Shown: positions 1 through 64,000 of the stretch, piece by piece | Numbering within the stretch: the first letter of the stretch is position 1 | Layout: every line of letters begins with the position of its first letter | From: Candidatus Latescibacterota bacterium | GTDB taxonomy: Bacteria > Latescibacterota > CBDEFO01 | Reading direction: 5' to 3' | DNA: 64,000 nt | NCBI GenBank assembly: GCA_965248755.1 | Contig: OZ252149.1 | Span: 4,252,314 to 4,316,313 of the forward strand | The notes under the pieces: model-generated | The model's input: only the letters and a program-made list of their open reading frames with translations | Databases searched by the model: none | What the model was told of the DNA's origin: nothing | Made by a program: the position numbers and the translations under genes

Positions 1-18
1 CTAGATTAGAACCATCTA

Positions 19-255
19 TTACCTTGGCTGCACTCTTATCATTAGAACTTTCGGGACTGGTAAGACAGCTTTCGGGGAAGATGTTTTTAAGACAAGTATA
101 GAAAGGAGAGCATACGGGATGACTAAGACGCCGAGAAAATTGAGGATAAAAAAGAGAGCAAAGCAAAACGCCGCCGACAGGAGGGCTACAAGAAAGGCAA
201 GCAGAAAAAAGGTCAAAAGACAGTTGTGATTCCAAAGCCCTGCCGAAGTTGGCAA
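19..255 (-). CDS. small hydrophobic membrane protein (hypothetical)
   Basis: 78-aa ORF, strongly hydrophobic, same strand and just downstream of the thioredoxin-like gene; no recognisable motif. Confidence 0.25.
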   Translation of the reverse strand: MPTSAGLWNHNCLLTFFLLAFLVALLSAAFCFALFFILNFLGVLVIPYALLSILVLKTSSPKAVLPVPKVLMIRVQPR

Positions 256-276
256 CGCTCTCCTTTCTCTTCGGGC

Positions 277-810
277 TTATTTCCACTTTATAGTGCAGCC
301 AACAGCCTCCGTCTCAGTTACCGCAACTTCTGCTCCTGAAAGGACAGCGTCGATGGCGTTTCTGAGATCCGGGGATTTGATGCTGTCGGGGTCCTCCCAG
401 TTGTCGTCAATTCTGCCTTGATAGCGCAGTGTGCGTTGGGAATCGAACAGGAACATCTCAGGAGTCCTCTCAGCTCCGTAGGCGGAGGCGGCACTCTGAG
501 CTTCGTCTCTCAAATATGGAAAGTTGAAGCCCCTTTCCTCTGCCCGTATAACCATATTGTCGAAACCGTCTTCCGGGTGGTTCATATCCTCGTTGGGGTT
601 GATAGCTACAAGAGCCACACCATTGTCCTGGTAGTCTTTCTGTATGGCAATAATTCTCTCTTCGTATGCCTGCGCATAGGGACAGTGGTTGCAAGTGAAT
701 ACCACGATTAACACTTCTTTATCCTTGAAATCGTCCATACTGTGATTCACCCCGTCCACACCGGGAAGATCAAAAGGCGGTGCTTTGTCGCCTATCTTCA
801 GATCTGCCAT
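277..810 (-). CDS. thioredoxin-fold thiol:disulfide oxidoreductase (redoxin/AhpC-TSA-like)
   Basis: 177 aa; CxxC-type motif CNHCPY in the context VVFTCNHCPYAQ; typical redoxin length and layout. Confidence 0.8.
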   Translation of the reverse strand: MADLKIGDKAPPFDLPGVDGVNHSMDDFKDKEVLIVVFTCNHCPYAQAYEERIIAIQKDYQDNGVALVAINPNEDMNHPEDGFDNMVIRAEERGFNFPYLRDEAQSAASAYGAERTPEMFLFDSQRTLRYQGRIDDNWEDPDSIKSPDLRNAIDAVLSGAEVAVTETEAVGCTIKWK

Positions 811-892
811 GCTATTTTCCTTCCTTTATATGATTAAGCTCTGCTCGTGGCATCACTTAGGAAGAATCAGTATTAATGCTTCCGTTGCGATT

Positions 893-1756
893 TCATCTTA
901 GTAGAACCATCTTTCTTGTGGCGGTAAAGTCCCCCGCTTTCAAGATGTAGAAATAGACTCCGCTCGCCACGCTCCTGCCCTCTTCATCCAGACCGTTCCA
1001 CACTAAAGAATAGCTTCCTGCGTCTGCCTGACCCTCCATAAGCTTCCTTACTGCCTGTCCGTTGATGTTGTAAATGACAAGCTTTGCCCTTGAGTCTTCG
1101 GGCACATCGTAAGCTATGGTGGTCTCGGGGTTGAAGGGATTGGGATAGTTCTGGGAGAGAGAATAGACGGTCGGTATATCCTGTGTGTCTTTGAAGCCTG
1201 ACCGGGTCCGTCTGACGACGATCTGAACTGGATCCAGGGATTCTATCAGGTCAATGTCGTCTTTAGCGATCCCTTTAAGCTCTATTCTGGCGAGAGTGAA
1301 AGTGACCTCAGATCCTACGGGAAGTTCACCTGAAGGTATAAATGAGATTACCCCCAGAAGTCCCTCTCCAGAGGGAGCTGTCCTATGGTCGGGCTTCACA
1401 ATGGCGTTGGCTACGATGACCCTGTTCTCCCTTTGCGTCTTCAAAGAGATGGGTGTTGCACCTCCCCTGGAGGATAGTATGTTGCGCTTCCCTTCACAAG
1501 ATGCCAGCGTGGAAGGCTCGTTCCAGGAGAAAAGCTCGCTGTCATATAGGAGGTCTATGCGGTAAGCAGTCAGGTCAGATACGCCTTCTGCATAGACAGC
1601 CACATCTACAGTCTGCTGATTGGACTTATACAGATCGAGTCTCAGTGAGGCTGCGCTGTTTGTGCCTGCCATTGGCTCCGATATAGGCATCAGAGCGACA
1701 GTCAGAAGGATAGCTCCAATAACGATGACTCTGGATATCATGATTTCCTCCTCCAT
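893..1756 (-). CDS. secreted cohesin-like domain protein with T9SS type-A C-terminal sorting domain
   Basis: N-terminal hydrophobic signal segment; C-terminal about 80 aa (YPNPFNPETTIAYDV...GVYFYILKAGDFTATRKMVLLR) matches the Por/T9SS C-terminal sorting domain pattern; central region resembles cohesin beta-sandwich domains (weaker, by recall only). Confidence 0.6.
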   Translation of the reverse strand: MEEEIMISRVIVIGAILLTVALMPISEPMAGTNSAASLRLDLYKSNQQTVDVAVYAEGVSDLTAYRIDLLYDSELFSWNEPSTLASCEGKRNILSSRGGATPISLKTQRENRVIVANAIVKPDHRTAPSGEGLLGVISFIPSGELPVGSEVTFTLARIELKGIAKDDIDLIESLDPVQIVVRRTRSGFKDTQDIPTVYSLSQNYPNPFNPETTIAYDVPEDSRAKLVIYNINGQAVRKLMEGQADAGSYSLVWNGLDEEGRSVASGVYFYILKAGDFTATRKMVLLR

Positions 1757-1906
1757 TTAGGGTTGAATTGAGATTATGCTCGATCTTTGTGAGTATGTTT
1801 ACTGATTATGTTTACAGTTCTTATGCGTACAATATACAATATAATCGCTCAAAAGCCAAATCTTTTTTTTCATCAGAGAATATTTAGTCAATATACAACC
1901 GTAAAG

Positions 1907-2599
1907 CTATCCTGTTTTGCCGAAGTTATCCAGAAAAAGGACAAAGTCGGAAAGGCCTACCTCTTCATCATTATCCAAATCAAATGTAGAATCCCAATTG
2001 GTAGAACTGGACGTCGTCCCGAACACATCCAGAAAAAGGACAAAGTCGGAAAGACCTACTTCATTGTCGCCGTCGAAGTCTCCTACAAGTCGGATGGCAG
2101 CGCCGTCTGAGCTGAGGAACTGTATTTCATAAATGACAGCGCCACCGACAACCTGGAAGCTGATGTTATCAATGGCAAATTCCGGCGAACCAGGGATATC
2201 GTACCAACCGGTGACTCCAGCGGGTACAACCGCCTCATGTCCGTAGAGCGACGTCAGCCCACCTACACGAAAGCCCTCCTCAGTGAAGCCCCCTCCTAAA
2301 TAGCCGAATACTCTGTATTGGTACATCTCTCCGAGATAGACCCGGATAGTCTGAAGCCGTACAGTGTCAGGCCACGATACAGCCAACAAACCGATCCAAT
2401 CCCATACAAAAGCGGGAGCGTCCGGGTCAATATCGGGCGTGCGCCCATCGGTGAGTGAGGCTACATCGCCTGTCCAGGTGTTGTGCGTGGTGGCCATGGT
2501 AATTGCATCGGGGGTGATGTCTTTGGCAGAAAAGCTTCCTATGGTCGCGAGGATGATAGGAACTCCCACGATCACTAATATAAGGATAATCTTATACAA
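1907..2599 (-). CDS. exported protein with C-terminal dockerin-like double repeat
   Basis: N-terminal hydrophobic segment MYKIILILVIVGVPIILATIG; C-terminus has two Ca-binding-loop-like repeats DFDGDNEVGLSDFVLFLDVFG ... DLDNDEEVGLSDFVLFLDNFG. Confidence 0.6.
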   Translation of the reverse strand: MYKIILILVIVGVPIILATIGSFSAKDITPDAITMATTHNTWTGDVASLTDGRTPDIDPDAPAFVWDWIGLLAVSWPDTVRLQTIRVYLGEMYQYRVFGYLGGGFTEEGFRVGGLTSLYGHEAVVPAGVTGWYDIPGSPEFAIDNISFQVVGGAVIYEIQFLSSDGAAIRLVGDFDGDNEVGLSDFVLFLDVFGTTSSSTNWDSTFDLDNDEEVGLSDFVLFLDNFGKTG

Positions 2600-2684
2600 G
2601 GAGTTCTTATCCTATTCCCACTGACAGATTTGAGGAGGACTTTCCTGGTGCACTCAAAGAGAAAACCCTGAAGGTGAGAAAAGC

Positions 2685-3809
2685 TTATGCCTTCCACTCT
2701 TCAAGCCATTTATACTTCTCCGGCAAGTAGTCTCCCTGGCTCTCGTCGGCTGCTTGAGCATAGATCTGCAAAAGTCGGATGTCCATCTCAGATAAGCCAT
2801 CGCCCTGCGTCGCTCCTACGTTCTCTACAACTTCATCTATAGAATTCATCGCCGGGATCGTGCTGGCAATCTCCTTGGCTTCCAGGATAAACCTCAATGC
2901 CGCCTGAGGGAGACTTGACTCGATGCCCTCTAGCTCCGCTAGAAGAGGATCTGAGGGCTCCAGGTTAAGCAAAGCTCCTCCGGCAAATGGCTTGATCCCT
3001 ATGAGCCCCAGGCCGGCTTCGCTGATCCGGGTGGCAAAGTCGGGCTCGTCACAAGGCTCGAAGAAGCAGTCGACAGTTTGCTGAGCGGCTTTCGGCGCTC
3101 GGTCAGCAGTCACTCCCGCCTTGATCTGTCCCCAGGAAGAGGCCTGAGCTGAGGTGACAGGAGATAATCTCCGATGCCGGAAGTTATACGGTAGGAACAG
3201 GTAGTCCAATTCCGGATTGTCGCTAAGTAGCTCCAGCAATCTTTTCTGATCGTGATTCGTTACCCCAATGGCCCTTATCTTGCCCTGCTCCTTGGCCTGC
3301 TGCAAAATTTTGAAACGCCCGGTCTCGCCGCGCGCGTCGCGATAGAGATCGATGTAATCGGTATTGAAGGTCTTCAAGGCAAATTCGATCTCCCCCATGA
3401 GGTCGCTCTCCACGGCGACTAGAGATATTACGACATCTTGGCGCACCGGTCCCAACACCTCGCTCATCAGATCAAACTGATGATAATTGTGCTCATAGAT
3501 GTCGAAGAGGTTTATGCCTAACTCTAAGCCTTTTCTGATTACCGCTGCTCTCGCCTGGGGATCACCCCTTTTGTCTTGATTGAGATGAGATCCAAAGCCC
3601 ATCTCTGAGACGCGGATTCCTGTTTTACCCAGTGTTCTATATTTCATGTCCCCTGAAGCAGTCGTAGAGCCGGAACTTGCAACAGCAGGGGTTAACAATG
3701 CTCCAGCCCCTAAAGCAGCAGCACTCATCTTATGGATAAATTCTCGACGGGTGAGTTCTGTGGCCTTCGTTGACTGCAATCTATGATTAGAAGATCGAAT
3801 AGACTTCAT
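2685..3809 (-). CDS. aldo/keto reductase with twin-arginine (Tat) signal peptide
   Basis: 374 aa; N-terminus TRREFIHKMSAAALGAGALL fits a Tat signal; body has aldo/keto reductase character (GINLFDIYEHNYHQ etc.). Confidence 0.75.
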   Translation of the reverse strand: MKSIRSSNHRLQSTKATELTRREFIHKMSAAALGAGALLTPAVASSGSTTASGDMKYRTLGKTGIRVSEMGFGSHLNQDKRGDPQARAAVIRKGLELGINLFDIYEHNYHQFDLMSEVLGPVRQDVVISLVAVESDLMGEIEFALKTFNTDYIDLYRDARGETGRFKILQQAKEQGKIRAIGVTNHDQKRLLELLSDNPELDYLFLPYNFRHRRLSPVTSAQASSWGQIKAGVTADRAPKAAQQTVDCFFEPCDEPDFATRISEAGLGLIGIKPFAGGALLNLEPSDPLLAELEGIESSLPQAALRFILEAKEIASTIPAMNSIDEVVENVGATQGDGLSEMDIRLLQIYAQAADESQGDYLPEKYKWLEEWKA

Positions 3810-4021
3810 ATCAGTACCCTTTCATTTGGGTTTATGTGATGACGGAACTAATGGACTTTAAGATACGAACAAGCAGGTCAAAGTCAATTCCTTTTTCACG
3901 GCGAATGACGACCATTATCGAGCGAACTGCGATTATTTGTATAACTTCATAATGCAAAGGATACTATCTGATTAAGATCAATTTCCTTGTCTGTACGGAT
4001 CCATCTGCTTTCGATCCATAC

Positions 4022-4915
4022 TTAGTTGGAGAAAGTTGACTTCATGCGGCCCCAGGTGTCAGCTTCGACCGATGTTGCAGGTACCCAGATGCTGGAATCA
4101 AAGGGGGCCAGGAGATAGTCGACGCAGTTGTCGGCATGATTGTCCAATCTTGTGGCCCCGCTGTTCGTCCAGAAGCCGTTGTAGCCCCCAACTTCGAGAT
4201 CGTCATCGTCCATAACAGCAAAGCCTATTCCGATGATGGCCCCCTCTTCATAGGTATGTATTATGCTATCATCTACACTATTAAAATCTATATCGTCAAA
4301 TCCCATGAAGTATGTCTCCACATTCAGCGTGCCCGGTCCACCAATTACACCAGCAAAGGTCCAGGTAAGGTCGGCATAAGGAGGCAATCCTGCCCATGCG
4401 GCCGCTCCCCAAAACCAGATGGGATTCTCTCTGTTCAGAAAATAGTGATAGTTTTGCGCCTGAGCTGAGTTGTACCTGTCGGGATCCAGATCGAGATCTT
4501 GCATGACCTGGTACTGTCCTCCGCTGTGGTCAGCATCGATGACCCACTCGATCATCTCCCGAATGTCCACCCCTGCGAAGGAAAGAGAGACATCGTCGTA
4601 CCTATCTTCCATTGTATATATCAGGTTAGTCACCGGACTCCATCCTACGATTATCCGTTCGGCAAGGTTAGAGGAGTCCGGATCCCCCAGGCCTCTGACA
4701 GTCTCTATCAGATCGTCATGCGTCACCCAGAACTCTGAGGGAACGTTAGCCCACTCGCTTAGATCGCTGTCTACTTCAATGTTCTGGAACTCATCGGTGC
4801 CAATCGGCACCTGGACAGCAACGAAGTTCCTATCCGACCTCAAATGAGCAGAACCCGTACTTATAGCAAAAAGAACAAATCCCAGGGCTGTAAATATCGC
4901 AAATATTGTCTTCAT
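4022..4915 (-). CDS. secreted hypothetical protein
   Basis: 297 aa; N-terminal signal peptide MKTIFAIFTALGFVLFAISTGSA; acidic, Trp-rich; function not recognisable. Confidence 0.5.
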   Translation of the reverse strand: MKTIFAIFTALGFVLFAISTGSAHLRSDRNFVAVQVPIGTDEFQNIEVDSDLSEWANVPSEFWVTHDDLIETVRGLGDPDSSNLAERIIVGWSPVTNLIYTMEDRYDDVSLSFAGVDIREMIEWVIDADHSGGQYQVMQDLDLDPDRYNSAQAQNYHYFLNRENPIWFWGAAAWAGLPPYADLTWTFAGVIGGPGTLNVETYFMGFDDIDFNSVDDSIIHTYEEGAIIGIGFAVMDDDDLEVGGYNGFWTNSGATRLDNHADNCVDYLLAPFDSSIWVPATSVEADTWGRMKSTFSN

Positions 4916-4953
4916 GGCGCTATCCTTTCATTGTGAATAATTAGACTCCGAAA

Positions 4954-7900
4954 TTATTGTGTCCTTCCGAAGTTATCCAGAAAAAGGACAAAGTCAGAAA
5001 GACCGATCTCTCCATTGCCGTCTAAATCAAATATAGAATTGGCTGAAGTGGTCGTTGTCCCGAACGCATCTAGAAACAGGACAAAGTCGGCAAGGCCTAC
5101 TTCATTGTTCCCATCGAAATCTGCTGCAAGGTCTGGGGGAACAGCAGATATATCAGAGAGATTCAACAACACTGATACATTATCGCTGTTCCAATTAGCC
5201 ACAGCCAGGTCATTTGTCTCATCGCCATCTAAATCTGAAATAAATACGGAATGGGGACCGTCTCCAGCATCAAAGTCCAGCTTATCTTCGAATGTCCCAT
5301 CTCCTTTATTCAAGAATACTGACACATTATCGCTGAAAGAATTAGCGACAACCATGTCATTATCCTCATCACCATCTAAATCCGCGATGAAAACTGAGCG
5401 GGGAAAACTTCCGGCGTCGTAGTCTATCTTAGGTGCAAATGTCCCATCGCCATGGTTCAACAACACAGATGCGTTGTCGTTGAAAAAATTTGCCACAGCT
5501 ATGTCATTATCTCCATCAGCATCTACATCCGAAACGAAAACGGATATGGGACCATTCCCAGTGGGATAGTCCACCTTGTCTGCAAATGTCTCATCTCCAT
5601 TATTCATCAGCACTGATACGTTGTGGCTGGACGTATTAGCTACAGTCAGATCATTATCTCCATCCCCATCGAGATCCGAAGCGAAAATCGAATGAGGACC
5701 AGCGCCAGCGGCGTAGTCGCTCCTATCTGGAAATATTCCATCTCCTTTATTCAGCAACACTGACACACTATTGCTGAGCTGATTTGCCACAGCTAAATCA
5801 TTATCTCCATCGCTATCTATATCCGAACTATAAACCGATATAGGACCATCACCGGCAGCATAATCTATCTTAGGCGCAAATGTGCCATCGCCATTATTCA
5901 ACAGTATTGATACATTGTCGCTGCTGAAATTAGCTACAGCTAAATCGTTATCCCCATCGCCATCTAAATCACCAATGAATACTGATTGAGGAACATCTCC
6001 AGCGGGATAGTCTATCTTGGGCGCAAACTTCCCGTCTCCATCATTAAGTAGCACAGAAACAATATCATTGCTCAGATTAGCTACAGCTAAATCGTTATCC
6101 CCATCGCCATCTAAATCTCCACTGAATACTGATTCCGGTTTTTCCCCGGTGGCGTAGTCAGTCGGAAGTCCGAAAAAGACAAAAGCAAACGCAAATCCAT
6201 TCTCAAGTGTGTCTGCCTTACCGTCAGCATTTGCAACTATCACATCGACAGTACCGACAGGGTGTGCGGGAGGCAGAGCGGTAATTCTATTGCTGGCCAC
6301 TACGACTACATCTATGGCTGCCATATCCCCGAAAGTGACAGTCGCTCCGATCCCGAAATTACTCCCCGTAATCGTCACAAGCGTACCGCCCGATTCTGAG
6401 CCGACACCGGGCCTGATAGATGTCACAACAAGAGGGGGAGGAACAATAAACTCAAAGGCGTTAAAGAGCGTGTCTGTCTGACCGTCTGGATATGTGAGTA
6501 TCACATCCACAGTACCAACAGGATGACCGGGAGTCAGAGCGGTAATTCTATTGCTGGCCACTACGACTACATCTGTGGCTGCCATATCCCCGAAAGTTAC
6601 AGTCGCTCCGATCCGGAAATTACTCCCTGTTATCGTCACGGACGTACCGCCCAATTCTAGGCCGGAAGTGGGACTGATAGATGTTACAACAGGAGGAGGA
6701 GGAACAATAAACTCAAATCCGTTAAAGAGTGTGTCTGTCTGACCGTCGGGATTTGTTACTATCACATCGACAGTACCGAGAGGATGAGCAGGAGTCACAG
6801 CCCTAATAGCAAGGGAGGATAGTACGGCTACGTCTATGCCTGCCATATCCCCGAAAGTAACGGTCGATCCGATCCGGAAAGTACTCCCTGTAATCGTCAC
6901 AGGCGTACCGCCCGATTCTGAGCCGACACCGGGCCTGATAGATGTCACAACAAGAGGTCCAGTAAGGACAAACTCAAAGCCACTAAAGAGCGTATCTGCC
7001 TGACCGTCGGGATTTGTTACTATCACATCCACAATACCGAGAGGATGAGCAGGAGTCTTGGCAGTAATAATACCCAGAAGTCCTACAGCTACATTTGTGG
7101 CTGCCATATCGCCGAAAGTAAGAGTCGCTCCACTCTGGAAATTGCTCCCCGTTATCGTCACAGGCATACCGCCCAATTCCGTGCCAGAGGTAGGACTAAT
7201 AGATGTCACAACTGGAGAAAGCGGCACATTAGACCGATTCAACAACACTGATACACCGTTGAGATGAGCCGTAACCAGGTCATTATCTCCATCCCCATCT
7301 AAATCTGCAATGAAGACTGATATGGAACCATCCCCAGCGGTGTAGTCCACCTTAGGTGCGAATGTACCATCTCCATTATTCAACAACACTGACACATTAG
7401 CGCTTTCCAAATTAGCCACAGCAAGGTCATTATCCCTATCACCATCTAAATCTGCAATGAAGACTGATATGGAACGATCCCCAGCGATGTAGTCCACCTT
7501 AGGTGCAAATGTACCATCTCCATTGTTCAATAGCACTGACACAATACCGGGCCTGCTACTAAAGCCTCTCGCATTAGCCACAGCAAGGTCATTATCTCCA
7601 TCTCCATCTAAATCCGCACTGAATACTGACCTGGGATCTTCCGTTGCGTGATAGTCCACCTTAGGTGCAAATGTACCATCCCCATTATTCATCAACACTG
7701 ATACAGTATTGCCGGGACGTCCACTAGCCACAGTCAAGTCATTATCTCCATCCCCATCTAAATCTGCACTGAAGACTGAATTGGAACCAGACTCAGTGGT
7801 ATAGTCCACTTTGTCTGCAAATGTCCCGTCTCCATTATTGAACAGTACTGATACAGTACCCACCACATTAGCCACAGCCAGATCATTATCCCCATCCCCA

Positions 7901-8634
7901 TCTAAATCAACACTGAAAACTGATTGGGGACTATCCCCAGCGGGATAGTCTACCCTAGGTGCAAATGTTCCATTTCCATTATTCATCAACACTGATATAC
8001 TACCGATGTCAACAAATGAAAATAAAGCAGAATTAGCCACAGCCAGGTCATTATCCCCATCTCCATCTAAATCTGCACTGAATACTGAATTGGGAACACG
8101 CCCAGTGGGATAGTCCACTTTAGGTGCAAATGTACCATCTCCATTATTCATCAAGACTGATACAGTGCTGTCGGGGGTGGGGGTGAAACCCCCGAAACCC
8201 CCATTGGCCACAGCCAGGTCATTATCTCCATCTCCATCTAAATCCACGCTGAATACTGACGAGGGTTTATGCCCAGCGGGATAGCTTGTCGGAAGTCCGA
8301 AAAGGGTAAAAAGAAACTCAAATCCATTCTTAAGTGTGTCTGCCTGACCGTCGGGATTTGTGACTATCACGTCCACAGTGTCAGCAGGATGAGCGGGACT
8401 CACAGCTCCAATAGCGAAGGAGAATTTACGGTTTACATCTGTGGCCGCACGATCTCCGAAAGTGACAGTCACTCCGCTTTGGAAATTGCTCCCTCTTATG
8501 CCCACAGCCGTGCGCACGAATTCCGGTCCGGAACTGGGAGTAATAGATGTAACGACAGGAGGTTCCTGTGCATAGGCAGTCGCATTCAAAGCGTACAGCA
8601 GTGCCAGCGCAGTGTAGAGTATGGTTAATTTCAT
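4954..8634 (-). CDS. giant secreted surface protein: FG-GAP/VCBS repeats + four IPT/TIG domains + C-terminal dockerin-like module
   Basis: 1226 aa; signal peptide MKLTILYTALALLYALNATAYA; more than 15 repeats of the type SVFSADLDGDGDNDLAVAN...SVLLNNGDGTFAPKVDY; four modules VVTSISPTSG...TITGSNF...TFGD...VTNPDGQ (IPT/TIG-like); dockerin-like tail DFDGNNEVGLADFVLFLDAFG...DLDGNGEIGLSDFVLFLDNFG. Confidence 0.85.
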   Translation of the reverse strand: MKLTILYTALALLYALNATAYAQEPPVVTSITPSSGPEFVRTAVGIRGSNFQSGVTVTFGDRAATDVNRKFSFAIGAVSPAHPADTVDVIVTNPDGQADTLKNGFEFLFTLFGLPTSYPAGHKPSSVFSVDLDGDGDNDLAVANGGFGGFTPTPDSTVSVLMNNGDGTFAPKVDYPTGRVPNSVFSADLDGDGDNDLAVANSALFSFVDIGSISVLMNNGNGTFAPRVDYPAGDSPQSVFSVDLDGDGDNDLAVANVVGTVSVLFNNGDGTFADKVDYTTESGSNSVFSADLDGDGDNDLTVASGRPGNTVSVLMNNGDGTFAPKVDYHATEDPRSVFSADLDGDGDNDLAVANARGFSSRPGIVSVLLNNGDGTFAPKVDYIAGDRSISVFIADLDGDRDNDLAVANLESANVSVLLNNGDGTFAPKVDYTAGDGSISVFIADLDGDGDNDLVTAHLNGVSVLLNRSNVPLSPVVTSISPTSGTELGGMPVTITGSNFQSGATLTFGDMAATNVAVGLLGIITAKTPAHPLGIVDVIVTNPDGQADTLFSGFEFVLTGPLVVTSIRPGVGSESGGTPVTITGSTFRIGSTVTFGDMAGIDVAVLSSLAIRAVTPAHPLGTVDVIVTNPDGQTDTLFNGFEFIVPPPPVVTSISPTSGLELGGTSVTITGSNFRIGATVTFGDMAATDVVVVASNRITALTPGHPVGTVDVILTYPDGQTDTLFNAFEFIVPPPLVVTSIRPGVGSESGGTLVTITGSNFGIGATVTFGDMAAIDVVVVASNRITALPPAHPVGTVDVIVANADGKADTLENGFAFAFVFFGLPTDYATGEKPESVFSGDLDGDGDNDLAVANLSNDIVSVLLNDGDGKFAPKIDYPAGDVPQSVFIGDLDGDGDNDLAVANFSSDNVSILLNNGDGTFAPKIDYAAGDGPISVYSSDIDSDGDNDLAVANQLSNSVSVLLNKGDGIFPDRSDYAAGAGPHSIFASDLDGDGDNDLTVANTSSHNVSVLMNNGDETFADKVDYPTGNGPISVFVSDVDADGDNDIAVANFFNDNASVLLNHGDGTFAPKIDYDAGSFPRSVFIADLDGDEDNDMVVANSFSDNVSVFLNKGDGTFEDKLDFDAGDGPHSVFISDLDGDETNDLAVANWNSDNVSVLLNLSDISAVPPDLAADFDGNNEVGLADFVLFLDAFGTTTTSANSIFDLDGNGEIGLSDFVLFLDNFGRTQ

Positions 8635-8688
8635 TTTAGATCCCCCCTCAATTTTTGGTCGATCCGGTATAACTGCTCAGAAGCGGCT

Positions 8689-8880
8689 TCATAGAAAAGA
8701 AATTATAATATATGTAAGCAACGCTAACACCAAAAATCCGATCACGATTCTTATGACGAACGCTCCGATTTTCATCGCTATCCACAGAAGGACAAGGACT
8801 GCTATCGCGGCTATTATGATTTCTACTTGCGTGAGTTCGCCTGTGGAGAATCTTTCGACTATCGTATCGAGAAGCCCCAC
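8689..8880 (-). CDS. small two-helix membrane protein (hypothetical)
   Basis: 63 aa; GTG start preceded by AAGGAGGA about 8 nt upstream; two hydrophobic helices. Confidence 0.4.
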   Translation of the reverse strand: MGLLDTIVERFSTGELTQVEIIIAAIAVLVLLWIAMKIGAFVIRIVIGFLVLALLTYIIISFL

Positions 8881-9463
8881 TTTGAAGGATCCTCCTTACT
8901 TTCTTATTGACTTTATCCCAAGGTATATCTATATTACTCCTTCGTTTCGGCAGAATATAATCAAGTTTCTTTTCAAAGTCAAGCGGATTTAGTCAACGCA
9001 AAACAGTCGGGGAATTTTGATAAATGAAGCATCATCAACAGCAAACAACGTTAAGCTCCTCATCGCAGACGTGGATGAAGTCCCGACCCCACGCAGCAAA
9101 GACGATACATTGTTGGTACTAAGGGCATGTAGGCCATGTACAGAAGAAATTCAACTCCAAGGACGGAAGTGGGATTTTATTTCTGAGAGAACTCGCAAAG
9201 CTCGAGGCTATGCTTTTCTCCCAGGATGGCACGCAAGTTATCTCAAAAAAAGCAGAATGGCTAAATATACGAGGGCTTCATCAGGGAGTGGAGCACAAAG
9301 TCTCGTATGAAGAAGGTCGGATTCTCGGTCGCAGTCCATGACGTTGTTACAGCCGTAAGACAGATCGTCCGCTATGTGACCTCGCGCTCGTGTAGCAGAT
9401 GGAGCCTTCTGCGAGGTCTGTGAGATAATACTCAAAGCCAGAGGCGTAGGCCTAACGTGAGCA

Positions 9464-10273
9464 TTGCTGGCATTTGATCGTAGTTCACAGGAATCAGATC
9501 TAGAGATGACAATTGGTTATGTAATAAAAGGTGCGCTTAAGAATCTGAGACATCATAAGATCGGGAAATGTAATATATGTGGCAACTTCACAGTCTTTAT
9601 CTGCACAGACTTGATGACAGCGACCAACAACATGTACTGCCTTTTCTGCGTCAGCTCATCCCGGAAAAGACATGTTGCAAAAATGATCATTGAAGAGGTT
9701 ATTCAGGGTATCTCCTCTATCTCCAAGATTCCGAAAGGTAAGGATATCAAGATTTACAATACAGATGTAGGTGAATCATTTTATAGAGTGTTACATAAGC
9801 ACGAGTCATATATTTGCTCCGGTCTGTTCCCTGATGTTGAACCGGGGACTCAGATTAGGAAGAGGGTATTTTGCCAAAACATAGAGAATTTGACATTCCA
9901 GAACGATACTTTTGAGCTGGTAATAAGCGAAGATGTCTTTGAGCATGTAAGAGATCACGAAAAGGGATTTCGAGAGATTTGTCGTGTATTGAAAGTCGGT
10001 GGTTATCATATTTTTACAGTTCCCTGCTATTTCGATAGACCTAGCATCGCTTATGTTGATACCTCTGGCGACGAGGATGTCCATATTCACCCACCGCGGT
10101 ACCACGGTGATAAAATCCGGGGCAAGATACTGGCTTATAGGATGTTTGGGATCGATATTTACGATCTTCTCAAATCTATCGGCTTCGAAACGAAAGTGAA
10201 TTTTCCCAGATATGTGGATCGAAAGTACGGGATTTTTGATAGTCATGTATTCATCTCTAAGAAATTGGGTTAG
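9464..10273 (+). CDS. SAM-dependent methyltransferase with N-terminal Cys-rich (zinc-ribbon-like) segment
   Basis: Class I methyltransferase-like core (VISEDVFEHVRDHEKGFREICRVLKVGGYHIFTVP); N-terminal CNICG...CLFC; true start may be the internal MTIGYV. Confidence 0.6.
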   Translation: MLAFDRSSQESDLEMTIGYVIKGALKNLRHHKIGKCNICGNFTVFICTDLMTATNNMYCLFCVSSSRKRHVAKMIIEEVIQGISSISKIPKGKDIKIYNTDVGESFYRVLHKHESYICSGLFPDVEPGTQIRKRVFCQNIENLTFQNDTFELVISEDVFEHVRDHEKGFREICRVLKVGGYHIFTVPCYFDRPSIAYVDTSGDEDVHIHPPRYHGDKIRGKILAYRMFGIDIYDLLKSIGFETKVNFPRYVDRKYGIFDSHVFISKKLG

Positions 10274-10375
10274 CATCGCGTTCTAGCGATCTCTCTTGGA
10301 GTTGACTCAAATGACTTCGGGATTTTAGATAAACATGAACTGTAATTAAGCGGTTGTGATTTCAAGAGTGAACTT

Positions 10376-11245
10376 GTGATACTTCAGATACTGATATCCA
10401 TGCGGCCCAGGCAGTGGATTAAGAACTTCTTCGTACTGGCGGCCCTGGTCTTTTCAAAGAATCTCCTCGATACCGATTCCCTGTACAAGAGCCTTGAAGC
10501 CTTTGGACTTTTCTGTCTCATTTCAAGTTCTGTATATATAATCAACGACATCCTCGATCTGGAAAAGGATAAAAGACATCCTGAAAAAAGAAAAAGGCCC
10601 TTGGCCGCCGGGAAGATGAGCGTCCCGACAGCTTGGGCCGCGGCTGTCACAATGTTGTCCCTTTCCCTATTACTTTCCTTTTGGCTTAAAACATCTTTCG
10701 GAGCCGTAAGCTCTGTATACTTGGTGCTCAACCTTGCGTATTCTGTCTACCTTAAGCACATAGTTATCGTAGATGTTATGATGGTAGCCTTCGGATTTCT
10801 GCTGAGAGCTGTTGCAGGAGCTGTCGTCATAAATGTTGATATATCATCCTGGTTTATGCTGTGCACCGTGCTTTTGGCGCTCTTTTTAGGGTTCGTCAAG
10901 AGGAGACACGAGCTTGTTATCCTCAAGGAAGGCGCATCAGATCACAGAAAGTCGCTCGAAGAATACAGCTCCCTGTTCCTCGATCAGATGATAGCCGTCG
11001 TCACCTCTGCCACTTTAATTTGCTACGCCCTCTACACCATGTCGCCTGAGGTCGTACGCAAACTCGGAACGGAGCGTCTGGACCTGACCGTTCCCTTTGT
11101 CCTCTACGGAATCTTGAGATACCTATATCTGGCCTACGAAAAGAGCGAAGGTGGTAATCCCACTACGACCATCTTACACGATGGTCCGCTTCTGATAGAC
11201 CTGGGACTCTGGCTCTTGACTTTGGTGCTTATCCTCTACACTTAG
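10376..11245 (+). CDS. UbiA-family prenyltransferase, decaprenyl-phosphate phosphoribosyltransferase-like
   Basis: 289 aa polytopic membrane protein; N-terminal RPRQWIKNFFVLAALVFS and Asp-rich YIINDILDLEKDKRH motif typical of the UbiA/DPPR-synthase family. Confidence 0.75.
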   Translation: MILQILISMRPRQWIKNFFVLAALVFSKNLLDTDSLYKSLEAFGLFCLISSSVYIINDILDLEKDKRHPEKRKRPLAAGKMSVPTAWAAAVTMLSLSLLLSFWLKTSFGAVSSVYLVLNLAYSVYLKHIVIVDVMMVAFGFLLRAVAGAVVINVDISSWFMLCTVLLALFLGFVKRRHELVILKEGASDHRKSLEEYSSLFLDQMIAVVTSATLICYALYTMSPEVVRKLGTERLDLTVPFVLYGILRYLYLAYEKSEGGNPTTTILHDGPLLIDLGLWLLTLVLILYT

Positions 11246-12605
11246 CAAGTAGCAGCATCTCTTCCCGAAAAGAAGTCAGGTTACTTTGTGTTCTTCGCGC
11301 CTTGACGCTATATCCTGTTCAACCTGGCGCGGTAGCAATGCCCACAGCGCCCGTGAGACCTGCATGACTTAGATACGTTTCGGATAACCTCAGTATAACC
11401 GAAAGCCGATCAAAAGCCTCCAGACCTGATGCGTATTGTCCTCTTTGGGCCCTGCTCCCTTTTCAAATCTGCGAGAGAACTTGTACACTTTCCCCTGAAG
11501 ATGGAGGTAAAACCTGTCACCTTCCTTGCGGCGTTTTATGTCGACTCCGATGTAATCTAATCCTTCCTCCATCCTGTCTATGCCCTCGTCTCCCGAAAAA
11601 GGCACAAGTGCCTCAGCCCTTTCACGGTCGTATTCAAAACCCACCCTAATGTCATTCCAGATCTGATAAGTCGTCCTGAAGAAAGCGTCTCTTTCTTCAT
11701 TCCTGAAGCCCTGCTCTTCTGTGCCTCTCCCGACGTGGTGTCCTACAATCCAATCCCTGTAGATATAGGGGAAGTTGCCAGCGACATCCCCGCTGTGCGC
11801 ATACCAGCCGTTCGGCGCCGAGATCCCTCTCCTCAAAAACCTACTTTCGACGACCTGAAATAGCCTTGCTAACTCTATCCTCAGATCCGCCCTTCCGTCC
11901 CTAAATAGGTCTCCAAGGTACGCACCTATCAAATAAGCACTATTGCGGCCCCAAGGTATTACCCTCCTTGCAAACCCCGGGTACCACACATCGTCTCCGG
12001 CTGTTAAACCATAGAGCTTAACGTAATCGTATAGATATACACTCCCCCCCACCTCAGCGATGGCATTGCCTCTTATATCCCCTGCTGTCTGATTAAGAAT
12101 GCTCTCTATGGGGTTCTCCTTAATGACGCCCCCGACGCTTGCTCCTACAGCGATCTTGTTTAGACCGACATTCCCCATATCACATTCATGAGGGATTGTA
12201 TTTCGATACAATCTTGTTTGTGAATGAATATTACCACTTTTACATTTTTCAACAAGTATTTTTTTCAATTAATTATAGTATTTTCCTCTGAATTATCACT
12301 TTCTTTGTGTTTAAATCCTCCAAATCGGAGACACCTCTCCATCGACTCACAAAAAAATGTGGCAGTTTAAACAGAGTAATATCGCAATCGTTCAATCCGG
12401 GATAATATTTCGGTAAATAAGCTCTTGTCTATCCCAACCTCAGCCATCTGAAACGTGATGTATCTGCTGTGCCTGACAAGCTTCGCGCCAATCTTGATCA
12501 ATGTCACGAGGAGGCTGCCAAGAGACCCCGGGATAATATCAGTGTTTGATTCTCCCTGGAAGAACCAACCGCCTTAGCCCGATTAATTCATAAACTTGCT
12601 GGAGT

Positions 12606-12628
12606 TATTGCGAGGAGCAAAGCGGTCC
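12606..12628. repeat. palindromic element copy (TCCCCGATTGAGTCTATCGGGGA)
   Basis: 7-8 bp perfect stem with 7-nt loop; member of a dispersed family (see findings). Confidence 0.8.
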
Positions 12629-12714
12629 CCGATTGAGTCTATCGGGGAAGCAATCTCAAGGTTTTATAGTGGTCTCCTATGAGAGTCGGAGAGTATTACA
12701 TCTACCACAAGTAA

Positions 12715-12738
12715 CCCCCGATTAAATCTATCGGGGGG
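12715..12738. repeat. palindromic element copy (CCCCCGATTAAATCTATCGGGGGG)
   Basis: Same stem and loop architecture, 109 bp from the previous copy in direct orientation. Confidence 0.8.
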
Positions 12739-12933
12739 ATTGCTTCGCCTTCGGCTTGCAATGACACCGAAGGTGGTTAAACGGCATAACTATAATATAA
12801 TACAATCCCTTAATTAATACACGGACTTTTTTTGTGAATTATTCGCCTCAGAAAGTTTCCAAGATTATAGGCCAGAAGAAATAACCAGAGCCTCACCTGA
12901 TCCCTTTCTGAACCCACATAGCATTGATATCTG

Positions 12934-13317
12934 TCAGGTGATATCTGACAGGCTGTTGAGATTTTCCAACTGAGTCAGTATCTCCGTTTCAAAACGTCCT
13001 ATCGTGTTGGCGCTGGCGGCGTGCTTGCCTTTGCCCTTCTTTCCGGTAATCGCTCGCATTACTGGGTCAACTGGTAAAGGATGAGCATTATTCACAGCTT
13101 CATATCCTGCAAGACGACTGTAAATCGATTGACGCATCAGTGTGGGCATATCATGTTGGATATTAAGTCCTCTTCGTAGATCGTTAAAAAGACTAGATAC
13201 TGAGTCGAATAATCCTAAAACGTCATCGAGGTCACGATACGCAAGAAGACCACCATCAGATGTCACCTTGGCACGATCAAATTCAAGCTTAATAGTTCCA
13301 TCAAATCCCATATTCAT
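12934..13317 (-). pseudogene. IS1380-family transposase, N-terminal fragment
   Basis: 127-aa ORF LEFDRAKVTSDGGLLAYRDLDDVLGL...YSRLAGYEAVNNA matches the conserved N-terminus of IS4/IS1380-type DDE transposases; the catalytic core is missing. Confidence 0.6.
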
Positions 13318-14278
13318 CCTTTCACCCTCTGGATGATCAATACTTATCCGCCATTTCCGAGTCTTATTTATTGTAATCTAACATGTTCTGGTGACTTTGA
13401 CAACCGTTTTTCGGGTCTAATATGAGGAATGGTGGTTAGATATGTCCACTGGAGCCTTGCGGTAATAAGGCTTACCTCATCTCCGGTTCGACTTTGAAGA
13501 CCGTCGATAATAGAGGTGCTCCCGGACACTGGACCCAAACTATGTTCTATCTGAATGGACCTAAGAGGAGGAGCGTTGTCTGTCAACACAAAATTTCCAT
13601 GGTAGCCCGGTCCCCACCATTGTCTGCTCTTCCCAAATAAAAAATCGGTCCTCAGAAACCTTACTTTAAGATAGACCTCGTCTAACTTTGCTACGGTTCT
13701 CTCGTCCTTTCCGAAAAGGTAAGGAGATGCAAAAAAGGCAGCATAAGGCGTAATACTTGCTCCTACATCTATTTTGGCCCCGATGCTGCCGCCCTTGGAA
13801 AAGTGATAAGGCTCAATATTATCCACATTTTTAACTGCCGCTCTGGTAGCTCCAAAGAGGGTTAACTCCCCCTTTATGTAAGGGATAAAAAGTTTTTTCC
13901 TTTTTCCCCGCTCTGCCTTTGCTATATCCTCCAATTCGAGTCGAAACTCGTGCTCAAGGTCTAAGACCCATCTTTCTACCTCCAAAGACAATGCCGGCTT
14001 ACTCTTTGACAGTCCATAAACTAAAAGAGCGGCCTCATAACGTCCGATGGGTTTGCTCTCGGACGGAGGACGCTCTAAAAGTCCCTTTGTGTTTAACCTT
14101 TCCAGGATACCGTACGCCCAGTGATGCAGGGGCAAAGCGACAGATGCTCTCCTTTCCTGGAACGGAGTCCACGTTCTACCTTGTGCCCAAACCTTACCGG
14201 CGTTAGCAGTACTGAGGTTCCCAAGCAGTATCGGAGAACTTTTTGGGGAAAAGAGGATTAGGGCAACATACGCACAAC

Positions 14279-16113
14279 TTAAGAACTTCCACTTTGATGA
14301 TTTCTGCAAAACTCCTGAAGTCCCTTCAAAAGTCCCTCTCTGTCTACCCTATCGACGTAGTCGATAATGTTTTGGATCTTCTTGTCCAGCCCATCGATCC
14401 GATTAGAAGACGTGATCCTTAGTATCTTATCGTGCACAGTAGGCTCTACCTTTTCGTCTCCGTTCCAAAGTTCTTCGTGCATCTTTTCTCCGAGCATAAG
14501 TCCTGTGAAGACTATCTGTATATCCTTGTCCACTTCCAGTCCGGAAAGATGTATCATGTCCTTTGCCAGATCCAATATTTTGATCGGGCGTCCCATGTTC
14601 AATATGAATATATCTCCCCTATTTCCTATCGCCGCTGCCTCCAATACCAACTGTGCCGCCTCTGGGATTGTCATAAAGTAGCGGGCTATATCAGGGTGAG
14701 ATACTGTAACGGGGCCTCCTTCTGCTATCTGTTTCCTGAATATAGGGATGACACTTCCGTCGCTGTCCAGGACGTTGCCGAATCTGACTGTGACAAACTT
14801 GGCCCTGCTTTGTCTGCCGAAATCCTGGATGAAGAACTCCGCCAGCTTCTTGGATACACCCATAACTCCCACCGGATTAACTGCCTTGTCTGTTGAGATA
14901 TTAACAAAGGTCTCCACACCGCCTTCCTCTGACAGCTGTGCCGCAGCTATAGTCCCAGCTAAATTGTTCTTTATGGCTTCCTCAGGGTTCAACTCCATCA
15001 AAAGCACGTGCTTATGAGCCGCAGCGTGAAAGACGATCTGTGGCTTGTGTTCGCCTATCATGGCCCTGAACTTTGCCCGGTCGTTAATATCTCCTATTAT
15101 CTGGACAATCTCCGTATCTCTTGCAATCTTTTCAAATTCAATTCCCAAAAAGTGCATATTGTTCTCAGCTTTGTCATAGAGCACAATTTTGAAGGGATTA
15201 TAAGCAGAAGTTGGCGGCATATCTCCGCACCGATAGAGCCCGCTGCTCCGGTTACTAATACAGTTTTATTTGCTATAAACGAGCGTAACTTCTTAGTATC
15301 TAAATTCACCTCCTCTCTACCTAAAAGGTCCTCAACCTTGACGTCCCTGAGTTGATTTATAGGAGATTTTCCATTTACCATCTCGGAGGATGCGGGTGCG
15401 ATCTTGAAATCGATGTTGCATTCTGAGCATATATCTACGATCTCCCTGATCTCTTGTCCACTCGCATCTGGAACCGCCATGATCACTTGCCTGATCTGTC
15501 TGCTTTGAATGATGTTTTTCATCTTCTCCACCCCGCCTAAAATCTCGATTCAGTGAATCCGCATGCCCACATTGGCGCCCGAATTGTCTATGAATCCCTC
15601 GATCTTATACTGCTCCCGATGGTTATTCTCCACCTCCCTGACGATCAGCTCTGCTGTGCTTCCTATGCCGTATATTAGGACAGGTGCGGCAGATCCTCGC
15701 GGTCTCAGCACAGACTCCAAACTCGACCGGAATCTGATAACAAATCTGCTACCCCCGATAAGCAGGATCATAGACATCCAGTCCAGCAAGAAGACACGCC
15801 TTGGGAAGTCCACCGTGCGCAGGACGTATACCAAAGCGATCAGAACTATACTCCCTATCGTAATACTCTTGCATATCTGAACTAAGTCCTCAACACTTGC
15901 ATATTTCCATAGTCTGCGATAGAGATTCGTAACTGAGAATATGCCTATCCTCACTGGGATCGCCAATACCACCATAAGCATCAGGTTATACCTCTGAGCT
16001 TCGGGGAATGAGAAGTTAGAGATCACCCCGAACGATAGGAAAACCGAAATTGCTATAGACAGCAAGTCTGCTACTATCAGGAGGATTTGGTGTCTTTTTA
16101 ATCTTATGTTCAC
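14279..16113 (-). pseudogene. capD: CapD/PglF/WbpM-type UDP-sugar 4,6-dehydratase, disrupted by two frameshifts
   Basis: Three consecutive ORFs (15550..16293, 15097..15531, 14279..15220) together encode an N-terminal membrane domain, a linker with VLVTGAAGSIGAEICRQLL NAD-binding motif, and the epimerase/dehydratase domain; frame changes near 15545 and 15100-15230. Confidence 0.7.
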
Positions 16114-16138
16114 CGATTCGTGTCCCAGAATTTCAGCT

Positions 16139-17263
16139 TCAGAACAAAGCTTTTTTATTCTTACGTATTGCCTCTTTGAGTCTTTTGCACACGTAGTCAA
16201 TCTGTGCCTGGGATATATTTCCGAAGAAAGGCAGCGCCAGGACATATCTTGACGCCTCCTCACAGACTGGAAAATCTCCCACTTTATATCCAAACCTCTC
16301 CCTATAGAAGGGCTGAAGGTGTATAGGAGAAAAATAGGGTCGCGATTCTACACCATCTGCTCTCAAATCCCTCATAATTCCTTCTCTATCAACATTTGTA
16401 CTTAATCTTATTACATACACAAACCAGCTTATCTTCACACCCTTTGCCACATACTGAGTTCCTACTTCCTCTACATCTTTAAGGTTCTGATTGTACTTCT
16501 GTGCCGCCTCATCCCGCTTTGACAGCAATTCATCTATCCTTTCAAGTTGAGCCAGCCCCAGCGCTGAGCTCATCTCATCCAGGCGATAGTTAAATCCGAG
16601 TCTTTCGTGCTCAAGCCAACTTCCATTCTCCGAACGCCCCTGATTTCCCAGACTCCTCAAGAGCCTGGCTAATGCCTCATCATCAGTGACGACAACGCCC
16701 CCTTCTCCCATGGTCATCTGCTTGTTGGGATAGAAAGCAAAGACACCAGCCCTCCCGAAACTCCCCACGAGCTTGTCACCATACTTTGCTCCTGTTGCCT
16801 CACAGGCGTCCTCTACCACCTCCAGACTATGTTCTTGTGACAATTCCATAATAGCATCCATATCGCACGGATGTCCGAAGATGTGAACCGGAAGTATCGC
16901 CTTTGTCCTTTCTGTGATCGCCTCCTCTATCCTGCTTGGATCCATATTCAGAGTCAGAGGATCCACATCTACGAAGACCGGCTTGCCCCTGGCCATAAGG
17001 ATGCAGTTGCTCGAAGCCACGAAGCTGAACGGAGACGTAATCAGCTCATCGCCTGGTCCTATCCCGATTCCTATCAAACAAAGATGCAGTCCACCAGTCC
17101 CACTCGAGGCTCCTACGGCGAACCTGCTCCCTATGTACTCTGCAAACTTACGCTCAAAATCCCTCAGCTTCGGACCCAGAGAAAGCCGCCCCGAGCGGAG
17201 GACTTCATTTACCGATCTGATCTCGAGTTCGCCTATATCGGGCGAGGAAAGGGGCACTTGCAT
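16139..17263 (-). CDS. DegT/DnrJ/EryC1/StrS-family PLP-dependent sugar aminotransferase
   Basis: 374 aa; family-typical layout; directly upstream of capD on the same strand. Confidence 0.85.
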   Translation of the reverse strand: MQVPLSSPDIGELEIRSVNEVLRSGRLSLGPKLRDFERKFAEYIGSRFAVGASSGTGGLHLCLIGIGIGPGDELITSPFSFVASSNCILMARGKPVFVDVDPLTLNMDPSRIEEAITERTKAILPVHIFGHPCDMDAIMELSQEHSLEVVEDACEATGAKYGDKLVGSFGRAGVFAFYPNKQMTMGEGGVVVTDDEALARLLRSLGNQGRSENGSWLEHERLGFNYRLDEMSSALGLAQLERIDELLSKRDEAAQKYNQNLKDVEEVGTQYVAKGVKISWFVYVIRLSTNVDREGIMRDLRADGVESRPYFSPIHLQPFYRERFGYKVGDFPVCEEASRYVLALPFFGNISQAQIDYVCKRLKEAIRKNKKALF

Positions 17264-17322
17264 AGCAAAATATGGGTTGGACTAAACACCTTTACGTCCA
17301 GAGCGATTCTCTGATTGCTCTA

Positions 17323-18468
17323 TCAGATCGCAGATGATTTCAACTTCCGCGCTATAACTATAAGCCCTATTGTCTCCACAAAGATAAGACCCAGACCTAA
17401 CTCTATCGGTAGTTCGACTACAAAGAGCGCGGAAAGACCGAAGAAGAATCCCATCCCAGAGCAGATAAGAACTGTGTGCTCCTGGGAAAATCCCATATCA
17501 ATCAGCTTATCGTAGAAATGGCTTCGATCTCCTGAAAATATCGGCTTTCTGTTTGCTCTCCTTTGCACAACTGCCAGAAGCGTGTCGAAAATCGGCACGG
17601 TCACTACCAGAAGTGGTCCCAGGATCCACCTTAGATCGAATCTCTGCGACGGCAGGAGAAGGATCAGCATAAAGGCGCACATAAATCCCAAAAATAGACT
17701 CCCAGAGTCACCCATAAAGACGTCGGCAGGGTGCCAGTTGAAAAATAAAAATCCCAGGCAGATTCCCAAAAGACATAGGGATATAGCTATACCTATTGGA
17801 GACTCAGCCATGTAAGAAAGTAGCGCGAAGAATCCGAAGGCAATAGCAGACACCCCCCCTGCAAGTCCATCTATCCCATCCAGGAGATTCATAGCGTTGG
17901 AACTCCCCACTACATAGAGCACTACAAGAAGAACTCCCAAAAGTCCCAAAGGGATAACTTTTGTCATTCCGATCAACACAATTACAGCCGTTATCTGTCC
18001 CAAAAGCTTAGCAAAAGGTGAAATTCTCTTCATATCGTCAATAAGTCCTACTATAAAGATAACTCCTGACGACAAAATTGCTGTGATATAAATCACCAGA
18101 AAGTCCGAATTTAAATAATTAAATCGATATGCACCATATCCGACAACCGCAAATGTCAAAAACATAGCGATCCCTCCTGTTCTGGGGATCGGATAAGAGT
18201 GAACGTCCAACCTTCCCGGAGTATATACGATGTTCAATCTCTTTGCTGTCTCCTTTGCCAAAAAAGTTAAAGCTATAGATAGAGCAAGGCAGATCCAAAA
18301 TAGAGCCGCATTGACCTTGATTCCTGTCAACTCAAAGCTGGCCCCGACAAGCAGAGCAGCCCATAGTGGGAGACGAAGAAAACGCCTGGAAGATAAATTT
18401 TCCGTCCTTTGTGTAAGACTTTTGCTCATAACTGTGGAATCCAGACAAGACTGACGAAGATACCGCAA
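17323..18468 (-). CDS. polyprenyl-phosphate sugar-1-phosphate transferase (MraY/WecA/WbpL family)
   Basis: 381 aa, about 10 TM segments; motifs DDMKRISPFAKLLGQ and HPADVFMGDSGSLFLGF. Confidence 0.8.
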   Translation of the reverse strand: MRYLRQSCLDSTVMSKSLTQRTENLSSRRFLRLPLWAALLVGASFELTGIKVNAALFWICLALSIALTFLAKETAKRLNIVYTPGRLDVHSYPIPRTGGIAMFLTFAVVGYGAYRFNYLNSDFLVIYITAILSSGVIFIVGLIDDMKRISPFAKLLGQITAVIVLIGMTKVIPLGLLGVLLVVLYVVGSSNAMNLLDGIDGLAGGVSAIAFGFFALLSYMAESPIGIAISLCLLGICLGFLFFNWHPADVFMGDSGSLFLGFMCAFMLILLLPSQRFDLRWILGPLLVVTVPIFDTLLAVVQRRANRKPIFSGDRSHFYDKLIDMGFSQEHTVLICSGMGFFFGLSALFVVELPIELGLGLIFVETIGLIVIARKLKSSAI

Positions 18469-18504
18469 AGCCCAGCAGAAACGAGAATTAAAATATACGT
18501 TATT

Positions 18505-18957
18505 CTACGTCAAAACACAAGCATTATCCACATAAAAAAATGTGGAGAGGGAGGGATGTTTGATTGGCCATGCGATCACTGGCCCGCTGCACCAGAGAGT
18601 TAAGGGTCTGTCGAGATTTTCGGCGATCTCCAAAGGTTCTGGGGCAGAGGGAATCTTGAAGAGTTGGCAATACTCCTTGAGGAGGTCCACAACAATAACA
18701 TCAAGGGCTGTCGCTAATCTTCTCAGTGTCCTAATGGAAAAACTGCTGTCGGATTTCTCCCACTTCGTGATAACAGTCCTGTGAACGCCGACCTTCACCG
18801 CTAACTGATACTGTTTCAGCCCGCGCTCCTTGCGAATGTTTCTGAGGTTTTCTCCTACCGTCAAACTTGTCTTCTTTGCTAACGTATGGCTGTTCTGACA
18901 GGATGTCGGATACGTAAATAAAAAGGTAATGCAGTAGAAAACTTGCACCTGGTACAT
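18505..18957 (-). CDS. XRE-family helix-turn-helix transcriptional regulator
   Basis: HTH segment LRNIRKERGLKQYQLAVKVGVHRTVITKWEKS; start uncertain (ORF track extends to 18993). Confidence 0.6.
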   Translation of the reverse strand: MYQVQVFYCITFLFTYPTSCQNSHTLAKKTSLTVGENLRNIRKERGLKQYQLAVKVGVHRTVITKWEKSDSSFSIRTLRRLATALDVIVVDLLKEYCQLFKIPSAPEPLEIAENLDRPLTLWCSGPVIAWPIKHPSLSTFFYVDNACVLT

Positions 18958-18991
18958 TGACAATTTGTTGATCTGTAGCGATATTTGGGAC

Positions 18992-19776
18992 ATGAAAAAT
19001 TGCCCTCGCTGCAGGGGAAGAAAATTTTGGTTACTGAAGACTGGTCAGTTACGCTGTCGGAGGTGTAAATTGACTAGAAAGTTGACCTCCTCCTCCTGGG
19101 AGAAAACTCGAATGTCTCCGTACTGGAAGGGGAGGTTGGTTGAGTATTTTTGTCTTGGTGTTCCTGTTTACCGGTTGCGATTCCATGTTCCATACACGAG
19201 GAAGACTATGGAGCGCTGGTATCGGATCATTCGAAAGGAAATCTACCACCTCACCTTCAAGGAGCTTGAACTCCTTGAAGGTGAGGTGGAAATGGACGAA
19301 ACTCTCTTTGGTGGTAGAAGGCCTGGTAAGAGGGATTGGGGTGCTTTGGGCAAACAGATGGTCTTTGGGATCTATCAGAGAAAGGGTAAGGTGTTGACGT
19401 TTCCTATCTCGTCAAGGAGTCGTGACTCACTGTTGCCTCTTATTACCCAACACATCAAACCAGGGAGCTTATATTACACTGATGATTGGATAGCCTATGC
19501 CTCCCTTTCTATCAGTGGCAACCACGTGGTAGTGCCGAAAGAGAAGGGAATAGCTAGAGGAAGAGATCACCTTAATGGCGTGGAAGGTTTCTGGTCGTAT
19601 GCCAAACACTGGCTTTACCAGCGATCCCCGATTGATTCTATCGGGGAGGTGTTGACAAAAACTCCTTCCACCTTTACCTTAAGGAGATCGAGTGGTGCTT
19701 CAACCATCGCCACGAAAATCTCCTTCCACTTATAAGAAAGCTACTCGATCAACAAGCTGTCAAAGAGCTAAATTAG
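18992..19776 (+). pseudogene. IS1595-family transposase interrupted by a palindromic element
   Basis: N-terminal zinc ribbon CPRCRG...CRRC and DDE core with HLNGVEGFWSYAKHWLYQ; the family-typical C-terminus (KNSFHLYLKEIEWCFNHRHENLLPLIRKLL) is encoded in a different frame immediately after the palindrome at 19626-19648. Confidence 0.7.
19626..19648. repeat. palindromic element copy (TCCCCGATTGATTCTATCGGGGA) inside the IS1595 transposase gene
   Basis: Same family as 12606; sits exactly at the frame break. Confidence 0.8.
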
Positions 19777-19971
19777 TGCAACTTTAGTTATGCATTACCA
19801 ATAAAAATAACATATTTCTAGCGGCATTGGCAACTATTTTCTTGCACATGTAGAGATAATTTGTCATCTTGTGTGCCCAATATAGATTTTTTATTGCTTT
19901 TAACTCTAAAAAAGCTTATATTTTGACGTTGATTATCATCTGCCGATTTAACCTTAAAAGAGGCGTCCGTA

Positions 19972-21279
19972 ATGTTTGACCAGCTCACAGACAGCTTGGA
20001 GCAAGTGTTCAAGAAGCTAAGAGGACGCGGCAAGCTTTCGGAAAAGAATATAGAGGAAGCGCTGCGCGAGGTAAGACGCGCCCTTTTGGAGTCAGATGTC
20101 AATTACAAGGTAGCCAAAGACTTCATCGAGAAGGTGAAGCAAAAGGCCACAGGTCGGGAGGTCTTAAAGAGCCTTACTCCAGGTCAACAGGTCATAAAGG
20201 TAGTCCATCAGGAACTTGTACACCTTATGGGCGGGGATGAGAGAGCTGATATAAAGTTCGCTGGTTCTCCTCCCACTGCGATAATGCTCGTCGGGCTTCA
20301 GGGATCAGGCAAGACCACAGCCGCTGCCAAATTGGCAAGACACTTCAAATCTAAGGGCAGCTATCCCTTGCTGGTAGCTGCTGATGTGTATCGCCCCGCA
20401 GCTATAGATCAGTTAGAAACACTAGGCAAGTCCATAGACGTTCCCGTCTATAGAGCCTCGGAGGGGACTGACCCTGTGGACATCTGCCAGGACTCCCTGC
20501 GAAAGGCGAAGGCTACAAACCGAGACCTTATCATTCTGGACACCGCCGGTAGACTCCACATAGACGACGAGATGATGCGCCAACTTGAGAGGATAAAAGC
20601 GGAGACTGTTCCGGATGAGATCCTCTTTGTAGCTGATAGCATGACAGGTCAAGACGCAGTGGGCGCCGCCACCGAATTTAGAGAGCGTCTCAACTTTGAC
20701 GGTGTCTTTTTGACCAAGCTCGACGGAGACGCAAGGGGTGGAGCCGCTCTTTCTATAAGGGCTGTCACAGGTGCACCCATCAAATTCGTCGGAGTCGGAG
20801 AAAAAACAGATGCCATAGAACCTTTTTATCCCGACAGAATGGCGTCCAGAATTCTCGGTATGGGGGATATTCTGTCTCTTGTTGAGAAAGCGGAAAGATC
20901 TATAGATAGAGATAAGGCGCAGGAGCTTGAAGAAAAGCTCAAAAAGGATGCCTTCTCACTCGAGGACTTTATGGATCAACTCAAACAGATAAAGAATATG
21001 GGCCCTTTAGAGGAACTTCTGGGCTTAATCCCCGGAGCGGGTAAGGCTATGAAAGGGCTAAAGGTGGATGAAAAGGCCTTCATAACTATAGAAGCAGTAA
21101 TAAACTCGATGACCCCACAAGAGCGCAGAAAGCCCAATATAATAGACGGTAGAAGAAAAAAACGCATAGCAAAGGGGAGCGGGACCACAGTCCAGGATGT
21201 CAACAGGCTCCTCAAACAGTTCGGGATGGTGCAAAAGATGGCTAAGAATATGAATAAGGCCAATCTGTCGTGGATTTAA
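19972..21279 (+). CDS. ffh: signal recognition particle protein Ffh
   Basis: 435 aa; SRP54 N, G and M domain order with GTPase motifs; classic gene order with rpsP-rimM-trmD-rplS downstream. Confidence 0.95.
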
Positions 21280-21329
21280 GAAAACTATTTGGATATTGAC
21301 AAGAGAATCGATCTAAAAGGGAGGACAAT

Positions 21330-21722
21330 TTGTCAGTAAAACTAAGATTGATGAGGCTCGGAGGCAAAAAGAGGCCGTTTTACAGAGTCGTCGCAATGGA
21401 CATCAGAAGTCCCAGAGATGGCAGACCAATAGATACGCTGGGATACTACAATCCAATTCCGGAAGAGTCTGAAACAAAGATAGACGAGGATAAGGTCTTC
21501 CTCTGGCTTGAGCGCGGAGCTACGCTCAGCCAGACGGTCAAGAGCCTACTTAAAAGCCAGGGGATCCTTCAAAAGTGGAATCTGATGAAGTTCGGTTCTG
21601 GAGAAGTCGAAACACCGCCGGAGGAGCCTTTCGAGGGAGTAACGCTCAAGGGGAAGGACTCCACAGAAGAATCGTCGCAATCCGAAGAGACTACCGAAGA
21701 CGAATCTGACTCTTCCGAATAG
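21330..21722 (+). CDS. rpsP: 30S ribosomal protein S16 with acidic C-terminal extension
   Basis: TTG start after AAGGGAGGA; MSVKLRLMRLGGKKRPFYRVVAMDIRSPRDGRPID matches the S16 N-terminus. Confidence 0.9.
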   Translation: MSVKLRLMRLGGKKRPFYRVVAMDIRSPRDGRPIDTLGYYNPIPEESETKIDEDKVFLWLERGATLSQTVKSLLKSQGILQKWNLMKFGSGEVETPPEEPFEGVTLKGKDSTEESSQSEETTEDESDSSE

Positions 21723-21740
21723 TAGCTTCAACAGCAATAT

Positions 21741-22277
21741 ATGGCAGATACAGACAACGAAGTTTCTAGATTCGCGTTCGTCACGATAGGGGAAATAACA
21801 AAGACACGGGGCGTAAAAGGCGAAGTTAAAGTGGTTCCAGTTACGGATTGCCCCGAGAGGCTCTGCGATCTAGAATCTGTCTATGTCGAAGCGAAAGACG
21901 GGACGGTGCAGATCGCCCAGATAGAACGCGTGCGTCTTCATTCGGGCTTTGCGTCGTTCAAGTTCAGGGGCATAGAATCTCCTGAAGCCGCGGAAAAACT
22001 GCGCGGAGCTTTCATAATGGTTAAAAGAGAAGACGTATTCCCGCTTAAAGATGGGAAATTCTACGTATTTCAGCTTTTGGGCCTAGATGTTCAGACTGAG
22101 GACGGTACATTTGTTGGTACAGTGCATGAAGTCATACATTCTCCCGCTAACGATGTTTATGTCGTAAGAAACGGACAAAGGGAATACTTAATTCCCGCTG
22201 TTCGCCAGATTGTAAAAGACATAGACCCCGAAAGGGGGAAGATAACTATAGATGCCATAGATGGACTTTTGGGTTAG
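21741..22277 (+). CDS. rimM: 16S rRNA processing protein RimM
   Basis: 178 aa; position between rpsP and trmD; VKGEVKVVPVTDCPERL. Confidence 0.85.
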   Translation: MADTDNEVSRFAFVTIGEITKTRGVKGEVKVVPVTDCPERLCDLESVYVEAKDGTVQIAQIERVRLHSGFASFKFRGIESPEAAEKLRGAFIMVKREDVFPLKDGKFYVFQLLGLDVQTEDGTFVGTVHEVIHSPANDVYVVRNGQREYLIPAVRQIVKDIDPERGKITIDAIDGLLG

Positions 22278-22280
22278 AAG

Positions 22281-23030
22281 ATGCGTATAGATATACTCAC
22301 TATATTCCCAGGAATGTTCAACGGCCCCTTCGGTTGTGGCATAGTCAATAGGGCCCGGGAAAAAGGCCTAGTGGAGATAAATATAAACAATCTGAGGGAC
22401 TTCTCCCAGGACAAGCACAAACGGGTGGACGATTACCCTTATGGCGGTGGAGCCGGAATGGTCTTCAGACCCGAACCCATAGTTGGGGCTTTGAATTCCC
22501 TGAACTCCGATCAGGAAGGTTCAAGATCAAGGGTCATCTTCCTATCCGCCCAGGGGCGCACACTCAATCAGGCGCTTTTAAATGAGCTGTCCCTGGAAAA
22601 TCACCTTGTTCTTTTGTGTGGACACTACAAGGGTGTGGACGAAAGGGTCATAGAAAAGTACGTCACAGATGAGATTTCAATAGGAGACTACGTCCTTTCA
22701 GGGGGGGAGCCGGCGGCCGTAGTCATAACTGATGCTGTAGTCAGACTTATCCCGCAAGTGATAAGCGACTTTGAGTCTGCAATGGAAGACTCATTTCAAG
22801 ATGGCCTGCTGGACTGTCCCTGGTACACCAGACCGGTCGAATTTGAGGGCATGAAAGTTCCCCAGGTGGTCCTTTCCGGCGACCACAAAAAGATAAAAGA
22901 GTGGAGGAGACGGGAGTCCATCAGAAGGACGCTCCAAAGGAGACCCGATCTCCTTAAAGGGGCGCGCCTTTCGGATGAAGACAGAGAAATTCTGCAATCT
23001 CTAACTGAACAAGAGAACTTGAAAGTATAA
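22281..23030 (+). CDS. trmD: tRNA (guanine37-N1)-methyltransferase
   Basis: MRIDILTIFPGMF...YPYGGGAGMV motifs; 249 aa. Confidence 0.9.
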   Translation: MRIDILTIFPGMFNGPFGCGIVNRAREKGLVEININNLRDFSQDKHKRVDDYPYGGGAGMVFRPEPIVGALNSLNSDQEGSRSRVIFLSAQGRTLNQALLNELSLENHLVLLCGHYKGVDERVIEKYVTDEISIGDYVLSGGEPAAVVITDAVVRLIPQVISDFESAMEDSFQDGLLDCPWYTRPVEFEGMKVPQVVLSGDHKKIKEWRRRESIRRTLQRRPDLLKGARLSDEDREILQSLTEQENLKV

Positions 23031-23048
23031 GGCTATTAAGGAGGGAAA

Positions 23049-23390
23049 ATGGACGTTTTGCAAACCGTAGTGTCTCAACACCTGAAAGACAATGTTCCTG
23101 ACTTTGGCCCCGGCGATACGGTCAGGGTACATGTCAGAGTCATAGAAGGTGAAAAGGAGAGGACACAGATCTTTGAAGGGACAGTACTGCAAAGGAGAGG
23201 TGGGGGTATATCAGAGACATTCACAGTCCGAAAGGTATCCGCAGGTTACGGCACCGAAAGGATCTTCCCGCTCCACTCTCCTGGAGTAGCCAAGATCGAA
23301 CGCATCCGAAGAGGGAAAAGCAGACGAGCGAAACTCTTTTACCTCAGAAAGCTCAAAGGCAAAGCCGCCAGAGTTGCAGCAAGAAGGTAG
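23049..23390 (+). CDS. rplS: 50S ribosomal protein L19
   Basis: 113 aa; typical L19 sequence; last gene of the operon. Confidence 0.9.
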
Positions 23391-23433
23391 GTGGCGCACC
23401 TCTGCTAAGCGATGTTTCTTGCTCTTTTCCATT

Positions 23434-23470
23434 GCCCCATCACAGCTGTCCGATGGGGCGTTTTATTTAT
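23434..23470 (+). terminator. Rho-independent terminator of the ffh-rplS operon
   Basis: Stem GCCCCATC / GATGGGGC with 10-nt loop followed by GTTTTATTTAT. Confidence 0.6.
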
Positions 23471-23499
23471 CCGTCAAAGTGGTGCGACCGCTCCGTGAT

Positions 23500-25143
23500 A
23501 TGAAGAAGATCACACCTTTCCATATATTAGCGATCGTTCTTACAGTATTCTTCTGCGCCGTAAGATACATTAGATGGCAGGAGCCTATGGGACTTGACCA
23601 GGGTCTCTTTGCCTACTTCGGAAGACACATCCTCACCGGCAGTGTCCCCTACTTAGACATCTGGGACAGCAAACCTCCCGCTATATTCTATATATACTCC
23701 ATCAGCTTTGCTCTACTGGGGGACTCCTTTTTCAGCGTCTTTCTTAGCGAAACCCTATTCTTGGCTCTCACGGCCCTCTTGATCTATCTTCTGTGCGCAG
23801 AAGTTTTCGATAAGACAGTCGCCCTATTTGCCGCGGCCATCTACGTTCTCTTTTCCAACGCTTCTATATTCGACGGATTCTGGTCCACAGCACAGGCTGA
23901 GGTCTTCATGAACTTGCCCATAGTCGCAAGCTTCTACATCCTCACCAAGAACTTAAGGAGATGGCACTTTTTCGCCTCTGGGGTTCTTCTCGGACTGTCA
24001 GCGATGTTCAAACTTACCGCCCTATTCCTGCTACCCTCTTTTATCCTGTATCTCTACCTATCCTGCAAAGAGAGATCCCCGATTGAAGCTACCGGGGATG
24101 GGATTCACAGGTACACATATTTCGGCATCGGACTTATCATCCCCCTGTCAATCTGCGCCTTCTACTTCTGGATGCAGGGAGCCCTGGACGATATGATTTA
24201 CACACTTGTCTCTTACAGCTACCGGTACTCGCAAGCCATAAACCAGGGACATCCTTTTCTCAAGACTTCCCTTGGACAGGTCATAAGGTTTGTCTATTTC
24301 AACCCCACAGTATCCATTTTATCCCTCGTCGGACTTATATATCTCCTTGTAAAAAGACGTTCTAAAGAAACGTATCTTTTAATATCCTATCTTGTGCTAT
24401 CCTTTATTTCGGTCTGTGCGCAAAGACAGTTTGCAGGGTACCACTTCATCGTGCTCTCTCCTCCGCTTGCCGTTATCTGCGGCAGTGCATGCCCCGTTAT
24501 ATTCAACTGGATAGTCCAAGTCGTGCGACCACTCCGTAGTGCAAGGACGATCCTCCGCAAAAGATCCTCAAAGCCTCTGCTCAGGTCATCGGCAGCTATT
24601 ATGACAGTTGTATTATTAGCCTCCCTTCTTTACGCGGACATTTCCCGTTATTATCGGTACTACAAACCCGACATCGCCTATGCTCTTGGAAAGATCCCCG
24701 AAAGACAATATCTAAAGACCTTTGACAGGGGGGCAATATCCTTTCTGAATAACAACTCTGTAGCTGACTATATAAAAAATAGGACCGATAGTGACGACTA
24801 TGTCTTGGTATGGGGATTAGCTCCTGCTATATATTATCTGTCAGACAGAAAATCTCCCACAAAATACGTCTTCCACCACGTTCTGTTGACCGACGCTCCG
24901 CTGTCCCTCACTCTTGGCGGACTTGAAGAAAGGAGGAGGGAATTCATAGATAAAGTAAGTGAAAGCAAGCCCCGTTACATCGTCATAGGCATCAACGACA
25001 GGAACGGCTTTGAGCCGCAGGACTCCTACACTCAGCTTCTCAATTTCAAAGAGCTCAAGGACTATGTCTTTACAAACTACGATAGAGAGAAAAGAATCGG
25101 GAATTTCATCCTTATGAGGAGAAAAGACCAGAAAGTACTTTAA
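23500..25143 (+). CDS. polytopic membrane glycosyltransferase-like protein (GT39/GT83, ArnT/PMT-like)
   Basis: Start moved to the ATG after the terminator; multiple TM helices; family assignment tentative; contains an in-frame palindromic element at 24076-24098. Confidence 0.5.
   Translation: MKKITPFHILAIVLTVFFCAVRYIRWQEPMGLDQGLFAYFGRHILTGSVPYLDIWDSKPPAIFYIYSISFALLGDSFFSVFLSETLFLALTALLIYLLCAEVFDKTVALFAAAIYVLFSNASIFDGFWSTAQAEVFMNLPIVASFYILTKNLRRWHFFASGVLLGLSAMFKLTALFLLPSFILYLYLSCKERSPIEATGDGIHRYTYFGIGLIIPLSICAFYFWMQGALDDMIYTLVSYSYRYSQAINQGHPFLKTSLGQVIRFVYFNPTVSILSLVGLIYLLVKRRSKETYLLISYLVLSFISVCAQRQFAGYHFIVLSPPLAVICGSACPVIFNWIVQVVRPLRSARTILRKRSSKPLLRSSAAIMTVVLLASLLYADISRYYRYYKPDIAYALGKIPERQYLKTFDRGAISFLNNNSVADYIKNRTDSDDYVLVWGLAPAIYYLSDRKSPTKYVFHHVLLTDAPLSLTLGGLEERRREFIDKVSESKPRYIVIGINDRNGFEPQDSYTQLLNFKELKDYVFTNYDREKRIGNFILMRRKDQKVL
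24076..24098. repeat. palindromic element copy (TCCCCGATTGAAGCTACCGGGGA) inside a coding sequence
   Basis: 19 of 21 identity to the family consensus; 6-bp stem; read-through in frame as RSPIEATGDG. Confidence 0.6.
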
Positions 25144-25287
25144 GTAACACCTAATTTTTCATATCAAAGAGGATTCTGGGTATTTAATCCTTGCGCCATA
25201 AGATGAAAATCGCTATTTTCTGGTGTCGGTCTGCTGATATTAGGAATAATCGTTCAATGTCCACATCAAAAAAGGCGGCATTCGAAG

Positions 25288-25971
25288 ATGAAAAGAGAAC
25301 TCATAATCTTGTTGGCAGGATGTGTGCTCATTCTTTACGGCTGCGGCGAAGATGGAGGTCCCACCTCCGGGACAAAGAGCGGACAGGTTCTATACCAGGA
25401 GGACTTCGATTCATACATCGAAGCAACTCTGCCCGATTCCTGGGTGTGGACCGGTGACCCAACAGGTGGAGGCGCTTTCACTGTTGAGGATAAAGTGTTC
25501 AAACATACCGTGGAAGGGGACGTGTACTACTTCTATCAACGGCAGACGTTCGGCAGCGGGACATATGAGTTCGACGTGGATAGCGATGACACCTCGTGGA
25601 TCTTTGCCTGGAGGATTACGTCTTCAGATCCTTCGGAAGGGCAGGCGCTGCATCTCCAGTATAATATTCCGGTCGGCAGCAACAACCTGATCTTCTCCCA
25701 GTCGGATTGGTCCACACTGGAGCAACATCCGCACGGTCAATTTATGTGGCACAACGCATCCTTCACGACCCTCGCGGAAGCTAAATTACCCTTGTCCTCC
25801 GACGAACATCACATGAAAATCGAGGACAACGGAACAGGCGCTACCTTTCTCATTGACGATCAGATCGTATTGGGGGCCACACACGAGCTGGATTCTGAGG
25901 GATTTATCGGACTCGGGAGCCAAGATGCCTTAGGCATCGAATACGACAATATTTCGGTAAAGGCCCTCTGA
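25288..25971 (+). CDS. lipoprotein (hypothetical)
   Basis: Signal peptide with lipobox LILYGC; 227 aa. Confidence 0.5.
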   Translation: MKRELIILLAGCVLILYGCGEDGGPTSGTKSGQVLYQEDFDSYIEATLPDSWVWTGDPTGGGAFTVEDKVFKHTVEGDVYYFYQRQTFGSGTYEFDVDSDDTSWIFAWRITSSDPSEGQALHLQYNIPVGSNNLIFSQSDWSTLEQHPHGQFMWHNASFTTLAEAKLPLSSDEHHMKIEDNGTGATFLIDDQIVLGATHELDSEGFIGLGSQDALGIEYDNISVKAL

Positions 25972-26064
25972 TTCTAAAGTGAATTCAGGCTGATCCTGCG
26001 TCTTGTTTCTCCCTATCGCCAGCAACCCACCGATAGGGAGTCTTTACATATCCAAGACATAAAG

Positions 26065-27564
26065 ATGAACTACACAAAGAACATCGGTCTTGAGATACAT
26101 TGTCAACTCGACACGGAAAGCAAGCTGTTCTGCGAGTGTAGTGCCAGATATTTCCAGAAATACCAAAGGACAGGGACTTCCAAGATAAAACCAAATATGG
26201 AGATATGTCCTATCTGTCTCGGGTTTCCGGGGATACTCCCTGTTCCTAACTTTGAGGCGATAAGGCTCTGCGTTAAATTGTCTTTAGCCCTCAACTGCGT
26301 AATCTCAGAAGAAGTGATCTTCCACCGCAAGAGCTATACGTATCCAGATCTTCCAAAAAACTATCAGATCTCGCAGTTCAAAAACGCAATAGGCAGTAAC
26401 GGATACATGGACCTGGACCTGAATGGAGAGAATAAGAAAGTAACAATAACCGAAGTCCATCTGGAAGAGGATCCCGGAAAGCTCGAACATGAAAAAAGCG
26501 ACACGGGGATAGACTTCAACAGATGCGGCATACCGCTTGCGGAAATCGTCACTGACTACAGAGATATAACCACGTTCAGGGAGGCCCAGGCGTTTGTTCT
26601 AAAGCTCAGAGATATAGTCAGAGACACAGAAGTATCCAACGGAGATATGGAGAAAGGATCCTTACGGGTGGACATAAATATCTCCGTCCTCCCCCAAGAC
26701 GAAGGAAATTACGGCACCAAGACCGAGATCAAAAACCTGAACTCTATAAGAGCCGCAGGAGACGCTATTGACGCCGAATCTGAAAGACAGAGAAATCTCC
26801 TTGAATCAGGGGATAGAGTCAGACCGGTCACTTTAAGATGGGATGGTCACGGATTAAGCCTCCTCAGAGTTAAAGAAGAGGTCTCAGACTACAGATATTT
26901 TCCTGATCCTGACTTAGCCCCTATCAAATTAGACCTGGAACTTATAGAAGAGATAAAAAGCCAACTGCCGGAGGAAAGGGACGAGCTTTTCAGGCGACTT
27001 GTGGAAGAATATGCCTTGACGGAAGATCAGGCGGAAATCCTGATCTTCGAGAGGAGGCTTGCACGCTTCTTTGAACTTGGGGTCGCTGGGACAAAAGATG
27101 CGGAGCTTACTTATAACTTCCTTACATCCACGCTTCTTCCGAACCTTCAGAAGCGCAATTTGGAGCTTAAAGACGTTTCTTCTGAAAAGATAGCTCAATT
27201 CTTAAGGTACGTCAAAGATCACAACACTGATAAGACCCTTGTCCACCAGGCACTCAATCAGTCTATAGACCAAAAGACAGATCTTGTCGAGACTATAAAA
27301 GTAAAAGGCCTATCCTCCAAAAGAATAGGAACAGATGAGACCGAACGCATAGTGGATAAGACCATACAGAGTCTCAAGAAGGATGCCTCCGACGACAAGG
27401 GAAACGTAGTTGACAATGCCGTTGCGGAGTTTAAGGATATAGGGGAGTCCAAAGCCGTAAACGTTATAATAGGCGCCATAATGAGAGAATACGGCAGGAA
27501 GGTCGATCCCAAAGACGTAGGGAAATTGGTCAACCGGAAGATACAAGAGATGGTCGAAGCATAA
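26065..27564 (+). CDS. gatB: aspartyl/glutamyl-tRNA(Asn/Gln) amidotransferase subunit B
   Basis: 499 aa; N-terminal GLEIHCQLDT..., CPICLGFPGILPV and FHRKSYTYPDLPKNYQISQ motifs. Confidence 0.85.
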   Translation: MNYTKNIGLEIHCQLDTESKLFCECSARYFQKYQRTGTSKIKPNMEICPICLGFPGILPVPNFEAIRLCVKLSLALNCVISEEVIFHRKSYTYPDLPKNYQISQFKNAIGSNGYMDLDLNGENKKVTITEVHLEEDPGKLEHEKSDTGIDFNRCGIPLAEIVTDYRDITTFREAQAFVLKLRDIVRDTEVSNGDMEKGSLRVDINISVLPQDEGNYGTKTEIKNLNSIRAAGDAIDAESERQRNLLESGDRVRPVTLRWDGHGLSLLRVKEEVSDYRYFPDPDLAPIKLDLELIEEIKSQLPEERDELFRRLVEEYALTEDQAEILIFERRLARFFELGVAGTKDAELTYNFLTSTLLPNLQKRNLELKDVSSEKIAQFLRYVKDHNTDKTLVHQALNQSIDQKTDLVETIKVKGLSSKRIGTDETERIVDKTIQSLKKDASDDKGNVVDNAVAEFKDIGESKAVNVIIGAIMREYGRKVDPKDVGKLVNRKIQEMVEA

Positions 27565-27570
27565 GGATTA

Positions 27571-28530
27571 TTATGTTCGCTGGTCAGCCGTGTAGACATC
27601 TACTGTCTCCACAGGGCGGAATTTTCTCTTAAACTGTCTTAAGCCAGCACTTCCCAAATCGCTCGCATCGTTTACAAGCTCGAACTTTCTCATTTCACTA
27701 AAGAAACAATATCTCGTATATTCTGATAGTCCTTTTATGTCCAGATCACCTTTGGAGACGAAGAAATTAGCCATCTCCTCCCACATCCTTCCCCCCATCC
27801 AGAATCCCCTTATCTTCCCATCTATCTCGGCAACCCACCCGGAAAGATCTGGAACTTTTGCATAATACTCTAAAGCGGATCTCGTATAAGCCCAGTCCAA
27901 GAGCCTCAGTGAACGTCCCTCTCTCCCATGTCTTTTAGCCTTTCTCCATGCACGCATAATTTCCATGCACCCGTCCACATCTTCTTTCCCCATCTTTCTA
28001 CATAGGACTTTATAATCCTTTTCAGTCCGACGTATTCTCTTCCTCAGGTCACTGTAAGCGCTCCCTTCCATCTGCACAATCTTCTTTGGGTCATATATAT
28101 ACTCCGCCTCCTTCCACCTGAGATAGCAGACGCCCATCTTATCCATCGCCACTTTGTCACACCTGTCCACCCACAAGATTCTCCCCTCTTTATCTTCGTT
28201 AAAAGAGTTCATCAACTCTGTGCACTGCACAAGAGCACTATCTGAAAAGGGCAGGGGAGGGAAAAACATATTCATCCTGACGCCCTCAGGTCTGTGATTT
28301 ACCACAAAGACACAGAGACACCCACTTATCTTCATCCAGAATATGTCTCTTGAGGGGGAGGCCCCGTAGCAGAAGATAAACGGAAAGTAGTAACACCAGG
28401 TCTTCTTTCGATTCTCGCTAAATGTCTCTCTGAACAGATCCGCATCCTCAAGCGTCAGGCGCTTTAAGTGTGTCTCAAAGAGGGCTATTTTACTATCTGC
28501 AGTAAGAAGGGCACTATCCGCGCTCTGCAT
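27571..28530 (-). CDS. DUF2156-like (MprF C-terminal domain-like) acyltransferase-fold protein
   Basis: 319 aa; C-terminal GLRQFKRKFRP motif and overall layout recall the aminoacyl-phosphatidylglycerol synthase C-terminal domain; overlaps speH by 17 nt. Confidence 0.45.
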   Translation of the reverse strand: MQSADSALLTADSKIALFETHLKRLTLEDADLFRETFSENRKKTWCYYFPFIFCYGASPSRDIFWMKISGCLCVFVVNHRPEGVRMNMFFPPLPFSDSALVQCTELMNSFNEDKEGRILWVDRCDKVAMDKMGVCYLRWKEAEYIYDPKKIVQMEGSAYSDLRKRIRRTEKDYKVLCRKMGKEDVDGCMEIMRAWRKAKRHGREGRSLRLLDWAYTRSALEYYAKVPDLSGWVAEIDGKIRGFWMGGRMWEEMANFFVSKGDLDIKGLSEYTRYCFFSEMRKFELVNDASDLGSAGLRQFKRKFRPVETVDVYTADQRT

Positions 28531-28903
28531 CGAACAACCTCGTCCTTGAAGGCTTCAGCACCTTCTTCAGATGATCTACAATTACCGAACTGTCCATCCC
28601 ACCTGGTGGCTTGCTGCCGCCCCTGAAAGAATCATTCGGGGACTGTTCGTCCCTCCCGTCACAGGTCAGAATATCCACAGCCATAAATCCCTCCTCAGCC
28701 CAGGTGTGGACGCTCACGTGCGACTCGGAGATCATGACAAATCCGCTGAATCCGTAAGGCTCGAACTGATGAAAGTGATGGTGCACGATCCTGGCACCTG
28801 AAAGCTTCACAGCCTCTATCAATACGCTCTTGACAGGCTCTACCTGCTTCAAGAGGTCTATGTTATCAAACCACATATCCAAAAGGATGTGGCTCCTTGT
28901 CAT
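28514..28903 (-). CDS. speH: S-adenosylmethionine decarboxylase proenzyme (small bacterial/archaeal type)
   Basis: 129 aa; processing-site motif in FVMISESHVSVHTWAEEG. Confidence 0.8.
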   Translation of the reverse strand: MTRSHILLDMWFDNIDLLKQVEPVKSVLIEAVKLSGARIVHHHFHQFEPYGFSGFVMISESHVSVHTWAEEGFMAVDILTCDGRDEQSPNDSFRGGSKPPGGMDSSVIVDHLKKVLKPSRTRLFDAERG

Positions 28904-29943
28904 CTTTTCCTTTTCTCCCTCTTTTTCACCTGTAATGTGTACAGTTGTCCTTCATAGACGCTCCTTACAGAAGAGCGAGCTGAAGGCGTAGTCAGGGCGT
29001 GGATCAACTGACTCGATCCCGCCAGAATCTGAGACCCTTCATATCTATTGAACCCGGGAATAATCTCTCTTATAAGTAGACCCATAGAAATAGCGCTCTT
29101 GTGTATCCTTATCATCTCGTTCCACCCTTTATGAGCAAATGAAATGAACATCTGCTGTCCTTGATCATCTTTTAGTCCCTCAAGTCCTCGCGATACGAAA
29201 AGCTCAAACCCTTCCAGGGTATAAGGGGGATCTGTCGCAAGGACATTGAAACTGTTTTGGAATCTTTTGGGAAGAGGCGTCCTCAAGTCGTGCTGCACAG
29301 CCTCGATCATCAGATCCTCTTTTTTTGAAGTGTGCGATATATAATCTACTATCCTTCCATCTACTTCCAGGACGCATATACTCCCCTTCATATTCTCACT
29401 TTTGCAATATAGCTCCCTTTTCAAGAGTCCCAGAGCCAAAGACGCCAGATCGTCATCTCCCAGGATCAGAACATCCCTGCCCTCTACAGCATCGTTTTCA
29501 TACATATACAGAGCCCTGTTCAAGGCCGTCTGTGGAGTATCGTGTGACTGATCCAGGGACCTGTCCACAGATGGCCTTTCCCTGCAATAGTGAGTCAGGG
29601 TTTCCAACAGCGGCTCTAATTCAGAAGACGCCAGGATTCCTCTCGCTTGGCAATGTGGGCAGTTAAAACGCTCTCTGCTCCATATCCCCATATCCTCCTT
29701 CAAAATATCATTTCCCACCTCCGAAAGACATAATCCGCTTTTTCTAACTAATATGCCCCTCTTTTCTAATTCTCTCCTCACAGCCGACACCACGGGCAAA
29801 GGGAGGTGGACCGACTGAGAGAGTTCCCAAAGACTTACGTTTCCCCTCCTGTAGACCTCCCTTAGAATGCGCCTTATAGCCTCAGGCCCTTCGTATATTT
29901 GTGTTGCTGCTGAAACCTCCGAAAGGAGATCGTCGCCTGTCAC
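28900..29943 (-). CDS. DUF43-family aminopropyltransferase-like protein (branched-chain polyamine synthase BpsA-like)
   Basis: 347 aa; ILGDDDLASLALG and ATDPPYT motifs; 4-nt overlap with speH. Confidence 0.55.
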   Translation of the reverse strand: MTGDDLLSEVSAATQIYEGPEAIRRILREVYRRGNVSLWELSQSVHLPLPVVSAVRRELEKRGILVRKSGLCLSEVGNDILKEDMGIWSRERFNCPHCQARGILASSELEPLLETLTHYCRERPSVDRSLDQSHDTPQTALNRALYMYENDAVEGRDVLILGDDDLASLALGLLKRELYCKSENMKGSICVLEVDGRIVDYISHTSKKEDLMIEAVQHDLRTPLPKRFQNSFNVLATDPPYTLEGFELFVSRGLEGLKDDQGQQMFISFAHKGWNEMIRIHKSAISMGLLIREIIPGFNRYEGSQILAGSSQLIHALTTPSARSSVRSVYEGQLYTLQVKKREKRKR

Positions 29944-30056
29944 TATTTTCTCACTTTCTTGCTTACGGCTATCCTTAATCTACGACTTTCAAATAAGCCT
30001 ATTTTATCAAAGTCAGCTTCCTCGTCTGCACAAATTCATCCGCCTCTAACTGTAAA

Positions 30057-32622
30057 CTATCCTGTCGTGCCGAAGTTATCCAGAAAGATCACAAAGTCAG
30101 ATAGACCTACTTCTCCATCGCTGTCCAAGTCATACGCAGAATCCCAATCGACTGAACTGGTAGTTGTTCCGAACACATCTAGAAAACGGACAAAATCGGA
30201 GAGACCTACTTCATTATCCCCGTCGAAATCTCCTACAAGGTCAGGGACGACAGTAAAGTCAGAGATATTCAACAACACTGACACACTGTCGCTCCATCTA
30301 TTAGTCACAACAAGGTCATTATTTCCATCTCCATCCAAATCCGCACTAAAAACTGACACGGGACCATTCCCAACACTATAGGCCGCATTAATTTCAAATG
30401 TCCCATTTCCATCATTCAACAACACTGACACATTATCACTGTTCTCATTAGCTACAGCCAAGTCATTATCCCCATCCCCGTCTAAATCCACACTGAAAAT
30501 TGATATAGGACTGTCCCCAACAGCATAGTTCATCTTAGGAGCAAATGTTCCATTTCCATTATTCAACAACACTGATACACTATCGCTGCCAATATTAGCT
30601 GTTGCTAAGTCATTATCTCCATCTCCATCTAAATCTGTACTGAATACTGATGCGGGTTCATTTCCAGCGTCATAGTCTGCCCTAAATGGAAATGCTCCAT
30701 CTCCACTATTCAACAACACCGATACATTTTCGCTAATAAGATTAGCCACAACTAATTCATTATCCCCATCCCCATCTAAATCCACACTGAAAATTGATAT
30801 AGGACCCTCCCCAACAGCATAGTCCACCTTAGGTGCAAATGTGCCATTCCCATTATTCAACAACACTGATACATTATCGCTGTTCCAATTAGCCACAGCC
30901 AAGTCATCATCCCCATCTCCATCTAAATCTGTAATGAATACTGACTCGGGACTACCCCCAACTGCATAGTCAGTCCTGGGTCCGAAAAGGACATCGACAA
31001 AAGCAAATCCGTCAGAGAGTGTGTCTGTCAGACCATTGGGATTTGTAACTATTACGTCTACAGTGCTAATAGGATGAGCGGGAATCACAGCGGTGATCGT
31101 ACTGGAGGATACTATGACTACGTCTGTGGCTGCTCTATCTCCGAAAGTAACAGTTGCTCCACTTTGGAAATCGCGGCCTTTTATCGTCACAGATGTACCA
31201 CCCAATTTCGTGCCGAAAATAGGATCAATAGATGTCACAATAGGGGGAACCCCAATAAAAGCAAATCCATTAGACAGTGTGCCAGCCTGACCGTCGGGAT
31301 TTGTGACTGTCACATCCACAATGCCAACGGGATGAGCGGGAGTTGTTGCGGTAATGGTACCCCAAAGTCCTACAGCTACATTTGTGGCATCGCTCTCGCC
31401 GAAAATAACAGTCGCTCCACTTTGGAAATTGCTCCCTGTTATCGTCACAGACGTACCCTCTAATTCCAGGCCAGAAGTGGGATTGATAGAGGTTACAGCC
31501 AGAGAAGGTATCACATCGGAGAGATTCAACAACACTGATACATTATCGCTACCCAAATTAGCCACAGCCAAGTCGTTATCACCATCTCCATCTAAATCCA
31601 CACTGAATACTGATTCGGGACGACTCCCAGCGGCATAGTCTACCTTAGGTGCAAATGGTCCCATTCCCATTATTCAATAACACTGATACATTATCGCTGA
31701 GGAAATTAGCCACAGCTAAGTCGTTATCTTCATCACCATCTAAATCTGCAATGAATACTGAATAGGCATGATCCCCAGCGGGATAGTCCACCTTAGTTAC
31801 AAATGTCCCATTCCCATTATTCAATAACACTGATACAGTACCGTCGAATACAGAATTAGCCACAGCCAAGTCATTATCCCCATCTCCATCTAAATCTGCA
31901 ATGAATACTGAAGAGGGACCAAGCCCGGCGTTATAGTCTGTCTTAGGTGCAAATGTCCCATCTCCTTTGTTCAACAACACTGATACATTATAGCTGTTCC
32001 TGTTAGCCACAGCCATGTCATTATCCCCGTCTCCATCTAAATCTGCGATGAAAACTGAAACGGGATTATCCCCAACAATCAAGTCTACCTTAGGTACAAA
32101 TGTTCCGTTCCCATTGTTCAATAATACTGAAACGCTATCGCTCCCTGCATTAGCCACAGCGAGGTCATTATCTCCATCCCCATCTAAATCTGCAATGAAT
32201 ACTGAACGGGGGAAAACCCCAGTGCCATAATCCACCTTATGCCCAAATGTTCCATCCCCATTATTTAACAACACTGATACAGTACCTGGGGGGATGTTAT
32301 TAGCCACAGCTAAGTCATTATCCCCATCTCCATCTAAATCCGCACTGAATACTGAACGGGGATATTCCGTAACACCATAGTCCACCTTAGGTGCAAATGT
32401 ACCATCGCCATTATTCAACAACACTGATACAGTACCTGGGGAGATGCTATTAGCCACAGCTAAGTCATTATCCCCATCTCCATCTAAATCCGCACTGAAT
32501 ACTGAACGGGGTTTATCCCCAGTGGCATAGGAAGTCGGAGGCCCCAAAAGGGCTTGTGCATAGACAGGCGCATACAAAGCGACTAACAGGATCAAAGCAG
32601 TATATAAGATTGCACACCTCAT
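30057..32622 (-). CDS. secreted FG-GAP/VCBS + IPT/TIG + dockerin-like surface protein, second paralogue, with apparent 1-nt frameshift near 31650
   Basis: ORFs 31645..32622 (signal peptide MRCAILYTALILLVALYAPVYAQA plus FG-GAP repeats) and 30057..31670 (FG-GAP, three IPT/TIG, dockerin-like tail) overlap; the frame break lies inside a conserved NNGNGTFAPK repeat. Confidence 0.7.
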
Positions 32623-32653
32623 TTTATTATCTCTTAACGGAAAGATCCGAGAG

Positions 32654-33976
32654 TTAAGCGACTCGCTTTAAGACTCGTTCGAAAGCGCTGATAGCCTCGT
32701 CTATATTTTCTCTACCGGTCGGGATGGAGATACTGTGCATTGTCAGACCGGGATTTGTGTGAACGCCCTCCTCAAGGAGTCCGAGATATAGCCTGTATGA
32801 CAGCGCTCTATCACTCGCAGCGCCGGCGCGATAGTTGAGGATCTCCTGATTAGTGAAATAGATGCCGAATAGCGGCCCGATACCGATCACACAAGTTGCA
32901 ATGCCGACCCGGTCTGCGGCTTCTTTTAATCCTCTTCGGATTCGGTCGCCCAGTGTTTTAAGGTGAACGTACATCTCATCTGTCAGGAGCCGCAGAGTGG
33001 CAAGGCCCGCGGTGGTCGACATGGGGTTGCCCGCAAATGTGCCGCTTTGAAAGAAACCCTTACCGGTCCTTGCGTCCAGAACGTCCATAAGTTCAGCTCG
33101 TCCGCCGAGCGCGCCGCCGGGGAATCCGCCCGCGATAATCTTTCCAAAGAGTGTAAGGTCAGGTTCAAAACCGTAGAGTTCCTGGACACCTCCGGGGGCA
33201 ACAGAGAAGCTGACGACTTCGTCAAGGATAAGGTAGAGGTCGTACTTGTGAGTGATGTTCCGAACAAAGCGCGAAAATTCAGGACCTACTGACATAACGC
33301 CTGCCCGGACATCAAAAAGTACGCCCGCCAATTCATCCCGGTGTTCCGCCAATATGCGATCTACAGATTCAGGGTCATTCAGCGGCAGGACAACAGTATC
33401 CTCAGCCACGTGGCACGACACTCCTTTGACTGTCACGACAGGTTCAGGTGAATCGGCCGGACCTGCCATATCGGTCGGCGGAGCTACGCTGACCTCAACA
33501 GCGTCGTGGCTGCCATGAAAGGCCCCCTCAAATTTCGCGATTTTCTCCTTTCCGGTCAGGCCGCGCACCAACCTTACTGCGTTGAGGCTTGCTTCTGTGC
33601 CTGAGTTAGTAAACCGGACCCGCTCGACGGATGGGACCCGCCGACATATCTCCTCGGCAAGTTCAGCCTCTACACCGACTTGGCGGCCAAGGGCAAAGCC
33701 CCTGCCAATCTGGCTTTGCACAGCTTCAACGACATTCGGATGGCGATAGCCCGCTATAGCCGCCGTATGGTGATTAGCTACATCCAAGTAACGATGGCCG
33801 TCAACGTCATAAAGGTAACATCCCTCGCCACGCTCCATATAGAGCGGAAAGGGGAAGGTATCATAAGCCCCTTTGGCGACGCCTCCCGGCATAGAGGACA
33901 GACCTTTTTCGTAAAGGGCCAAAGACCTGGGGTTGTTCTTGAGATATCGAGATTCCAGGGTTTCGATAGATTCCAC
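32654..33976 (-). CDS. class-III PLP aminotransferase, glutamate-1-semialdehyde 2,1-aminomutase-like
   Basis: 440 aa; ILDEVVSFSVAPGG...FGKIIAGGFPGGALGGR pattern resembles HemL. Confidence 0.65.
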   Translation of the reverse strand: MESIETLESRYLKNNPRSLALYEKGLSSMPGGVAKGAYDTFPFPLYMERGEGCYLYDVDGHRYLDVANHHTAAIAGYRHPNVVEAVQSQIGRGFALGRQVGVEAELAEEICRRVPSVERVRFTNSGTEASLNAVRLVRGLTGKEKIAKFEGAFHGSHDAVEVSVAPPTDMAGPADSPEPVVTVKGVSCHVAEDTVVLPLNDPESVDRILAEHRDELAGVLFDVRAGVMSVGPEFSRFVRNITHKYDLYLILDEVVSFSVAPGGVQELYGFEPDLTLFGKIIAGGFPGGALGGRAELMDVLDARTGKGFFQSGTFAGNPMSTTAGLATLRLLTDEMYVHLKTLGDRIRRGLKEAADRVGIATCVIGIGPLFGIYFTNQEILNYRAGAASDRALSYRLYLGLLEEGVHTNPGLTMHSISIPTGRENIDEAISAFERVLKRVA

Positions 33977-34076
33977 GTTGTATTCTCCTTTGCACGCTGT
34001 GACGGACGCGGCTGGACATGCCTCATTCTAAAATAACCTGATAAAGATGGAAAATCAAGTCAAATCATTTTTTTGG

Positions 34077-34099
34077 TCCCCGATAGATTCAATCCGGGA
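34077..34099. repeat. palindromic element copy, inverted orientation (TCCCCGATAGATTCAATCCGGGA)
   Basis: Reverse complement matches the family consensus with one mismatch; intergenic. Confidence 0.7.
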
Positions 34100-34197
34100 A
34101 AAGAAAATCCTTGCTTTGTGTCTCGATCTGCATTATCATATTTCAATCTGCTACGTTCCTTGCTATCTTAGGCTACTTTCAATCAGAGAATATTCAA

Positions 34198-35214
34198 ATG
34201 GAAACTCCCCTTTTTCCCGGCAAACTGCCGCCCGGTCTCCTTAAACGCCTGACAGAGACGTACACAACATCAGACGAAAGAGTAGTAATAGGCTCAAAGT
34301 TAGGGGAAGACGCCACAGTCATAGACTTCCATGATACCTATCTTGTTGCGAAGACAGATCCCATCACTTTTGCGACCGACCAGGCAGGCTGGTACGCTGT
34401 CAACGTCAACGCCAACGATATAGCCGCAATGGGTGCAAGACCCAAATGGTTTCTGGCAACAGCTCTCCTTCCTGAAAGAGACGCTACGCCGCAACTTGCC
34501 GAAGAGATCTTCAGGCAGATCAGTCAGGCCTCCTCATCTTTAGGCATAGCCTTCTGCGGAGGACATACGGAGATAACTTACGGCCTCGACAGACCCATAC
34601 TCATAGGCTGCATGCTCGGCGAAGTTCCGAAAGAAGGGCTCGTCAGATCGTCCGGCTTGATTCCCGGAGATAGGATCATCCTGACGAAGGGACTCGGCAT
34701 AGAAGCCACATCCATCATTGCAAGAGAAAAAGAGGAGCAACTAAAAGAAAAGTGGGGGAAGGAATTTGTTCAAAGATGTAAGGACTACCTCTACAAGCCC
34801 GGTATAAGTGTAGTCAAAGACTCAGAGATAGCCTGCGCCACAGCCCGAATAAAGGCCATGCACGATCCGACCGAGGGCGGAGTAGCCACAGGATTGTGGG
34901 AACTTGCCCAGGCATCACAGGTTGGGATCGAAATATATGGTGAAAGGCTCTATATTTCAGAAGAATCCAAAGCCCTCTGCGAGGAATTCGACATCGTCCC
35001 TCTAGGGGCTATCTCATCAGGCGCCCTCCTGATAGGTGTCAATCGGACTGATGTTCAACCTGTACTTCAAGCCCTGCGGAGGGCCGAGATCGAATCTGAG
35101 GAGATAGGACAAGCTAAAGACAAGGACTTCGGATTAAGGCTGAACACAAAAGGAAAGCTTTCCGAGCTTCCCCGCTTCGACAGAGACGAAATAACGAAGC
35201 TCTTTGAGGGCTGA
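34198..35214 (+). CDS. AIR-synthase-related (PurM-like superfamily) protein
   Basis: GEDATVID...DQAGWYAVNVNANDIAAMGARPKWFL and HDPTEGG regions typical of PurM/HypE/ThiL-like folds; start taken at the internal ATG. Confidence 0.55.
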   Translation: METPLFPGKLPPGLLKRLTETYTTSDERVVIGSKLGEDATVIDFHDTYLVAKTDPITFATDQAGWYAVNVNANDIAAMGARPKWFLATALLPERDATPQLAEEIFRQISQASSSLGIAFCGGHTEITYGLDRPILIGCMLGEVPKEGLVRSSGLIPGDRIILTKGLGIEATSIIAREKEEQLKEKWGKEFVQRCKDYLYKPGISVVKDSEIACATARIKAMHDPTEGGVATGLWELAQASQVGIEIYGERLYISEESKALCEEFDIVPLGAISSGALLIGVNRTDVQPVLQALRRAEIESEEIGQAKDKDFGLRLNTKGKLSELPRFDRDEITKLFEG

Positions 35215-35347
35215 TCTTATTATATTTGATTCTCCTCTGCAGCCCTGTAACAATTTTGCATCTTTTTGGACGACACAAGTAGTTTGGAATACATATAGGT
35301 ACTGCATAGATTTAAGGATCGGTTCAGAATAGTCTGGACAAGATTAT

Positions 35348-35386
35348 GGATATCTCAAATGGATATCTCAAATGGACATCTAAAAT
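35348..35386. repeat. three tandem 13-bp direct repeats (GGATATCTCAAAT x2, GGACATCTAAAAT)
   Basis: Read directly; about 170 bp upstream of the methyltransferase gene at 35559. Confidence 0.7.
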
Positions 35387-35558
35387 AGTAGACAGCATAG
35401 AGGGAGGGGGCGGTCTAACGAGATTGCTTCGCTTCGCTTGCAGCGACATCGCGGCCTTTCGGTACAGTCATTGCGAGGAGTGAAACCATGAAGGAATCAC
35501 AAGAGATGGACAGGGCTGTCCTATTTTCTGTCTTCTACTTACTGTCGAGTTATTCAGT

Positions 35559-36407
35559 ATGGGCATTACGGTATCCTATAAATCTCTGAAAGAATCGCCC
35601 GTCCCTGATGCATTTTGGGCTCAGATCGGGCTGGCAGGTCCTGACGGGTCGGTGGATCGAGCTAAGATCAAGAAGTACCAAGAGGTTGTGGGATTCAGCC
35701 GATATATTGTGGAAGCTGTCGAGACGTTGCCCGAAGATCAGGAGATCACCATTTTAGACTGCGGCTGTGGGAAGTCGTATCTGTCGTTTGTGGTAAACGA
35801 TCTGTTGACGCGCCAGATGGGTAGGTCTGCCTACTTCATCGGCGTGGACACCAACGACGCGGTCATCCAGATGTGCGAACAGACTCGGGAGGGGCTTGGG
35901 TTCGATAATATGGTCTTTCACGTCGCCCGGACGCTCGATTTTGAGCCGGACAGAAGTGTGGATGTTGTGATCGCTCTCCACGCCTGCAACACGGCCACAG
36001 ACGAGGCCATCGCAAGGGGGATATCCCTGGGGGCCAGGTACATAATGACAATGCCGTGCTGCCAGAATCAAGTCCGGGGACAACTCAAGGATAAGCATCC
36101 GCTGGCTGACCTGACCCAGTTCGGCCTTCTGAAGTACGCCTTTGCCAGCACGCTCACCGATGGCCTTAGGTCTTTGATCCTCAAGGGAGTCGGATATGAG
36201 GTCAAGCACTTTGAAGTGGTTCCTCCCAAGTGCACACCCAAGAATGTTCTGATCCAAGCCCGAAAGATTAAGCGCAAGCGGGAGCCGAATCTGTCTGAGT
36301 ACGTGCGGGTAAGTCGTCAGTTCGGTGTGCGGATTGCCCTGGAGCATATGCTGCCTGAGGAATTGCGGGAAGTGCTGGCAAGGGCAGATATAGGATACAA
36401 TGTGTAG
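35559..36407 (+). CDS. SAM-dependent methyltransferase
   Basis: ILDCGCGKSYLSFVV (motif I-like) and DVVIALHACNTATDEAI. Confidence 0.65.
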   Translation: MGITVSYKSLKESPVPDAFWAQIGLAGPDGSVDRAKIKKYQEVVGFSRYIVEAVETLPEDQEITILDCGCGKSYLSFVVNDLLTRQMGRSAYFIGVDTNDAVIQMCEQTREGLGFDNMVFHVARTLDFEPDRSVDVVIALHACNTATDEAIARGISLGARYIMTMPCCQNQVRGQLKDKHPLADLTQFGLLKYAFASTLTDGLRSLILKGVGYEVKHFEVVPPKCTPKNVLIQARKIKRKREPNLSEYVRVSRQFGVRIALEHMLPEELREVLARADIGYNV

Positions 36408-36601
36408 GAGCGATTCACACTGCGTGCATTGCGACAGAGACGACAGCGATCTTTCGTTAATTGATTCTCCTTGACAGCCCTGCGACGAATTAGTATCTTT
36501 TAACCAAGTGCAAGGCTATTTTTTTGAAAGTAAAGGATATATCGATGAGATCTTATGGGGTATGATCCATTCTGGGAAATTACCAAGACTAAGGAACAGA
36601 T

Positions 36602-37613
36602 ATGGCAAGAGATATTAGAGACTTCATAATGAACTTGAGGTATTCACGAAAACCGGCGGACATTGTGATCGAGAATATGATTGAAGAAGTTCGTGATGGT
36701 ACGCTTATTGTCGACCACCCTTTAACGGTAAAGCAATTTCTGGAAGTCGTTGAAAAAAGGTGGGCAGAAATTTCGCCTCGTCTAATTCAATTACTCTTCA
36801 AGCTCTTACTAAGTGAGTCTGAAAAAGCAGAGCTGCCTCCATCTTCTCATGATCAAATCCGCTCTATGTTGGTGGAGATACTAGGTAAGTTCAAGACTTC
36901 ACCTCTTATTGAGGATGAAGTGGTGATAAGGAAAAGACGGGAAAAGAATCTGGAATATGCGCTGCAAGCTGTGGAGGAGATCTAAATCCAAGAAAAGGAT
37001 AGACTTCTCTTCTTCCTAGGAGCAGGAGCTTCAAAGCCAGAGCCTTCAAATATCCCGACAATAAACGAATTGCTCCCAGAGATTTGGAAAAAATCAAGTC
37101 GAATGGAATCAAGGCCTCTTGAAAAACTTCAGCTATGGTGCACTGAAAACAACATATAAAACATCGAAGAAATGCTTACCGCAGTGACCCTCTCCAATTC
37201 TATAATCAAGGACTCGAAGGTTCACGGGCTTTTTAATTCGGTACTATATCCTGACGATACTTCGGAACAGACTTCCATTAGGGACATAGACACTTGATGA
37301 TTACATTTCAAAAATGTTAGTCAAAGCAGTAGGTCAAGATCCAGAAAAACATGTAATCGCTGTTAATATTGATCACGAAGCAATCGATAGATGCAAATCC
37401 TTTATTAAACTACACGTGGAAGCTTTTGATGAAGATAAGAGGTTCTTTTCTATGCGAGGAGATGGAACCGAGCTTGTACCCAAGATAACAAGAGTGCTCA
37501 CTGAAGTCCCGAAGAAAATATCAAAAAAACGCTCAATAGACCCGTCGAACAGGAATGGAGACTCTAAACCTCCGTCAGATCTACGGGCAACCGCGGACCT
37601 CTCTACAGACTAG
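36602..37613 (+). pseudogene. degraded SIR2-like (DHS-like NAD-binding) gene
   Basis: ORF 36602..36985 ends at TAA; in the same frame follows IQEKDRLLFFLGAGASKPEPSNIPTINELLPEIW (FLGAGxS...IP...EL, SIR2_2-like); later segments in other frames include HVIAVNIDHEAIDR (TTNYD-like); at least one in-frame stop and two frame changes. Confidence 0.35.
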
Positions 37614-37638
37614 CCATAATCATCAGACGAGGCTCACA

Positions 37639-38217
37639 ATGACCCTCAAGGTCGTAATCTTCGACATGGACGGGACTATAACGAAGCCTTATATAGACTG
37701 GAAATCCCTCAGAGATGAAATAGGCATCCCACAGAATGAAATAATTATTGACTACATCGAATCTCTACCTTTCCAAGAAAGAAAAAGGGCTAACCGAATC
37801 CTTGAAATGCTAGAAGGGGAAGCCGCCCAAAACTCTGAGATCAACGAAGGAGCTGAAGAACTCCTTCAATTCCTTAAAGAAAAAGGCATAAAGACGGCCC
37901 TGGTCACGAATAACAACAGGCGGGCGATGGAACACGTCCTTGAAAGACACAGTCTGGATTTTGATATCCTGTTAAGCAGGGAAGATGGATCGGTCAAGCC
38001 CTCGGAAGAGTTGATATTAAGAGCCCTCGACCGCACAGGAGCAGAAAAAGATCAAGCCATCGCAGTGGGAGATGGACGATTTGATTTAGAAGCGAGCAAG
38101 AAAGCAGGAGTCAGATGCATTTACCTATCCAACTCTACCCCTGCGTTAGAACATAACTTCACAGCGCATACCTTACACGACGTAGTGGAAATAATAGACA
38201 AACTCACAGAGGCATAA
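37639..38217 (+). CDS. HAD-superfamily hydrolase
   Basis: N-terminal VVIFDMDGTIT (HAD motif I) and later GDGRFD; start at internal ATG. Confidence 0.7.
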   Translation: MTLKVVIFDMDGTITKPYIDWKSLRDEIGIPQNEIIIDYIESLPFQERKRANRILEMLEGEAAQNSEINEGAEELLQFLKEKGIKTALVTNNNRRAMEHVLERHSLDFDILLSREDGSVKPSEELILRALDRTGAEKDQAIAVGDGRFDLEASKKAGVRCIYLSNSTPALEHNFTAHTLHDVVEIIDKLTEA

Positions 38218-38239
38218 ACTAAGGAGTGAGGCGATCACT

Positions 38240-38413
38240 GTGCGAAAGCTTGCGCTTTTTGTCACAATTGCAGGACTTTCAGCGACGGGAGCCATTTTTT
38301 TCCTGGGAAAGAGGAGGAGGGTCTGCCCTGAGTGCAAAAGACGAGTGCAGGGTAATTGGAAATATTGTCCCCACGACGGCGCGAAGACTGAAGCCAAATA
38401 CGAATGGGATTAA
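38240..38413 (+). CDS. small membrane-anchored zinc-ribbon protein (not in ORF track)
   Basis: 57 codons from GTG with AAGGAG about 13 nt upstream; one TM helix then [19 protein letters not shown]. Confidence 0.35.
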
Positions 38414-38865
38414 GCGGGAGAATTGGCGTGCCAAAGATACTGGTCATACATGGTCCAAACCTCAATTTACTCGGCACAAGAGAGCCCGAAATATACGGTT
38501 TACAAACTTTACAGGATATAAATAAAGCTGTAGAGGACTTATCTTGTGAATTAGACGCAGATGTGCAAATATTCCAGTCTAACCACGAAGGCGAAATCGT
38601 AGACCAGATCCAAAAGGCGGGGGAGTGGGCGGACGGCATCCTCATCAACCCCGGAGCATTTACACACTACAGTATCGCAATAAGAGACGCCCTTTCCGCG
38701 GTAGATCTTCCTGCAGTAGAGGTCCATCTGTCAAACCTACACGCAAGGGAAGATTTCAGAAAGAATTCTGTCATAGCTTCCGTATGCACAGGACAAATAT
38801 CCGGATTTGAGGCAAGCAGCTATCTTTTGGGACTCAGAGCCTTAGTAGGTAAACTGAAAGAATAG
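38404..38865 (+). CDS. aroQ: 3-dehydroquinate dehydratase, type II
   Basis: [23 protein letters not shown]...[12 protein letters not shown] motifs; start may be a few codons downstream. Confidence 0.85.
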
Positions 38866-38880
38866 CTTTGGAACTTCGAT

Positions 38881-39984
38881 ATGGCCAGATCGTACACACA
38901 TAAGATAAAACCCCAGGTGAGAGGGCTAACTCCCTATACTCTCAAGCAGTACGACTACGACGTGAAGCTCAATCAGAACGAAAATCCATTCGACTTTCCG
39001 CAAGAGATAAAAGAAGAAGTCCTTCAATTTGCCCGGGAAAGATGTTGGTCGAGATATCCAGACTTCACACAGAAAGATATGGTACAAGCCCTCTCAAGGT
39101 ACACAGGATGGCCGGAAGATGGAATTTTGGTCGGAAACGGTTCAAACGAACTGGTGCAGGCTACCCTCATAACTTTTATAGACGCTCCAGACACGACCGT
39201 GCTCATACCTACTCCCACGTTCACGCTCTACAGGCTGCTCTGCAAAGCCTTGGGAGCCAATGTCCTTGAGGTCTATCTTACTGAGAACTACAGATTCGAC
39301 ATAGAAGCTATAAAAGATGCCACTGAGACAAATTTTCCCGACGTTATGATATTCTGCTCTCCCAACAATCCGACAGGATGTGTCCTGGAAAACAGCGACA
39401 TTGAAGACCTTCTAAACCTCTCTGACGGCCTGATCGTAGTGGACGAAGCCTACTATGAATTCAGGGGCGAAACCTGCTTTTGCCTTTTGAAGGACTATCC
39501 CAATCTGATAATCTTTAGGACCTTCTCAAAAGCCCTTAGTCTTGCTGGACTCAGAATCGGATATCTTATGGCACATCCTGAGCTTGTAGAGCAAATATCT
39601 AAAGTCAAACTCCCGTACAACCTCAATTTCTTCTCACAGATAGCGGCGATGAAAGCCCTCGAAAATAGAGATCTACTGCAAAAGAACATAGACTATCTTA
39701 TCGGACAAAGGGACATCCTCTACAATGCACTCAAAGACATAGAGGGCGTGGTACCCTATCCCTCCTACGCCAACTTCATCCTCTTTGAGACACAATCGAA
39801 TTCTAAAGATATATTTGAGGGACTACTTCAGCAAGGCGTTCTAATTAGGGATGTCAGCGGTTATCCGATGCTTTCTCGTGCCCTAAGATTCAACGTCGGC
39901 ATCCAAGAGGAGAATACAAGATTTCTGGATGCCCTAAAAGAGACAGTGCGCTCGGCGCTTCGAAAAGGAAGTTTAAGCGTATGA
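38881..39984 (+). CDS. hisC: histidinol-phosphate aminotransferase
   Basis: 367 aa; class II aminotransferase layout, LNQNENPF start region. Confidence 0.85.
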
Positions 39985-40577
39985 GCTCTAAAAGACAGAG
40001 TCGTATAGAAAGAGGGACTGCAGAGACACAGATAGAACTCGTGCTCGACCTTGACGGAAGAGGGAAAGCCGACATCGATACGGGAATCGGCTTTTTTGAC
40101 CACATGCTCGAGCTTTTTGCAAAGCATGGGTTCTTCGACCTTACTGTCAAATGTAAGGGCGACCTTAGTGTAGATCCGCATCATACGGTCGAAGACACAG
40201 GGATATGTCTGGGGTCCGCTATCGTTCAGGCTTCAGGGGACAAATCTGGCATCGTAAGATACGGATGCAGCTACGTGCCTATGGACGAAGCCCTTGCAAG
40301 GGTCGTTGTAGATCTTTCAGGACGCTCATCTTTCATCTTTAACGCTGAGATAAGGGACCGAAAGATAGGCCAGTTCCCGATGGAACTCTTGCCGGACTTC
40401 TTCAAAGCCGCAGCCGACAACGCTAAGATGAACCTGCATATAGACCTTATTAGGGGAGAAAATAGCCATCACTCGTCAGAGGCCATCTTTAAAGCCTTCG
40501 CCAGGGCCCTTGACCAGGCCTCGTCAATAAGCCAAAGAGTTCAGGGCGTCCTGTCTACCAAGGGGACTCTGCAGTGA
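39981..40577 (+). CDS. hisB: imidazoleglycerol-phosphate dehydratase
   Basis: 198 aa; [16 protein letters not shown] and [11 protein letters not shown] motifs; 4-nt overlap with hisC. Confidence 0.9.
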
Positions 40578-41665
40578 GTACAGAGGTAAAATACGACTGC
40601 AGATACTTCAAAGGCGACGTCCCCTGCAAATTCAATAAATTAGACGGCTCCGTCTGCGAGTGCTGTGGGCACTACGATAAGGTGGAGGGGAAGATACTCA
40701 TTATAAAGCTCGGCAGGGCCGGAGACGTTATAAGGACCACCCCTCTTTTGAGAAGACTCAAATATGTCTATCCAAAATCCCACATAACGTGGCTCACATG
40801 CTTTCCAGAATTCGTTCCGGATATAGTGGACTGCGTATTTACGTTCGATCCTCAAAACATCCTGTATCTCCAGCAGGTGCACTTTGATATCCTTTACAAC
40901 CTGGACAAGGATGTGGAAGGCTGCACCCTTGCTAACATAGTTTCCGCGGCCACAAAAAAAGGCTTCCACCTCAAAGACGGAAAATGCCATCCTATAGACA
41001 AAGACGCAGAGCACAAGTTCCTCACAGGCATATTCGATCAGGTGAGCAAAGCCAACACCAAAAGCTATCCTCATGAAATTTTCGAGATATGCGGCTTTGA
41101 ATTTAAAGGGGAGGAGTATATCCTCGAGAACTTCGCATCAGAGGGCTATAACTGGAGGATAGAGGAGCCGAAGCCCCTTGTAGGATTAAACACCGGCTGC
41201 GGTGGCACGTGGAGATCCAGACTCTGGGGCCAGGAAAAGTGGGTAGAGCTGGCACAGAGCCTCAAATCACAAGGCATAGGCGTCGTGCTACTGGGCGGAG
41301 AGGGGGAACACGAAAGGAATACATATATCTCAAAAGAAAGCAAAGCAAGCTATCTGGGATACTTCCCTATCAGGAAATTCGTCAACCTGATAGATCAATG
41401 TAACACCGTAGTGACAGCCGTCACCATGGCTACCCACATAGCTATAGGGCGTAGAAAAGGCATAGTCCTCTTAAACAACACGTTCAACCCCAGCGAATTT
41501 GAACTCTACGAATTGGGACAGATTGTAGAGCCTGACTTTGACTGTGACTGCTACTATTCTCCGATATGTCCCAACGACTGCATGCAGTACATCAGTCCCC
41601 AGAAGGTCTTTAACACATGTCTTGCAGTCCTCGAAAGCCAGGGGGAAAATCTTAATCTCTTATGA
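40574..41665 (+). CDS. glycosyltransferase family 9 (heptosyltransferase-like) with N-terminal Cys-rich segment
   Basis: [19 protein letters not shown] and GLNTGCGG...VVLLGGEGE pattern of GT9; N-terminal C-x7-C...C-x-CC. Confidence 0.7.
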
Positions 41666-42822
41666 GAATTTACTTCATAGCTCCTGCTTATCCTCTAAGA
41701 GGTGGCATAGCTCAATACACAGCTCTACTTTACAAGAAAATGCAAGAGAGAGGACACGGGGTGAAAATCATCTCGTTCAAACGGCAGTACCCGGAGTTCC
41801 TCTTCCCCGGAAAGACACAGAAGGAGAGTGGAAAACAGATCATTCGTACCGATAGCGAGGCCATAATCGACACTCTCAATCCGCTGACCTGGCTTAAGGC
41901 TTTTGCAAAGATCAAAGCCGAGCGACCTGACCTGATAATCTTCAAGTACTGGCTCCCTTTCTTTGCTCCCTGCTATATCACCATCTCACTCTTGGTGCGC
42001 CTTTTTACAGAGTATAAAGTCCTTTACATCTGCCACAACATAATCCCTCACGAAAAGCGTCTGGGAGACACTGTACTTACAAAGATAGCCCTGAGATACT
42101 CAGACTACTTCATCGTCCTATCGGACGCGGTCAAAGGTGATCTCCTCAGATTCCGTCCCGACGCTGTGTATAGAAAAGTGCCGCTTCCTGTCTATGATTT
42201 ATTCCACACAAACTACGATAAAATTACAGCCAGACGAAAGCTCAAAATCCAAAAGGAGAGGGTCATCCTGTTTTTCGGATACATAAGGGCTTATAAGGGC
42301 CTGCATCTTATTTTGCAGGCTATGCCCTACGTCCTTAAGCACATAGACATCACCCTCGTAGTTGCCGGAGAGTTTTACGATTCGAAAGAGAAGTACACAG
42401 ACCTTATTGAAGAGCTCAATCTAAATGATCACGTGGAGATATTCGACAGCTTTATACCGGACGAAGAAGTAGGGACCTATTTTGCCGCCGCAGACGCCGT
42501 AGTACTCCCCTATATATCCGCCACGCAGAGCGCAATCGCTCAGATAGCCTACAACTTCGATAAGCCGGTCATAGCCACAGATGTTGGAGGTCTTTCAGAA
42601 GTCGTAGTCAACGAAAAGACAGGCTACATCGTCTGCCCCGAAGATCCTGAGGCTTTCGCAGATGCCATCGTCAAATTCTACTCCCAGAACAAAAATCGGG
42701 AATTCGTTTCGAACGTCAAAGTGGAAAAGGGCAAATATTCGTGGGACAGGATGGCAGAGGCTGTAGAGAGCCTGTTAGCCACAGGGTCAAGCCGTTCCTC
42801 GAAGAGAGGAGAGTCCCGATAA
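41662..42822 (+). CDS. glycosyltransferase family 4 (group 1)
   Basis: C-terminal GT4-like core VVLPYISATQSAIAQIAYNFDKPVIATDVGGLSEVV. Confidence 0.75.
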   Translation: MRIYFIAPAYPLRGGIAQYTALLYKKMQERGHGVKIISFKRQYPEFLFPGKTQKESGKQIIRTDSEAIIDTLNPLTWLKAFAKIKAERPDLIIFKYWLPFFAPCYITISLLVRLFTEYKVLYICHNIIPHEKRLGDTVLTKIALRYSDYFIVLSDAVKGDLLRFRPDAVYRKVPLPVYDLFHTNYDKITARRKLKIQKERVILFFGYIRAYKGLHLILQAMPYVLKHIDITLVVAGEFYDSKEKYTDLIEELNLNDHVEIFDSFIPDEEVGTYFAAADAVVLPYISATQSAIAQIAYNFDKPVIATDVGGLSEVVVNEKTGYIVCPEDPEAFADAIVKFYSQNKNREFVSNVKVEKGKYSWDRMAEAVESLLATGSSRSSKRGESR

Positions 42823-42828
42823 GAAAGT

Positions 42829-43782
42829 ATGGATGAAAAGAAAGAGACATCACAGAACAGCGTTGCAAGTTCCGATCTGCCGTTGGTCTTTGTGATCGTT
42901 TTAAACTGGAACGGGAAAGAGGATCTGTTGCGGTGTCTGGGTTCACTTTCCGGGGTCGAATACGGCAATTTCAAAACGCTGGTGGTTGACAACGCTTCTG
43001 AGGACGGCTCCGTCCAGGCAGTCAGGGAGAATTTCCCCGAAGTTAAGGTCATCCAGAACAGCCGGAACTTGATGTTCTCCGAGGGTAACAACGTCGGGAT
43101 GGAATATGCTTTAAGCCAAAGCTCCGATTATGTTCTCCTGCTAAATAATGACATTGTAGTCGCTCCGCAGTTTCTAACCGAGATGGTCTTGGTGGCTCAA
43201 AGCGATCCTCTTATCGGGATGGTAGGACCCAAAATATACTATTATGATAATCCCCAAAGGTTATGGTTCGCAGGTGGAAAGGTGGAATTATGGAGGGGAA
43301 GGATAAGCCATTTAGGAATAAGAGAGTTCGATTCTGGGCAGTACGATTCTACAAGGGATATAGATTATGTAACAGGCTGTGCGATTCTGGTCAAAAGAGA
43401 AGTCATAGCAAAAGTCGGTATGCTCGATGCTTCGTATTATATTTACTCGGAGGATGTGGACTGGTGCTGGAGAGCTAAAAACGCCCAATATAGATCGGTA
43501 TTAGCACCAAAGGCTAAAATCTGGCATAGGATTTCAGCCTCTACAGGAGGAGAATTGACGCCGTTCAAGGTATACTGGAGGATAAAAAGCAGCTTAAGAT
43601 TCTACAGAAGATACGCAAGTTGGTATCATTGGCTGACGGTGCCTATATTCGTCTCTTTTGACACAGCCAAGTTTGCATTAAGGCAGATATTTAAGGGGAA
43701 TTTTGAGATAGTGTCCTCACTGTTGAGAGGCTTTAAGGACTCGCTTACAGGGAGCAAAGTTCCGACTGGAACAATACGATAA
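42829..43782 (+). CDS. glycosyltransferase family 2
   Basis: VIVLNWNGKEDLLRCL...VVDNASEDGS...LLLNNDIVV pattern. Confidence 0.75.
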   Translation: MDEKKETSQNSVASSDLPLVFVIVLNWNGKEDLLRCLGSLSGVEYGNFKTLVVDNASEDGSVQAVRENFPEVKVIQNSRNLMFSEGNNVGMEYALSQSSDYVLLLNNDIVVAPQFLTEMVLVAQSDPLIGMVGPKIYYYDNPQRLWFAGGKVELWRGRISHLGIREFDSGQYDSTRDIDYVTGCAILVKREVIAKVGMLDASYYIYSEDVDWCWRAKNAQYRSVLAPKAKIWHRISASTGGELTPFKVYWRIKSSLRFYRRYASWYHWLTVPIFVSFDTAKFALRQIFKGNFEIVSSLLRGFKDSLTGSKVPTGTIR

Positions 43783-43800
43783 GCGGCCGAATATAAATAG

Positions 43801-45141
43801 ATGCAACTGAGCAGGTATCTACACGAGGGCATCTGGGCGTTTCTGGATAAGTCCCTGCCCCTTATTTACGGCGTCTTTTTTATAGTCCTTGTGATTCGGA
43901 CACTGCCTGAGGAGGAATATGGACTCTTTGTTTTAACTTATAATGGCATATTCATCACACTGACGTTAATTAGCAAGACTCTGATACTACAGCCGATGAT
44001 AAAATATGTATCAGAAAAGGATGATACTAAAGCTGTAGTTACCCAAACGATATTTCTCAATTTTGCCATATTAGCGCTCTTTGTGCTTATCGTTATCCCG
44101 TCTTCGCCGATTGTAGCCAGGTTATTCCATTCATCTCGACTTGTTCCCCTTTTGAAGTTTGTGCCCTTTTTGTTAGCAGCCCACTTTATGAAGGACATAA
44201 CCTTGGGACTGCTCACCGCCAAATATCGGATGAAGGAGGTATTTTGTCTTGACGCTGTCTATTTTCTCGGCTCTGCCCTTTTGATGCTGGTCTATAATCT
44301 GATGGGCCGTATGGACAGCGCACAAGACGTGTTGACGATTACGTGTTTTACGGCACTGGCAGCCTCGATAGCAGGGACTTTCCTGTCGAGGGACCTGTTA
44401 AGGCTCGACTGGAAAATAGACTTCAACACTATAAGGACAATTCTTAACTTCGGCAAGTACACTTTGGGTTCGGGCGTTGGAAATATACTGCATACTCAGA
44501 TAGACACCCTTATGATCGGCTACTTTTACGATCCCTTTCAGGTCGCCTTGTACAACGCCGCCAAGATCTTTTTCAAGATATACAATGTCTTCTCACAGGC
44601 AATAAGCATGTTAGTTTTCCCGTTAGTCTCGAAGTTGCACGCAGAGGGCAAGCAAGATGAGATCAAAGCGCTCTTTGAAAAGATGGTCTGTTTTTATTAT
44701 ATTATTCTGATCCCCTTTAATTTAGTGCTGTTGGTACTTTCAAAAGAGATATTTGAAATTGCCTATGCAGGCAGATATCCTGACTCTGCTAAGATATTTA
44801 TAGTTTTAATTATCGGGACGTTCCTAAGCCCATTAGGAACTGTAGGTTCTAACATTATCCTTGGAATCGAAAAGCCCAAGATCAATTTTAGAATTACCTG
44901 GCTTGCGGTAGCCTCCAATGTAATCTTGAATCTTCTATTTATTCCCAGATATGGAGCCTTCGGAGCCGCGGTTGCCACTGTTTTCTCCATGGGGATCGGT
45001 TATATACTTATTGCTGTGTTCACAAAAAGGATAACCGGCGCAACCTTTACAGGTGTCCTTGTAAGAGTGAAAGATGCGGCAAACTTTGGGAGGGAGATAT
45101 TGAGTAATGTGCAAAAAAACTTTTCTGGAGAGATACGATAG
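43801..45141 (+). CDS. polysaccharide biosynthesis membrane protein (Wzx-like flippase, MOP superfamily)
   Basis: 446 aa, about 12 predicted TM helices, position within GT cluster. Confidence 0.6.
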   Translation: MQLSRYLHEGIWAFLDKSLPLIYGVFFIVLVIRTLPEEEYGLFVLTYNGIFITLTLISKTLILQPMIKYVSEKDDTKAVVTQTIFLNFAILALFVLIVIPSSPIVARLFHSSRLVPLLKFVPFLLAAHFMKDITLGLLTAKYRMKEVFCLDAVYFLGSALLMLVYNLMGRMDSAQDVLTITCFTALAASIAGTFLSRDLLRLDWKIDFNTIRTILNFGKYTLGSGVGNILHTQIDTLMIGYFYDPFQVALYNAAKIFFKIYNVFSQAISMLVFPLVSKLHAEGKQDEIKALFEKMVCFYYIILIPFNLVLLVLSKEIFEIAYAGRYPDSAKIFIVLIIGTFLSPLGTVGSNIILGIEKPKINFRITWLAVASNVILNLLFIPRYGAFGAAVATVFSMGIGYILIAVFTKRITGATFTGVLVRVKDAANFGREILSNVQKNFSGEIR

Positions 45142-45168
45142 GGATTTATCCTGACGGGGAAGTTCCGA

Positions 45169-45828
45169 ATGAAATTTAATCCTTCATATGTGGAAGAACG
45201 TCCTGATGTACTTTCACTAATCCGGCCTGGCATAAGAAATTTGCTTGACATTGGCTGTAGTGATGGAACATTTGCCCTGTCTGTGAAGAATAAATTCAAA
45301 TCTGTAGAGGTCTTAGGAGTTGAACTTGATCCTTCTATGGCTTCTGTTGCTAAACAAAGATTAGATATGGTTCATATTGCTGATTTAAACAAGGTTAATC
45401 TCAGTAATCTTTTTCCAGAGAAAACATTTGATTGTATAGTAATGGCAGATGTTTTAGAGCACCTTATTGATCCATGGAATATCATCAAACAAGCTTCATC
45501 TCTTTTGGCTGACAATGGAAGGATTGTTACAAGTATCCCAAATGTTCGTCACATTTCTACAGTTATAAGTCTAGTATTGAAAGGGAAATGGCCATACAGA
45601 AAACGTGGCATTCATGACATGAACCATCTACGATTCTTTACTCATTCAAACATTGTCGAAATGTTTGATAAAGCAGAATTGAAAATAGTTAGAGAAAAAA
45701 GGAATATGAGGATTGTTGAGCGCAGTTTTAAAAAAATAGATATATTTGCTAAGTTATTTGATATTCTAGGATTAAGAGAGTTTTTTACAATTCAGTATTT
45801 ACATGAATGTGTTCTATCTGACGAATAA
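45169..45828 (+). CDS. SAM-dependent methyltransferase
   Basis: LLDIGCSDGTFALSV (motif I) and IVMADVLEHLIDP. Confidence 0.7.
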   Translation: MKFNPSYVEERPDVLSLIRPGIRNLLDIGCSDGTFALSVKNKFKSVEVLGVELDPSMASVAKQRLDMVHIADLNKVNLSNLFPEKTFDCIVMADVLEHLIDPWNIIKQASSLLADNGRIVTSIPNVRHISTVISLVLKGKWPYRKRGIHDMNHLRFFTHSNIVEMFDKAELKIVREKRNMRIVERSFKKIDIFAKLFDILGLREFFTIQYLHECVLSDE

Positions 45829-45994
45829 AAGAATCCGTGGTTTTCAGCGGGCTTACAGCGTCTAAGAGAGTAACATCTGGATGGTCACTATTCATCATTA
45901 GACTCAGGGAATTCGCGATGCTCAAGATCGCTTTCGCCAGGAAACTTATCCAGGGGAACATAACCGTAAGACGCGTTGAAGGAGCAAAGCCAAG

Positions 45995-46927
45995 ATGGAT
46001 AGAAGGGTTAGCATCTTTATTCTTAACTACAACGGAAGAGATCTTTTAGAGGAATATCTTCCTTCTGTAATGGAGGCTGTGGAGTACGATAGCGGCGGAC
46101 ACGAGATTGTCGTTGTAGACAATCTCAGCACGGATGACAGCGTGGAGTTTGTGGAGAGGAACTTCCCTGGGGTCTGTGTCAAGAGGATGGAGGTAAACAG
46201 ACTGTTCTTTTCTTATAATCGGGTCGTAAAAGAGTGTAAAAACGATTATATTATCCTCCTAAACACCGATGTGAAGGTTGTAGAGCCCCACTTTGTAAGT
46301 CCTCTTTTAAGACATTTTTCTGATCCCGATGTCTTTGCAGTTATGCCCAAGGTCCTATCCGACAATCCTTCAGCAGAGTACCTTTGCAGATGTCCCGGTG
46401 TCTTTTGGCGGGGTTTTCTAAAGGCAGAGAAACGGGAAAAGTTTCCGGGGAGCGGATTTACACTCTTTGCGCTTGGAGGAGCAGCCGCCTACGACAGAGA
46501 GAAGTTTTTGGAACTCGGTGGATTCGATGATATTTATTACCCCGGGTATTCTGAAGACGTGGATATTTCCTATTTAGCGTGGATGAGAGGATGGAAGATT
46601 ATCTTTGAACCTGAAAGCGTGGTGTTTCACAAGAAAGGCACTACGTTCAAAAGGACTTATAAAGATGATATGATACAGGCGCAAGAGGAGAAGGTAGCGA
46701 TGCTCTTTGTCCTAAAGAATATATCTGATAGAAAGCTATTAGCAAGTTTTCTCTTTTGGTCGGTGCTCAGATTGGGTCAAAGGATTTTACAAACTAACTA
46801 CCCTAAAATAAAGGCTTATTGGAATATTATAAAAGATTTACCCAGGATTTTGTCGTCTCGAAACAGGACGAAGGCTTTCAGGAAGATTTCAGATAGGGAG
46901 ATACTTCAAATCATAAGGGATAATTAG
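45995..46927 (+). CDS. glycosyltransferase family 2
   Basis: VSIFILNYNGRDLLEEYL...VVDNLSTDDS...LLNTDVKV pattern. Confidence 0.75.
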   Translation: MDRRVSIFILNYNGRDLLEEYLPSVMEAVEYDSGGHEIVVVDNLSTDDSVEFVERNFPGVCVKRMEVNRLFFSYNRVVKECKNDYIILLNTDVKVVEPHFVSPLLRHFSDPDVFAVMPKVLSDNPSAEYLCRCPGVFWRGFLKAEKREKFPGSGFTLFALGGAAAYDREKFLELGGFDDIYYPGYSEDVDISYLAWMRGWKIIFEPESVVFHKKGTTFKRTYKDDMIQAQEEKVAMLFVLKNISDRKLLASFLFWSVLRLGQRILQTNYPKIKAYWNIIKDLPRILSSRNRTKAFRKISDREILQIIRDN

Positions 46928-47084
46928 TTTGAACGCTTGCAGGGGAGCATTTCATAGTCAGCCGGAAGTTCCTTGGAAGAGATAGTTTCTATGGCAGAGG
47001 AACTGTAGGTCCTGCCGGGGAAGACAGTGCGGTTCAGCTCCTTGCAGAATATAAAAAACTGTGTAAGGAGAAAAGGGAACAAAA

Positions 47085-48176
47085 TTGAAGATCATCTTAT
47101 CAGCAGGGGTTCGACCTAAGTTTATGAAGGTTGCACCGCTTGTGGAGGAGATTAGGAAGTTTCCGGAGAATCTTCAGGCTTCTCTCATTCACACAGGATA
47201 GCACTACGATGATCCAATGTCCAGGGTGTTCTTCTGTGATCTGAAACTTCCCAAACCGGACAGATATTTGAACGTGGGATCGGGAACTCACGCAGTCCAG
47301 ACGGCCGGAGTGATGGTGGTATTTGAGCAGGTACTTTTAGAGGAAATGCCAGATTTAGTAATAGTGGTGGGAGATGTGAACTCGACTTTAGGGTGCGCAC
47401 TTATCGCCGCCAAACTGGGCATTAAGCTGGCGCACGTGGAAGCAGGACTGCGCAGTTGGGACCGCACGATGCCTGAGGAGATTAATCGGGTTGTGACCGA
47501 CTTAATTTCGGATCTACTGTTCACACCTTCGGAGCATGCAGACGAGAACCTACTCCACGAGGGGATACCCCAAGAGAAGATATTTTTCGTGGGGAATATA
47601 ATGGTCGATTCTCTGCTTAGATCTAAGCGGATAGCGTTAAGATCCAAGATCCTGGAAGAGATAGGTTCAGCAGAAGACAACTACTGTCTGGTGACGCTGC
47701 ACCGTCCATCTAACGTCGATGTAAAGGGGGTCCTATCTGGAATCATCAATGCATTAGACAAGATTCAGGAGCAGATTAAGGTAGTCTTTCCCGCTCATCC
47801 CAGGACGCAAAAGATGCTCCGGGACTTTGAACTGCTCAGAGTCTTGGAGGGTATGGATAATCTGACTTTGATAGAACCCTTAGGCTATCTGGATTTCTTG
47901 AAGCTTGAGATATGCGCAGAGGTAGTGTTGACCGATTCCGGTGGGATACAAGCGGAGACGACAGTTTTAGGGGTGCCGTGTCTAACTTTGAGGGAGAATA
48001 CGGAAAGCCCCACGACTGTCGAGATCGGGACAAATCTGGTCGTGGGAAACCGAGAAGATGATATCGTGGTTGCAGTATATAAGGTTCTACAAAGTAAGGG
48101 TAAAAAGTGGAGCATTACAAAATTCTGGGATGGTCGAACATCAGAGCGGATCGTCAGGATATTGAAAGGTATTTAA
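47085..48176 (+). pseudogene. wecB: UDP-N-acetylglucosamine 2-epimerase (non-hydrolysing) with in-frame amber codon at 47199-47201
   Basis: TTG start after GGAG; translation LKIILSAGVRPKFMKVAPLVEE...SLIHTG-stop-HYDDPMS continues in the same frame into ORF 47217..48176; the stop sits where this family usually has Gln. Confidence 0.65.
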
Positions 48177-48234
48177 GCCTGATTTAAGTGCGCCGTTATC
48201 CAATGCACAAGATCGATACCGTCAGCATTAACAG

Positions 48235-49395
48235 GTGACAAGACAGATGTTAAAACTTGTGGTCTTTTCGGAGATCAAGTGGAGTTACCTAAAAACTCGC
48301 AAACAACAGATCATAAGTCGATTTCCAAAAGATTGGCGCATACTTTTCATTGAGCCTTTTGTCCTCGGCACACGCAATCAGTTCTTGCCAAAAAAGACAC
48401 AAAACGTCATACACGCAACAGTCCCGTTTTTCAAAATCGTTCCGGAGGGGGTTGTACGAAGAACATTAGATGAGAGAATCGCCAGAGCTATTATCAGTAC
48501 TTTAGTCTTTTTATGGGTAAAAGCGATCTTCTTATTAACCGGCTTCACCGGAAAAAAGAGGGTCTTTTTCGTATCTAATATATACTACTCTTATGTTGTG
48601 CAAAGGCTTGCCAAAGCTCTCGTGCTATACGACTGCAACGACAATCCTTTAGCATTTCCCGGCACTCCCGGGTGGGCTGAAGGTTATTTTCATAAACTCA
48701 GTCGGCTCTCCGACGTGATATTTTACTCCGCTGTGGAGCTCAGCAAAAAGGTAGATTCTTGCCAAAGGCACAAGACAGTTTTCATCGGCAACGGAGTCGA
48801 TTTCGAACTCTTTCAAGGAGAGCTAGTACACGACGAAGGGGCCCTGGAACTTAATCGCATTTCTGGGACGATTATCGCTTATGTTGGAGCTATCGATAGT
48901 CGGATGGATTTCCAGTTATTGGCTAAGATCGCCTCTGCATATCCGTCTGCTTCGATGGTATTCATAGGCCCGGTGGCTCCCAAGGTATCCGAAGAAGTCC
49001 AAGAGCTGAAGGAATACCCCAATATTTTTCTTTTAGGCACGAAGGTGCACGATGTTCTACCGTCGTATTTGAAAAGGGCTAAGGTATGTATTATCCCATT
49101 TGTAAAAAATGAGCTTACCGCCTCAGTAAATCCGGATAAGCTATATGAGTACTTAGCGGCAGGAAAGCCTGTAGTGACGTTGGATTTTTCCCCTGAAGTG
49201 TCTCAATACAGTGAGATCATTTATGTAGCTTGTGACCACGAAGATTTTACCAAGAAGGTGGGCCTGGCTCTAAGTAAGGAGCATGATACGGAGAAAATGA
49301 AGGCTATAGCCCGGGCAAACGATTGGAGTCAGAAGGCAAAGCAGATGATAGCTATTATTGACGAGTGCCTTAATAATAAGAAAGATTGCTCGTAG
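48235..49395 (+). CDS. glycosyltransferase, group 1-like
   Basis: C-terminal half has GT1/GT4 pattern (AYVGAIDSRMD...FIGPVAP...IPF...KLYEYLAAGKPVV). Confidence 0.6.
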   Translation: MTRQMLKLVVFSEIKWSYLKTRKQQIISRFPKDWRILFIEPFVLGTRNQFLPKKTQNVIHATVPFFKIVPEGVVRRTLDERIARAIISTLVFLWVKAIFLLTGFTGKKRVFFVSNIYYSYVVQRLAKALVLYDCNDNPLAFPGTPGWAEGYFHKLSRLSDVIFYSAVELSKKVDSCQRHKTVFIGNGVDFELFQGELVHDEGALELNRISGTIIAYVGAIDSRMDFQLLAKIASAYPSASMVFIGPVAPKVSEEVQELKEYPNIFLLGTKVHDVLPSYLKRAKVCIIPFVKNELTASVNPDKLYEYLAAGKPVVTLDFSPEVSQYSEIIYVACDHEDFTKKVGLALSKEHDTEKMKAIARANDWSQKAKQMIAIIDECLNNKKDCS

Positions 49396-49495
49396 GCGAT
49401 ACACTGCTCCCCATCCTCAAAGAGAGTTTCACTGGGAACTTGTCTCCTTGTGTCTTAGCTTCTTCACTGTACCATCCCCAAAGTGTTGAACACAG

Positions 49496-49717
49496 TTGAC
49501 AGCTTGCCTGAAAGAATATTACACCATACTGTTCCCCGTGGAATGCATGGGATTTAATTCTGCCCCTGAGGTTACCGCCAAAGTGTTAAAGAGGGGATAT
49601 AAAATCTACGAAGTACCGATTTCATACGGTCCGAGAGGAAAAGAAAAGGGCAAGAAGCTACGCTGGAACGTCGGCTTAAAGGCTATTTGTACTCTGATAA
49701 AATATCGTTTTCTGTAA
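49496..49717 (+). pseudogene. C-terminal fragment of a GT2 polyprenyl-phosphate glycosyltransferase (gene remnant)
   Basis: Only about 50 aa (RGYKIYEVPISYGPRGKEKGKKLRW...) resembling the tail of GtrB/ArnC-like GT2 enzymes such as the intact paralogue at 52257..53225. Confidence 0.4.
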
Positions 49718-49801
49718 GGTTTTTATCAGGAGGAGGTTGTCATTAATTCCAAAAGACAAAAAAGGGCCCAAAAAAGGAAACCGAGCGCAGGGGAGCCCAA
49801 A

Positions 49802-52279
49802 ATGTCAGCCTTCGTATTCTCCGAAAGAGGAAAAGAACTGATAGCGTGCTGTTTAATATTCGTATTAGTCCTGATATTGTTTCGCGAAGTGATCTTTCAG
49901 AATAAGAGCTTTGTCGTTCCGGACAGCAAGGCTCCCGCCGCTTTGACGGCACCTATGAGCGAGTCGTTGAACAACGATGGTATCTATCCGCTCTGGCATC
50001 CCTATATCTTCAGCGGTATGCCCTCCTTTGCAAGTCTGATATACAACCCCTATGTCTATGTACTCGGTGCCCTTATGTCTATATTCAATTTTGTTCTGCC
50101 TCCACTGAGCTGGCTTTGGATACACTATTTTCTGGCTGGATTTTTTACATTTATCTTGATGAGGTCGAAGAAGATAAGCATTTCGGGAGCTCTCCTTTCG
50201 GCAGTGACCTTTACCTTCACGCCGTACTTGGTGGCTATGGGGACGTTCGGGCACGGGAGCCAGATGATGACAGCTGCATATATACCCTTGGCTTTTTGGG
50301 CAGTCGACAGGCTCCTCGAAAAGAGGAGCATCCTGTATATCGCCTTGACGGCGTTAGCGCTCGGCCTTCAACTGCAAAGAGGTCACGTCCAGATTGCGTA
50401 CTACACCTGGATGATGCTCGGCCTCTACTTTGTCTATTTTTCGTACTTGAGGCTTCGATCCGGAGCATCGGCTACGGACGTCTTGAAAACTGGCGGACTT
50501 TTAGCCATAGCCCTGGTATGGGCGTTTGCCTTAGCCTCTGTCCTCTACCTGCCCGTTTACAACTATACTCCCTATTCCATACGGGGCGGCGGTTCAGAAG
50601 GTGGCGTGGGATTCGAATATGCCACTGGTTGGTCGTTTCATCCTAAGGAGATGCTGACCTTCTTGGTGCCCTCTTTCTTCGGCTTCGGCGGCATTACCTA
50701 CTGGGGAAAGATGCCCTTCACCGATTTCCCCAACTATATGGGCCTAATCCCGCTTTTTCTTGCAATCTTAGCGCTGATCTGGAGGAGGAACAAGACTACC
50801 GTCTTTTTCGGAATCCTCATATTCGTCTCACTTTTGGCATCCTTCGGCAGACATTTTTTCTTCTACCAGTTCCTCTACGACTTTCTGCCCTTCTTCAAAA
50901 AGTTCCGCGTGCCCGTCATGATCCTTATAATGGTTCAATTTTCCGTCGCCGTGATGGCGGGCTATGGGCTGGACAATCTGATTAGATTTTCCCGGGAAAA
51001 GATGGAAAAAACTACAAGCGAAAAGATTAAGAGGCTCACAAAGCGCCTCGCCATCGCCATCGGAGTCCTGATAGCCGCAGGCTTGATCCTGAGCCTTGGA
51101 AAGAAGTCGTTTTTCGGGACAATGTCAGAGATATATCCCCAAAGTGCCAGATACACCATTTTGGAACTTAATCAGATGAGATTCGACATGTTCTATAAGG
51201 ATACCTGGAAGATGATATTTCTCTTTGCTATCGGGGGCGGCATAACTATCGGACTTTTAAAAAGATATGTAAGGCCTCATCTTTTCGGAATAGCTCTCCT
51301 TTTTCTGGCGACAGCAGACCTGTGGTTGGTAGACTTTAAGCTCATTCGTCCCTCTGGGCGGGGAGAGATGAACCGGTATTTAGCTCAGGATGAGACGATA
51401 GAGTTCATAAAAAGGGATGAGGACATCTTTCGAATATTCCCTGTAGGCAGGCTCTTTTCGGATAACAAATGGGCCGCACATCGCATCTTTTCTATCGGGG
51501 GATACCACGCGGCCAAGTTGAAGATATATCAGGAATTTTTGAGCGAGCAAGGCATCCCCGAGGGATTCCTTGCGAAGTACCTGAAGCCCTCTCGTACCAC
51601 CGAGCAGGGCTACGTCCTGAAGGATATAGACGAAGTTTCACTCAAAGATCGCCGCGCCCACTCTGCGGCTCTGGACATGCTGAATGTCAAATACGTCGTC
51701 TCTCCATATCCTATCCCCGATCCACAGTACAGGTTAGTGGCACAGAAGAAGGGCTATATAGACCGACATGAAACTTCACTGAACATCTATCAAAAGCAGA
51801 GTGTGCTCCCGAGAACCTTTCTTGTCGGGAAAGTCAAAGTCGTCCCAGACGAAAACAAAATCCTGGATGAGATGAGATCCGGGGCGTTCGACCCCCACGA
51901 GTATGCCCTTTTGGAGGAAGTTCCCGAGTTTGAACCTGAAAGTGTCGAAAGCAGCTTTGCAAGGATCACAGATTATGGAATTCATAACATAAAGCTTGAG
52001 GCTTCCAACCTCAAGCCCTGTCTTTTGGTCTTAAGTGAGATATATTATCCTGAAGGTTGGAAAGCTCGTCTGGATGGGGAAGAGGTAAAAATATACAAGA
52101 CTAACTACCTGCTCAGGTCAATCCTCCTTCCTCCCGGTGATCACAGGGTTGAGTTTGTCTTCGATCCCTGGGATTTTAAGTTGGGGCTTTGGATAAGCGT
52201 TGGGGCATGGGCACTGCTGATAGGCTTACTTTCTCTGAAAGGGGTACGATATTATCGTGCAGAAAGAGGACAAAAGTAG
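49802..52279 (+). CDS. YfhO-family polytopic membrane protein (GT-C-like glycosyltransferase)
   Basis: 825 aa; N-terminal multi-TM domain, large extracytoplasmic domain, C-terminal TM; family assignment by overall architecture. Confidence 0.65.
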   Translation: MSAFVFSERGKELIACCLIFVLVLILFREVIFQNKSFVVPDSKAPAALTAPMSESLNNDGIYPLWHPYIFSGMPSFASLIYNPYVYVLGALMSIFNFVLPPLSWLWIHYFLAGFFTFILMRSKKISISGALLSAVTFTFTPYLVAMGTFGHGSQMMTAAYIPLAFWAVDRLLEKRSILYIALTALALGLQLQRGHVQIAYYTWMMLGLYFVYFSYLRLRSGASATDVLKTGGLLAIALVWAFALASVLYLPVYNYTPYSIRGGGSEGGVGFEYATGWSFHPKEMLTFLVPSFFGFGGITYWGKMPFTDFPNYMGLIPLFLAILALIWRRNKTTVFFGILIFVSLLASFGRHFFFYQFLYDFLPFFKKFRVPVMILIMVQFSVAVMAGYGLDNLIRFSREKMEKTTSEKIKRLTKRLAIAIGVLIAAGLILSLGKKSFFGTMSEIYPQSARYTILELNQMRFDMFYKDTWKMIFLFAIGGGITIGLLKRYVRPHLFGIALLFLATADLWLVDFKLIRPSGRGEMNRYLAQDETIEFIKRDEDIFRIFPVGRLFSDNKWAAHRIFSIGGYHAAKLKIYQEFLSEQGIPEGFLAKYLKPSRTTEQGYVLKDIDEVSLKDRRAHSAALDMLNVKYVVSPYPIPDPQYRLVAQKKGYIDRHETSLNIYQKQSVLPRTFLVGKVKVVPDENKILDEMRSGAFDPHEYALLEEVPEFEPESVESSFARITDYGIHNIKLEASNLKPCLLVLSEIYYPEGWKARLDGEEVKIYKTNYLLRSILLPPGDHRVEFVFDPWDFKLGLWISVGAWALLIGLLSLKGVRYYRAERGQK

Positions 52280-53225
52280 AGCTGAAGACGCGAAAAGAAA
52301 GAGCTTTTTTTCGATTGTGATCCCCCTCTTGAACGAGAGACCAAGCCTCAAAGAGCTCTTTTTCAGGATCAAGAGCGTAATGGGGGAGGTGGAGAAAGGA
52401 TACGAGGTAATCTTTATAGACGACGGGAGCACGGACGGCTCGTTTGAGATCTTAGAGGAATTGAAAAAAGATAACAAAGAGGTGGTAGCGATTCAGTTCA
52501 GAAGGAACTGCGGGAAAGCTGCCGCTCTATCTGCGGGATTTGAACAGGCACAGGGCGAGGTTATCGTAACGATGGACGCCGATCTTCAGGACGATCCTGA
52601 GGAGATACCCAATGTCATACAGAAGATAAACGAGGGTTATGACATCGTCTCCGGATGGAAGAAAGAGAGGAAGGACCCTATAGGGAAGCGGCTCTCCTCC
52701 AAGGTCTTCAACTTCGTCACTTCGCTTGTCACAGGTGTGCATCTCCACGACATCAACTGTGGGCTTAAGGCCTACAGATGGGAAGTGGCAAAGGACATCA
52801 CTCTTTACGGAGAACTCCACAGGTACGTCCCTGTCCTCGCCTACTGGAAGGGGTACAAAGTAGGAGAACTCGCCGTGGTGCATCACCCCCGAAAGTTCGG
52901 AAAGAGCAAATACGGAGTAAAGAGGTTTCTAAGCGGTTTCTTCGATCTTTTGACGGTTATGATGATAACCAGATACCTTACAAAGCCCCTGCACCTCTTC
53001 GGCACAGTTGGAGTCATACTCACACTGGCAGGAACGGCCATAAACTCATATCTTACGTACCACAAACTCACAACCGGTTCACTCGGTGGACGTTATCCAC
53101 TTTTGATGTTGGGAATCCTTTTGATGATAGTAGGCATACAATTTGTCTCAACTGGACTCCTTGCTGAGATAATGACGACCTCGATGGGAAAAGAGAAATA
53201 CCCCATCAGAAAGATATTGGAGTAG
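52257..53225 (+). CDS. GT2 polyprenyl-phosphate sugar synthase (GtrB/CsbB/ArnC-like)
   Basis: FSIVIPLLNE...IFIDDGSTDGS...VTMDADLQDDPEEIP and two C-terminal TM helices. Confidence 0.8.
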   Translation: MQKEDKSRAEDAKRKSFFSIVIPLLNERPSLKELFFRIKSVMGEVEKGYEVIFIDDGSTDGSFEILEELKKDNKEVVAIQFRRNCGKAAALSAGFEQAQGEVIVTMDADLQDDPEEIPNVIQKINEGYDIVSGWKKERKDPIGKRLSSKVFNFVTSLVTGVHLHDINCGLKAYRWEVAKDITLYGELHRYVPVLAYWKGYKVGELAVVHHPRKFGKSKYGVKRFLSGFFDLLTVMMITRYLTKPLHLFGTVGVILTLAGTAINSYLTYHKLTTGSLGGRYPLLMLGILLMIVGIQFVSTGLLAEIMTTSMGKEKYPIRKILE

Positions 53226-53301
53226 GACATTAGGCTTAAAGACGTATGTAAAGTTAAAGTTGCCGAAGATTCTTACTTCCAGACTCCCCATCCGTGTCCT
53301 G

Positions 53302-54003
53302 TTACGCAGCTTCTTTTTTCCCTTCGTCTTTTTTCGCTTTTCTGGCCTCTATTTCCTCTTTGAGATGGTCTATCATACGGGACGCCTTTCTCATTATTGG
53401 ATTGTCCTTGAGGAAATTACGTGCTTTTTGTCGTTCCTCCTCTGTGAAGACTTCCTCTTCGACGAGCTTGGATATGAGGTCTTTTTGCTCTTTGGAGGCA
53501 GTTTTCCCGTTCCCGTTGCTTCCGAACCCACCGTTTCTCGTGCCTGTATGTTCCCGGGGAGGCTCCTTTATCTCATCCACAGAGCACATTCCTGTGGCGG
53601 TCGCCAACCGCATAGCCCTGTTGGTAGCTCTCCTTGTCGCCATTTCGATCGGATATTCTGGGAACTTTACAAAGCCCTTCAGGTTATGAGGGCTCGCCGT
53701 GCCGTAATCTACGAAGGGCTTTTCGAATCCTTCGACCCAGACTTCCCCTTTCATGACAACGAGGGGATCTCCCTCCTTGAGAGCTATCATCGCCCTCAGG
53801 AGTCTGTACTCCTCAACTGAGGGGGGGAGTGCCTGAACAGCGAATCTTCCTGCTCCGTACTTCTGCAGCATCTTATACTGGAGGCCCGCTCCGGTTATGT
53901 AAGGTTCACCATCTATAAATACCACAAATTCCTCAACCTTTTGGATAGGGAAGCGCTCAGAATCTGCGATCTCTTTTTGCATCTCTTTCAATGTCTTTTC
54001 CAT
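53302..54003 (-). CDS. hypothetical protein with Gly-rich linker
   Basis: 233 aa, charged, no signal peptide; no recognisable family. Confidence 0.4.
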   Translation of the reverse strand: MEKTLKEMQKEIADSERFPIQKVEEFVVFIDGEPYITGAGLQYKMLQKYGAGRFAVQALPPSVEEYRLLRAMIALKEGDPLVVMKGEVWVEGFEKPFVDYGTASPHNLKGFVKFPEYPIEMATRRATNRAMRLATATGMCSVDEIKEPPREHTGTRNGGFGSNGNGKTASKEQKDLISKLVEEEVFTEEERQKARNFLKDNPIMRKASRMIDHLKEEIEARKAKKDEGKKEAA

Positions 54004-54378
54004 CTGAAACCTCCACTCTAAAATAATAATCTAAAGGAACAATTCCCGAATAGTGTCGACACTACGAATATACTGTACATTAGTGTATTTGTCAAGGAAA
54101 AAATAAAGATTTTTCCAGATATTTAAAAAAAATGGAACGATCATCCGTAACGGTTTCTTGATGCTTAATTTTGTGGAACTGATAGGGCTATAAATACGGA
54201 CTAAATCAGCTTGTAAAACCCTTACGAGATTTTGCATAGGTTTTGATTTTACTTGATTTCTGCGCATCAGATGAATATATTATCGATGTGCTCTTTGGAC
54301 GTATTTCGTTTGTGGAAGAATAGAGTTGATCTGTCATCGGTGCACTGATAGAATCCAGGTAAGTGGGAGAAAAGGTGA

Positions 54379-54990
54379 ATGGTTGAGCTTTTCAGTAAGG
54401 GCGGATCTTTTATGTATCCGCTCCTGTTCTTATTTGTCGTCGGAGTAGCTATAATTTTGGAGCGCATCTGGACACTCACCAGGGCTTCTGTCAATACGAA
54501 GAGATTCTTCTTTCGGCTCCAAACCGCCCTTGAGGAAAATGGTCCTGAAGGAGCAGCTATGGTCTGCGCTGATACAAGGGGTCCCGCTGCGACTGTCATC
54601 CATGCCGGACTTCTAAGGCTCCCAAGGGGAATTGATCACGTAGAAAAGGCAATTGGTGATTCAGGAGCTATCGAAATGGCATTTTTGGAAAAGGGGATGG
54701 TCTGGCTCGCTACGGTTGCCAACATAGCTCCCATGATAGGCTTCTTAGGGACCGTACGGGGTATGATAAGGGCGTTTCAAGCCATCGCTGAGGCGGGGGA
54801 TGTGGAGCCCACGCTCGTGGCTTCTGGAATATCCGAAGCGCTCATTACCACTGCAGCCGGACTCGCCGTGGCTATACCGATGCAGTTCTTTCACAATCTC
54901 TTCGTCTCCAGAATTGACAAGATCGTTATCGAAATGCAGGAGACCTCTACAGCCTTTGTGGATAGTCTTATCGAAAAAGAGTTTGGTTAG
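54379..54990 (+). CDS. exbB: MotA/TolQ/ExbB proton-channel protein
   Basis: 203 aa, three TM segments, IAPMIGFLGTVRGMI motif. Confidence 0.85.
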   Translation: MVELFSKGGSFMYPLLFLFVVGVAIILERIWTLTRASVNTKRFFFRLQTALEENGPEGAAMVCADTRGPAATVIHAGLLRLPRGIDHVEKAIGDSGAIEMAFLEKGMVWLATVANIAPMIGFLGTVRGMIRAFQAIAEAGDVEPTLVASGISEALITTAAGLAVAIPMQFFHNLFVSRIDKIVIEMQETSTAFVDSLIEKEFG

Positions 54991-55016
54991 GTGCGGCACG
55001 ACGCAGAGGAAACAAC

Positions 55017-55433
55017 GTGAGATTCGAGAGGAAATCGAGGATCGACCAGACAGTTCCGACCGCTTCGATGGCTGACATTGCCTTTTTATTGCTTATATTC
55101 TTTATGGTCTCGACGGTATTCATTACCTACCGGGGGCTACCTGTGATATTGCCCAAGGCCCAGAAGATAGAGGAACTCAAAACCAGAAGGAATATAGCAA
55201 ACCTGTGGATAGGAACCGACGGCACCCTCGTTATTGATGACGATAAAGTGGACATCTCATCGATAAGGTCAGTTATGTACAACAAGCTGTCGGAAAATCC
55301 GAGGATCATAGTTTCGCTTAAGTGCGATGAGGAGGCACCCTGCGGCGTCCTGTACGACGTTCTGGTGGAATTAAGAGAATCTCAGGCTCTAAGGGTCAAC
55401 TTCGCCACAGACAGGAAGAAGGAGACACGTTGA
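55017..55433 (+). CDS. exbD: ExbD/TolR biopolymer transport protein
   Basis: ASMADIAFLLLIFFMVSTVF N-terminal TM region. Confidence 0.85.
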   Translation: MRFERKSRIDQTVPTASMADIAFLLLIFFMVSTVFITYRGLPVILPKAQKIEELKTRRNIANLWIGTDGTLVIDDDKVDISSIRSVMYNKLSENPRIIVSLKCDEEAPCGVLYDVLVELRESQALRVNFATDRKKETR

Positions 55434-56089
55434 TCAGAAAGAAGAACCCCAAGGTGGATCTCAAGCTCGAATATAAAAAGGTCTTTCCAGTATGCCTCTT
55501 CGTATCGGTCCTGCTGACCTTTTTGGTATTCTTCTTCAGCAGGGAATTTGACGTTAAAGCGTACGCCAAGCCGCCACAGAGAATAATCCTGCAGATTGAG
55601 GACATACCCGAGACTCATCAGATCAAAAGACCACCTCCGCCTCCGAGGCCCTCTGTTCCGATAGAAGTTGAGGCCGAAGATCTCGTAGATGATGTGACAA
55701 TAGAAAGCACGGACCTAGACTTGAGCCAGATTCCAGCGGATATTCCTCCACCGCCCCCTCTGATTGAGACTTTTCCCGTTGAGCATTTGGCCGATGAGGA
55801 GGAGATAGTCGAGTTCTGGCATGCGGAGGTAAAGCCGAAGCTGGTTAAGTCTGTGGTCCCGGAGTATCCTGAGATCGCACGTAAGGCTGGGATAGAGGGG
55901 AAAGTCTCTCTGCGTCTTTTAATCGGTAAGGACGGTAAAGTGGAGGAAGTGGAGTTCCTGAAGGGCCCCGTAGTATTCAAAGATTCGGCAATAGAAGCGG
56001 TGATGCAATACTTATTTTCACCGGCTATGCAGAACGATAAGCCTGTGAGGGTATGGGCGGCTCAGATGATCAGGTTCAAATTGAAATGA
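55430..56089 (+). CDS. tonB: TonB-family energy transducer
   Basis: N-terminal TM anchor, Pro-rich spacer PPPPPRPSVP, C-terminal TonB-like domain. Confidence 0.75.
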   Translation: MIRKKNPKVDLKLEYKKVFPVCLFVSVLLTFLVFFFSREFDVKAYAKPPQRIILQIEDIPETHQIKRPPPPPRPSVPIEVEAEDLVDDVTIESTDLDLSQIPADIPPPPPLIETFPVEHLADEEEIVEFWHAEVKPKLVKSVVPEYPEIARKAGIEGKVSLRLLIGKDGKVEEVEFLKGPVVFKDSAIEAVMQYLFSPAMQNDKPVRVWAAQMIRFKLK

Positions 56090-56092
56090 CTG

Positions 56093-56150
56093 AATGTAGG
56101 AGCTGGGTTTCCCAGCCCTTGTGGCGAGCGAACCTCGCCCCTACATCTTA
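56093..56150. terminator. nested stem-loops between convergent tonB and exbD (probable bidirectional terminator)
   Basis: GCTGGG-TTT-CCCAGC and GGCGAG-CGAAC-CTCGCC hairpins enclosed by GTAGG/CCTAC. Confidence 0.45.
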
Positions 56151-56158
56151 TTTGGGAA

Positions 56159-56563
56159 TTACTTTATAGGAGAGGCTATAGATATTCTGGTGGCTCCCGC
56201 TAACTTGAGTTCATCTAATACATCGACAAAGGCTCTGTACGGGGTCTCCCTGTCCGACTGCAGAGATACTATAAGCTTATCATTTTCGGAGAGTCTTCGC
56301 TTTATCTCATCTGTAAGGTTAAACAGACTGATCTCCTCTCCATCTACGGCGATATCCCCGGCGGCGTTGAGCCAGATGTTGCAGATGTTTTTCTTGGGAA
56401 CGGGCTTTGTCTTACCGGCGGAAGGCAGAATTAGTCCTATACCTTTATCCCTGTTTAAAGTGGTGGTCACCAGGAAAAATATGATCAGCAAAAAGGCGAT
56501 GTCCGCCATAGCCACAACGGGGATGAAGACCGTTACCTTTCTTTTCCTTTTGGGTATCAACAT
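56159..56563 (-). CDS. ExbD/TolR biopolymer transport protein (second copy)
   Basis: VVAMADIAFLLIIFFLVTTTL. Confidence 0.8.
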   Translation of the reverse strand: MLIPKRKRKVTVFIPVVAMADIAFLLIIFFLVTTTLNRDKGIGLILPSAGKTKPVPKKNICNIWLNAAGDIAVDGEEISLFNLTDEIKRRLSENDKLIVSLQSDRETPYRAFVDVLDELKLAGATRISIASPIK

Positions 56564-56593
56564 CTGTGATGTCCTACTGTTTTCGGTGGACGT

Positions 56594-57820
56594 TCACTTG
56601 CCTGCTTTTTTCTTCCCCTTTTTAAAGAAATTGAGTTTTTTCTTCTCCTCCTCCGATATAGCTGGTCTTATAGACCATATCATCTGCTGAGCGTGCTCTC
56701 TCCATGTGGAGTCGTTCAAAGCTGATGTGAACTCCCGTATTGCCTCATCCTCCTTGCCTTTTTCCAGATAATATTCCCCGTTGAGTACCCTCAAGTGGCC
56801 ATTTTGTGGGTCAATGGACAAGCCCATATTGATCCGGGCTTCGGCGCTTTCCATGTCTCCAGACTTGAGACTTCCTTCCGCCAGTTGAATAATGGAGGAA
56901 ATATCGTGGGGCCTTATGCGCACCATCCCTTCCAATGCAAATATGGCATCCTCATCTTTTCCTAACTTCTGGGCGATCGAGCGTATCTTGGAAAATGTCG
57001 CATAGCTTGTCGAATCTATCTTTGCAATAGTTTTATATGACTCTAAGGCATCTTCATAGTAACCCATCTTGGACTGAAGACCCGCCAATTTGGTCAAGAC
57101 TGTCATATTTTGGGGATTTAGTCGTAAGAGCTCTTTATAGGTTCTGATAGCTTCATCGTCCAAGGCGAGATAGACGCAAAGTTGGCCTATACGATTTAAC
57201 ATAGTACTATCCTTTTCCACAAGTTTGGACAATTTCCGCAGGTACGCTAACTCATCCAGGTGTAGGCCTTTATAGCGGTATAGGCCGGACAAGGTCCTCA
57301 AAACAGGTTCCTGCTCCGGTTCTATAGCAAGTATCGTTTCATATTCTCTTATAGCCGAATCGTACTGAGCATCTACATGGTAGATATTAGCAAGCATAAG
57401 ATGCGCGTTAATATGCGTGGAATCTGCCTTTATCGCCTCAAGATATGCGGCTTTTGCAGCGTCGGTGTTCCCTTTTACCTTATGGTAGATACTTCCCAGG
57501 GCGTAGTGAGCTTTGGCATTATGGGGATTAAAGGATAAAGATTTTCTGTATTGCTGTATCGCGTCATCGTACATCTTATTTTGATCGTACTGCACGGCAA
57601 AGCTATAGTGTTTCCTCGCCTCAAGTACAGATACCGAATCGACATCAGCCGACCTTGCAAAAGTGGTGCTATCTGGCGTGTTTGCTGACGGAGTGGTCGC
57701 ACCACCCCAAGAGGGTTCGGCAGACAACATAAAGGACGAAAAGAGTATTAAGAGTGAAATGACCAATTTCTTATCCATCAAAATATAGTAACTTACTGAT
57801 GGGGACTTCGGGCTTATCAA
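56594..57820 (-). CDS. secreted tetratricopeptide-repeat protein
   Basis: Signal peptide; repeated A-x-x-Y-Y-x-L-G TPR-like units. Confidence 0.7.
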   Translation of the reverse strand: MISPKSPSVSYYILMDKKLVISLLILFSSFMLSAEPSWGGATTPSANTPDSTTFARSADVDSVSVLEARKHYSFAVQYDQNKMYDDAIQQYRKSLSFNPHNAKAHYALGSIYHKVKGNTDAAKAAYLEAIKADSTHINAHLMLANIYHVDAQYDSAIREYETILAIEPEQEPVLRTLSGLYRYKGLHLDELAYLRKLSKLVEKDSTMLNRIGQLCVYLALDDEAIRTYKELLRLNPQNMTVLTKLAGLQSKMGYYEDALESYKTIAKIDSTSYATFSKIRSIAQKLGKDEDAIFALEGMVRIRPHDISSIIQLAEGSLKSGDMESAEARINMGLSIDPQNGHLRVLNGEYYLEKGKEDEAIREFTSALNDSTWREHAQQMIWSIRPAISEEEKKKLNFFKKGKKKAGK

Positions 57821-58019
57821 AAATAAATCCGATTACCCCATAAAGTCAAGATATATCGGGATAGATAGAAACATAGGTAATAGTGAAGTAGTAAGGAGGG
57901 AGAAAGGCAGATGCGCTGAATTCACAGAAGGTAAAAGTCTATCGGAAGATTCTTAAATTGTCAACTTTAGAGCGCGATTCATCACTGAGATTCTGTAACA
58001 GGGGAGTCGCCTCTATATC

Positions 58020-59365
58020 GGGTCTGTCAGTTTTTTTGTGTAAATGGGATTTTCTTCTGTACCCTTTTCGGCTTATTCTATACCAAATCTCCCCTCGAAG
58101 TGGATGGAGAATTGGTGAATGGCCAAGCTCCAGTTCCTGATCGGCATCGTCCATTTTTTCTTGATATTCTTGAGTGTCATATAGAGTAACTTAATCGCTG
58201 TCTCGTCGTTTGGGAAGCTATTTCTGTTCTTTATTACTTTCCGTAGAGAGTTATTAAGCGATTCGATGGCGTTTGTGGTATAGATCACCCTTCGGATCTC
58301 TTCAGAGTAGGCGAAAAACGGGATGATCCGAGACCAGTTATTCTGCCACGATTTACTTATCATCGGATAACGGCTGTCCCAAGCCTCCTGAAAATCTCCA
58401 AGGGCCTCTTCAGCCTGTTCTACCGTGGGGGCTCGGTATATATTCTTGAGGTCGGCGGCAATCTTCTTACGATCCCTATACGACACGAACTTCAAGGAAT
58501 TCCTCACCACATGGACAATACAGAGCTGGACCTCTGCTTGGGGAAATACGGATTCAATAGCCTCTGGAAGACCCTGGAGACCATCCACGCAAGCTATCAA
58601 CACATCGTTCATCCCCCGATTCTTAAGCTCCGTGAAAACTTGCAGCCAGAACTTCGCCCCCTCGCTCTTTGCAATCCAGATACCCAAAACGTCTTTCATC
58701 CCATCCAGACCGACCCCTACCGCAAGATACACCGCCTTGTTTACGATCCGGCCTTCGTCTCTAATCTTCATCACCAGAGAATCAAAGAATACTATGGGAT
58801 ACACCCCTTCCAAAGGACGATCCTGCCACTGCTTCACCTCTGATATGATCCCATCGGTCACAGTCGATATCAAATCAGGGGCACCTCTACACCGTATATC
58901 TCCTCCAAATGAGCCTGTATATCACGTGTGGTCATCCCTCGGGCATACATAGACAGTATCTTATCATCAAAACCTGTAAATCGCCTCTGCCCCTTCCTCA
59001 CTATCTGCGGATCAAACTGACTGTTCCGATCCCGTGGCACCGATATCTCCAGATCACCATAATCTGTCTTCAATCCCTTTGTGCTCCTACCGTTGCGCGA
59101 ATTACCGCTGTTCCTCCCTTCTGGAGAACTCTTATCGTAGCCTAACTCATACGTAAGCTCTGACTCCAGAGCCCGCTCAAGAATCGCCTTCGTCAACTGC
59201 TTCAAAAGACCTTCCTAACCAATTATGTCTTCCGGCTTCTTGTAATCCTTCAAAAGCTCATCAATCAACTTCGGGTCTAGCTTGTCCATGTAAGAACTCC
59301 TTATGTAAATGGTGGACAACTAATATAACTCATTTCCCCATTTACACAAATTTCCTTACACACCC
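58020..59365 (-). mobile_element. IS256-family insertion sequence, copy 1 (inactivated), flanked by 8-bp TSD TCTATATC
   Basis: Termini GGGTCTGTCAGTTTTTTTGTGTAAATGGG / CCCCATTTACACAAATTTCCTTACACACCC form imperfect IRs; identical 8-mers at 58012-58019 and 59366-59373. Confidence 0.85.
58073..59319 (-). pseudogene. IS256-family transposase, inactivated (1-nt deletion plus nonsense codon)
   Basis: Split into ORFs 58073..58873 and 58870..59205; relative to copy 2 lacks one A near 58878 and has GAG to TAG near 59203; also a Q to R substitution. Confidence 0.85.
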
Positions 59366-59366
59366 T

Positions 59367-60374
59367 CTATATCTCCCCTTCAATCTCCTTTCTCATTAAA
59401 GAGCAGAAACTGATCGCCCTCTTCAGACATCCCTCAGCCTTCTTTTGATCTACCTTGTTCTCTTTCTCAAGCATGTCCCTCTTTTGGGGCAACCATACAT
59501 TTTCCAGATAGTCCATCTGCTCGTTCAGATTCGGGTCGTCCGCGCAGCTTATGAAGTAGTCGATGATCCCCAACAGTCCAAATTTCAAGCTTACAGAATA
59601 TGATTTCGTCTCCTCATCCAAATCTAGGCAGATGTTTTTGCTTCTGTTCTGCCGTGCCGTTGCCAGTTTCCCGGCAGAAACGGTCAAAAGTGTATTTACA
59701 AAACTGTCCTTGTTCTGTACCCAGTCCGCCAGCCCCTCTACGTAGTCCAGAAGGTCCACCTTTTCGCCTCTAGAGATAACCGAGTAGGCTCGTATCTGCA
59801 CGTTTCTGAAGAACGCCACGAGTCCAATGTTGGCGTCTATAGTGTCAGCATCGTACAGTATCCTCTTCTCCAGGGAGGAATATTCTCTCTCCACATCGCT
59901 TGGGCTTAATCTACTGGACTTGAGGTGGCCTACGATAATATCTGCTATCTTCTGACAGAACGTTTCGGGGAAATTCCTCATCCTTAATATCTCTTCTGAG
60001 ATGAAAGCACCAGATACATTATGTATTTCTCCGAACAGATTGTACTTCTCGTATAGTTGAGTTACAATATTGTTTCCTGTGGGCAGCAGAGAATCGTTCA
60101 GCCAGAAACCATGCTCATTTAGAAGCCTGTTTCCGTTTTCATCCATGCTAACAGGACCGTCGTATCTTTTTGTAATATCGTGGAGCGTAGCTGCATATTT
60201 CAACTGATCTATGTCTCCACCTTCATCTTCACCCAAGGATACGCTCAGGTTCCTTACTCTCATCGTATGATTGAAGTAATAGTGTCTCCACAAAAAGCCC
60301 ACCCGCTTTTCGTCCCACAGATTGAAAGTGGACCCTACAAGATCTTCTAACTCCTTCAATCTATTGTCTTCCAT
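59367..60374 (-). CDS. HD-domain phosphohydrolase-like protein
   Basis: 335 aa; H...HD motif region HYYFNHTMRV...AATLHDITK and later LYDADTIDANIG; stop codon lies inside the right TSD of IS256 copy 1. Confidence 0.65.
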   Translation of the reverse strand: MEDNRLKELEDLVGSTFNLWDEKRVGFLWRHYYFNHTMRVRNLSVSLGEDEGGDIDQLKYAATLHDITKRYDGPVSMDENGNRLLNEHGFWLNDSLLPTGNNIVTQLYEKYNLFGEIHNVSGAFISEEILRMRNFPETFCQKIADIIVGHLKSSRLSPSDVEREYSSLEKRILYDADTIDANIGLVAFFRNVQIRAYSVISRGEKVDLLDYVEGLADWVQNKDSFVNTLLTVSAGKLATARQNRSKNICLDLDEETKSYSVSLKFGLLGIIDYFISCADDPNLNEQMDYLENVWLPQKRDMLEKENKVDQKKAEGCLKRAISFCSLMRKEIEGEI

Positions 60375-60860
60375 TCTTTTCTCCTGAAAGTATAGAACAA
60401 AGAGTCTAAAGTTGCCTTTCTTCTCCCCGTTTCAAAAGATATTCCTGAATATACGGAAAAGTTCCCAAGGCTGCAACAAGGGTTTCCCGCATCTAGAAGA
60501 ATAAAGATACATGGTATCCACCCACACGGGACGCTCTTGCCTGTTGGGCGTAATCAGATGTTGACTGTGGAAGGTTACCTCTTGCCGTGAGAAGATCTCC
60601 AACAAGATGGTGCGGATGGGCTTCTTGGCGTTAGACCACTATGGAGTGGATCATCCCATGGATAGGGTCAGGTAGTTCCTATTGAGCCATCGCACACCAA
60701 ACAGAGATATTCGAAGGCTTTGCCCTGGAATTTCCTGTCACCACCTATGTCTAAGACCAAAGGAGTATTCCACTTGGCTGTTTTCCTCAGTTTTGCGCGA
60801 GGGACTTGACAAGATCTCACAAATTTGCTATCTTTACAACGATTAGGGGTAAGATCTTGC

Positions 60861-60938
60861 GCGCCCATGGCTCAATTTGGATAGAGCATCTGACTACGGA
60901 TCAGAAGGTTGGGGGTTCGAGTCCCTCTGGGCGTGCCA
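60861..60938 (+). tRNA. tRNA-Arg (anticodon ACG)
   Basis: Cloverleaf folded by hand: acceptor GCGCCCA/TGGGCGT, D-stem GCTC/GAGC, anticodon stem TCTGA/TCAGA with loop CTACGGA, T-stem GGGGG/CCCTC with loop TTCGAGT, discriminator G, encoded CCA. Confidence 0.8.
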
Positions 60939-60943
60939 GAAAA

Positions 60944-60981
60944 AACAACGGGTTACGACAATTAGATCGTAGCCCGTTGTT
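60944..60981 (+). terminator. stem-loop downstream of tRNA-Arg
   Basis: AACAACGGG ... CCCGTTGTT 9-bp stem. Confidence 0.4.
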
Positions 60982-60985
60982 CGTT

Positions 60986-61022
60986 TGGTGACATATTGGT
61001 GACAGAAAGCGGGCTGGTGACA
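60986..61022. repeat. three direct TGGTGACA repeats
   Basis: Copies at 60986, 60997 and 61015, immediately downstream of the tRNA. Confidence 0.6.
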
Positions 61023-61534
61023 GCTGAAAAGAGCCTGGTAACTCTTCTATGTACACGTCAGTAACAAATCATAATATTGACGGAATCTATTCCATAGCGG
61101 CTTCGGAGGAAAAAAGGCAGTTGATGCAAATACACATCAACGAACTCATCTGGACGTTCGCTGAAGTGAAGCCACGTTGAGCCACCACCTTCAGCGTGGC
61201 TCAACATAGGTACTCCGCAGAGCGGAGCTTCAAACCCCATGCTTGGGTGCTATCCCCTACACCCCCCGAGATTGCATTCATTCGCACTTACGCGCGATGG
61301 TATTCTGTCATAACTTTTGGTTCTTCTCCAAAAAGTGTAGTTATTGACGGAAGTAGTTTTTTGAGAATTTAATATTGAAAGGCATCTGTCTGTTCCTGTA
61401 TAGTTTATAGTAGTAAGAACAAACAAATACAGGAGGGGGACAGGATGCCTAGTGACATGAGAGCATAATGGCTTAACCTGCCGAAAGTAAGAGTTAATCG
61501 CGTAACGATCCATAGTGACAGCACCGAAATTTAT

Positions 61535-61819
61535 GTGGATCGAGATGCTCTCTTCGACTTTACTTGCTCTGGCTGTGGCCAGACATCCTTCTGGAGTTGG
61601 GATTGTCGGCAATTCAGGATTAGGGATCTGTCAGTTTTTGAATTTAAGGCCTACCTGATCATAGATAAATATCGCACCAATTGTCCAATCTGCGGGGTGA
61701 AGATTGAAGGACTTGACTTTGTTGATTCTTATTACCGATGCACTGCCGAACAATGGATTAAGGTAGGCAAATATGCTCTGAACTGGGTCCGGCTATCATG
61801 CCAGCGTCCCCGATTGTGA
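61535..61819 (+). pseudogene. ISL3-family transposase, N-terminal fragment
   Basis: CSGCG...RIRDLSVFEFKAYLIIDKYRTNCPICG matches the zf-ISL3 N-terminal pattern; ORF stops at the palindromic element. Confidence 0.5.
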
Positions 61820-61852
61820 TCCCCTATTGAATCTATAGGGGAGCGGGGATCA
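61807..61852. repeat. compound palindromic element (TCCCCGATTG + TGATCCCCTATTGAATCTATAGGGGAGCGGGGATCA)
   Basis: Contains the family loop TGAATCT in a nested hairpin; sits between the ISL3 and IS1380 fragments. Confidence 0.7.
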
Positions 61853-61853
61853 G

Positions 61854-62096
61854 GTGAGGCTCTGGTTATTTGTTCTGGCCAATAATCTTGGAAACTTTCT
61901 GAGGCGGTTGGTTCTTCCAGGGATAATCAAATACCGCTCTCTTGGCAGCCTCCTTGTGAAATTGATCAAGATTGGCGCGCAGATTGTCAGGCACAGCAGA
62001 TACATCACGTTTCAGATGGTTGAGGTTGGGATAGACATGAGGTTATTTGCCGAAATATTATCCCGGATTGAACGATTGCGATGTTACTCTGTTTAG
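61854..62096 (+). pseudogene. IS1380-family transposase, C-terminal fragment
   Basis: LANNLGNFLRRLVLPGIIKYRSLGSLLVKLIKIGAQIVRHSRYITFQMVEV matches the conserved C-terminus; near-identical DNA to 12368-12560 on the opposite strand. Confidence 0.6.
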
Positions 62097-62263
62097 AAGC
62101 CTTGTGAAATAGTTATCTTGTAGGCAGCGTCTGAAACGTCTATTATGGGTCAAACAGTAGCATATCGTATCGTTTTGCTATGGAATAAGCAAAATAGTCT
62201 CATCAGAGTTCTGGTCAGCAAGGAATAGAAGCTGTTTGAAGAACAGGATGCACTGTCTTTGAA

Positions 62264-63610
62264 GGGTCTGTCAGTTTTTTTGTGTAAATGGGATTTTCTT
62301 CTGTACCCTTTTCGGCTTATTCTATACCAAATCTCCCCTCGAAGTGGATGGAGAATTGGTGAATGGCCAAGCTCCAGTTCCTGATCGGCATCGTCCATTT
62401 TTTCTTGATATTCTTGAGTGTCATATAGAGTAACTTAATCGCTGTCTCGTCGTTTGGGAAGCTATTTCTGTTCTTTATTACTTTCCGTAGAGAGTTATTA
62501 AGCGATTCGATGGCGTTTGTGGTATAGATCACCCTTCGGATCTCTTCAGAGTAGGCGAAAAACGGGATGATCCGAGACCAGTTATTCTGCCACGATTTAC
62601 TTATCATCGGATAACGGCTGTCCCAAGCCTCCTGAAAATCTCCAAGGGCCTCTTCAGCCTGTTCTACCGTGGGGGCTCGGTATATATTCTTGAGGTCGGC
62701 GGCAATCTTCTTACGATCCCTATACGACACGAACTTCAAGGAATTCCTCACCACATGGACAATACAGAGCTGGACCTCTGCTTGGGGAAATACGGATTCA
62801 ATAGCCTCTGGAAGACCCTGGAGACCATCCACGCAAGCTATCAACACATCGTTCATCCCCTGATTCTTAAGCTCCGTGAAAACTTGCAGCCAGAACTTCG
62901 CCCCCTCGCTCTTTGCAATCCAGATACCCAAAACGTCTTTCATCCCATCCAGACCGACCCCTACCGCAAGATACACCGCCTTGTTTACGATCCGGCCTTC
63001 GTCTCTAATCTTCATCACCAGAGAATCAAAGAATACTATGGGATACACCCCTTCCAAAGGACGATCCTGCCACTGCTTCACCTCTGATATGATCCCATCG
63101 GTCACAGTCGATATCAAATCAGGGGACACCTCTACACCGTATATCTCCTCCAAATGAGCCTGTATATCACGTGTGGTCATCCCTCGGGCATACATAGACA
63201 GTATCTTATCATCAAAACCTGTAAATCGCCTCTGCCCCTTCCTCACTATCTGCGGATCAAACTGACTGTTCCGATCCCGTGGCACCGATATCTCCAGATC
63301 ACCATAATCTGTCTTCAATCCCTTTGTGCTCCTACCGTTGCGCGAATTACCGCTGTTCCTCCCTTCTGGAGAACTCTTATCGTAGCCTAACTCATACGTA
63401 AGCTCTGACTCCAGAGCCCGCTCAAGAATCGCCTTCGTCAACTGCTTCAAAAGACCTTCCTCACCAATTATGTCTTCCGGCTTCTTGTAGTCCTTCAAAA
63501 GCTCATCAATCAACTTCGGGTCTAGCTTGTCCATGTAAGAACTCCTTATGTAAATGGTGGCCAACTAATATAACTCATTTCCCCATTTACACAAATTTCC
63601 TTACACACCC
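62264..63610 (-). mobile_element. IS256-family insertion sequence, copy 2 (intact transposase), no TSD
   Basis: Same termini as copy 1; flanks TCTTTGAA and ACGAAATC differ. Confidence 0.85.
62317..63564 (-). CDS. IS256-family (mutator-type) transposase
   Basis: 415 aa uninterrupted; typical IS256 sequence features. Confidence 0.9.
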   Translation of the reverse strand: MATIYIRSSYMDKLDPKLIDELLKDYKKPEDIIGEEGLLKQLTKAILERALESELTYELGYDKSSPEGRNSGNSRNGRSTKGLKTDYGDLEISVPRDRNSQFDPQIVRKGQRRFTGFDDKILSMYARGMTTRDIQAHLEEIYGVEVSPDLISTVTDGIISEVKQWQDRPLEGVYPIVFFDSLVMKIRDEGRIVNKAVYLAVGVGLDGMKDVLGIWIAKSEGAKFWLQVFTELKNQGMNDVLIACVDGLQGLPEAIESVFPQAEVQLCIVHVVRNSLKFVSYRDRKKIAADLKNIYRAPTVEQAEEALGDFQEAWDSRYPMISKSWQNNWSRIIPFFAYSEEIRRVIYTTNAIESLNNSLRKVIKNRNSFPNDETAIKLLYMTLKNIKKKWTMPIRNWSLAIHQFSIHFEGRFGIE

Positions 63611-63625
63611 ACGAAATCGGACGGG

Positions 63626-64000
63626 TTAAGCAAGTTTTTTGCAATTTTGTGCTTCATACTGTGCCTCGAATTCTCCAGGCGTCAGATAACCAAGTGCTGA
63701 GTGGATACGCTGATCATTGTAAACCACATCCAGAAAGTGACTCAAATGCACCAAAGCGTCCTCAAAATGCACGTATTCTTGCTGCCATACTTCCTCATCC
63801 TTCAGATGACCAATCGCGCTTTCTACAAACGGGTTCTCCCAAGCTTTGGCCTCAGATGCCATGCTTATCTCGGCACTTACTTCCCCAAGCATCTTACGGT
63901 AGCCAGCCGCCGTGTATTGAGACCCCCGATCCGAATGGTGTATCTCCGGTCGGTGTCCTTTCTTGAATGCTTTGGAAAGTGCTTCTTGGGGCAAGGCACA
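63626..64000 (-). CDS. IS3-family transposase (integrase core), 3' part; continues beyond window edge
   Basis: HHSDRGSQYTAAGY...HSALGYLTPGEFE; rve-type integrase core; N-terminus lies beyond 64000. Confidence 0.7.
   Translation of the reverse strand, partial: CALPQEALSKAFKKGHRPEIHHSDRGSQYTAAGYRKMLGEVSAEISMASEAKAWENPFVESAIGHLKDEEVWQQEYVHFEDALVHLSHFLDVVYNDQRIHSALGYLTPGEFEAQYEAQNCKKLA

Follow-up and report, generated by a model that had tools for sequence, protein, structure and literature searches.

The window analysed here (64,000 nucleotides from a Candidatus Latescibacterota bacterium) carries a string of minus-strand genes coding for an XRE-family regulator, a WecA/WbpL-like transferase, a DegT-type aminotransferase, a CapD-type dehydratase and a Wzi-like protein, with insertion sequences (IS) ahead of and within the string (Table 1). 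Three successive minus-strand ORFs (15550–16293, 15097–15531 and 14279–15220) correspond to one Polysacc_synt_2 protein of the CapD/PglF/WbpM type, in keeping with a preliminary description of the locus that had recognised a dehydratase in three pieces. The gene, termed capD below, probably starts at GTG 16113, inside the first of these ORFs, and has no single uninterrupted frame of the usual ~600–650 codons.

Table 1. Features of the capD locus, with positions in the window.
Feature	Position	Strand	Evidence or comment
wzi-like outer-membrane capsule-assembly gene, C-terminal part	11390–12268	-	PF14052, profile 227–337/392, 29.1 bits, slightly below cut-off
Segment lost in five related contigs	11650–17802		6.15 kb; 1520-bp IS5-like element instead
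Internally deleted IS1380-family remnant within wzi-like gene	12270–13367 (approximate ends)	-	Pfam DDE_Tnp_1_4, 4–113/435
IS1380 transposase N-terminus	12934–13317
wzi-like gene, N-terminal part	13368–14309	-	Pfam PF14052, profile 30–116/392, 48.2 bits
capD/pglF/wbpM-type UDP-HexNAc 4,6-dehydratase, probable pseudogene	14279–16113	-	~611 codons once repaired
capD fragment 3	14279–15220	-	SDR catalytic domain without Gly-rich NAD motif; STDKAV (Thr-Asp-Lys) kept
capD fragment 2	15097–15531	-	Linker remainder and NAD-binding TGAAGSIG, then out-of-frame read-through to stop
capD lesion 2, 1-nt deletion site	15203–15210	-	8 nt where 9 are needed, Gln(caa) to Tyr(tat)
capD lesion 1, nonsense codon	15550–15552	-	In-frame TGA; presumed GGA(Gly)>TGA
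capD fragment 1	15553–16113	-	N-terminal membrane segment and start of CoA_binding_3-like linker domain
DegT/PglE/PseC-type sugar aminotransferase, full length	16139–17263	-	Pfam PF01041, 2–359/360, E 3e-123
GT4 WecA/WbpL-like polyprenyl-phosphate HexNAc-1-P transferase, full length	17323–18468	-	Pfam PF00953, 4–158/160; NCBIfam wecA-like
XRE-family HTH regulator, head of gene string	18505–18993	-	Pfam HTH_3
IS1595-family element, strain-specific insertion between XRE and ffh	18925–19799	+	NCBIfam transpos_IS1595, 83.7 bits
IS1595 transposase	18965–19735		Upstream of operon

The C-terminal ORF matches Pfam PF02719 over almost the whole profile (E 2.9e-95, positions 21–291/293), and fragment 2 contributes profile positions 1–27 only. 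Fragment 1 aligns with the N-termini of homologues; the N-terminal region of NCBIfam EPS_sugtrans matches residues 15–260 of the repaired protein, and residues 1–280 align with PF13727-bearing homologues, so that both the membrane segment and the CoA_binding_3-like linker are represented. The closest solved structure is Campylobacter jejuni PglF/WlaL (5BJU, E 2.5e-76). S407, T408, D409, K410 and A411 fall in invariant alignment columns and are all present in the window sequence; the catalytic Thr-Asp-Lys of PglF is reportedly T395/D396/K397.

PglF (WlaL) of C. jejuni, WbpM of Pseudomonas aeruginosa and Cap5D/Cap8D of Staphylococcus aureus are long, membrane-anchored UDP-GlcNAc 4,6-dehydratases of the same family (PF02719). 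Repaired CapD shares with them the membrane segment, the CoA_binding_3-like linker and an extended SDR domain with TGxxGxxG and STDKAV, and it is likewise accompanied by genes for a DegT/PglE-type aminotransferase and for a polyprenyl-phosphate sugar-phosphate transferase. Unlike these systems, capD is broken by a stop and a frameshift, its best homologue is only 46% identical and several of its near-invariant residues are odd; in contrast with PglF-type systems, moreover, no PglD-type acetyltransferase adjoins capD, and the initiating transferase is of the GT4 (WecA/WbpL) rather than the PglC type.

The aminotransferase and the transferase had been described as intact, and their Pfam matches bear this out (Table 1). 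All NCBIfam PseC/LegC/ArnB-like matches of DegT lie below the equivalog cut-offs, and its 90% cluster contains this genome alone. The first ~23 codons of the XRE ORF as listed lie within the end of the IS1595 element, and its homology to relatives ends at 18924. The N-terminal part of the wzi-like gene has a single weak match in the PDB, to Wzi (2YNK, E 0.015) via a QWWGPGY motif, and the assignment therefore leans mainly on Pfam.

A stop codon and a one-nucleotide deletion in capD

Two frameshifts had originally been held responsible for the split; in fact only the downstream break, at ~15203–15210, shifts the frame. Straight translation of the gene reads GMRIH*IEILGG across the TGA, and ORF2 lies in the same frame as ORF1. 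The corresponding column holds Gly in 102 of 120 homologues, and the upstream break is an apparent nonsense substitution that involves no frameshift. Being a base substitution, it does not belong to the indel-type errors.

At the second lesion the window reads caa-cttctgct-tat, for which ctg[g]ct is one possible repair, and there is no homopolymer. The frame of ORF2 ends in CRQLL and that of ORF3 resumes with AYNPFK (CRQLL–AYNP across the junction); the repaired CRQLLAYNPFKIVLYD aligns without gaps to the homologue pattern CRQVxxFxPxxLILxD. When homologues are searched against the locus by tblastn, two HSPs in two frames are returned, and repaired CapD aligns gap-free to 19 homologues across both break sites. 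The deletion lies eight codons past TGAAGSIG and throws the remainder of the catalytic domain into another frame. Because it parts the TGxxGxxG motif, which is no longer contiguous with the catalytic domain, from the remaining SDR domain, no fragment should be able to act as a dehydratase, and CapD function would be lost.

Could the gene nevertheless be read through, or work in pieces? The TGA might be decoded as Sec, Trp or Gly or be suppressed, with a -1 frameshift further on, or the fragments could reassemble or act apart, for example by reinitiation at GTG 15531 to give a soluble dehydratase. ORF2 does begin only 18 nt past the TGA with the frame unchanged, and soluble, N-terminally truncated WbpM and PglF are reportedly active in vitro, which means that the TGA alone need not have killed function. 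Against this, TGA is a normal stop in the window, where it terminates 14 of the 51 long ORFs, ATGA/GTGA overlaps among them. No SECIS-like hairpin follows the TGA (fold z = -0.95), Rfam gave no match, no suppressor tRNA occurs in the window, and the shift site has no X_XXY_YYZ slippery heptamer. On these grounds, TGA reassignment, selenocysteine, suppression by a tRNA and programmed -1 frameshifting were rejected. As for a functional split gene, the NAD motif is missing from fragment 3, while fragment 2 carries that motif without the rest of the Rossmann fold; furthermore, relatives have deleted the locus (see below) instead of keeping any recoding signals. Recoding or a functional split gene is accordingly regarded as highly improbable.

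All 120 of the best homologues are single proteins (114 of 593–667 aa, five of 570–575 aa and one of 834 aa). Close orthologues were not found: among 5.8 billion proteins searched, none exceeds 46% identity (the best are 607–650 aa long), and in GTDB genomes none exceeds 42%, bar one partial segment at 50%. The ancestral codons are therefore proposed from distant homologues. Of 126 columns with a conservation of at least 95%, repaired CapD deviates from the consensus at 13, whereas the 120 homologues have a median of 1 such deviation and at most 10; HKHVPLME>HKHVLLME and GLRPGEK>GLMLGEK illustrate these changes, and the unusual residues at near-invariant columns include P371L, R540M and K181N. 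This excess may merely mirror the very long branch of the lineage, in which the best non-self match of GatB is just 37–42% identical. A collection of 15 billion proteins has no match to any capD fragment, although it does include the DegT, Ffh and GatB proteins encoded nearby on this contig; this is consistent with a pseudogene call by the depositor's pipeline. A second capD paralogue was not detected by tblastn within the 64-kb window.

Insertion sequences and deletion of the locus in relatives

The operon had been considered otherwise intact. However, the wzi-like gene downstream of capD is split by an IS1380-type remnant, whose NCBIfam IS1380 match (1–103/419) is below the cut-off. A 46-aa ORF at 12367–12507 is presumably the C-terminal tail of the transposase. 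No convincing terminal inverted repeats or target duplication were found for the remnant, and its ends are therefore approximate. At the other end of the string, an IS1595 element and the XRE regulator lie upstream of the operon, just as first described. The element is bounded by the inverted repeats GGTAATGCA/TGCATTACC and an 8-bp target duplication, AATAAAAA, and the empty site was found in the related contig L038.

Five related contigs, ~93–97% identical to the window at the DNA level across long flanking blocks, have lost a segment that holds wzi, capD, degT and the 3′ half of wecA. In L038, L041 and L043, blastn blocks 8611–11649 and 17803–18924 border the IS5-like element that stands in place of the segment, and the gene order in L040 and L042 matches that of the other three. 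What the relatives retain of the string is the last 84 codons of the wzi-like gene (11390–11649) and the 5′ part of wecA (17803–18468), which is called there as a 208-aa ORF; their loci contain no match to capD, degT or the N-terminal part of wzi. The wecA part has a dN/dS of 0.13–0.33 against relatives, on just 7–8 differences and thus too short to inform, and the wzi-like tail, with 12–14 differences, is likewise too short for an informative dN/dS. Overall, the deletion in five contigs and the IS-disrupted wzi-like gene suggest that the locus is dispensable in this lineage.

Consensus accuracy and the distribution of lesions

Both capD lesions are read in the assembled consensus alone, and the main rival to a pseudogene is an error of that consensus: the organism itself would carry an undamaged capD, with the stop, the deletion or both arising as artefacts of long-read or metagenome assembly. 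The genome consists of one 4.54-Mb contig. Coverage tags in contig names (e.g. '_19x_l') point to long-read metagenome assembly for the relatives, and this genome was probably assembled in the same way; some of the low-coverage relatives do show broken genes, namely FG-GAP in L043, rimM (123 aa) in L039 and an IS5 transposase in L038. Single-base deletions are the commonest type of residual long-read error. Stop-making substitutions and deletions outside homopolymers, on the other hand, are unusual types of consensus error, and the capD lesions are one of each.

The rest of the window also speaks against a high error rate. Twenty-six of its genes (24.4 kb) have orthologues at >80% identity, to which they are colinear without a single stop or frameshift; ORF lengths of window genes equal those in relatives, and 7.5 kb of the window aligns to one relative with three gap positions only. 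Beyond capD, the only other point lesions in the window are one in wecB (CAG>TAG at 47199–47201, judged against orthologues in relatives) and two in IS256 copy A (GAG>TAG at 59215–59217 and a 1-nt deletion at ~58881, judged against a near-identical twin copy). Point lesions thus cluster in dispensable genes, capD, IS256 copy A and wecB. When five point lesions are placed at random over the 53 window genes, capD (1.8 kb) receives at least two of them with P ~0.01, which is hard to reconcile with a uniform error rate, and at most three genes are hit with P ~0.015. Finally, the locus is independently disrupted by IS elements and absent from relatives. Taken together, a consensus error is considered unlikely as the source of the capD lesions.

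At the island at window positions 36550–37606, no remnants were found of AAA_15/DUF4276 genes seen in relatives.

Probable decay of a putative amino-sugar locus

The preliminary description had posed an inactive pathway against indel errors. This was the right pair of options, and the evidence leans towards an inactive pathway because of the stop substitution, the non-homopolymer deletion, the IS-split wzi, the deletion in relatives and the clean 24.4 kb of coding sequence. We hold with good, though not full, confidence that capD is a genuine pseudogene in a locus under loss; the likeliest reading is an unremarkable dead gene in a locus eroded by mobile elements.

The ancestral gene string would have been XRE–wecA/wbpL-like–degT–capD–wzi and, going by family membership, may have served to make a UDP-4-amino-4,6-dideoxy-HexNAc-type sugar. 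CapD is predicted to carry out the 4,6-dehydration of UDP-GlcNAc, DegT the transamination of the resulting 4-keto product and the GT4 enzyme the loading of the sugar-phosphate onto a lipid carrier, with the Wzi-like protein probably anchoring or assembling the polymer at the outer membrane. This pathway appears to be switched off and decaying in the present genome. A GGA>TGA substitution would have struck the linker domain of CapD, an IS1380-type insertion that later itself decayed would have split wzi, and an IS1595 copy would have landed ahead of the string. Sister strains seem to be further along, wzi–capD–degT and half of wecA having apparently gone via an IS5-associated deletion. If so, the open frames of degT and wecA probably reflect the short time available for them to decay.

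Alternatively, degT and wecA could remain in use through another dehydratase elsewhere in the genome. A stronger version holds that the lesions in surface-glycan genes (capD, wzi and wecB) and the independent IS-mediated deletion of the operon in sister strains reflect repeated, selected loss of a surface polysaccharide, driven for instance by phage or predation, while degT and wecA serve another pathway via a second dehydratase; we think this quite unlikely.

Decay of capD, the preferred reading, has a counterpart in the cap5 locus of S. aureus, where several independent disabling mutations have built up stepwise and capsule has been lost across the lineage (PMC4453534). In USA300/USA500, a single-base indel in cap5D, which lengthens a poly-A tract by one A, causes premature termination; complementation proved its effect (Boyle-Vavra et al. 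2015, mBio, PMC4453534). The two cases share a capD-family gene disabled by a single-base indel and multiple lesions in one surface-polysaccharide locus. They differ in that the locus described here, known from its sequence, combines a nonsense codon and a non-homopolymer deletion with IS elements and outright deletion in relatives.

For annotation, the three ORFs should be joined into a single entry and marked as a capD pseudogene with a nonsense codon and a frameshift. Metabolic reconstructions of this little-known lineage should not count the operon as a working amino-sugar pathway. The locus offers a snapshot of the stepwise loss of a surface-polysaccharide locus, with point lesions and IS elements in one strain and a full IS-associated deletion among the relatives. 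Loss of this kind is well known and raises no new question. The IS1380-split wzi, the IS1595 element upstream and the IS5-like replacement in relatives resemble the IS-mediated erosion of capsule and O-antigen loci elsewhere, with nothing unusual except the very deep-branching, uncultured lineage in which they occur.

The broken dehydratase gene

Read from 16113 to 14279 on the minus strand, three successive ORFs make up capD, and the split of this gene noted earlier is real by ORF calls, Pfam and tblastn. The first ORF probably begins at a GTG at 16113, 25 nt past the degT stop. The Polysacc_synt_2 domain (PF02719, E 2.9e-95) is divided between the second ORF (positions 1-27) and the third (positions 21-291 of 293), and tblastn with three full-length homologues gave exactly two HSPs in two frames, which cover the whole protein, and no further capD match within the 64-kb window. 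This is therefore one gene of the CapD/PglF/WbpM type, some 611 codons long, with two breaks.

Both breaks had been taken for frameshifts in the preliminary description, which is correct for the second one only. The first is an in-frame TGA; the second ORF stays in the frame of the first, and the single-frame translation of 14279-16113 reads '...GANVGMRIH*IEILGGVEKMKNII...'. When 19 homologues are aligned, the TGA falls at the 'IHGVPVLG' column, which among 120 homologues holds Gly (102), Asp or Asn (12) or Glu, Ser, Gln or His (6); the simplest history would be a single G>T change from GGA to TGA. At the second break, 'GAEICRQLL' lies in the frame of the second ORF and 'AYNPFKIVLYD' in that of the third; the Gln and Tyr codons are 8 nt apart (cttctgct), one short of the 9 required. 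This is a 1-nt deletion: one restored base yields 'CRQLLAYNPFKIVLYD', gap-free against the consensus 'CRQVxxFxPxxLILxD'. The deletion lies 8 codons past the NAD-binding motif TGAAGSIG, so placed that the middle fragment keeps this motif and lacks the rest of the Rossmann fold, while the last keeps the catalytic STDKAV stretch and lacks TGAAGSIG.

Recoding, or a split gene that still functions, is very improbable. TGA closes 14 of 51 long ORFs, overlapping ATGA/GTGA junctions among them, and TGA recoding was rejected. Folding of the 81 nt that surround and follow the TGA is no more stable than that of shuffles (z = -0.95), an Rfam scan of the window returned one tRNA and nothing else, and tRNA-Arg(ACG) is the window's sole tRNA. 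A programmed frameshift was likewise dismissed, the deletion site having no X_XXY_YYZ slippery heptamer. Nor is that site a homopolymer.

Features of the window discussed here
Feature	Coordinates	Strand	Remarks
capD, first ORF	15550-16293	-	
capD, second ORF	15097-15531	-	
capD, third ORF	14279-15220	-	
capD TGA	15550-15552	-	
capD 8-nt gap	15210-15203	-	
DegT-type aminotransferase	16139-17263	-	profile 2-359/360; PseC/LegC/ArnB-like, below equivalog cut-offs
GT4 WecA/WbpL-like transferase	17323-18468	-	profile 4-158/160
XRE regulator	18505-18993	-	Pfam HTH_3
IS1595-family element	18925-19799		
wzi-like gene	11390-14309	-	split
wzi-like N part	13368-14309	-	PF14052 (Wzi) 30-116, 48.2 bits
wzi-like C part	11390-12268	-	PF14052 227-337, 29.1 bits, just under cut-off
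IS1380 remnant	~12270-13367		internally deleted
IS1380-family transposase N-terminus	12934-13317		DDE_Tnp_1_4 4-113/435
46-aa ORF	12367-12507		
Palindromic repeats	12578-12750		
GatB	26065-27564		
Strain-variable island	36550-37606		L044 counterpart 4057-5945
wecB	47085-48176	+	TAG at 47199-47201
IS256 copy A	~58020-59373	-	near-identical to copy B; TAG at 59215-59217, deletion at ~58881
IS256 copy B	~62264-63618	-	intact 415-aa transposase
Gene-poor segment	60375-62316		
tRNA-Arg(ACG)	60861-60938		
IS5-like piece	62097-62262		166 bp, 94% identity

The closest relatives of the repaired protein are 46% identical (Anoxybacter, Halanaerobiales, many MAGs), and the 120 listed homologues measure 593-667 aa (114), 570-575 aa (five) or 834 aa (one). 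Among solved structures, C. jejuni PglF/WlaL (5BJU, E 2.5e-76) is the nearest. Below threshold, NCBIfam matches PseB and FnlA in the SDR part and a polyprenyl glycosylphosphotransferase N-terminal region at residues 15-260, a pattern usual for long-form CapD/WbpM/PglF proteins. Going by family membership, the gene string would produce a UDP-4-amino-4,6-dideoxy-HexNAc-type sugar and initiate a lipid-linked glycan.

The repaired protein departs from consensus at 13 of 126 columns (at least 95% conserved in the 120 homologues, which themselves depart at a median of 1 and at most 10), including K181N, P371L (in HKHVPLME) and R540M (in GLRPGEK). These departures fit relaxed constraint, but are explained equally well by a long branch: the lineage is phylogenetically extremely isolated, and beyond its own 90% cluster GatB has a best match of only 37-42% identity (MAGs of Omnitrophota, WOR-3 and Krumholzibacteriota).

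Probable decay of the locus and its fate in relatives

Of an operon previously considered otherwise intact, the DegT and GT4 transferase genes do retain near-complete profiles; the wzi-like gene directly downstream of capD is split. Its joined sequence has a sole PDB match, Wzi 2YNK, via the QWWGPGY motif (E 0.015). The two halves flank an IS1380 remnant that lacks the middle of the transposase (the 46-aa ORF may be its C-terminal tail); the insertion that splits the gene is thus decayed in its turn. Within the remnant, CCCCGATTGAGTCTATCGGGG recurs as a 90% identical copy 89 nt off and a third partial copy; these palindromic repeats look like REP- or MITE-like hairpins.

Upstream lie the XRE regulator and the IS1595 copy, as initially reported. 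The element shows inverted repeats GGTAATGCA/TGCATTACC together with an 8-bp target duplication, AATAAAAA, and covers the first ~23 codons of the XRE ORF as listed; no relative carries it, and one shows the empty site. Because it is located between the XRE gene and ffh, it would likely sit in the promoter region of the XRE-wecA-degT-capD string.

Relatives were chosen via 90% clusters of window proteins (public collection) with members on other contigs. Around ffh, all five related contigs examined (L038, L040-L043) share the order methyltransferase, UbiA, 84-aa ORF, IS5-like transposase, 208-aa GT4 fragment, XRE and ffh; in L042 and L043 the XRE position holds only a 64-aa ORF without Pfam match. 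By blastn against L038, L041 and L043, window 8611-11649 and 17803-18924 form colinear blocks (93-99% identity) that flank a 1520-bp IS5-like element (L038 7173-8692, also in L040-L043; DUF772 and DDE_Tnp_1, 451-aa transposase). The relatives have therefore lost window 11650-17802, which holds capD and degT entire, the greater part of wzi and the 3′ half of wecA. Their loci contain no match to capD, degT, the wzi N part, IS1595, the IS1380 remnant or IS256, and DegT is alone in its 90% cluster. The locus is dispensable in this clade and is being lost via different routes. Against the relatives, the retained 5′ part of wecA (dN/dS 0.13-0.33, only 7-8 differences) and the wzi tail (85 codons, differing at 12-14 nt and 6-7 aa) are both too short to be informative.

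The IS5-like element is likewise present within the second glycan cluster of a further contig, L045.

Consensus error or genuine decay

An inactive pathway and indel errors were the right alternatives to pose from the outset. Assembly noise was gauged by tblastn of 30 genes called in two related contigs, L038 and L044, against the window: 26 (24,450 nt) are >80% identical, with a single stop-free HSP covering 90% or more, and a 7.5-kb block aligned with L044 has only 3 gap positions. The only orthologue-bearing window gene with an internal stop is wecB, encoding a UDP-GlcNAc 2-epimerase, where a TAG interrupts the conserved HTG[Q]HYD motif ('HTG*HYD'); two relatives (contigs at 88-91% nucleotide identity) have CAG in a 350-aa ORF. 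IS256 copy A differs from copy B by GAG>TAG, a 1-nt deletion and three other substitutions.

The window thus holds five point lesions in three genes, two each in capD and IS256 copy A and one in wecB; three are substitutions to stop, and neither deletion lies within a homopolymer run. All three genes are dispensable. Were the lesions scattered randomly among 53 genes (54.6 kb), the probability of three or fewer genes being hit would be ~0.015, and that of capD receiving at least two lesions ~0.01. Relaxed selection yields such a pattern and uniform consensus error does not, although the pattern is no substitute for read evidence; error behind one or both capD lesions is unlikely but carries some weight. 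We regard capD as quite probably a true pseudogene, in a surface-polysaccharide locus that is decaying and ridden with IS elements.

Capsule and O-antigen loci are commonly eroded by IS elements. In S. aureus USA300/USA500, an extra A in a poly-A tract inactivates cap5D, and further disabling mutations, in a promoter and in cap5E, arose stepwise in the same capsule locus; the effect was proven by complementation (PMC4453534). The locus described here would be another example, in an uncultured, deep-branching lineage.

Other observations in the window

IS256 copy A carries the same lesion types as capD. Of the window's three premature stops, two are G>T changes on the coding strand, here the minus strand (inferred in capD and observed in IS256 copy A), a sample too small for calling mutational bias. 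Besides the second glycan cluster, to which wecB belongs, the window encodes T9SS-type sorting domains, large FG-GAP/TIG proteins and a BpsA branched-polyamine synthase. At the strain-variable island, relatives carry an AAA_15 ATPase and DUF4276 gene pair, possibly a defence system, where the window has ~1 kb of unrelated sequence with short ORFs only and no remnants of these genes. The gene-poor segment around the tRNA gene otherwise holds only short ORFs and is flanked by the IS256 copies and the IS5-like piece, which adjoins IS256 copy B; it may be an integration hot spot.

Follow-up and report, generated by a model that had tools for sequence, protein, structure and literature searches.

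An insertion sequence of the IS1595 family lies at positions 18925-19799 of the window, by which the whole analysed stretch of 64,000 nucleotides is meant. Its transposase gene contains a short palindrome, and the reading frame changes at this point. The features of the element are given below.

18917..18924, no strand: left copy of the 8-bp target-site duplication AATAAAAA, read directly from the sequence
18925..19799, + strand: complete IS1595-family insertion sequence of 875 nt (855 nt without the extra 20 nt), ends set by the inverted repeats
18925..18948, + strand: left terminal inverted repeat GGTAATGCAGTAGAAAACTTGCAC, 24 nt, from a repeat search, 79% complementary to 19776-19799
18992..19621, + strand: N-terminal 210 codons of the transposase (MKNCPRC...HWLYQ) in the original frame, from Pfam and alignment with 21 homologues
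19622..19647, + strand: 26-nt patch CGA-T-CCCCGATTGATTCTATCGGGG-A in place of TATCGC, net +20 nt, from DNA alignments with the contigs L001 and L028
19625..19647, + strand: palindromic element with an 8-bp stem TCCCCGAT/ATCGGGGA and the 7-nt loop TGATTCT (21-nt core 19626-19646 plus a closing T:A pair)
19639..19775, + strand: displaced C-terminal coding part YRGGVDKNSFHLYLKEIEWCFNHRHENLLPLIRKLLDQQAVKELN plus stop, from three-frame translation, in frame -1 relative to the N-terminal part
19776..19799, + strand: right terminal inverted repeat, 24 nt, from a repeat search, paired with 18925-18948
19800..19807, no strand: right copy of the target-site duplication, the same octamer AATAAAAA after the right inverted repeat

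The interrupted IS1595 transposase

Members of the ISfinder family IS1595 have terminal inverted repeats and an 8-bp target-site duplication, and the window copy has both, with repeats of 24 nt and the octamer AATAAAAA. The ORF starting at the ATG at 18992 matched Pfam DDE_Tnp_IS1595 (PF12762, the ISXO2-like catalytic domain) with an E-value of 1.5e-19, at 71 bits against a cut-off of 27 and over model positions 2-130 of 153. Zn_ribbon_IS1595 (PF12760) gave a weak match of 21.8 bits, below its cut-off of 25.4; CPRC...CRRC is visible in the sequence. The single transposase ORF of about 254 aa, also a trait of IS1595, is broken after codon 210 by the additional 20 nt. The element is thus a member of IS1595 by descent, but a disrupted copy. 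No other IS1595 copy, intact or otherwise, was found in the 64-kb window.

The window transposase was collinear with the family through ...GFWSYAKHWLYQ (HWLYQ), the last codon of which is at 19619-19621, as seen from three-frame translation and from the homologue alignment. Past this codon the original frame continues as RSPIDSIGEVLTKTPSTF... to a stop at 19733-19735. In the -1 frame, YRGGVDKNSFHLYLKEIEWCFNHRHENLLPLIRKLLDQQAVKELN, the family C-terminus, is intact from 19639 to a stop at 19773-19775. The conserved C-terminus (YRG[G]VDKNSFHLYLKEIEW...) has consequently moved into another frame, and the transposase loses its conserved C-terminal ~45 residues. Both an early end after a conserved region reaching to HWLYQ and an intact, family-typical C-terminus in another frame right after the hairpin had been proposed in the original prediction, and both were borne out by the alignment with 21 homologues and by the translation of 19639-19775.

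Homologues were collected with the conceptually repaired window protein as query, which gave 846 proteins at E <= 1e-10, mostly of 253-258 aa; the IS1595 homologues listed from that search carry PF12762. Every full-length homologue (254-261 aa) among the 21 aligned was unbroken and had the arrangement HWLY(Q/H/P)-(Y/F)RG(V/I)-..-FHLYLKE.EWRFN.R. Few parts of the family are as well conserved in this alignment as the lost segment, FHLYLKE.EWRFN.R.

The closest homologue, P0001, is encoded by an uninterrupted ORF of 254 codons on a marine-metagenome contig (L001). The DNA of this copy was 98.1% identical to the window IS over all 855 shared positions, with 20 gap columns besides. The codons of the two copies differ by 9 non-synonymous and 6 synonymous changes, and the displaced window C-terminus equals that of P0001 except for an extra G, R to C and P to L. 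At the site of the break L001 reads CAG TAT CGC GGT GTT, a more diverged copy in a Latescibacterota MAG (L028) reads CAA TAT CGA GGC GTT, and the window reads CAG CGATCCCCGATTGATTCTATCGGGGA GGT GTT. In accordance with the claim that the element had replaced a short stretch and shifted the frame, TATCGC of L001 corresponds to 26 nt in the window. An exchange of 6 nt for 26 nt is a net gain of 20 nt, and this gain accounts for the change of frame in the window transposase. Alignment with intact IS1595 copies had been proposed beforehand as the way to delimit the exchange, and it gave TATCGC as the replaced nucleotides, defined to within 1 nt, the ancestral base after TATCG being C in L001 and A in L028. 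No intact homologue carried the hairpin. An alternative aligner parse keeps the ancestral TATC(G) in the right arm, with 17 nt added before it and 3 nt after it; the ancestral site already matched 7/8 bases of the hairpin right arm TATCGGGG.

Derived substitutions were observed at conserved positions of the window transposase (KRGWG to KRDWG, HTKPG to HIKPG and EWRFN to EWCFN), and these changes appear consistent with decay. As the transposase is out of frame after HWLYQ and its conserved C-terminus is lost, the window IS is most probably a dead, decaying copy, the transposase of which would have lost its function. Continued function of the interrupted IS is improbable, whether it would rest on a dispensable C-terminus (~45 residues), on low-level frameshifting that supplies these residues, or on mobilisation in trans by an intact copy elsewhere in the genome. 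The inverted repeats and the target duplication are intact, and the catalytic region up to N..E..K (NGVEGFWSYAK) lies upstream of the break. Furthermore, the relatives P0102 and P0110, in which an in-frame TAA follows four codons after this point and the downstream frame is conserved, seem to persist, and given these two the C-terminal part of the IS1595 transposase may be regulated or partly dispensable. These points are opposed by the strong conservation of the lost segment, by a Pfam model that is cut at position 130 of 153, by the derived substitutions and by the lack of a second IS1595 copy in the window. It was also considered whether IS1595 relatives ending near YRGV point to a break that recurs at this place. 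This was rejected, as P0102 and P0110 have the in-frame TAA, P0119 has an ordinary frameshift and none of the three has the hairpin.

A dispersed family of 23-nt hairpins

The palindromic element had been placed at 19626-19648, and the 8-bp stem and 7-nt loop were verified there, with the arms TCCCCGAT at 19625-19632 and ATCGGGGA at 19640-19647. Folding of the surrounding 49 nt as single-stranded DNA resulted in exactly this hairpin, at -9.2 kcal/mol and with z = -2.9 relative to dinucleotide shuffles. The window was scanned for CCCCGAT-N7-ATCGGGG (21 nt) with at most 2 mismatches. Six copies were found against 0.32 expected, and six were reached in 0 of 100 shuffles; the palindrome is therefore more than chance. 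The copies outside the IS are the following.

12627..12647, + strand: copy with exact arms at site 1 of a ~270-nt repeated element; paralogous empty sites in L063 and L007
12716..12736, + strand: copy with loop TAAATCT at site 2 of the ~270-nt repeated element; paralogous empty sites in L059, L067, L079 and L011
24077..24097, + strand: diverged copy from the pattern scan, in frame in a PMT_2/GT87-type glycosyltransferase gene, where it encodes SPIEATGD
34078..34098, - strand: copy from the pattern scan, intergenic between divergent genes (aminotransferase / AIR-synthase-related)
61821..61841, + strand: copy with a compensated arm change (CCCCTAT/ATAGGGG), nested between the partial arms tccccgat...cggggatc

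At the site of the glycosyltransferase copy, 15 homologues had a gap of 4-11 residues, mostly 7-10.

A scan of one genome per species gave at least 81 loci with the hairpin. Among these, 57 were from one long-read MAG, Candidatus Latescibacterota CBDEFO01, and the others from several 'Deltaproteobacteria' MAGs and one Geobacter MAG. Copies were counted in 57 chunks of 8 kb from CBDEFO01 (~0.46 Mb, about 10% of the MAG, the window not being among them) together with the window, ~0.5 Mb in all. This sample contained 138 hairpin copies with at most 3 mismatches, 70 of them exact. The window repeats 12572-12845 and 62090-62262 were common to CBDEFO01 chunks at 85-98% identity, which makes an organism related to that MAG the probable source of the window.

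The family is dispersed and oriented and is described by the formula (R)Y-CCCCGATTGAnTCTATCGGGG-R(Y); the asymmetry of the loop gives each copy an orientation. A flank profile of 114 unique-flank copies (at most 2 mismatches) showed a purine at -2 in 89%, a pyrimidine at -1 in 96%, a purine at +1 in 93% and a pyrimidine at +2 in 69%. The 7-nt loop TGAnTCT was kept in 96 of these 114 copies, and TGATTCT, the loop of the IS copy, was identical in 12 other unique-flank copies, 10 of which had exact arms. The closing pair (-1/+1) was Watson-Crick in 82% of the 114 copies, compared to 47% expected from composition, and no covariation was seen for the next pair outside it. The identity of the closing pair (T:A or C:G) correlated with the loop variant (chi-square p = 0.004), which indicates that the pair is inherited and travels with the element. 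Judged from these profiles, the putative mobile unit is about 23 nt long and consists of Y + CCCCGATTGAnTCTATCGGGG + R.

Long ORFs cover 80% of the sequence but contain only 30% of the hairpin copies, which is a depletion. About half of the copies were found in mosaic contexts, beside partial copies of the hairpin itself, in longer palindromes or in GTAG-type REPs. No Rfam family was found for the hairpin or the 270-nt repeat, the sole match being a tRNA, and viral contigs gave no match to the hairpin. A metagenome scan with a gapped junction pattern for other filled or empty copies of the window IS also gave no match. The variants in the Geobacter and 'Deltaproteobacteria' MAGs have the form cTGTC-AT-CCCCGA...TCGGGG-AT-CCA, and the TGTC tag is also present in the cctgtCCCCGAATGAC subfamily of the hairpin.

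With these copies at hand, explanations of the window site that involve no incoming repeat can be weighed. A native device of the IS, in which a stem-loop stimulates programmed ribosomal frameshifting, would account for a hairpin at the frame junction, and the two frames would be joined again if the ribosome slipped by -1 on the A5 run (19657-19661). This explanation is very improbable. Neither the 98%-identical intact copy nor any full-length homologue among the 21 aligned has the hairpin, and each of them is a single ORF. The sequence of the hairpin is that of a repeat found across the genome, a canonical slippery heptamer is absent, and the hairpin is situated upstream and not downstream of the A-run. 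The IS1595 family is not known to use frameshifting. A local, de novo origin of the palindrome, in which the pre-existing TATCG.GG served fold-back synthesis or quasi-palindrome correction, fits the 7/8 match of the ancestral site to the right arm. Local fold-back synthesis would, however, give CCGCGATA and not CCCCGAT with the family loop. Moreover, 12 other unique-flank copies have the same left arm and, above all, the same 7-nt loop TGATTCT, and 70 exact copies have the same arms; a local origin is therefore hardly credible. Least probable of all is that the extra 20 bases are a sequencing or assembly artefact, since artefacts do not produce a perfect copy of a 23-nt genomic repeat and since, in an independent long-read assembly, three other sites of another IS1595 copy (L028) are interrupted by members of the hairpin family.

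The hairpin in the transposase gene is very probably a secondary insertion of one member of the repeat family into an otherwise complete IS1595 element, whereby TATCGC was replaced with 26 nt, the conserved C-terminus was lost and the copy was most probably left dead. Such an insertion is in itself an ordinary kind of event and already known. For annotation, it means that the window IS1595 should be treated as a pseudogene disrupted by a repeat and not as two small ORFs. In genomes of this lineage, the 21-23-nt hairpin is best masked or given a repeat-family annotation; it also occurs in frame in at least one apparently live gene.

Filled and empty sites

Hairpins of the REP type are abundant and their insertion is poorly understood. 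Most REP copies are found in unique intergenic DNA, and comparisons with empty sites are therefore rare. Some copies of the present hairpin sit in multicopy DNA, so that paralogous empty sites exist and the ancestral sequences are known. Seven filled/empty comparisons were obtained, in IS1595, IS256-like and 270-nt repeats, and in these the hairpin was acquired with net gains of +19 to +27 nt, as listed here.

IS1595, window: empty CAG[TATCG]AGG, filled CAG[CGAT+core]AGG, +20 (base after TATCG written A as in L028)
270-nt repeat, site 1: empty GCG[ACG]AAGC, filled GCG[GT+core]AAGC, +20
270-nt repeat, site 2: empty CACAG[AATCG]GGATT, filled CACAG[TAAC+core]GGATT, +20
IS256-like end (L018): empty CTGAT[CG]ACACA, filled CTGAT[core]ACACA, +19
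IS256-like (L022): empty TTGCA[ACGG or ACAG]TACAG, filled TTGCA[GC+core+T]TACAG, +20
IS1595 in L028, site C: empty between T and A, filled with core and a scrambled left flank, +21
IS1595 in L028, site A: empty TCAAT, filled with core + A and a 5-nt TCAAT duplication, +27

These comparisons show that the hairpin family has spread and has entered other repeated DNA more than once. The right side of the junctions was clean and the left side had extra or changed bases. The target CG, often ATCG, was retained in register with the right-arm CG in 4-5 of the 7 events, the frequency of CG being 5.1%; the probability of such retention by chance (at least 4 of 6) is about 1e-4 for a register that was defined after the fact. 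Direct flanking repeats of 5-6 nt, resembling target duplications, were found at 8 of the 114 unique-flank copies against 0.9 expected. Uniform insertion rules (a fixed element length, a fixed duplication, or 19 nt between C and G) were tried and rejected, as none fits all seven events.

Two further observations were made on these repeats. At the third palindrome in the IS1595 of L028, about 55 nt of the IS are missing in its place. The differences between other pairs of paralogues were partial arms of 10-12 nt or tandem units of 27 nt.

Single-strand transposition of the IS200/IS605 type is precise. Against this background, an explanation of the untidy junctions could be a short patch copied from a template, with another hairpin copy as the source and a template switch or a process akin to gene conversion as the means. 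Such a patch would be anchored on short homology, for example on the pre-existing TATCG.GG that matches the right arm. It is tentatively put forward here as the insertion mechanism, at a confidence that falls just short of even. The heterogeneous junction sizes and the replacement of target bases speak for it, as do the target CG or ATCG in register with the right arm in 4-5 of 7 events and the partial-arm additions of 10-12 nt. The absence of a strand bias, of a Y1 transposase in the window and the 57 CBDEFO01 chunks, and of any but housekeeping genes as neighbours of the hairpin in other genomes also favours copying from a template. In contrast, the conservation of stem and loop across phyla (Latescibacterota, several 'Deltaproteobacteria' MAGs, Geobacter) argues for recognition by a protein and against a copied patch, and the 8 of 114 copies with duplication-like flanks count against it as well. 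No donor copy was identifiable, and with about 10% of the CBDEFO01 MAG and the 64-kb window as the material inspected, a cognate enzyme may easily have escaped notice.

A mechanism in which a Y1 (HUH) REP-associated transposase, or another hairpin-specific nuclease or integrase, cuts out the ~23-nt hairpin in single-stranded form and reinserts it elsewhere, with junctions made untidy by repair, is also a possibility to be taken seriously, if with some doubt; it concerns the mechanism only. REP-RAYT systems are an established precedent for it (PMC3116915, PMC8266576). The high copy number, the orientation of the family, its conserved stem and loop, the closing pair that is inherited with the element and the excess of 5-6-nt direct flanking repeats would all fit an enzyme. 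Classical GTAG-type REPs (GTAGGGGCGAGG...) are moreover present in the CBDEFO01 MAG, where they sometimes enclose the hairpin, and Y1_Tnp genes occur in a hairpin-carrying MAG (L041, Pfam 2.4e-16). A RAYT partner was searched for with sequence probes and with an HUH...Y regular expression over 2334 ORFs. Only two Y1-like genes were found in this search (L041 and L012), both in a 'Deltaproteobacteria' MAG that carries the hairpin and neither flanked by this hairpin; in L012 another hairpin, GGGAGGGG-N5-CCCCTCCC, flanks the RAYT-like gene. No Y1 transposase was detected in the window or in the ~0.46 Mb of CBDEFO01 chunks. The hairpin has no GTAG tag, and its orientation showed none of the bias relative to contig position or GC skew that would be expected for transposition of lagging-strand single-stranded DNA. 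The densest cluster of hairpins (L029) contained duplicated secreted-protein genes and no transposase. At ten loci of other, low-copy genomes no common gene was found beside the hairpin, only housekeeping genes, including those for H+-pyrophosphatase (in two genomes), nusA/infB, groEL, hsp20 and rimP. Net sizes of +19 to +27 with target bases replaced also differ from the precision of IS200/IS605-type transposition, and the closest class of known repeats, the CGTC-type REPs, has no associated transposase (PMC3733652). Taken together, copying of a patch from a template appears slightly more likely than enzyme-mediated transposition of the hairpin, and the commitment to it is weak.

A wider proposal, which is rather unlikely, would be that the ~23-nt hairpin spreads without a transposase of its own, by copying into half-resembling sites (..ATCG.G..), where short patches would be made at replication forks by template switching or gene conversion. 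If true, this would supply the missing mechanism of propagation for REP hairpins that are untagged or of the CGTC type and lack an associated enzyme, and the present filled/empty pairs would be the first junction-level evidence for spread by patches without a transposase. The value of the pairs lies in before-and-after junctions, read directly, for repeats with unexplained propagation.

Comparison with known repeat systems

In quasi-palindrome template-switch mutagenesis (the Ripley model), a short patch perfects a palindrome. The window insertion is similar in that target bases were replaced and microhomology is present at the junction, and different in that a family-specific loop and arm were copied from elsewhere in the genome and not from a local complementary arm. 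With MITEs the hairpin shares a non-coding sequence with inverted termini and, in a minority of copies, flanking direct repeats of 5-6 nt. Assignment as a MITE was nevertheless ruled out, as the unit is ~23 nt compared to 70-300 bp, has no terminal inverted repeats of 15-30 bp and no constant target duplication, and corresponds to no matching parent IS. Rickettsia palindromic elements (RPE) resemble the hairpin as palindromic repeats inside protein-coding genes, exemplified here by the in-frame copy at 24077. They are, however, about 100-150 bp long compared to about 23 bp, and the insertion in the IS was out of frame and destructive.

The hairpin resembles GTAG-type REP/RAYT systems (PMC3116915, PMC2817692, PMC8266576) in being high-copy, mainly extragenic and clustered or nested. 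It differs from GTAG-type REPs and REPINs in having no GTAG tag, GTAGAC/GTCTAC being near only 21 of the 114 copies, and no RAYT flanked by this hairpin was found in the window, in ~0.46 Mb of CBDEFO01, in L041 or in L012. Furthermore, REPINs are inverted doublets, whereas singlets of the hairpin are common and its junctions are imprecise.

Di Nocera et al. (2013; PMC3733652) distinguished GTAG-tagged REPs, which are associated with RAYTs, from CGTC-tagged REPs. The latter, which include Neisseria dRS3 and Rickettsia RPE-4 and RPE-6, carry a CCA tail, lack a dedicated transposase and have stems of 8-9 bp, with A-T pairs first, and loops of 4-5 nt; the survey also describes REPs that lie within genes or are nested in other small palindromes. 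The present hairpin is likewise a short, dispersed stem-loop with a stem of 8-9 bp and A-T as the outermost pairs, as seen in the consensus AT-CCCCGAT...ATCGGGG-AT. It is often mosaic or clustered with other repeats and occasionally intragenic, and at the ten loci of other genomes and in the window it has no adjacent transposase gene. The similarity is closest in the Geobacter and 'Deltaproteobacteria' variants, with their TGTC tag, AT-first stem and CCA tail. Unlike the CGTC-type REPs, the hairpin has a loop of 7 nt with the conserved sequence TGAnTCT, and the CGTC/TGTC tag and CCA tail are mostly absent from the Latescibacterota and window copies. The left flank of the IS copy is CCAGCGAT, which contains no CGTC, TGTC or CCTC tag, and Latescibacterota are not among the phyla reported for the class (PMC3733652). 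Because the loop is longer than in the class and the tag is inconsistent, membership of the CGTC class is not established. The hairpin is REP-like, in architecture nearest to the CGTC-type REPs, and it behaves like a CGTC-type or untagged REP.

IS1595 relatives and the flanking regulator gene

Two diverged relatives of the IS1595 transposase, P0102 (loci L088 and L089) and P0110 (locus L090), were found to share an in-frame TAA directly after the HWLYQYRGV codons, four codons past the point at which the transposase of the window is broken. Downstream of this stop codon the conserved sequence KQYFHLYLKEIEWRFN... continued in frame, and the differences between the two copies were mostly synonymous, which hints that in one IS1595 subfamily the stop codon may be read through or the C-terminus extended in a regulated manner. 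Two further features were located in the IS1595 element of the window and at its left end.

19246-19264 / 19271-19289: perfect 19-bp inverted repeat, CCACCTCACCTTCAAGGAG cttgaa CTCCTTGAAGGTGAGGTGG, within the IS1595 transposase coding sequence
18505-18993, minus strand: ORF of an HTH_3 (XRE-type) regulator, its 5' end extended into the IS left end

The inverted repeat (19246-19289) was also observed in L001, a marine-metagenome contig with an intact copy, and in a less perfect form in the diverged copy of L028. An origin of this repeat by insertion was ruled out, because the length was the same as in the IS1595 family. Judging from the extended 5' end of the regulator ORF, the IS seems to have been inserted directly upstream of the regulator gene or in its start.

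Hairpins in mobile and repeated elements

Insertions of the palindromic hairpin were not confined to the IS1595 copy of the window. The diverged IS1595 copy in L028:1-900 (Latescibacterota MAG, CBDEFO010000008.1, 768-776 kb) was interrupted at three separate positions, each time by a hairpin of this family; one of these hairpins was associated with the absence of about 55 nt of IS1595. Hairpin insertions were also present in the IS256-like MAG copies of L018 and L022, at two different sites. Three further features of the window belong to this context.

62090-62262: ~170-nt repeat, adjoining an IS256/Mutator-family transposase gene (62317-63564)
12572-12845: ~270-nt MITE-like repeated element with inverted ends GTCATTGCGAG... 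/ ...CTCGCAATGAC
61800-61860: hairpin copy at 61821 with a compensated double stem change, CCCCTAT/ATAGGGG

The ~170-nt repeat, with at least 13 MAG copies of about 92% identity, is probably the end of the adjoining IS. At least 12 copies of the ~270-nt element (85-98% identity) were found in the MAG. Two hairpins sit within the window copy, and certain MAG copies were without one or the other. A DDE_Tnp_1_4 transposase fragment (12934-13317) adjoins the element.

The hairpin at 61821 was enclosed by the partial arms tccccgattgtgat ... agcggggatc, and the same nesting recurred in numerous places of the MAG. Another type of outer context, (C)GTCATTGCGAG...GAAGCAATCTC, surrounded 13-15 of the 114 unique-flank hairpin copies. 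Classical GTAG-type REPs (GTAGGGGCGAGG ... CCTCGCCCCTAC) were present alongside the hairpin family in five MAG loci (L007, L029, L071, L080 and L085), at times surrounding a hairpin, and a RAYT system is therefore probably also encoded in this genome.

Hairpins beside and inside genes

A 'Deltaproteobacteria' MAG (L008:1855-2132) and a Geobacter MAG (L009:7158) both had hairpin variants directly downstream of an H+-pyrophosphatase gene. This shared placement suggests that the hairpin has a conserved function at that site, either terminator-like or exerted at the RNA level.

L029:3800-4400 and 6900-7150: tandem 27-nt units, GCCTGT + CCCCGAATGACTCTATCGGGG, upstream of secreted-protein genes
24077-24097: diverged hairpin copy inside a gene (23500-25143) for a PMT_2/GT87-type membrane glycosyltransferase

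The 27-nt units of L029 extended into the signal-peptide region (..LGLSPNDFIGDL..) of the downstream genes, which encode tandemly duplicated secreted proteins of about 750 aa.

The hairpin in the glycosyltransferase gene was in frame and coded for SPIEATGD; the Pfam PMT_2 match ended exactly there. In the alignment, 15 homologues (at most 48% identity) were gapped at this position by 4-11 residues, mostly 7-10. This copy was probably inserted in frame and tolerated by the gene, in the manner of the Rickettsia palindromic elements (RPEs).

Follow-up and report, generated by a model that had tools for sequence, protein, structure and literature searches.

Positions 24076-24098 (+ strand) of the analysed DNA, a 64-kb window with ~95% nucleotide identity to the Latescibacterota MAG CBDEFO01, hold a slightly decayed member of a 23-nt hairpin repeat family, situated in frame inside the gene of a membrane glycosyltransferase (GT). 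We consider it highly probable (roughly 85%) that this copy is the relic of a selfish hairpin repeat that inserted in frame in an ancestor and was tolerated, and that the family spreads via staggered breaks. The family seems undescribed and unusually small, and its 23-nt sequence was not found in the literature searched; insertion events of this sort are already known from other bacteria, and the family belongs in kind with intragenic REPs, Rickettsia RPEs and cyanobacterial SDRs.

In the repeat unit, a G+C-rich stem of 8 bp encloses a conserved loop of 7 nt, TGAATCT, and among the family copies conservation covers exactly these 23 nt plus a purine at position -1, with no conservation in the flanks. 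The GT copy reads TCCCCGAT TGAAGCT ACCGGGGA (in full, TCCCCGATTGAAGCTACCGGGGA), with 7 of the 8 stem pairs formed and one loop change; it measures 23 bp, and not 21 bp as given in the initial annotation. A DNA hairpin energy of -5.1 kcal/mol is predicted for it, compared to -7.2 for the consensus, and its present flanks carry no 4-nt repeat. The 23-mer matches the copies at 12626, 19625 and 34077 at 20/23 positions, with 0.00 matches expected from 100 shuffles, and its position-weight-matrix (PWM) score is 27.9 bits, all shuffles staying below 14. It lies within the + strand ORF 23374/23500-25143, where the in-frame reading is K-E-R-S-P-I-E-A-T-G-D-G, the hairpin itself being read as SPIEATG(D). 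Translation and the Pfam match described below thus confirm the original claim of an in-frame hairpin, read as RSPIEATGDG, in a GT39-like membrane-protein gene.

The host gene (23500..25143, + strand) is intact and encodes a 547-aa PMT_2/GT39-like glycosyltransferase of the GT-C type. The protein matches Pfam PMT_2 (PF13231) with E=5e-15 and 56.4 bits (cut-off 26.1) and aligns full-length with 26 homologues; the dN/dS ratio relative to the sister contig L001 is 0.32, and the AlphaFold model has a pLDDT of 90.5 and is helical from residue 6 to ~395. Judged from these alignments and from the model, the gene looks functional and under purifying selection. In the model, the insert falls on the turn that joins two predicted transmembrane helices, 172-191 and 194-225, and the 10-residue insert block averages a pLDDT of 67, a local dip in confidence, which agrees with the loop position whose verification by topology prediction had been advised. 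On the membrane side of this loop, the helix count of the model and the positive-inside rule disagree.

The stretch bounded by the invariant anchors K171 and G211 counts 41 residues in the window protein, and the median of 25 orthologues of 28-47% identity is 34, a loop ~7 residues shorter (range in homologues 27-55 residues, most 27-38), and the SPIE... peptide is present in 0/25 of them. Alignment and model together show the hairpin as an insertion relative to the orthologues, located in a predicted loop. The same peptide in hairpin-free orthologues, which the initial annotation had named as the mark of ancestral sequence, was looked for and found in none of the 25. The surplus would correspond roughly to the nine codons R S P I E A T G D (24073..24099, + strand), a delimitation based on the two loop lengths and on the 27 bp of the canonical in-frame product, and the comparison supports a derivation of the eight or so extra residues from the translated hairpin repeat.

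The sole close GT relative found is that of L001 (89% aa identity over aligned positions), where the outer hairpin occupies the identical codon and a perfect second hairpin is nested within it, disrupting the outer one with a 5-nt loss. As the outer hairpin is shared, the insertion is older than the split between the window and L001, and the site has been hit twice. Beyond L001, identity drops to 47% for the next relative, and the available homologues include no empty allele of the site, so that the original junction and any target duplication are not visible here and the inserted length may be 21, 24 or 27 bp. The peptide could in principle be a coincidental or ancestral loop sequence resembling the repeat, given the variable loop length of the homologues. 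Such an origin is effectively refuted by the 20/23 match and the PWM score, both beyond any shuffle, by the lack of the peptide in all 25 more distant orthologues, and by L001, where recognisable outer arms and a perfect nested copy occupy the same codon.

Seven copies are present in the 64-kb window, at 12626+, 12715+, 19625+, 24076+, 28620-, 34077- and 61820+, a total obtained from a looser stem/loop scan combined with the PWM, for which twenty shuffles gave zero hits. Family copies were collected from 1.53 Mb of sequence, first 155 and then 337; the 337 come from a related Latescibacterota MAG, several 'Deltaproteobacteria' MAGs and groundwater or sediment metagenomes, while the viral contigs searched contained zero hairpin copies. 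Among copies preselected for at most one stem mismatch, changes on both sides occur at 6 of the 8 pairs (61 cells versus 14.5 expected, a value reached by 0/500 shuffles). At the closing pair, T-G is found 10 times and C-A twice in the first set, and the metagenome set adds 3 further T-G and no C-A.

The family-wide loop conservation, the stem covariation and the excess of T-G over C-A, which hints at a constraint on one strand, together with the location of the GT copy at a helix-helix turn, are what one would expect if the GT hairpin were a functional cis-element under selection, i.e. a protein-bound RNA or DNA structure, a translational pause site or a recombination site. We nevertheless find this very improbable, as one stem pair of the GT copy is no longer formed and its loop has mutated, the outer hairpin of L001 is broken by the nested copy and its 5-nt loss, and copies turn up in either orientation and in each of the four open frames, be it in dead ISs, MITEs, linkers or numerous unrelated genes; in addition, an Rfam gathering scan of the window returned a tRNA-Arg only and left the hairpins unmatched. 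If the GT copy is instead the relic of a selfish repeat, the DNA hairpin would have no role at this site and would be eroding through point mutation.

The other copies in the window differ in context. Two lie within an IS630-like MITE of ~270 bp (12577..12847, + strand; terminal inverted repeats GCCCGATTAATTCA..., TA/CTAG flanks): the one at site 1 (12626..12648, +) is absent from 2/14 copies of the MITE, and the one at site 2 (12715..12737, +) is present in 4/14. Another (19625..19647, +) is inserted in the transposase gene of an 875-bp IS1595-family element (18925..19799, +), which is bounded by an 8-bp target duplication, AATAAAAA, and is missing from the syntenic site in L001. The initial annotation had likened the translation of this copy, RSPIDSIGEV, to the GT peptide; the translation is correct, yet the copy, with a net gain of 20 nt over a paralogous IS copy, breaks the reading frame of a dead transposase gene and is no in-frame parallel. 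In the AdoMetDC gene (28514-28903, - strand), a decayed copy (28620..28643, -; G TCCCCGAA TGATTCT TTCAGGGG; PWM score 28.1), also present in L001, is read in frame as SPNDSFRG, in a loop ~17 residues longer than that of T. maritima AdoMetDC (PDB 1tlu). The last two are intergenic, one (34077..34099, -) between divergent aminotransferase and AIR-synthase-related genes and the other (61820..61842, +), common to the relative L004, with a compensatory stem change TCCCCTAT...ATAGGGGA.

From filled and empty sites in ISs, in a MITE and in near-identical metagenome contigs, the hairpin repeat appears mobile, and two junction classes exist. In the +27 class, the 23-bp unit is accompanied by a 4-bp target duplication, TAAA in the pair L011/L092 and TCAA in the pair L021/window IS, and the gain is frame-neutral. 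In the +19/+20 class, represented by at least 9 events, 4 nt, mostly NCGA, are replaced and the frame is shifted; the empty site is NCGA or NCGG in eight of ~ten events, and some pairs have ~100% identical flanks, e.g. L181/L193, for which enumerating the break points rules out a single clean 20-nt insertion. Other junctions comprise +18 and, in deltaproteobacterial contigs, swapped modules of 9 or 14 nt, and nested copies, hairpin within hairpin, occur in L001, L039, L018 and L181. Note that heterogeneous junctions (+18, +19, +20, +27 and module swaps) also fit repair or template-switch models. Among 207 unique copies, 13 are flanked by 4-nt direct repeats, versus 1.25 expected and a maximum of 6 in 500 permutations, and none by 5-nt direct repeats.

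Copying by replication template switching or short-homology break repair, without a dedicated enzyme, would explain why the empty sites are usually (A/T)CGA, which matches the TC...GA ends of the hairpin and the CGA within its arms. The prevalence of NCGA or NCGG in the +19/+20 events, the variation in junction length from +18 to +27, the frequent position of copies inside or beside other copies and the failure to find a cognate transposase point in the same direction. It does not account for the sharp excess of exact 4-nt duplications (TAAA, TCAA, CAAG, TATA, TAGA...) with none of 5 nt, which, being duplications of unrelated sequence, are the signature of an enzymatic staggered cut, nor for the sharp edges of the unit at 23 nt, and we regard this route as unlikely, albeit with a real chance of being right.

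We favor a selfish repeat that spreads by integration at a 4-nt staggered target break. Fill-in of the overhangs would give 23 + 4 = 27 bp, or nine codons, a frame-neutral product that could for this reason survive inside genes; loss of 4 nt would give a net gain of 19-20 bp, which, as it shifts the frame, would persist only in dispensable DNA (ISs, MITEs, intergenic regions). A hairpin copy would thus have entered a turn-encoding stretch of the GT gene in the common ancestor with the close relative and, because the frame was kept and holds no stop codon, would simply be translated, adding ~8-9 loop residues (RSPIEATGD) that the GT protein would tolerate. We assume neutrality, and the consequence of the insert for the GT gene itself is probably nil. 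A mobilising enzyme is a putative component of this staggered-break model. The broader proposal, in which a 23-bp hairpin family, among the smallest mobile units, is moved by a putative 4-nt-staggering enzyme and colonises housekeeping genes in at least two phyla, is tentative, and we would wager somewhat against it. If true, the 27-bp product, open in 4/6 frames, would be a recurrent source of protein loop insertions, with FabF, RelA/SpoT, AdoMetDC and the GT-C glycosyltransferase among the colonised genes.

No mobilising enzyme was found in 1.5 Mb of sequence, which was searched by tblastn with approximate RAYT and IS608 TnpA queries. Two RAYT-like hits were rejected as cognate: the one in L007 is a pseudogene flanked by its own, different palindrome, GGGGAGGGGCTTGTCCCCTCCC, and that in L101/L117 is separated from the closest hairpin by 4.7 kb. 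All ORFs located between inverted hairpin pairs 0.9-2.3 kb apart are ordinary metabolic genes. The IS630-like MITE, whose terminus is matched by the hairpin arm and loop at 11/13 positions, is a lead only as a parent, since the hairpin flanks are not TA and a full-length element with such ends was not found in the sequence searched. Fragments of an IS1380-like element (DDE_Tnp_1_4) adjoin hairpins at 12934-13317 in the window and at 3801-4043 in L074; as candidates they are truncated, with uninformative ends.

In a further reading, the family would consist of classical REPs, its hairpins serving in single-stranded form as the substrate of a mobilising RAYT, an HUH Y1 transposase with kinship to IS200/IS605; the above searches bear on this as well. 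The size, hairpin shape and high copy number would suit a REP, as would the mainly extragenic location, with 17% of copies in long ORFs (27/155, read through) versus 64% for random positions, and intragenic REPs are already known (PMC3733652). However, the GTAG and CGTC tags are absent, no more than 4/155 copies having GTAG, CTAC, CGTC or GACG in the 8 nt next to one of their ends; neighbouring copies less than 300 bp apart are mostly direct (19, versus 6 inverted); 4-bp target duplications are unexpected under HUH transposition; and neither of the RAYT-like genes found in the 1.5 Mb is flanked by this hairpin. We therefore consider a RAYT-mobilised REP clearly improbable.

RPEs are palindromic selfish DNA lying in frame within functional protein genes of Rickettsia, where the peptide is tolerated; RPE-1 measures 100-150 bp and adds 30-50 residues. 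The present family likewise inserts in frame into functional ORFs (here GT, AdoMetDC, FabF, RelA/SpoT and others), but the element is of 23 bp, adds 8-9 residues and resides in free-living Latescibacterota and 'Deltaproteobacteria'. The initial annotation was right that in-frame palindromes are known from Rickettsia; they are not confined there, as Di Nocera et al (2013; PMC3733652) describe intragenic REPs, i.e. GTAG- or CGTC-tagged palindromic repeats, in Opitutus terrae as well as in further species. The latter resemble the 23-nt family in being 20-40-bp hairpins of high copy number with compensatory stem variation, mostly extragenic, a minority being contained wholly in ORFs that encode known proteins and translated with them, in some genes two at a time. 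The 23-nt family differs by its lack of a GTAG/CGTC tag, its conserved 7-nt loop and its 4-bp target duplications, by copies that are mostly single or direct neighbours and not head-to-head dimers or REPIN doublets, and by the absence of a hairpin-flanked RAYT gene in the 1.5 Mb searched with approximate queries.

MITEs measure 70-300 bp or above, and their internal segment is bordered by inverted repeats of 15-30 bp. The hairpin repeat shares with them its non-autonomous nature, terminal inverted repeats and, in some copies, target duplications, but it is composed of just 8 + 7 + 8 nt with nothing conserved outside, and it lacks the TA/CTAG flanks seen at the IS630-like MITE. A direct duplication of 4 bp is seen in 13/207 copies, with two duplications confirmed by empty sites, and a second class replaces 4 nt. 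SDRs, which reportedly nest in one another, are similar in that ~21-27-nt units appear inserted in otherwise conserved sequence, including other repeats, and we know of no mobilising enzyme for them. The SDRs of Nostocaceae have been described as 'very small mobile repeated elements' of ~20 bp, with SDR5 inserting at a defined short target inside HIP1, GCG|ATCGC (PMC4390886, PMC5861425, PMC2884548), and one study reports no SDR-like repeats outside Nostocaceae (PMC5861425). The 23-nt family appears unrelated to SDRs in sequence, occurs in other phyla, and is distinguished by its 4-bp duplication class and by many translated copies in housekeeping genes.

Across such systems we know of no settled account of how ~20-bp repeats move, be they cyanobacterial SDRs or untagged or CGTC REPs, for which no transposase is known to us. 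The 23-nt family provides unusually clean material, with sharp unit bounds, two discrete junction classes and nested copies; the near-identical environmental contigs that carry its filled and empty alleles should be useful for the question of small-repeat movement, and, as it is found in several phylum-level groups, the enzyme can be sought by phylogenetic profiling.

Coding copies of the hairpin recur, in AdoMetDC in the window and, as a search for copies elsewhere revealed, in FabF, ProA and RelA/SpoT in related genomes. The FabF copy is in frame, gives a 9-aa insert and is flanked by the duplication CAAG. In ProA, the hairpin peptide adds only ~2 residues relative to a PDB homologue, hence not every coding copy is a clean insertion. 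Further in-frame copies are located in surface proteins, an HlyD-type protein and an FGE-sulfatase. Essential enzymes and membrane proteins may thus gain loops of 8-9 residues from selfish DNA and survive it, which is of relevance to protein evolution. The hairpin-encoded peptides SPIESIGD, PDRFNRG and PRLNLSG recur across unrelated proteins and are for this reason also relevant to gene annotation.

The 23-nt hairpin at 24076-24098 (TCCCCGATTGAAGCTACCGGGGA) lies in an ORF of the + strand that ends at 25143, with a likely ATG start at 23500, and encodes a 547-aa product. The match of this protein to Pfam PMT_2 (PF13231; 56 bits, cut-off 26) makes "GT39-like membrane protein" (GT) a fair label. 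Translation proceeds in frame across the repeat as ...SCKE-R-S-P-I-E-A-T-G-D-G-IHRY..., giving the RSPIEATGDG peptide of the initial annotation, which had correctly placed a hairpin copy here but as a 21-bp element, whereas the unit is a 23-mer. The same 23-mer is found with 20/23 identity at three further sites in the window (0 in 100 shuffles). With one stem mismatch, one loop change and a predicted DNA hairpin energy of -5.1 kcal/mol, compared to -7.2 for the consensus, it is a genuine, slightly decayed copy of the repeat.

We compared the GT protein with its homologues; besides an identical entry, the search returned a single close relative (P0002, encoded on contig L001 of a closely related genome) and a next best hit at 47% identity. 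Using the invariant residues K171 and G211 as anchors, the intervening segment measures 41 residues in the window protein, 47 in P0002 and a median of 34 in 25 other homologues (mostly 27-38, with two outliers of 43 and 55), and none of these 25 more distant proteins displays a SPIE-like peptide, which supports the insertion proposed initially. At the same codon position, L001 reads AAA TCCCCGATTGAA [CCCCCAATAGATTCAATTGGGGG] TCGGGAT AGG: the outer left arm is as in the window, the right arm is shortened, and nested between them is a second, oppositely oriented hairpin that is perfect and has a compensated stem (CCCCCAAT/ATTGGGGG). This second hit in the sister lineage adds a net 18 nt and keeps the frame. 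As the outer hairpin is common to both genomes at one codon, the first insertion is older than their split.

The host gene looks functional: the protein aligns over its full length with homologues and retains the invariant residues, and dN/dS relative to L001 is 0.32. AlphaFold modeling with 27 sequences (mean pLDDT 90.5) puts residues 193-200 at the turn between helices 172-191 and 194-225, with pLDDT down to 67 in the 191-200 block, and hydropathy also places the insert between hydrophobic segments (157-190 and 205-226). Overall, these data support the view that a selfish hairpin inserted in frame long ago, is tolerated by the protein, is now decaying and most probably has no function at its site. 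Adjoining the GT gene, between it and a 227-aa ORF, L001 carries a variable, defense-like islet (6527-9029; ~2.7 kb missing from the window) with a 179-aa ORF, a DndB-domain protein and a D12-class methyltransferase.

The wider 23-nt hairpin family is the more interesting result. A stem-and-loop scan followed by a PWM identified seven copies in the window, at 12626, 12715, 19625, 24076 and 61820 on the + strand and at 28620 and 34077 on the - strand, and zero in 20 shuffles. Searching one genome per species with CCCCNATTGANTCTATNGGGG returned at least 76 loci. Among the matches listed, most belong to the 'Candidatus Latescibacterota' MAG CBDEFO01, the remainder to several 'Deltaproteobacteria'/Thermodesulfobacteriota MAGs and one Nanoarchaeia contig; syntenic stretches of CBDEFO01 and L001 are ~92-97% identical to the window at the DNA level, which makes the source of the window a near relation of that MAG. 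At least 120 metagenome contigs, with mostly groundwater and sediment names, also harbor the hairpin, and no copy was found in the viral contigs scanned. The collected sequences contained 155 copies in a first set and 337 after enlargement.

Per-position counts define a unit with sharp boundaries, a purine at -1 followed by [T/C]CCCCGAT TGAATCT ATCGGGG[A/G], and no conservation in either 40-nt flank. Stem positions covary: T-A closes the stem in 84 copies, C-G in 54 and T-G in 10, and pair 6/18 is G-C in 134, A-T in 10 and T-A in 6. Among 85 distinct variants, restricted to copies with at most one stem mismatch, two-sided changes occur in 6/8 pairs (61 cells versus 14.5 expected, a value reached in 0/500 shuffles); double changes exceed unpaired cells at the variable stem positions despite this selection. 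At the closing pair, T-G far outnumbers C-A (10 versus 2 in the first set, 3 versus 0 in the metagenome set), a hint that it is the folding of the TGAATCT-loop strand that matters, either as RNA or as single-stranded DNA. In some places the hairpin is centered in a longer palindrome, giving a composite, nested structure (CCCGATCCCCGC [hairpin] GCGGGGATCGGG; window 61810-61852, and contigs L064 at 3991 and L074 at 4040-4090). Same-orientation hairpins spaced by ~90-115 bp are observed on L022 (3908-4137 and 6874-7112) and L072 (5053-5250), a regularity indicating that these copies are parts of a longer, tandemly repeated unit; CCTG/CAGG is often the entire sequence between adjacent copies.

Comparing the flanks of each copy with all collected sequences revealed many pairs of filled and empty sites, with two main junction classes. 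In the first, the net gain is 27 bp: besides the 23-mer itself, 4 bp of target sequence are directly duplicated, as confirmed by empty sites for L011/L092 (TAAA) and for L021 versus the window IS (TCAA); a variant carries the 4 nt CCTG/CAGG on one side (L090, L134, L018). In the second, with a net gain of 19 or 20 bp and at least nine events, the 23-mer, alone or with an added purine, takes the place of 4 nt of the target, usually NCGA. These events include the L013/L056, L017/L013, L101/L103, L103/L088 and L181/L193 pairs, the last with ~100% identical flanks, as well as sites in a MITE and an IS1595 element of the window. Exact 4-nt direct flank repeats are present in 13 of the 207 copies with unique flanks, versus 1.25 expected and a maximum of 6 in 500 permutations; in the same 207, no 5-nt direct repeat was found and inverted 4-nt flanks number 11 versus 2.3 expected. 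We propose that the hairpin would integrate at a 4-nt staggered break, whose overhangs may then be either filled in or lost, giving the two classes. Copies also reside in or beside other copies (GT site of L001, L039, L018, L022, L181). On metagenome and deltaproteobacterial contigs (L030, L038, L048, L089, L110, L115, L122, L133, L141, L163 and others), the hairpin takes the place of one of two adjacent modules, of 9 nt and 14 nt, in a larger multicopy repeat (TTGGGGAAACTG GCAAGTTGA CTGCCAGACGAGG ...). Which of the two is replaced varies by copy, and the pattern looks more like a cassette swap than a simple insertion.

The IS1595-family element (18925-19799; 875 bp with an 8-bp duplication, AATAAAAA) is missing at the syntenic L001 site. 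Its ORF (18965-19735) does read across the hairpin (19625-19647), yielding RSPIDSIGEV as initially annotated, but the suggested in-frame parallel to the GT copy does not hold: the Pfam transposase match ends at the hairpin (profile position 130 of 153), direct reading shows the conserved C-terminus (GVDKNSFHLYLKEIEWCFNHR...) resuming in a different frame, and a paralogous IS in L021 without the hairpin at the corresponding site differs by 20 nt. Together with the absence of the IS from L001, this indicates a frameshifting hit in dispensable DNA. Three other hairpins have inserted into the L021 paralogue, which also contains a stop codon. The IS630-like MITE (12577-12847; ~270 bp, inverted repeats GCCCGATTAATTCA..., TA/CTAG flanks) has at least 14 copies among the collected CBDEFO01 loci, in which hairpin presence varies at two internal sites, both filled by 19/20-bp events. 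Its terminus matches the hairpin arm plus loop at 11/13 positions, recorded as a lead only. Two IS256/Mutator-family elements (PF00872) lie at 58020-59363, split into two ORFs, missing from L004 and flanked by the repeat CCTCTATATC, and at 62093-63564, whose 170-bp end (62093-62262) is also present at 13 or more loci of the relative.

Well inside long ORFs, 27/155 copies are read through, compared to 64% of random positions; the hairpin is thus depleted from genes yet far from excluded. All four stop-free frames are used (SPI[E/D]SIG, PDRFNRG, PRLNLSG). Besides the GT one, the PWM found a second in-frame coding copy in the window, on the - strand at 28620-28643, within the 129-aa AdoMetDC gene (PF02675; ORF 28514-28903). 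This decayed copy, identical in L001, reads SPNDSFRG in a loop that exceeds its counterpart in T. maritima AdoMetDC (1tlu) by ~17 residues. Elsewhere, FabF (L009) has two copies, one being a 9-residue insert relative to PDB 3o04 with CAAG duplication flanks (27 bp), and the hairpin peptide of ProA (L035) adds only ~2 residues relative to PDB 4ghk. Other confirmed hosts are a RelA/SpoT enzyme of a deltaproteobacterial MAG, large surface proteins with the copy between domains, an HlyD-type protein and an FGE-sulfatase. With a gain of 23 + 4 = 27 bp, or nine codons, insertions of the duplication class leave the reading frame intact, which could simply account for the sizeable minority of copies surviving in genes; +20 insertions are observed in ISs, MITEs and spacers.

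This mobile hairpin family, present across phylum-level groups, with two junction classes and many translated copies, is apparently undescribed: it had no match in Rfam and was not found in the literature searched. In-frame palindromes, initially described as known from Rickettsia but rare, do occur there as RPEs, but translated intragenic GTAG/CGTC REPs are also reported in Opitutus terrae, R. conorii and others (PMC3733652). Two defining features of REPs are a GTAG or CGTC tag, absent here, and inverted doublets, whereas neighboring hairpins are direct in 19 cases and inverted in 6. Closest in size and behavior, judging from secondary citations, are the small dispersed repeats of Nostocaceae, described in PMC4390886 and PMC5861425 as mobile ~20-bp units with a defined target inside HIP1, none being found outside Nostocaceae. 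No cognate RAYT was seen among the collected contigs: a RAYT-like gene on L101/L117 has its nearest hairpin 4.7 kb off, and one on L007 is flanked by a different palindrome. The latter gene (5899-6466), apparently frameshifted, lies between inverted copies of GGGGAGGGGCTTGTCCCCTCCC and seems to belong to a distinct REP/RAYT system; the deltaproteobacterial MAG in which it lies harbors the 23-nt hairpin as well.

Follow-up and report, generated by a model that had tools for sequence, protein, structure and literature searches.

BpsA-type enzymes are at present regarded as a speciality of thermophiles and DUF2156 proteins as lipid aminoacylases; the gene module described here joins both in mesophilic, environmentally abundant, uncultured bacteria. 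The products of BpsA, N4-bis(aminopropyl)spermidine synthase (EC 2.5.1.128), are N4-aminopropylspermidine and N4-bis(aminopropyl)spermidine, and its acceptor-activating residues are D225, E259, Y290 and Y316. The comparison set for this enzyme was drawn from Thermococcus kodakarensis (Tk) and Thermus thermophilus (Tt), with PDB entries 5xnc and 6j27, and P. furiosus (2qm3). In Tk-BpsA, the GDDD motif (G157-D160) positions the aminopropyl group of decarboxylated SAM (dcSAM), and in canonical BpsA a flexible acidic C-terminal cluster (Tk E339 and D342-E345; the DEE motif in Tt) holds the aminopropyl group and determines product specificity (PMC12979288). For DUF2156 (PF09924), comparison was made with the C-terminal domain of MprF, an aminoacyl-phosphatidylglycerol synthase (PDB 4v34-36, 5vrv and 6lv0). 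A basic inter-lobe helix is essential for the use of aminoacyl-tRNA (aa-tRNA) in ErgS and ErdS (PMC8913301; PMC13219428), and the CCA-pocket residues of ErdS in GNAT II are W785, R789-G791, H795, F913, R914 and K916 (PMC13219428).

The window, the whole stretch of 64,000 nucleotides that was analysed, carries three overlapping minus-strand genes: a BpsA-family (DUF43) aminopropyltransferase-like gene (28900..29943; 347 aa, GTG start), a gene for a class-1b pyruvoyl decarboxylase proenzyme homologous to SpeH/SpeD (28514..28903; 129 aa) and a gene for a free-standing DUF2156 transferase of the double-GNAT type with an alpha(+) helix (27571..28530; 319 aa). The stop of the first gene and the start of the second overlap by 4 bp (ATGA), the second gene overlaps the start of the third by 17 bp, and both internal starts are preceded by purine-rich Shine-Dalgarno-like stretches; the triad is an operon-like unit. 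The preliminary description had reported three overlapping minus-strand genes at these positions, and its coordinates and descriptions all hold, as do its DUF43/BpsA, AdoMetDC and DUF2156 assignments, upheld by matches to PF01861, PF02675/TIGR03330 and PF09924. Public annotation gives the identical three gene products, none of them named. A 113-bp minus-strand intergenic spacer (29944..30056), read directly, lies between the BpsA-like start and an upstream FG-GAP/TIG repeat gene (30057-31670) and is the only candidate location for a promoter of the triad's own; a sigma-70 consensus scan gave no match within it, and the triad may have such a promoter or be transcribed by read-through from upstream. 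There is no speE in the window, and none of the three triad proteins has a transmembrane-like segment. Surface-polysaccharide and FG-GAP surface-protein genes lie around the triad.

The BpsA-like protein matches PF01861 (BpsA_C) at 1.2e-45, with 156 bits against a cut-off of 27, and phmmer aligns it over its full length with P. furiosus 2qm3 (4.7e-34) and with Tk-BpsA 5xnc over residues 9-302 (7.1e-31), confirming the resemblance to branched-chain polyamine synthase noted earlier for this DUF43 protein. An N-terminal winged-helix domain, weakly matched and containing a CPHC motif at aa 95-98, is followed by a Rossmann catalytic domain. The GDDD (aa 162-165; window 29449-29460) and DPPY (aa 238-241; window 29221-29232) motifs that had been read from the sequence are both present, together with FNRY (aa 298-301). 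GDDD, the dcSAM-positioning motif, is invariant in 61 aligned pair-type sequences (59 of them unfused) and kept in nearly all of 183 aligned homologues, and all 183 share the Asp of DPP (Tk D225) and Tk Y290. Opposite Tk E259, in a loop whose alignment is uncertain, pair-family sequences have S, R, I, T, H or other residues, with an acidic residue 2-3 positions downstream, and Tk Y316 falls outside the aligned portion of the solved BpsA chains. The acidic C-terminal cluster is absent from the window protein, which ends in LYTLQVKKREKRKR with the basic tail KKREKRKR (window 28903-28926), its last 15 residues having a net charge of +6; across the pair family the consensus reads (L/I)YTAD and then basic residues, with a mean net charge of +1.8. 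Because the acidic carrier cluster is absent and E259 has no clear equivalent, neither the canonical BpsA ping-pong mechanism nor a polyamine acceptor can be assumed. The earlier prediction of thermophile-type polyamines, long or branched, is not supported: the MAGs that carry the pair come from the sea, lakes and soil (TARA, ALOHA, deep Lake Baikal) and belong to SAR202, Latescibacterota and Gemmatimonadota, and (L/I)YTAD plus a basic tail replaces the acidic cluster.

The third protein is DUF2156-like with an MprF-type fold, as had been proposed. It matches PF09924 (LPG_synthase_C) at 4.2e-19 (69.2 bits, cut-off 27.5), a family to which 27/27 homologues also belong, and its AF2 model (pLDDT 92, pTM 0.89) has two alpha/beta GNAT lobes, lobe I at about aa 22-146 and lobe II at about aa 176-317, with a strongly basic helix (aa 157-173) between them, which includes YSDLRKRIRRTEKDY (aa 159-173; window 28012-28056). 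Across 23 family members this helix contains 6-10 K/R (mean 7.7, mean net +5.3) over 21 residues, and the maximum KD-19 hydropathy of the window protein, 1.13, indicates no transmembrane helix. Foldseek against the PDB places 2hqy first (4.9e-18), and the further matches include the MprF synthase domains (3e-12 to 1e-10), FemX (2e-10) and, at about 1e-10, the peptide synthases Sba18/Sbb17, which depend on aa-tRNA; the top characterised matches, MprF, Sba18/Sbb17 and FemX, are all aa-tRNA-dependent, whereas CoA-dependent tandem GNATs rank lower (E 1e-8 to 1e-6, with smaller TM-scores). Lobe II carries W195-RKAKRHGR (window 27922-27951), NDASDLG (window 27652-27672) and GLRQFKRKFRP (window 27613-27645); in the family W195 is invariant and followed by R/K..QGR, and K301, R305 and P306 are invariant in the FKRKFRP motif. 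W195 and FK(R)KFRP resemble W785 and F913/R914/K916 of the ErdS CCA pocket, a likeness of motifs rather than of superposed structures.

The conserved core of the module is the BpsA-like/DUF2156 pair. Among 58 genome loci (26 Latescibacterota, 5 Gemmatimonadota, 22 Chloroflexota/SAR202 of the Dehalococcoidia and 5 unclassified), 55 include upstream DNA, and in 55 of these 55 the DUF2156 gene has a BpsA-like gene as its immediate upstream neighbour on its own strand. Gene-called examples of the pair show overlaps of 4-11 bp, and identity across the paired loci is 31-47% (94% in the close relative L007). Such an arrangement is far beyond chance. In two deep lineages (L055 and L057) the two genes are fused and encode single proteins of 702/762 aa, with the order BpsA_C, Zn ribbon and LPG_synthase_C; among 1.84 billion proteins, two representative clusters carry a fusion of this kind. 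An AdoMet_dc homologue follows the fused gene in both, and in L055 an MTA phosphorylase gene precedes it (TIGR01694, 297 bits against a cut-off of 274.85). This strict pairing, its presence in three phyla and the two fusions tie the DUF2156 gene functionally to the BpsA-like gene, bearing out the earlier suspicion that the third gene is coupled to the first; in L072 a pair-type BpsA stands without a DUF2156 gene beside it. SpeH lies outside the conserved core and is linked to the pair in 3 of 55 genome loci and in three metagenome loci; more broadly, SpeH homologues occur alongside BpsA-like genes in five architectures (the window, L065, L069, L070 and L055). A check of co-occurrence across genomes, suggested in the preliminary description, showed that the exact triad recurs five times, at identities down to 38%. 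The triad is thus conserved elsewhere, and its third member does match DUF2156, so that neither outcome named in the preliminary description as refuting its idea occurred. No description of the coupling was found in the searched literature, in agreement with the earlier remark that it was not known, and the 2026 BCPA review is silent on it.

We propose that the triad is a single biosynthetic module in which one amine-rich small molecule would be built in two chemically distinct steps, dcSAM-dependent aminopropylation and aa-tRNA-dependent acylation, a reading that we hold with evenly balanced confidence. In the first step the BpsA-family enzyme would move aminopropyl groups from dcSAM, most likely supplied by the co-translated class-1b pyruvoyl decarboxylase, to an amine acceptor. 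In the second, the free-standing DUF2156 enzyme would work on the same molecule; its basic helix appears to be of the type that its family uses to hold the tRNA acceptor arm, and the enzyme most likely transfers an amino acid from aa-tRNA to the amine. The predicted product is an N-aminoacyl, aminopropylated polyamine-type conjugate. We infer dcSAM and aa-tRNA as the two donors, a soluble polyamine as the acceptor and, tentatively, aminopropylation before aminoacyl transfer. Since the pairing recurs in three phyla and is undescribed in the searched literature, it probably makes an as yet unknown amino-acid-decorated polyamine. Against the proposal, the membrane-protein loci and DUF2156 fusions considered below would fit membrane-bound, cell-wall or polymer substrates too, and the alanine in place of the HTWPE proline of the SpeH homologue, the lack of an acidic carrier cluster and of a clear E259 equivalent in the BpsA-like protein, and the unpaired BpsA of L072 also count against it.

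The naming of the second protein as SpeH is upheld at the level of family by PF02675 (AdoMet_dc, 5.5e-27, 94.7 bits) and TIGR03330 (95.9 bits against a cut-off of 75.65), SAM decarboxylation being its predicted activity; its best solved relative is the T. maritima AdoMetDC 1tlu (1.9e-18). Motif comparison places a putative self-cleavage site at E60-S61-H62 (window 28718-28726), with S61, H66 and C81 at the positions of the pyruvoyl self-processing triad of 1tlu (S63, H68 and C83); a low-complexity insert of ~20 aa occupies aa ~85-105. The usual HTWPE is replaced by HTWAE (window 28694-28708), and therefore the substrate of the SpeH homologue is not certain. Of ten BpsA-linked homologues, eight carry Ala or Val at this site, the equivalent of T. 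maritima P71, and the equivalent of T. maritima P51 is kept in the window protein (FEPYG). The acidic residue that follows the HTWPE proline site is kept in all ten, as Glu in nine and Asp in L065, and corresponds to T. maritima E72, which we take to be the equivalent of the ribose-binding E247 of human AdoMetDC.

These substitutions lend some weight to an unlikely reading in which the protein is a neofunctionalised SpeD-type decarboxylase of arginine or another amino acid that supplies the acceptor, for example agmatine, and dcSAM comes from a gene elsewhere; the substrate logic would then change, but the transferase pairing would not. Li et al. 2023 (PMC10407285) report a central proline that all true AdoMetDCs keep and that SpeD-derived arginine decarboxylases (SpeDA), otherwise barely diverged, have lost; they also flag a SpeD homologue in a genome without a SpeE homologue as anomalous, and the window has no speE. 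However, two prolines could be the one meant in that paper, and the window protein keeps the candidate in FEPYG. The invariably acidic residue, the passing of the TIGR03330 cut-off and the MTA phosphorylase linkage of the fused system also argue for a SAM decarboxylase. A BpsA-family enzyme here replaces SpeE as the consumer of dcSAM, so a lone SpeD is not anomalous in this setting.

In sister BpsA-like operons, DUF2156 is replaced by other acyl-transfer enzymes: a GNAT fused to the BpsA-like protein (L065), a separate GNAT with FkbH and ACP (L066; FkbH at 202 bits against a cut-off of 146.65), an FkbH-like gene with a PCP::BpsA fusion (L069), or NAT_N/GNAT_C, an Eis-like tandem GNAT (L070). 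Judged by gene content, the third position in BpsA-like operons appears to be an acyl-transfer step, which fits the initial suggestion that the third gene may acylate or aminoacylate the product. The same operons lend themselves to the improbable alternative of a donor other than tRNA, with the DUF2156-like tandem GNAT N-acylating (for instance acetylating) a polyamine from acyl-CoA or acyl-ACP as SpeG, Eis and the sister GNATs do, since CoA-type and Eis-like enzymes are fused or adjacent to BpsA-like proteins in the same position. Acetylated BCPA occurs in T. kodakarensis, the DUF2156 fold also matches CoA-dependent tandem GNATs at lower scores, and the window protein has a weak PF13480 match. 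Nevertheless, the basic inter-lobe helix is conserved, PF09924 is above threshold, every better structural match is aa-tRNA-dependent, and no conserved CoA pyrophosphate-binding motif (Q/RxxGxG/A) was found across the DUF2156 family members aligned.

In 37 Latescibacterota and Gemmatimonadota loci, a multi-pass membrane protein of ~390 aa is co-operonic and overlaps the BpsA-like start. All SAR202 loci, the fused forms and this window lack it, and a homologue (P0253) is encoded elsewhere on the 4.54 Mb contig taken as the window's source contig. A lipid route, to which we assign a low probability, would give this protein a role: the DUF2156 enzyme would aminoacylate a membrane lipid, the BpsA-like enzyme would aminopropylate the amino group so added, or else a lipid amine, to make the head group more strongly cationic, and the membrane protein would flip or export the product. 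Aminoacylation of membrane lipids is known for MprF, AlaDAG synthase and ErgS and, to our knowledge, all functionally characterised PF09924 proteins act on lipids. ErgS, moreover, is also free-standing and soluble (PMC8913301). The polybasic C-terminal tail of the BpsA-like protein could bind an acidic membrane, and BCPA is partly membrane-associated in T. kodakarensis. However, neither enzyme has a conserved membrane domain or amphipathic anchor, the membrane protein is missing from the loci named above, and its fold search gave no lipid flippase match, the best hit being a non-significant choline-transporter-like protein (E 0.43). The soluble GNAT, Eis-like and ACP partners of the sister operons are typical of small-molecule amines. 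A lipid acceptor is doubtful for the DUF2156 enzyme, which lacks a membrane segment and is partnered by small-molecule enzymes.

Quite improbable, too, is a role in the cell envelope or in poly-amino-acid synthesis, in which the pair would decorate a peptidoglycan precursor or capsule-like polymer, the DUF2156 enzyme acting in FemX-like manner on a side-chain amine and the BpsA-like enzyme aminopropylating an amine of the same peptide. Elsewhere this DUF2156 subfamily is found in 2-3 tandem copies and in fusions to RimK/YheCD ATP-grasp, MurF-like Mur-ligase, CapA (PGA_cap) and SET domains, the module is flanked by murA and murD in 22-27 loci, and the surface-polysaccharide and FG-GAP genes around the window triad would suit such a role. 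Yet murA (470 bits against 392.7) and murD (393 against 211.95) score as housekeeping equivalogs, their synteny is limited to one subclade and absent from the window, SAR202 and the fused forms, the window has neither a Mur-ligase nor an ATP-grasp gene alongside the triad, and the multidomain DUF2156 relatives have no BpsA domain except in the two fusion clusters. Chance adjacency of a polyamine operon and an unrelated MprF-like gene, in favour of which stands only that each family exists independently, is ruled out by the 55/55 loci in three phyla at such low identities, the overlapping stop and start codons and the two fusion lineages.

The pair or fused enzyme may tentatively be placed, at somewhat less than even confidence, in an undescribed class of tRNA-dependent metabolite synthesis that gives aminoacyl-polyamine conjugates, either by placing amino acids from aa-tRNA on aminopropylated polyamines or by aminopropylating the aminoacyl groups themselves. 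The producers would be abundant uncultured marine and soil SAR202, Latescibacterota and Gemmatimonadota, and the class would be one branch of a wider, as yet unstudied family of mesophilic pathways combining a BpsA-like enzyme with acyl donors of the CoA, ACP or tRNA type. Should the prediction hold, polyamines would be among the few non-protein acceptors known for amino acids carried by tRNA, modified polyamines of a new group would come to light, and a function would be given to many proteins annotated, probably misleadingly, as 'bis-aminopropyl spermidine synthase family' or 'phosphatidylglycerol lysyltransferase domain-containing'. The module consists of three small soluble proteins, or one fused protein, and is directly testable.

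Compared with known systems, the BpsA-like protein shares with BpsA full-length homology over the N-terminal and Rossmann domains (E 1e-28 to 5e-34; about 30-35% identity read off the alignment), the conserved GDDD, DPP Asp (D225) and Y290, and a dcSAM-type donor logic seen in the SpeH linkage and, for the fused form, the MTA phosphorylase linkage. It differs in its (L/I)YTAD and basic tail without the acidic carrier cluster, in the lack of clear conservation of E259, in its mesophilic or cold-water uncultured hosts, and in its pairing or fusion with a DUF2156 transferase (55/55 loci; exception L072). The DUF2156 protein resembles the MprF C-terminal domain in PF09924 membership, double-GNAT fold, basic inter-lobe helix and C-terminal GLRxFKxKFxP-type motif; unlike MprF, it has no flippase or membrane domain, is too remote for phmmer or hmmsearch against MprF chains (TM-score only 0.6), and has an aminopropyltransferase rather than a lipid-handling protein as gene partner. 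Its soluble, roughly 300-aa stand-alone architecture is that of fungal ErgS (ergosteryl-glycine synthase) and of 2hqy from Bacteroides thetaiotaomicron, an uncharacterised protein that is both its best sequence match (2.4e-08; profile 5.6e-20) and its best structural match (TM 0.78-0.83); ErgS, however, acts on a sterol hydroxyl, and the searched literature holds no polyamine-gene linkage of ErgS or 2hqy. VlmA and PacB are aa-tRNA-dependent transferases of secondary metabolism. Sbb17/Sba18 (PDB 9wqw-9wqy; E about 1e-10), solved with the small amine streptothrisamine, serve, like these, as a working precedent: tandem GNATs that move an amino acid from aa-tRNA to a small cationic metabolite, at its amine or hydroxylamine. 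In contrast to the DUF2156 protein, the Sbb17/Sba18, VlmA and PacB-type enzymes, with streptothrisamine, isobutylhydroxylamine and uridyl peptides as substrates, belong to different, Fem-like sequence families and have no aminopropyltransferase partner. Finally, the N-acylation of a polyamine after its synthesis that is proposed here would be akin to that by SpeG, SSAT and Eis-like enzymes and to the acetyl-BCPA of T. kodakarensis, but SpeG, SSAT and Eis-like enzymes are not obligately paired with a synthase, whereas in this module the acyl-transfer enzyme is of the DUF2156 type and is encoded directly beside its BpsA-like partner.

The three overlapping minus-strand genes of the operon were confirmed as ORFs that fill exactly the interval of the preliminary description (27571-29943). 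The BpsA-like gene (28900-29943, minus strand; 347 aa, GTG start) is followed by the SpeH homologue (28514-28903, minus; 129 aa) and the DUF2156 gene (27571-28530, minus; 319 aa). Read directly, the BpsA-like stop and SpeH start overlap as ATGA, the SpeH and DUF2156 genes overlap by 17 bp, and purine-rich Shine-Dalgarno-like stretches lie 5' of both internal starts. The expected families were all matched: BpsA_C (Pfam, 1.2e-45) with a weak N-terminal winged helix, AdoMet_dc (Pfam, 5.5e-27; NCBIfam TIGR03330, 95.9 bits against a cut-off of 75.65) and LPG_synthase_C, or DUF2156 (Pfam, 4.2e-19); the GDDD and DPPY motifs reported earlier are both present in the BpsA-like protein. Public annotation carries three identical products with identical boundaries, all unnamed, and the closest genome match is a Candidatus Latescibacterota MAG at 94% identity. 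Among ORFs of at least 200 aa elsewhere in the 64-kb window, no other polyamine-biosynthesis families were found.

The window DUF2156 protein belongs to a small subfamily, for which a word-indexed search returned 27 clusters and an exhaustive profile search 121 representatives at E<1e-30. A genome scan located 58 loci, from Latescibacterota (26), SAR202/Dehalococcoidia/Chloroflexota (22), Gemmatimonadota (5) and unclassified sources (5), and at all 55 with upstream DNA, a count that includes the apparently truncated L058, a BpsA-like gene lies directly upstream on the same strand, with an overlap of 4-11 bp in gene-called examples. Neighbourhoods were taken from gene calls and targeted phmmer searches; six-frame ORF clustering was dropped, as antisense shadow ORFs were noise. 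In two deep-branching uncultured bacteria the pair is a single protein of 702 (L055) or 762 aa (L057), with BpsA_C, Zn ribbon and LPG_synthase_C in that order, within clusters at L055:3754-7322 and L057:3710-7399. The gene 5' of the fused gene encodes MTA phosphorylase in L055 (TIGR01694, 297 bits against 274.85, equivalog-level) and resembles that enzyme, unscored, in L057, and a SpeH homologue lies 3' in both. Four loci (L007, L006, L073 and L075) repeat the complete triad with SpeH as its central gene, at identities down to 38%. Because SpeH is absent from the remaining pair loci, the conserved core is the pair, which some lineages supplement with SpeH as an accessory. No BpsA neighbour was seen for DUF2156 relatives at a greater distance (~30% identity), and one locus (L072) has a pair-type BpsA without a DUF2156 neighbour.

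Two FG-GAP/VCBS repeat genes immediately precede the triad in the same orientation. Beyond them, also co-directional, is a class-III aminotransferase gene (32654-33976), which resembles glutamate-1-semialdehyde aminomutase or GntE and whose 342 bits fall short of both HemL cut-offs, 527 at equivalog and 398 at subfamily level. The FG-GAP/VCBS and IPT/TIG repeat proteins of the window (30057-32622 and 4954-8634) have 537, 325 and 1226 aa. Identical promoter-like strings recur within these repeats, and promoter and terminator scans gave counts at or close to shuffled expectation. On the other side, gatB (26065-27564; 467 bits, cut-off 338), for subunit B of the Asp/Glu-tRNA amidotransferase, is convergent with the DUF2156 gene, their stop codons only 6 bp apart; its tRNA-related function, like that of cca at other loci, was treated as coincidence. 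The region is flanked by two surface-polysaccharide gene sets (11390-18468 and 40574-53225), one with Wzi-like, Polysacc_synt_2, DegT aminotransferase and GT4 genes, the other with GT9/GT1/GT2, a Wzx-like flippase, UDP-GlcNAc 2-epimerase and a YfhO-like gene, and a PMT_2/ArnT-like glycosyltransferase gene lies at 23374-25143. Mobile-element genes (18965-19735, 58073-58873 and 62317-63564) comprise an IS1595-type transposase, a full-length IS256-family (Transposase_mut) transposase and a truncated copy of the latter type. The window (35559-36407) and the independent triad locus L006 (L006:6510-7574) each have a Methyltransf_32-family gene no more than ~6 kb from the triad; in L006 the triad is also followed closely downstream by genes for two kinases of the APH family, an Eis-like Acetyltransf_9 protein and a GNAT.

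At 37 loci in Latescibacterota and Gemmatimonadota, the BpsA-like start is overlapped by a gene (for example L001:3818-4984) whose product is a multi-pass membrane protein of ~390 aa ending in a disordered, acidic tail, and a homologue (P0253) is encoded elsewhere on the contig taken to be the source of the window. This protein has no Pfam or NCBIfam match, and its AF2 model (pLDDT 73) gave no significant PDB match in Foldseek, the best, non-significant one being a choline-transporter-like protein (PNS1/CTL1). At most loci of the same two phyla (22-27 loci), murA...cca stand on one side of the module and (APS kinase) murD on the other, with an alkaline-phosphatase-like gene after murD (for example L002:89-1381 and 7699-9081); this murD lies outside a dcw cluster. 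The murA, murD, cca and APS-kinase genes were rejected as parts of the module, since they score as housekeeping equivalogs and the window, SAR202 and the fused forms lack them, and the mur neighbourhood is probably subclade synteny.

The window BpsA-like protein aligns over its full length with the P. furiosus homologue 2qm3 and with the Thermococcus kodakarensis enzyme Tk-BpsA (5xnc). An alignment of 183 sequences (61 of pair type, 120 other homologues and the two solved ones) shows no variation at the DPP aspartate (Tk D225) or at Tk Y290, and GDDD is invariant in the pair-type sequences and present in nearly all 183. These residues place the dcSAM aminopropyl group and aid acceptor activation in BpsA (PMC12979288), and the window protein is a probable dcSAM aminopropyltransferase of the BpsA family (PF01861). 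Canonical BpsA carries E259 and a flexible acidic C-terminal cluster that acts as aminopropyl carrier and sets product specificity (PMC12979288), whereas in the pair family no clear equivalent of E259 was found in the alignment and a conserved (L/I)YTAD motif with a basic tail, which in the window reads KKREKRKR, stands where the cluster would be. A CxxC...CxxC Zn ribbon forms the C-terminus of most other bacterial homologues and is retained as a linker by the fused proteins. As a neighbour-joining tree recovered no clean pair-specific clade, homologues were classed by C-terminal architecture, (L/I)YTAD tail or Zn ribbon. The link to branched polyamines of thermophiles drawn in the preliminary description was not upheld, since the hosts are marine, lake and soil lineages rather than thermophiles and the acidic C-terminal cluster is replaced; for the same reasons the protein was not filed as a branched-chain polyamine synthase.

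The SpeH homologue, whose closest solved relative is T. maritima AdoMetDC, possesses the self-cleavage Ser and equivalents of H68 and C83. The window protein has Ala at the HTWPE proline (aa 66-70; 28694-28708), and of ten BpsA-linked homologues, drawn from five operon architectures, eight have Ala or Val there (window, L006, L007, L065, L069, L070, L073 and L075). The two homologues beside the fused genes keep the proline and have Asn for the processing residue H68 (NTWPE), and L070 and L075 carry Gln instead of Glu at the cleavage site (QSH). The acidic residue after the proline position, which corresponds to the ribose-binding Glu of human AdoMetDC, is kept in all ten (nine Glu, with Asp in L065). 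A low-complexity insert of ~20 residues, RDEQSPNDSFRGGSKPPGGMDSS (aa ~85-105; 28589-28651), separates the catalytic Cys from the C-terminal strand in the window and the 94%-identical L007 only. According to Li et al. 2023 (PMC10407285), one central-region proline is fully conserved in true AdoMetDCs and not in SpeD-derived arginine decarboxylases; as described there, it could be either that of HTWPE or that of FEPYG. Loss of the former in most BpsA-linked homologues would fit an arginine decarboxylase, but the window protein keeps the FEPYG proline. SAM is favoured as substrate because the acidic residue is retained, the neighbouring gene encodes a putative dcSAM consumer and the fused system is linked to MTA phosphorylase, and identity as an AdoMetDC appears about twice as probable as not. 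The BpsA-linked homologues with Ala or Val at this position may constitute a specialised SpeD clade.

Beyond the pair family, the nearest BpsA-like relatives belong to four sister operons: a BpsA::GNAT fusion followed by SpeH (L065:2793-4982); BpsA, GNAT, the glyceryl-ACP loader FkbH and ACP (L066:5001-7945); SpeH, an FkbH-like protein and a PCP::BpsA fusion (L069:136-2995); and, in another Latescibacteria genome, BpsA, SpeH and an Eis-like NAT_N/GNAT_C protein (L070:5001-7889), with an IS256-family transposase nearby. An aminopropyltransferase, often with its own decarboxylase, is thus repeatedly coupled to an enzyme delivering an activated acyl group, the source being CoA, a carrier protein or, most likely in the window triad, tRNA. 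By analogy, this fits the acylation or aminoacylation previously suggested for the third gene. It is near certain that both transferases act on one molecule. In either order, the BpsA-like enzyme would transfer an aminopropyl group from dcSAM, which is likely, and the DUF2156 enzyme an amino acid from aminoacyl-tRNA, which on balance seems probable, onto an acceptor that may be a free polyamine; the mechanism as a whole stands at about an even chance.

Multidomain proteins of the DUF2156 subfamily contain two or three copies of it in tandem, or are fusions to RimK/YheCD ATP-grasp ligases, MurF-like Mur ligases, CapA (PGA_cap), a SET domain and an APH kinase domain (P0268-P0270, P0274, P0288, P0299, P0311, P0316, P0331 and P0345), architectures without mention in the searched literature. 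With the window BpsA alone as query, BpsA domains were found among these relatives in two fusion clusters only. The tandem forms and the ATP-grasp, Mur-ligase, CapA and SET fusions leave room for an envelope, peptide or polymer substrate of the pair, and the membrane protein encoded at 37 loci likewise speaks against a simple picture of soluble amine acylation. A lipid substrate, also raised earlier, is less favoured than N-acylation of an aminopropylated amine, mainly because the sister operons pair BpsA-like genes with GNAT, FkbH/ACP and Eis-like acyl-transfer partners. Use of a CoA donor by the DUF2156 enzyme is improbable, as the family has no conserved CoA-binding motif and CoA-dependent tandem GNATs rank lower in Foldseek.

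The AF2 model of the window DUF2156 protein (pLDDT 92), which has no membrane segment, comprises two GNAT lobes with a helix (157-173) between them. Foldseek placed 2hqy, a free-standing uncharacterised B. thetaiotaomicron protein, first, followed by MprF synthase domains, by Sba18/Sbb17, which are aa-tRNA-dependent peptide synthases solved with the small amine streptothrisamine, and by FemX, with the tandem GNATs fifth at weaker scores. All 23 family members examined have a strongly basic helix between the lobes (mean 7.7 K/R, net +5.3 over 21 residues).

Literature searches returned no paper on DUF2156 and polyamines together and nothing relevant on DUF43/BpsA homologues, tRNA-dependent polyamine aminoacylation or DUF2156 fusions, in agreement with the earlier impression that the coupling had not been described; the 2026 review of branched-chain polyamines mentions no DUF2156- or GNAT-coupled BpsA homologues (PMC12979288). 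The sister operons apparently represent an unstudied family of mesophilic 'aminopropyltransferase plus acyl donor' pathways. Every part of the module comes from known families, and the combination and predicted product are new. The basic helix matches the alpha(+) helix that defines the DUF2156 transferase class and that ErgS and ErdS require to use aa-tRNA (PMC8913301; PMC13219428). An invariant Trp followed by basic residues and an invariant FK.KFRP resemble residues of the ErdS CCA pocket (PMC13219428), a comparison with ErdS, as with MprF, at motif level, since the RtMprF paper names no catalytic residues and phmmer and profile searches of the PDB reached only 2hqy.
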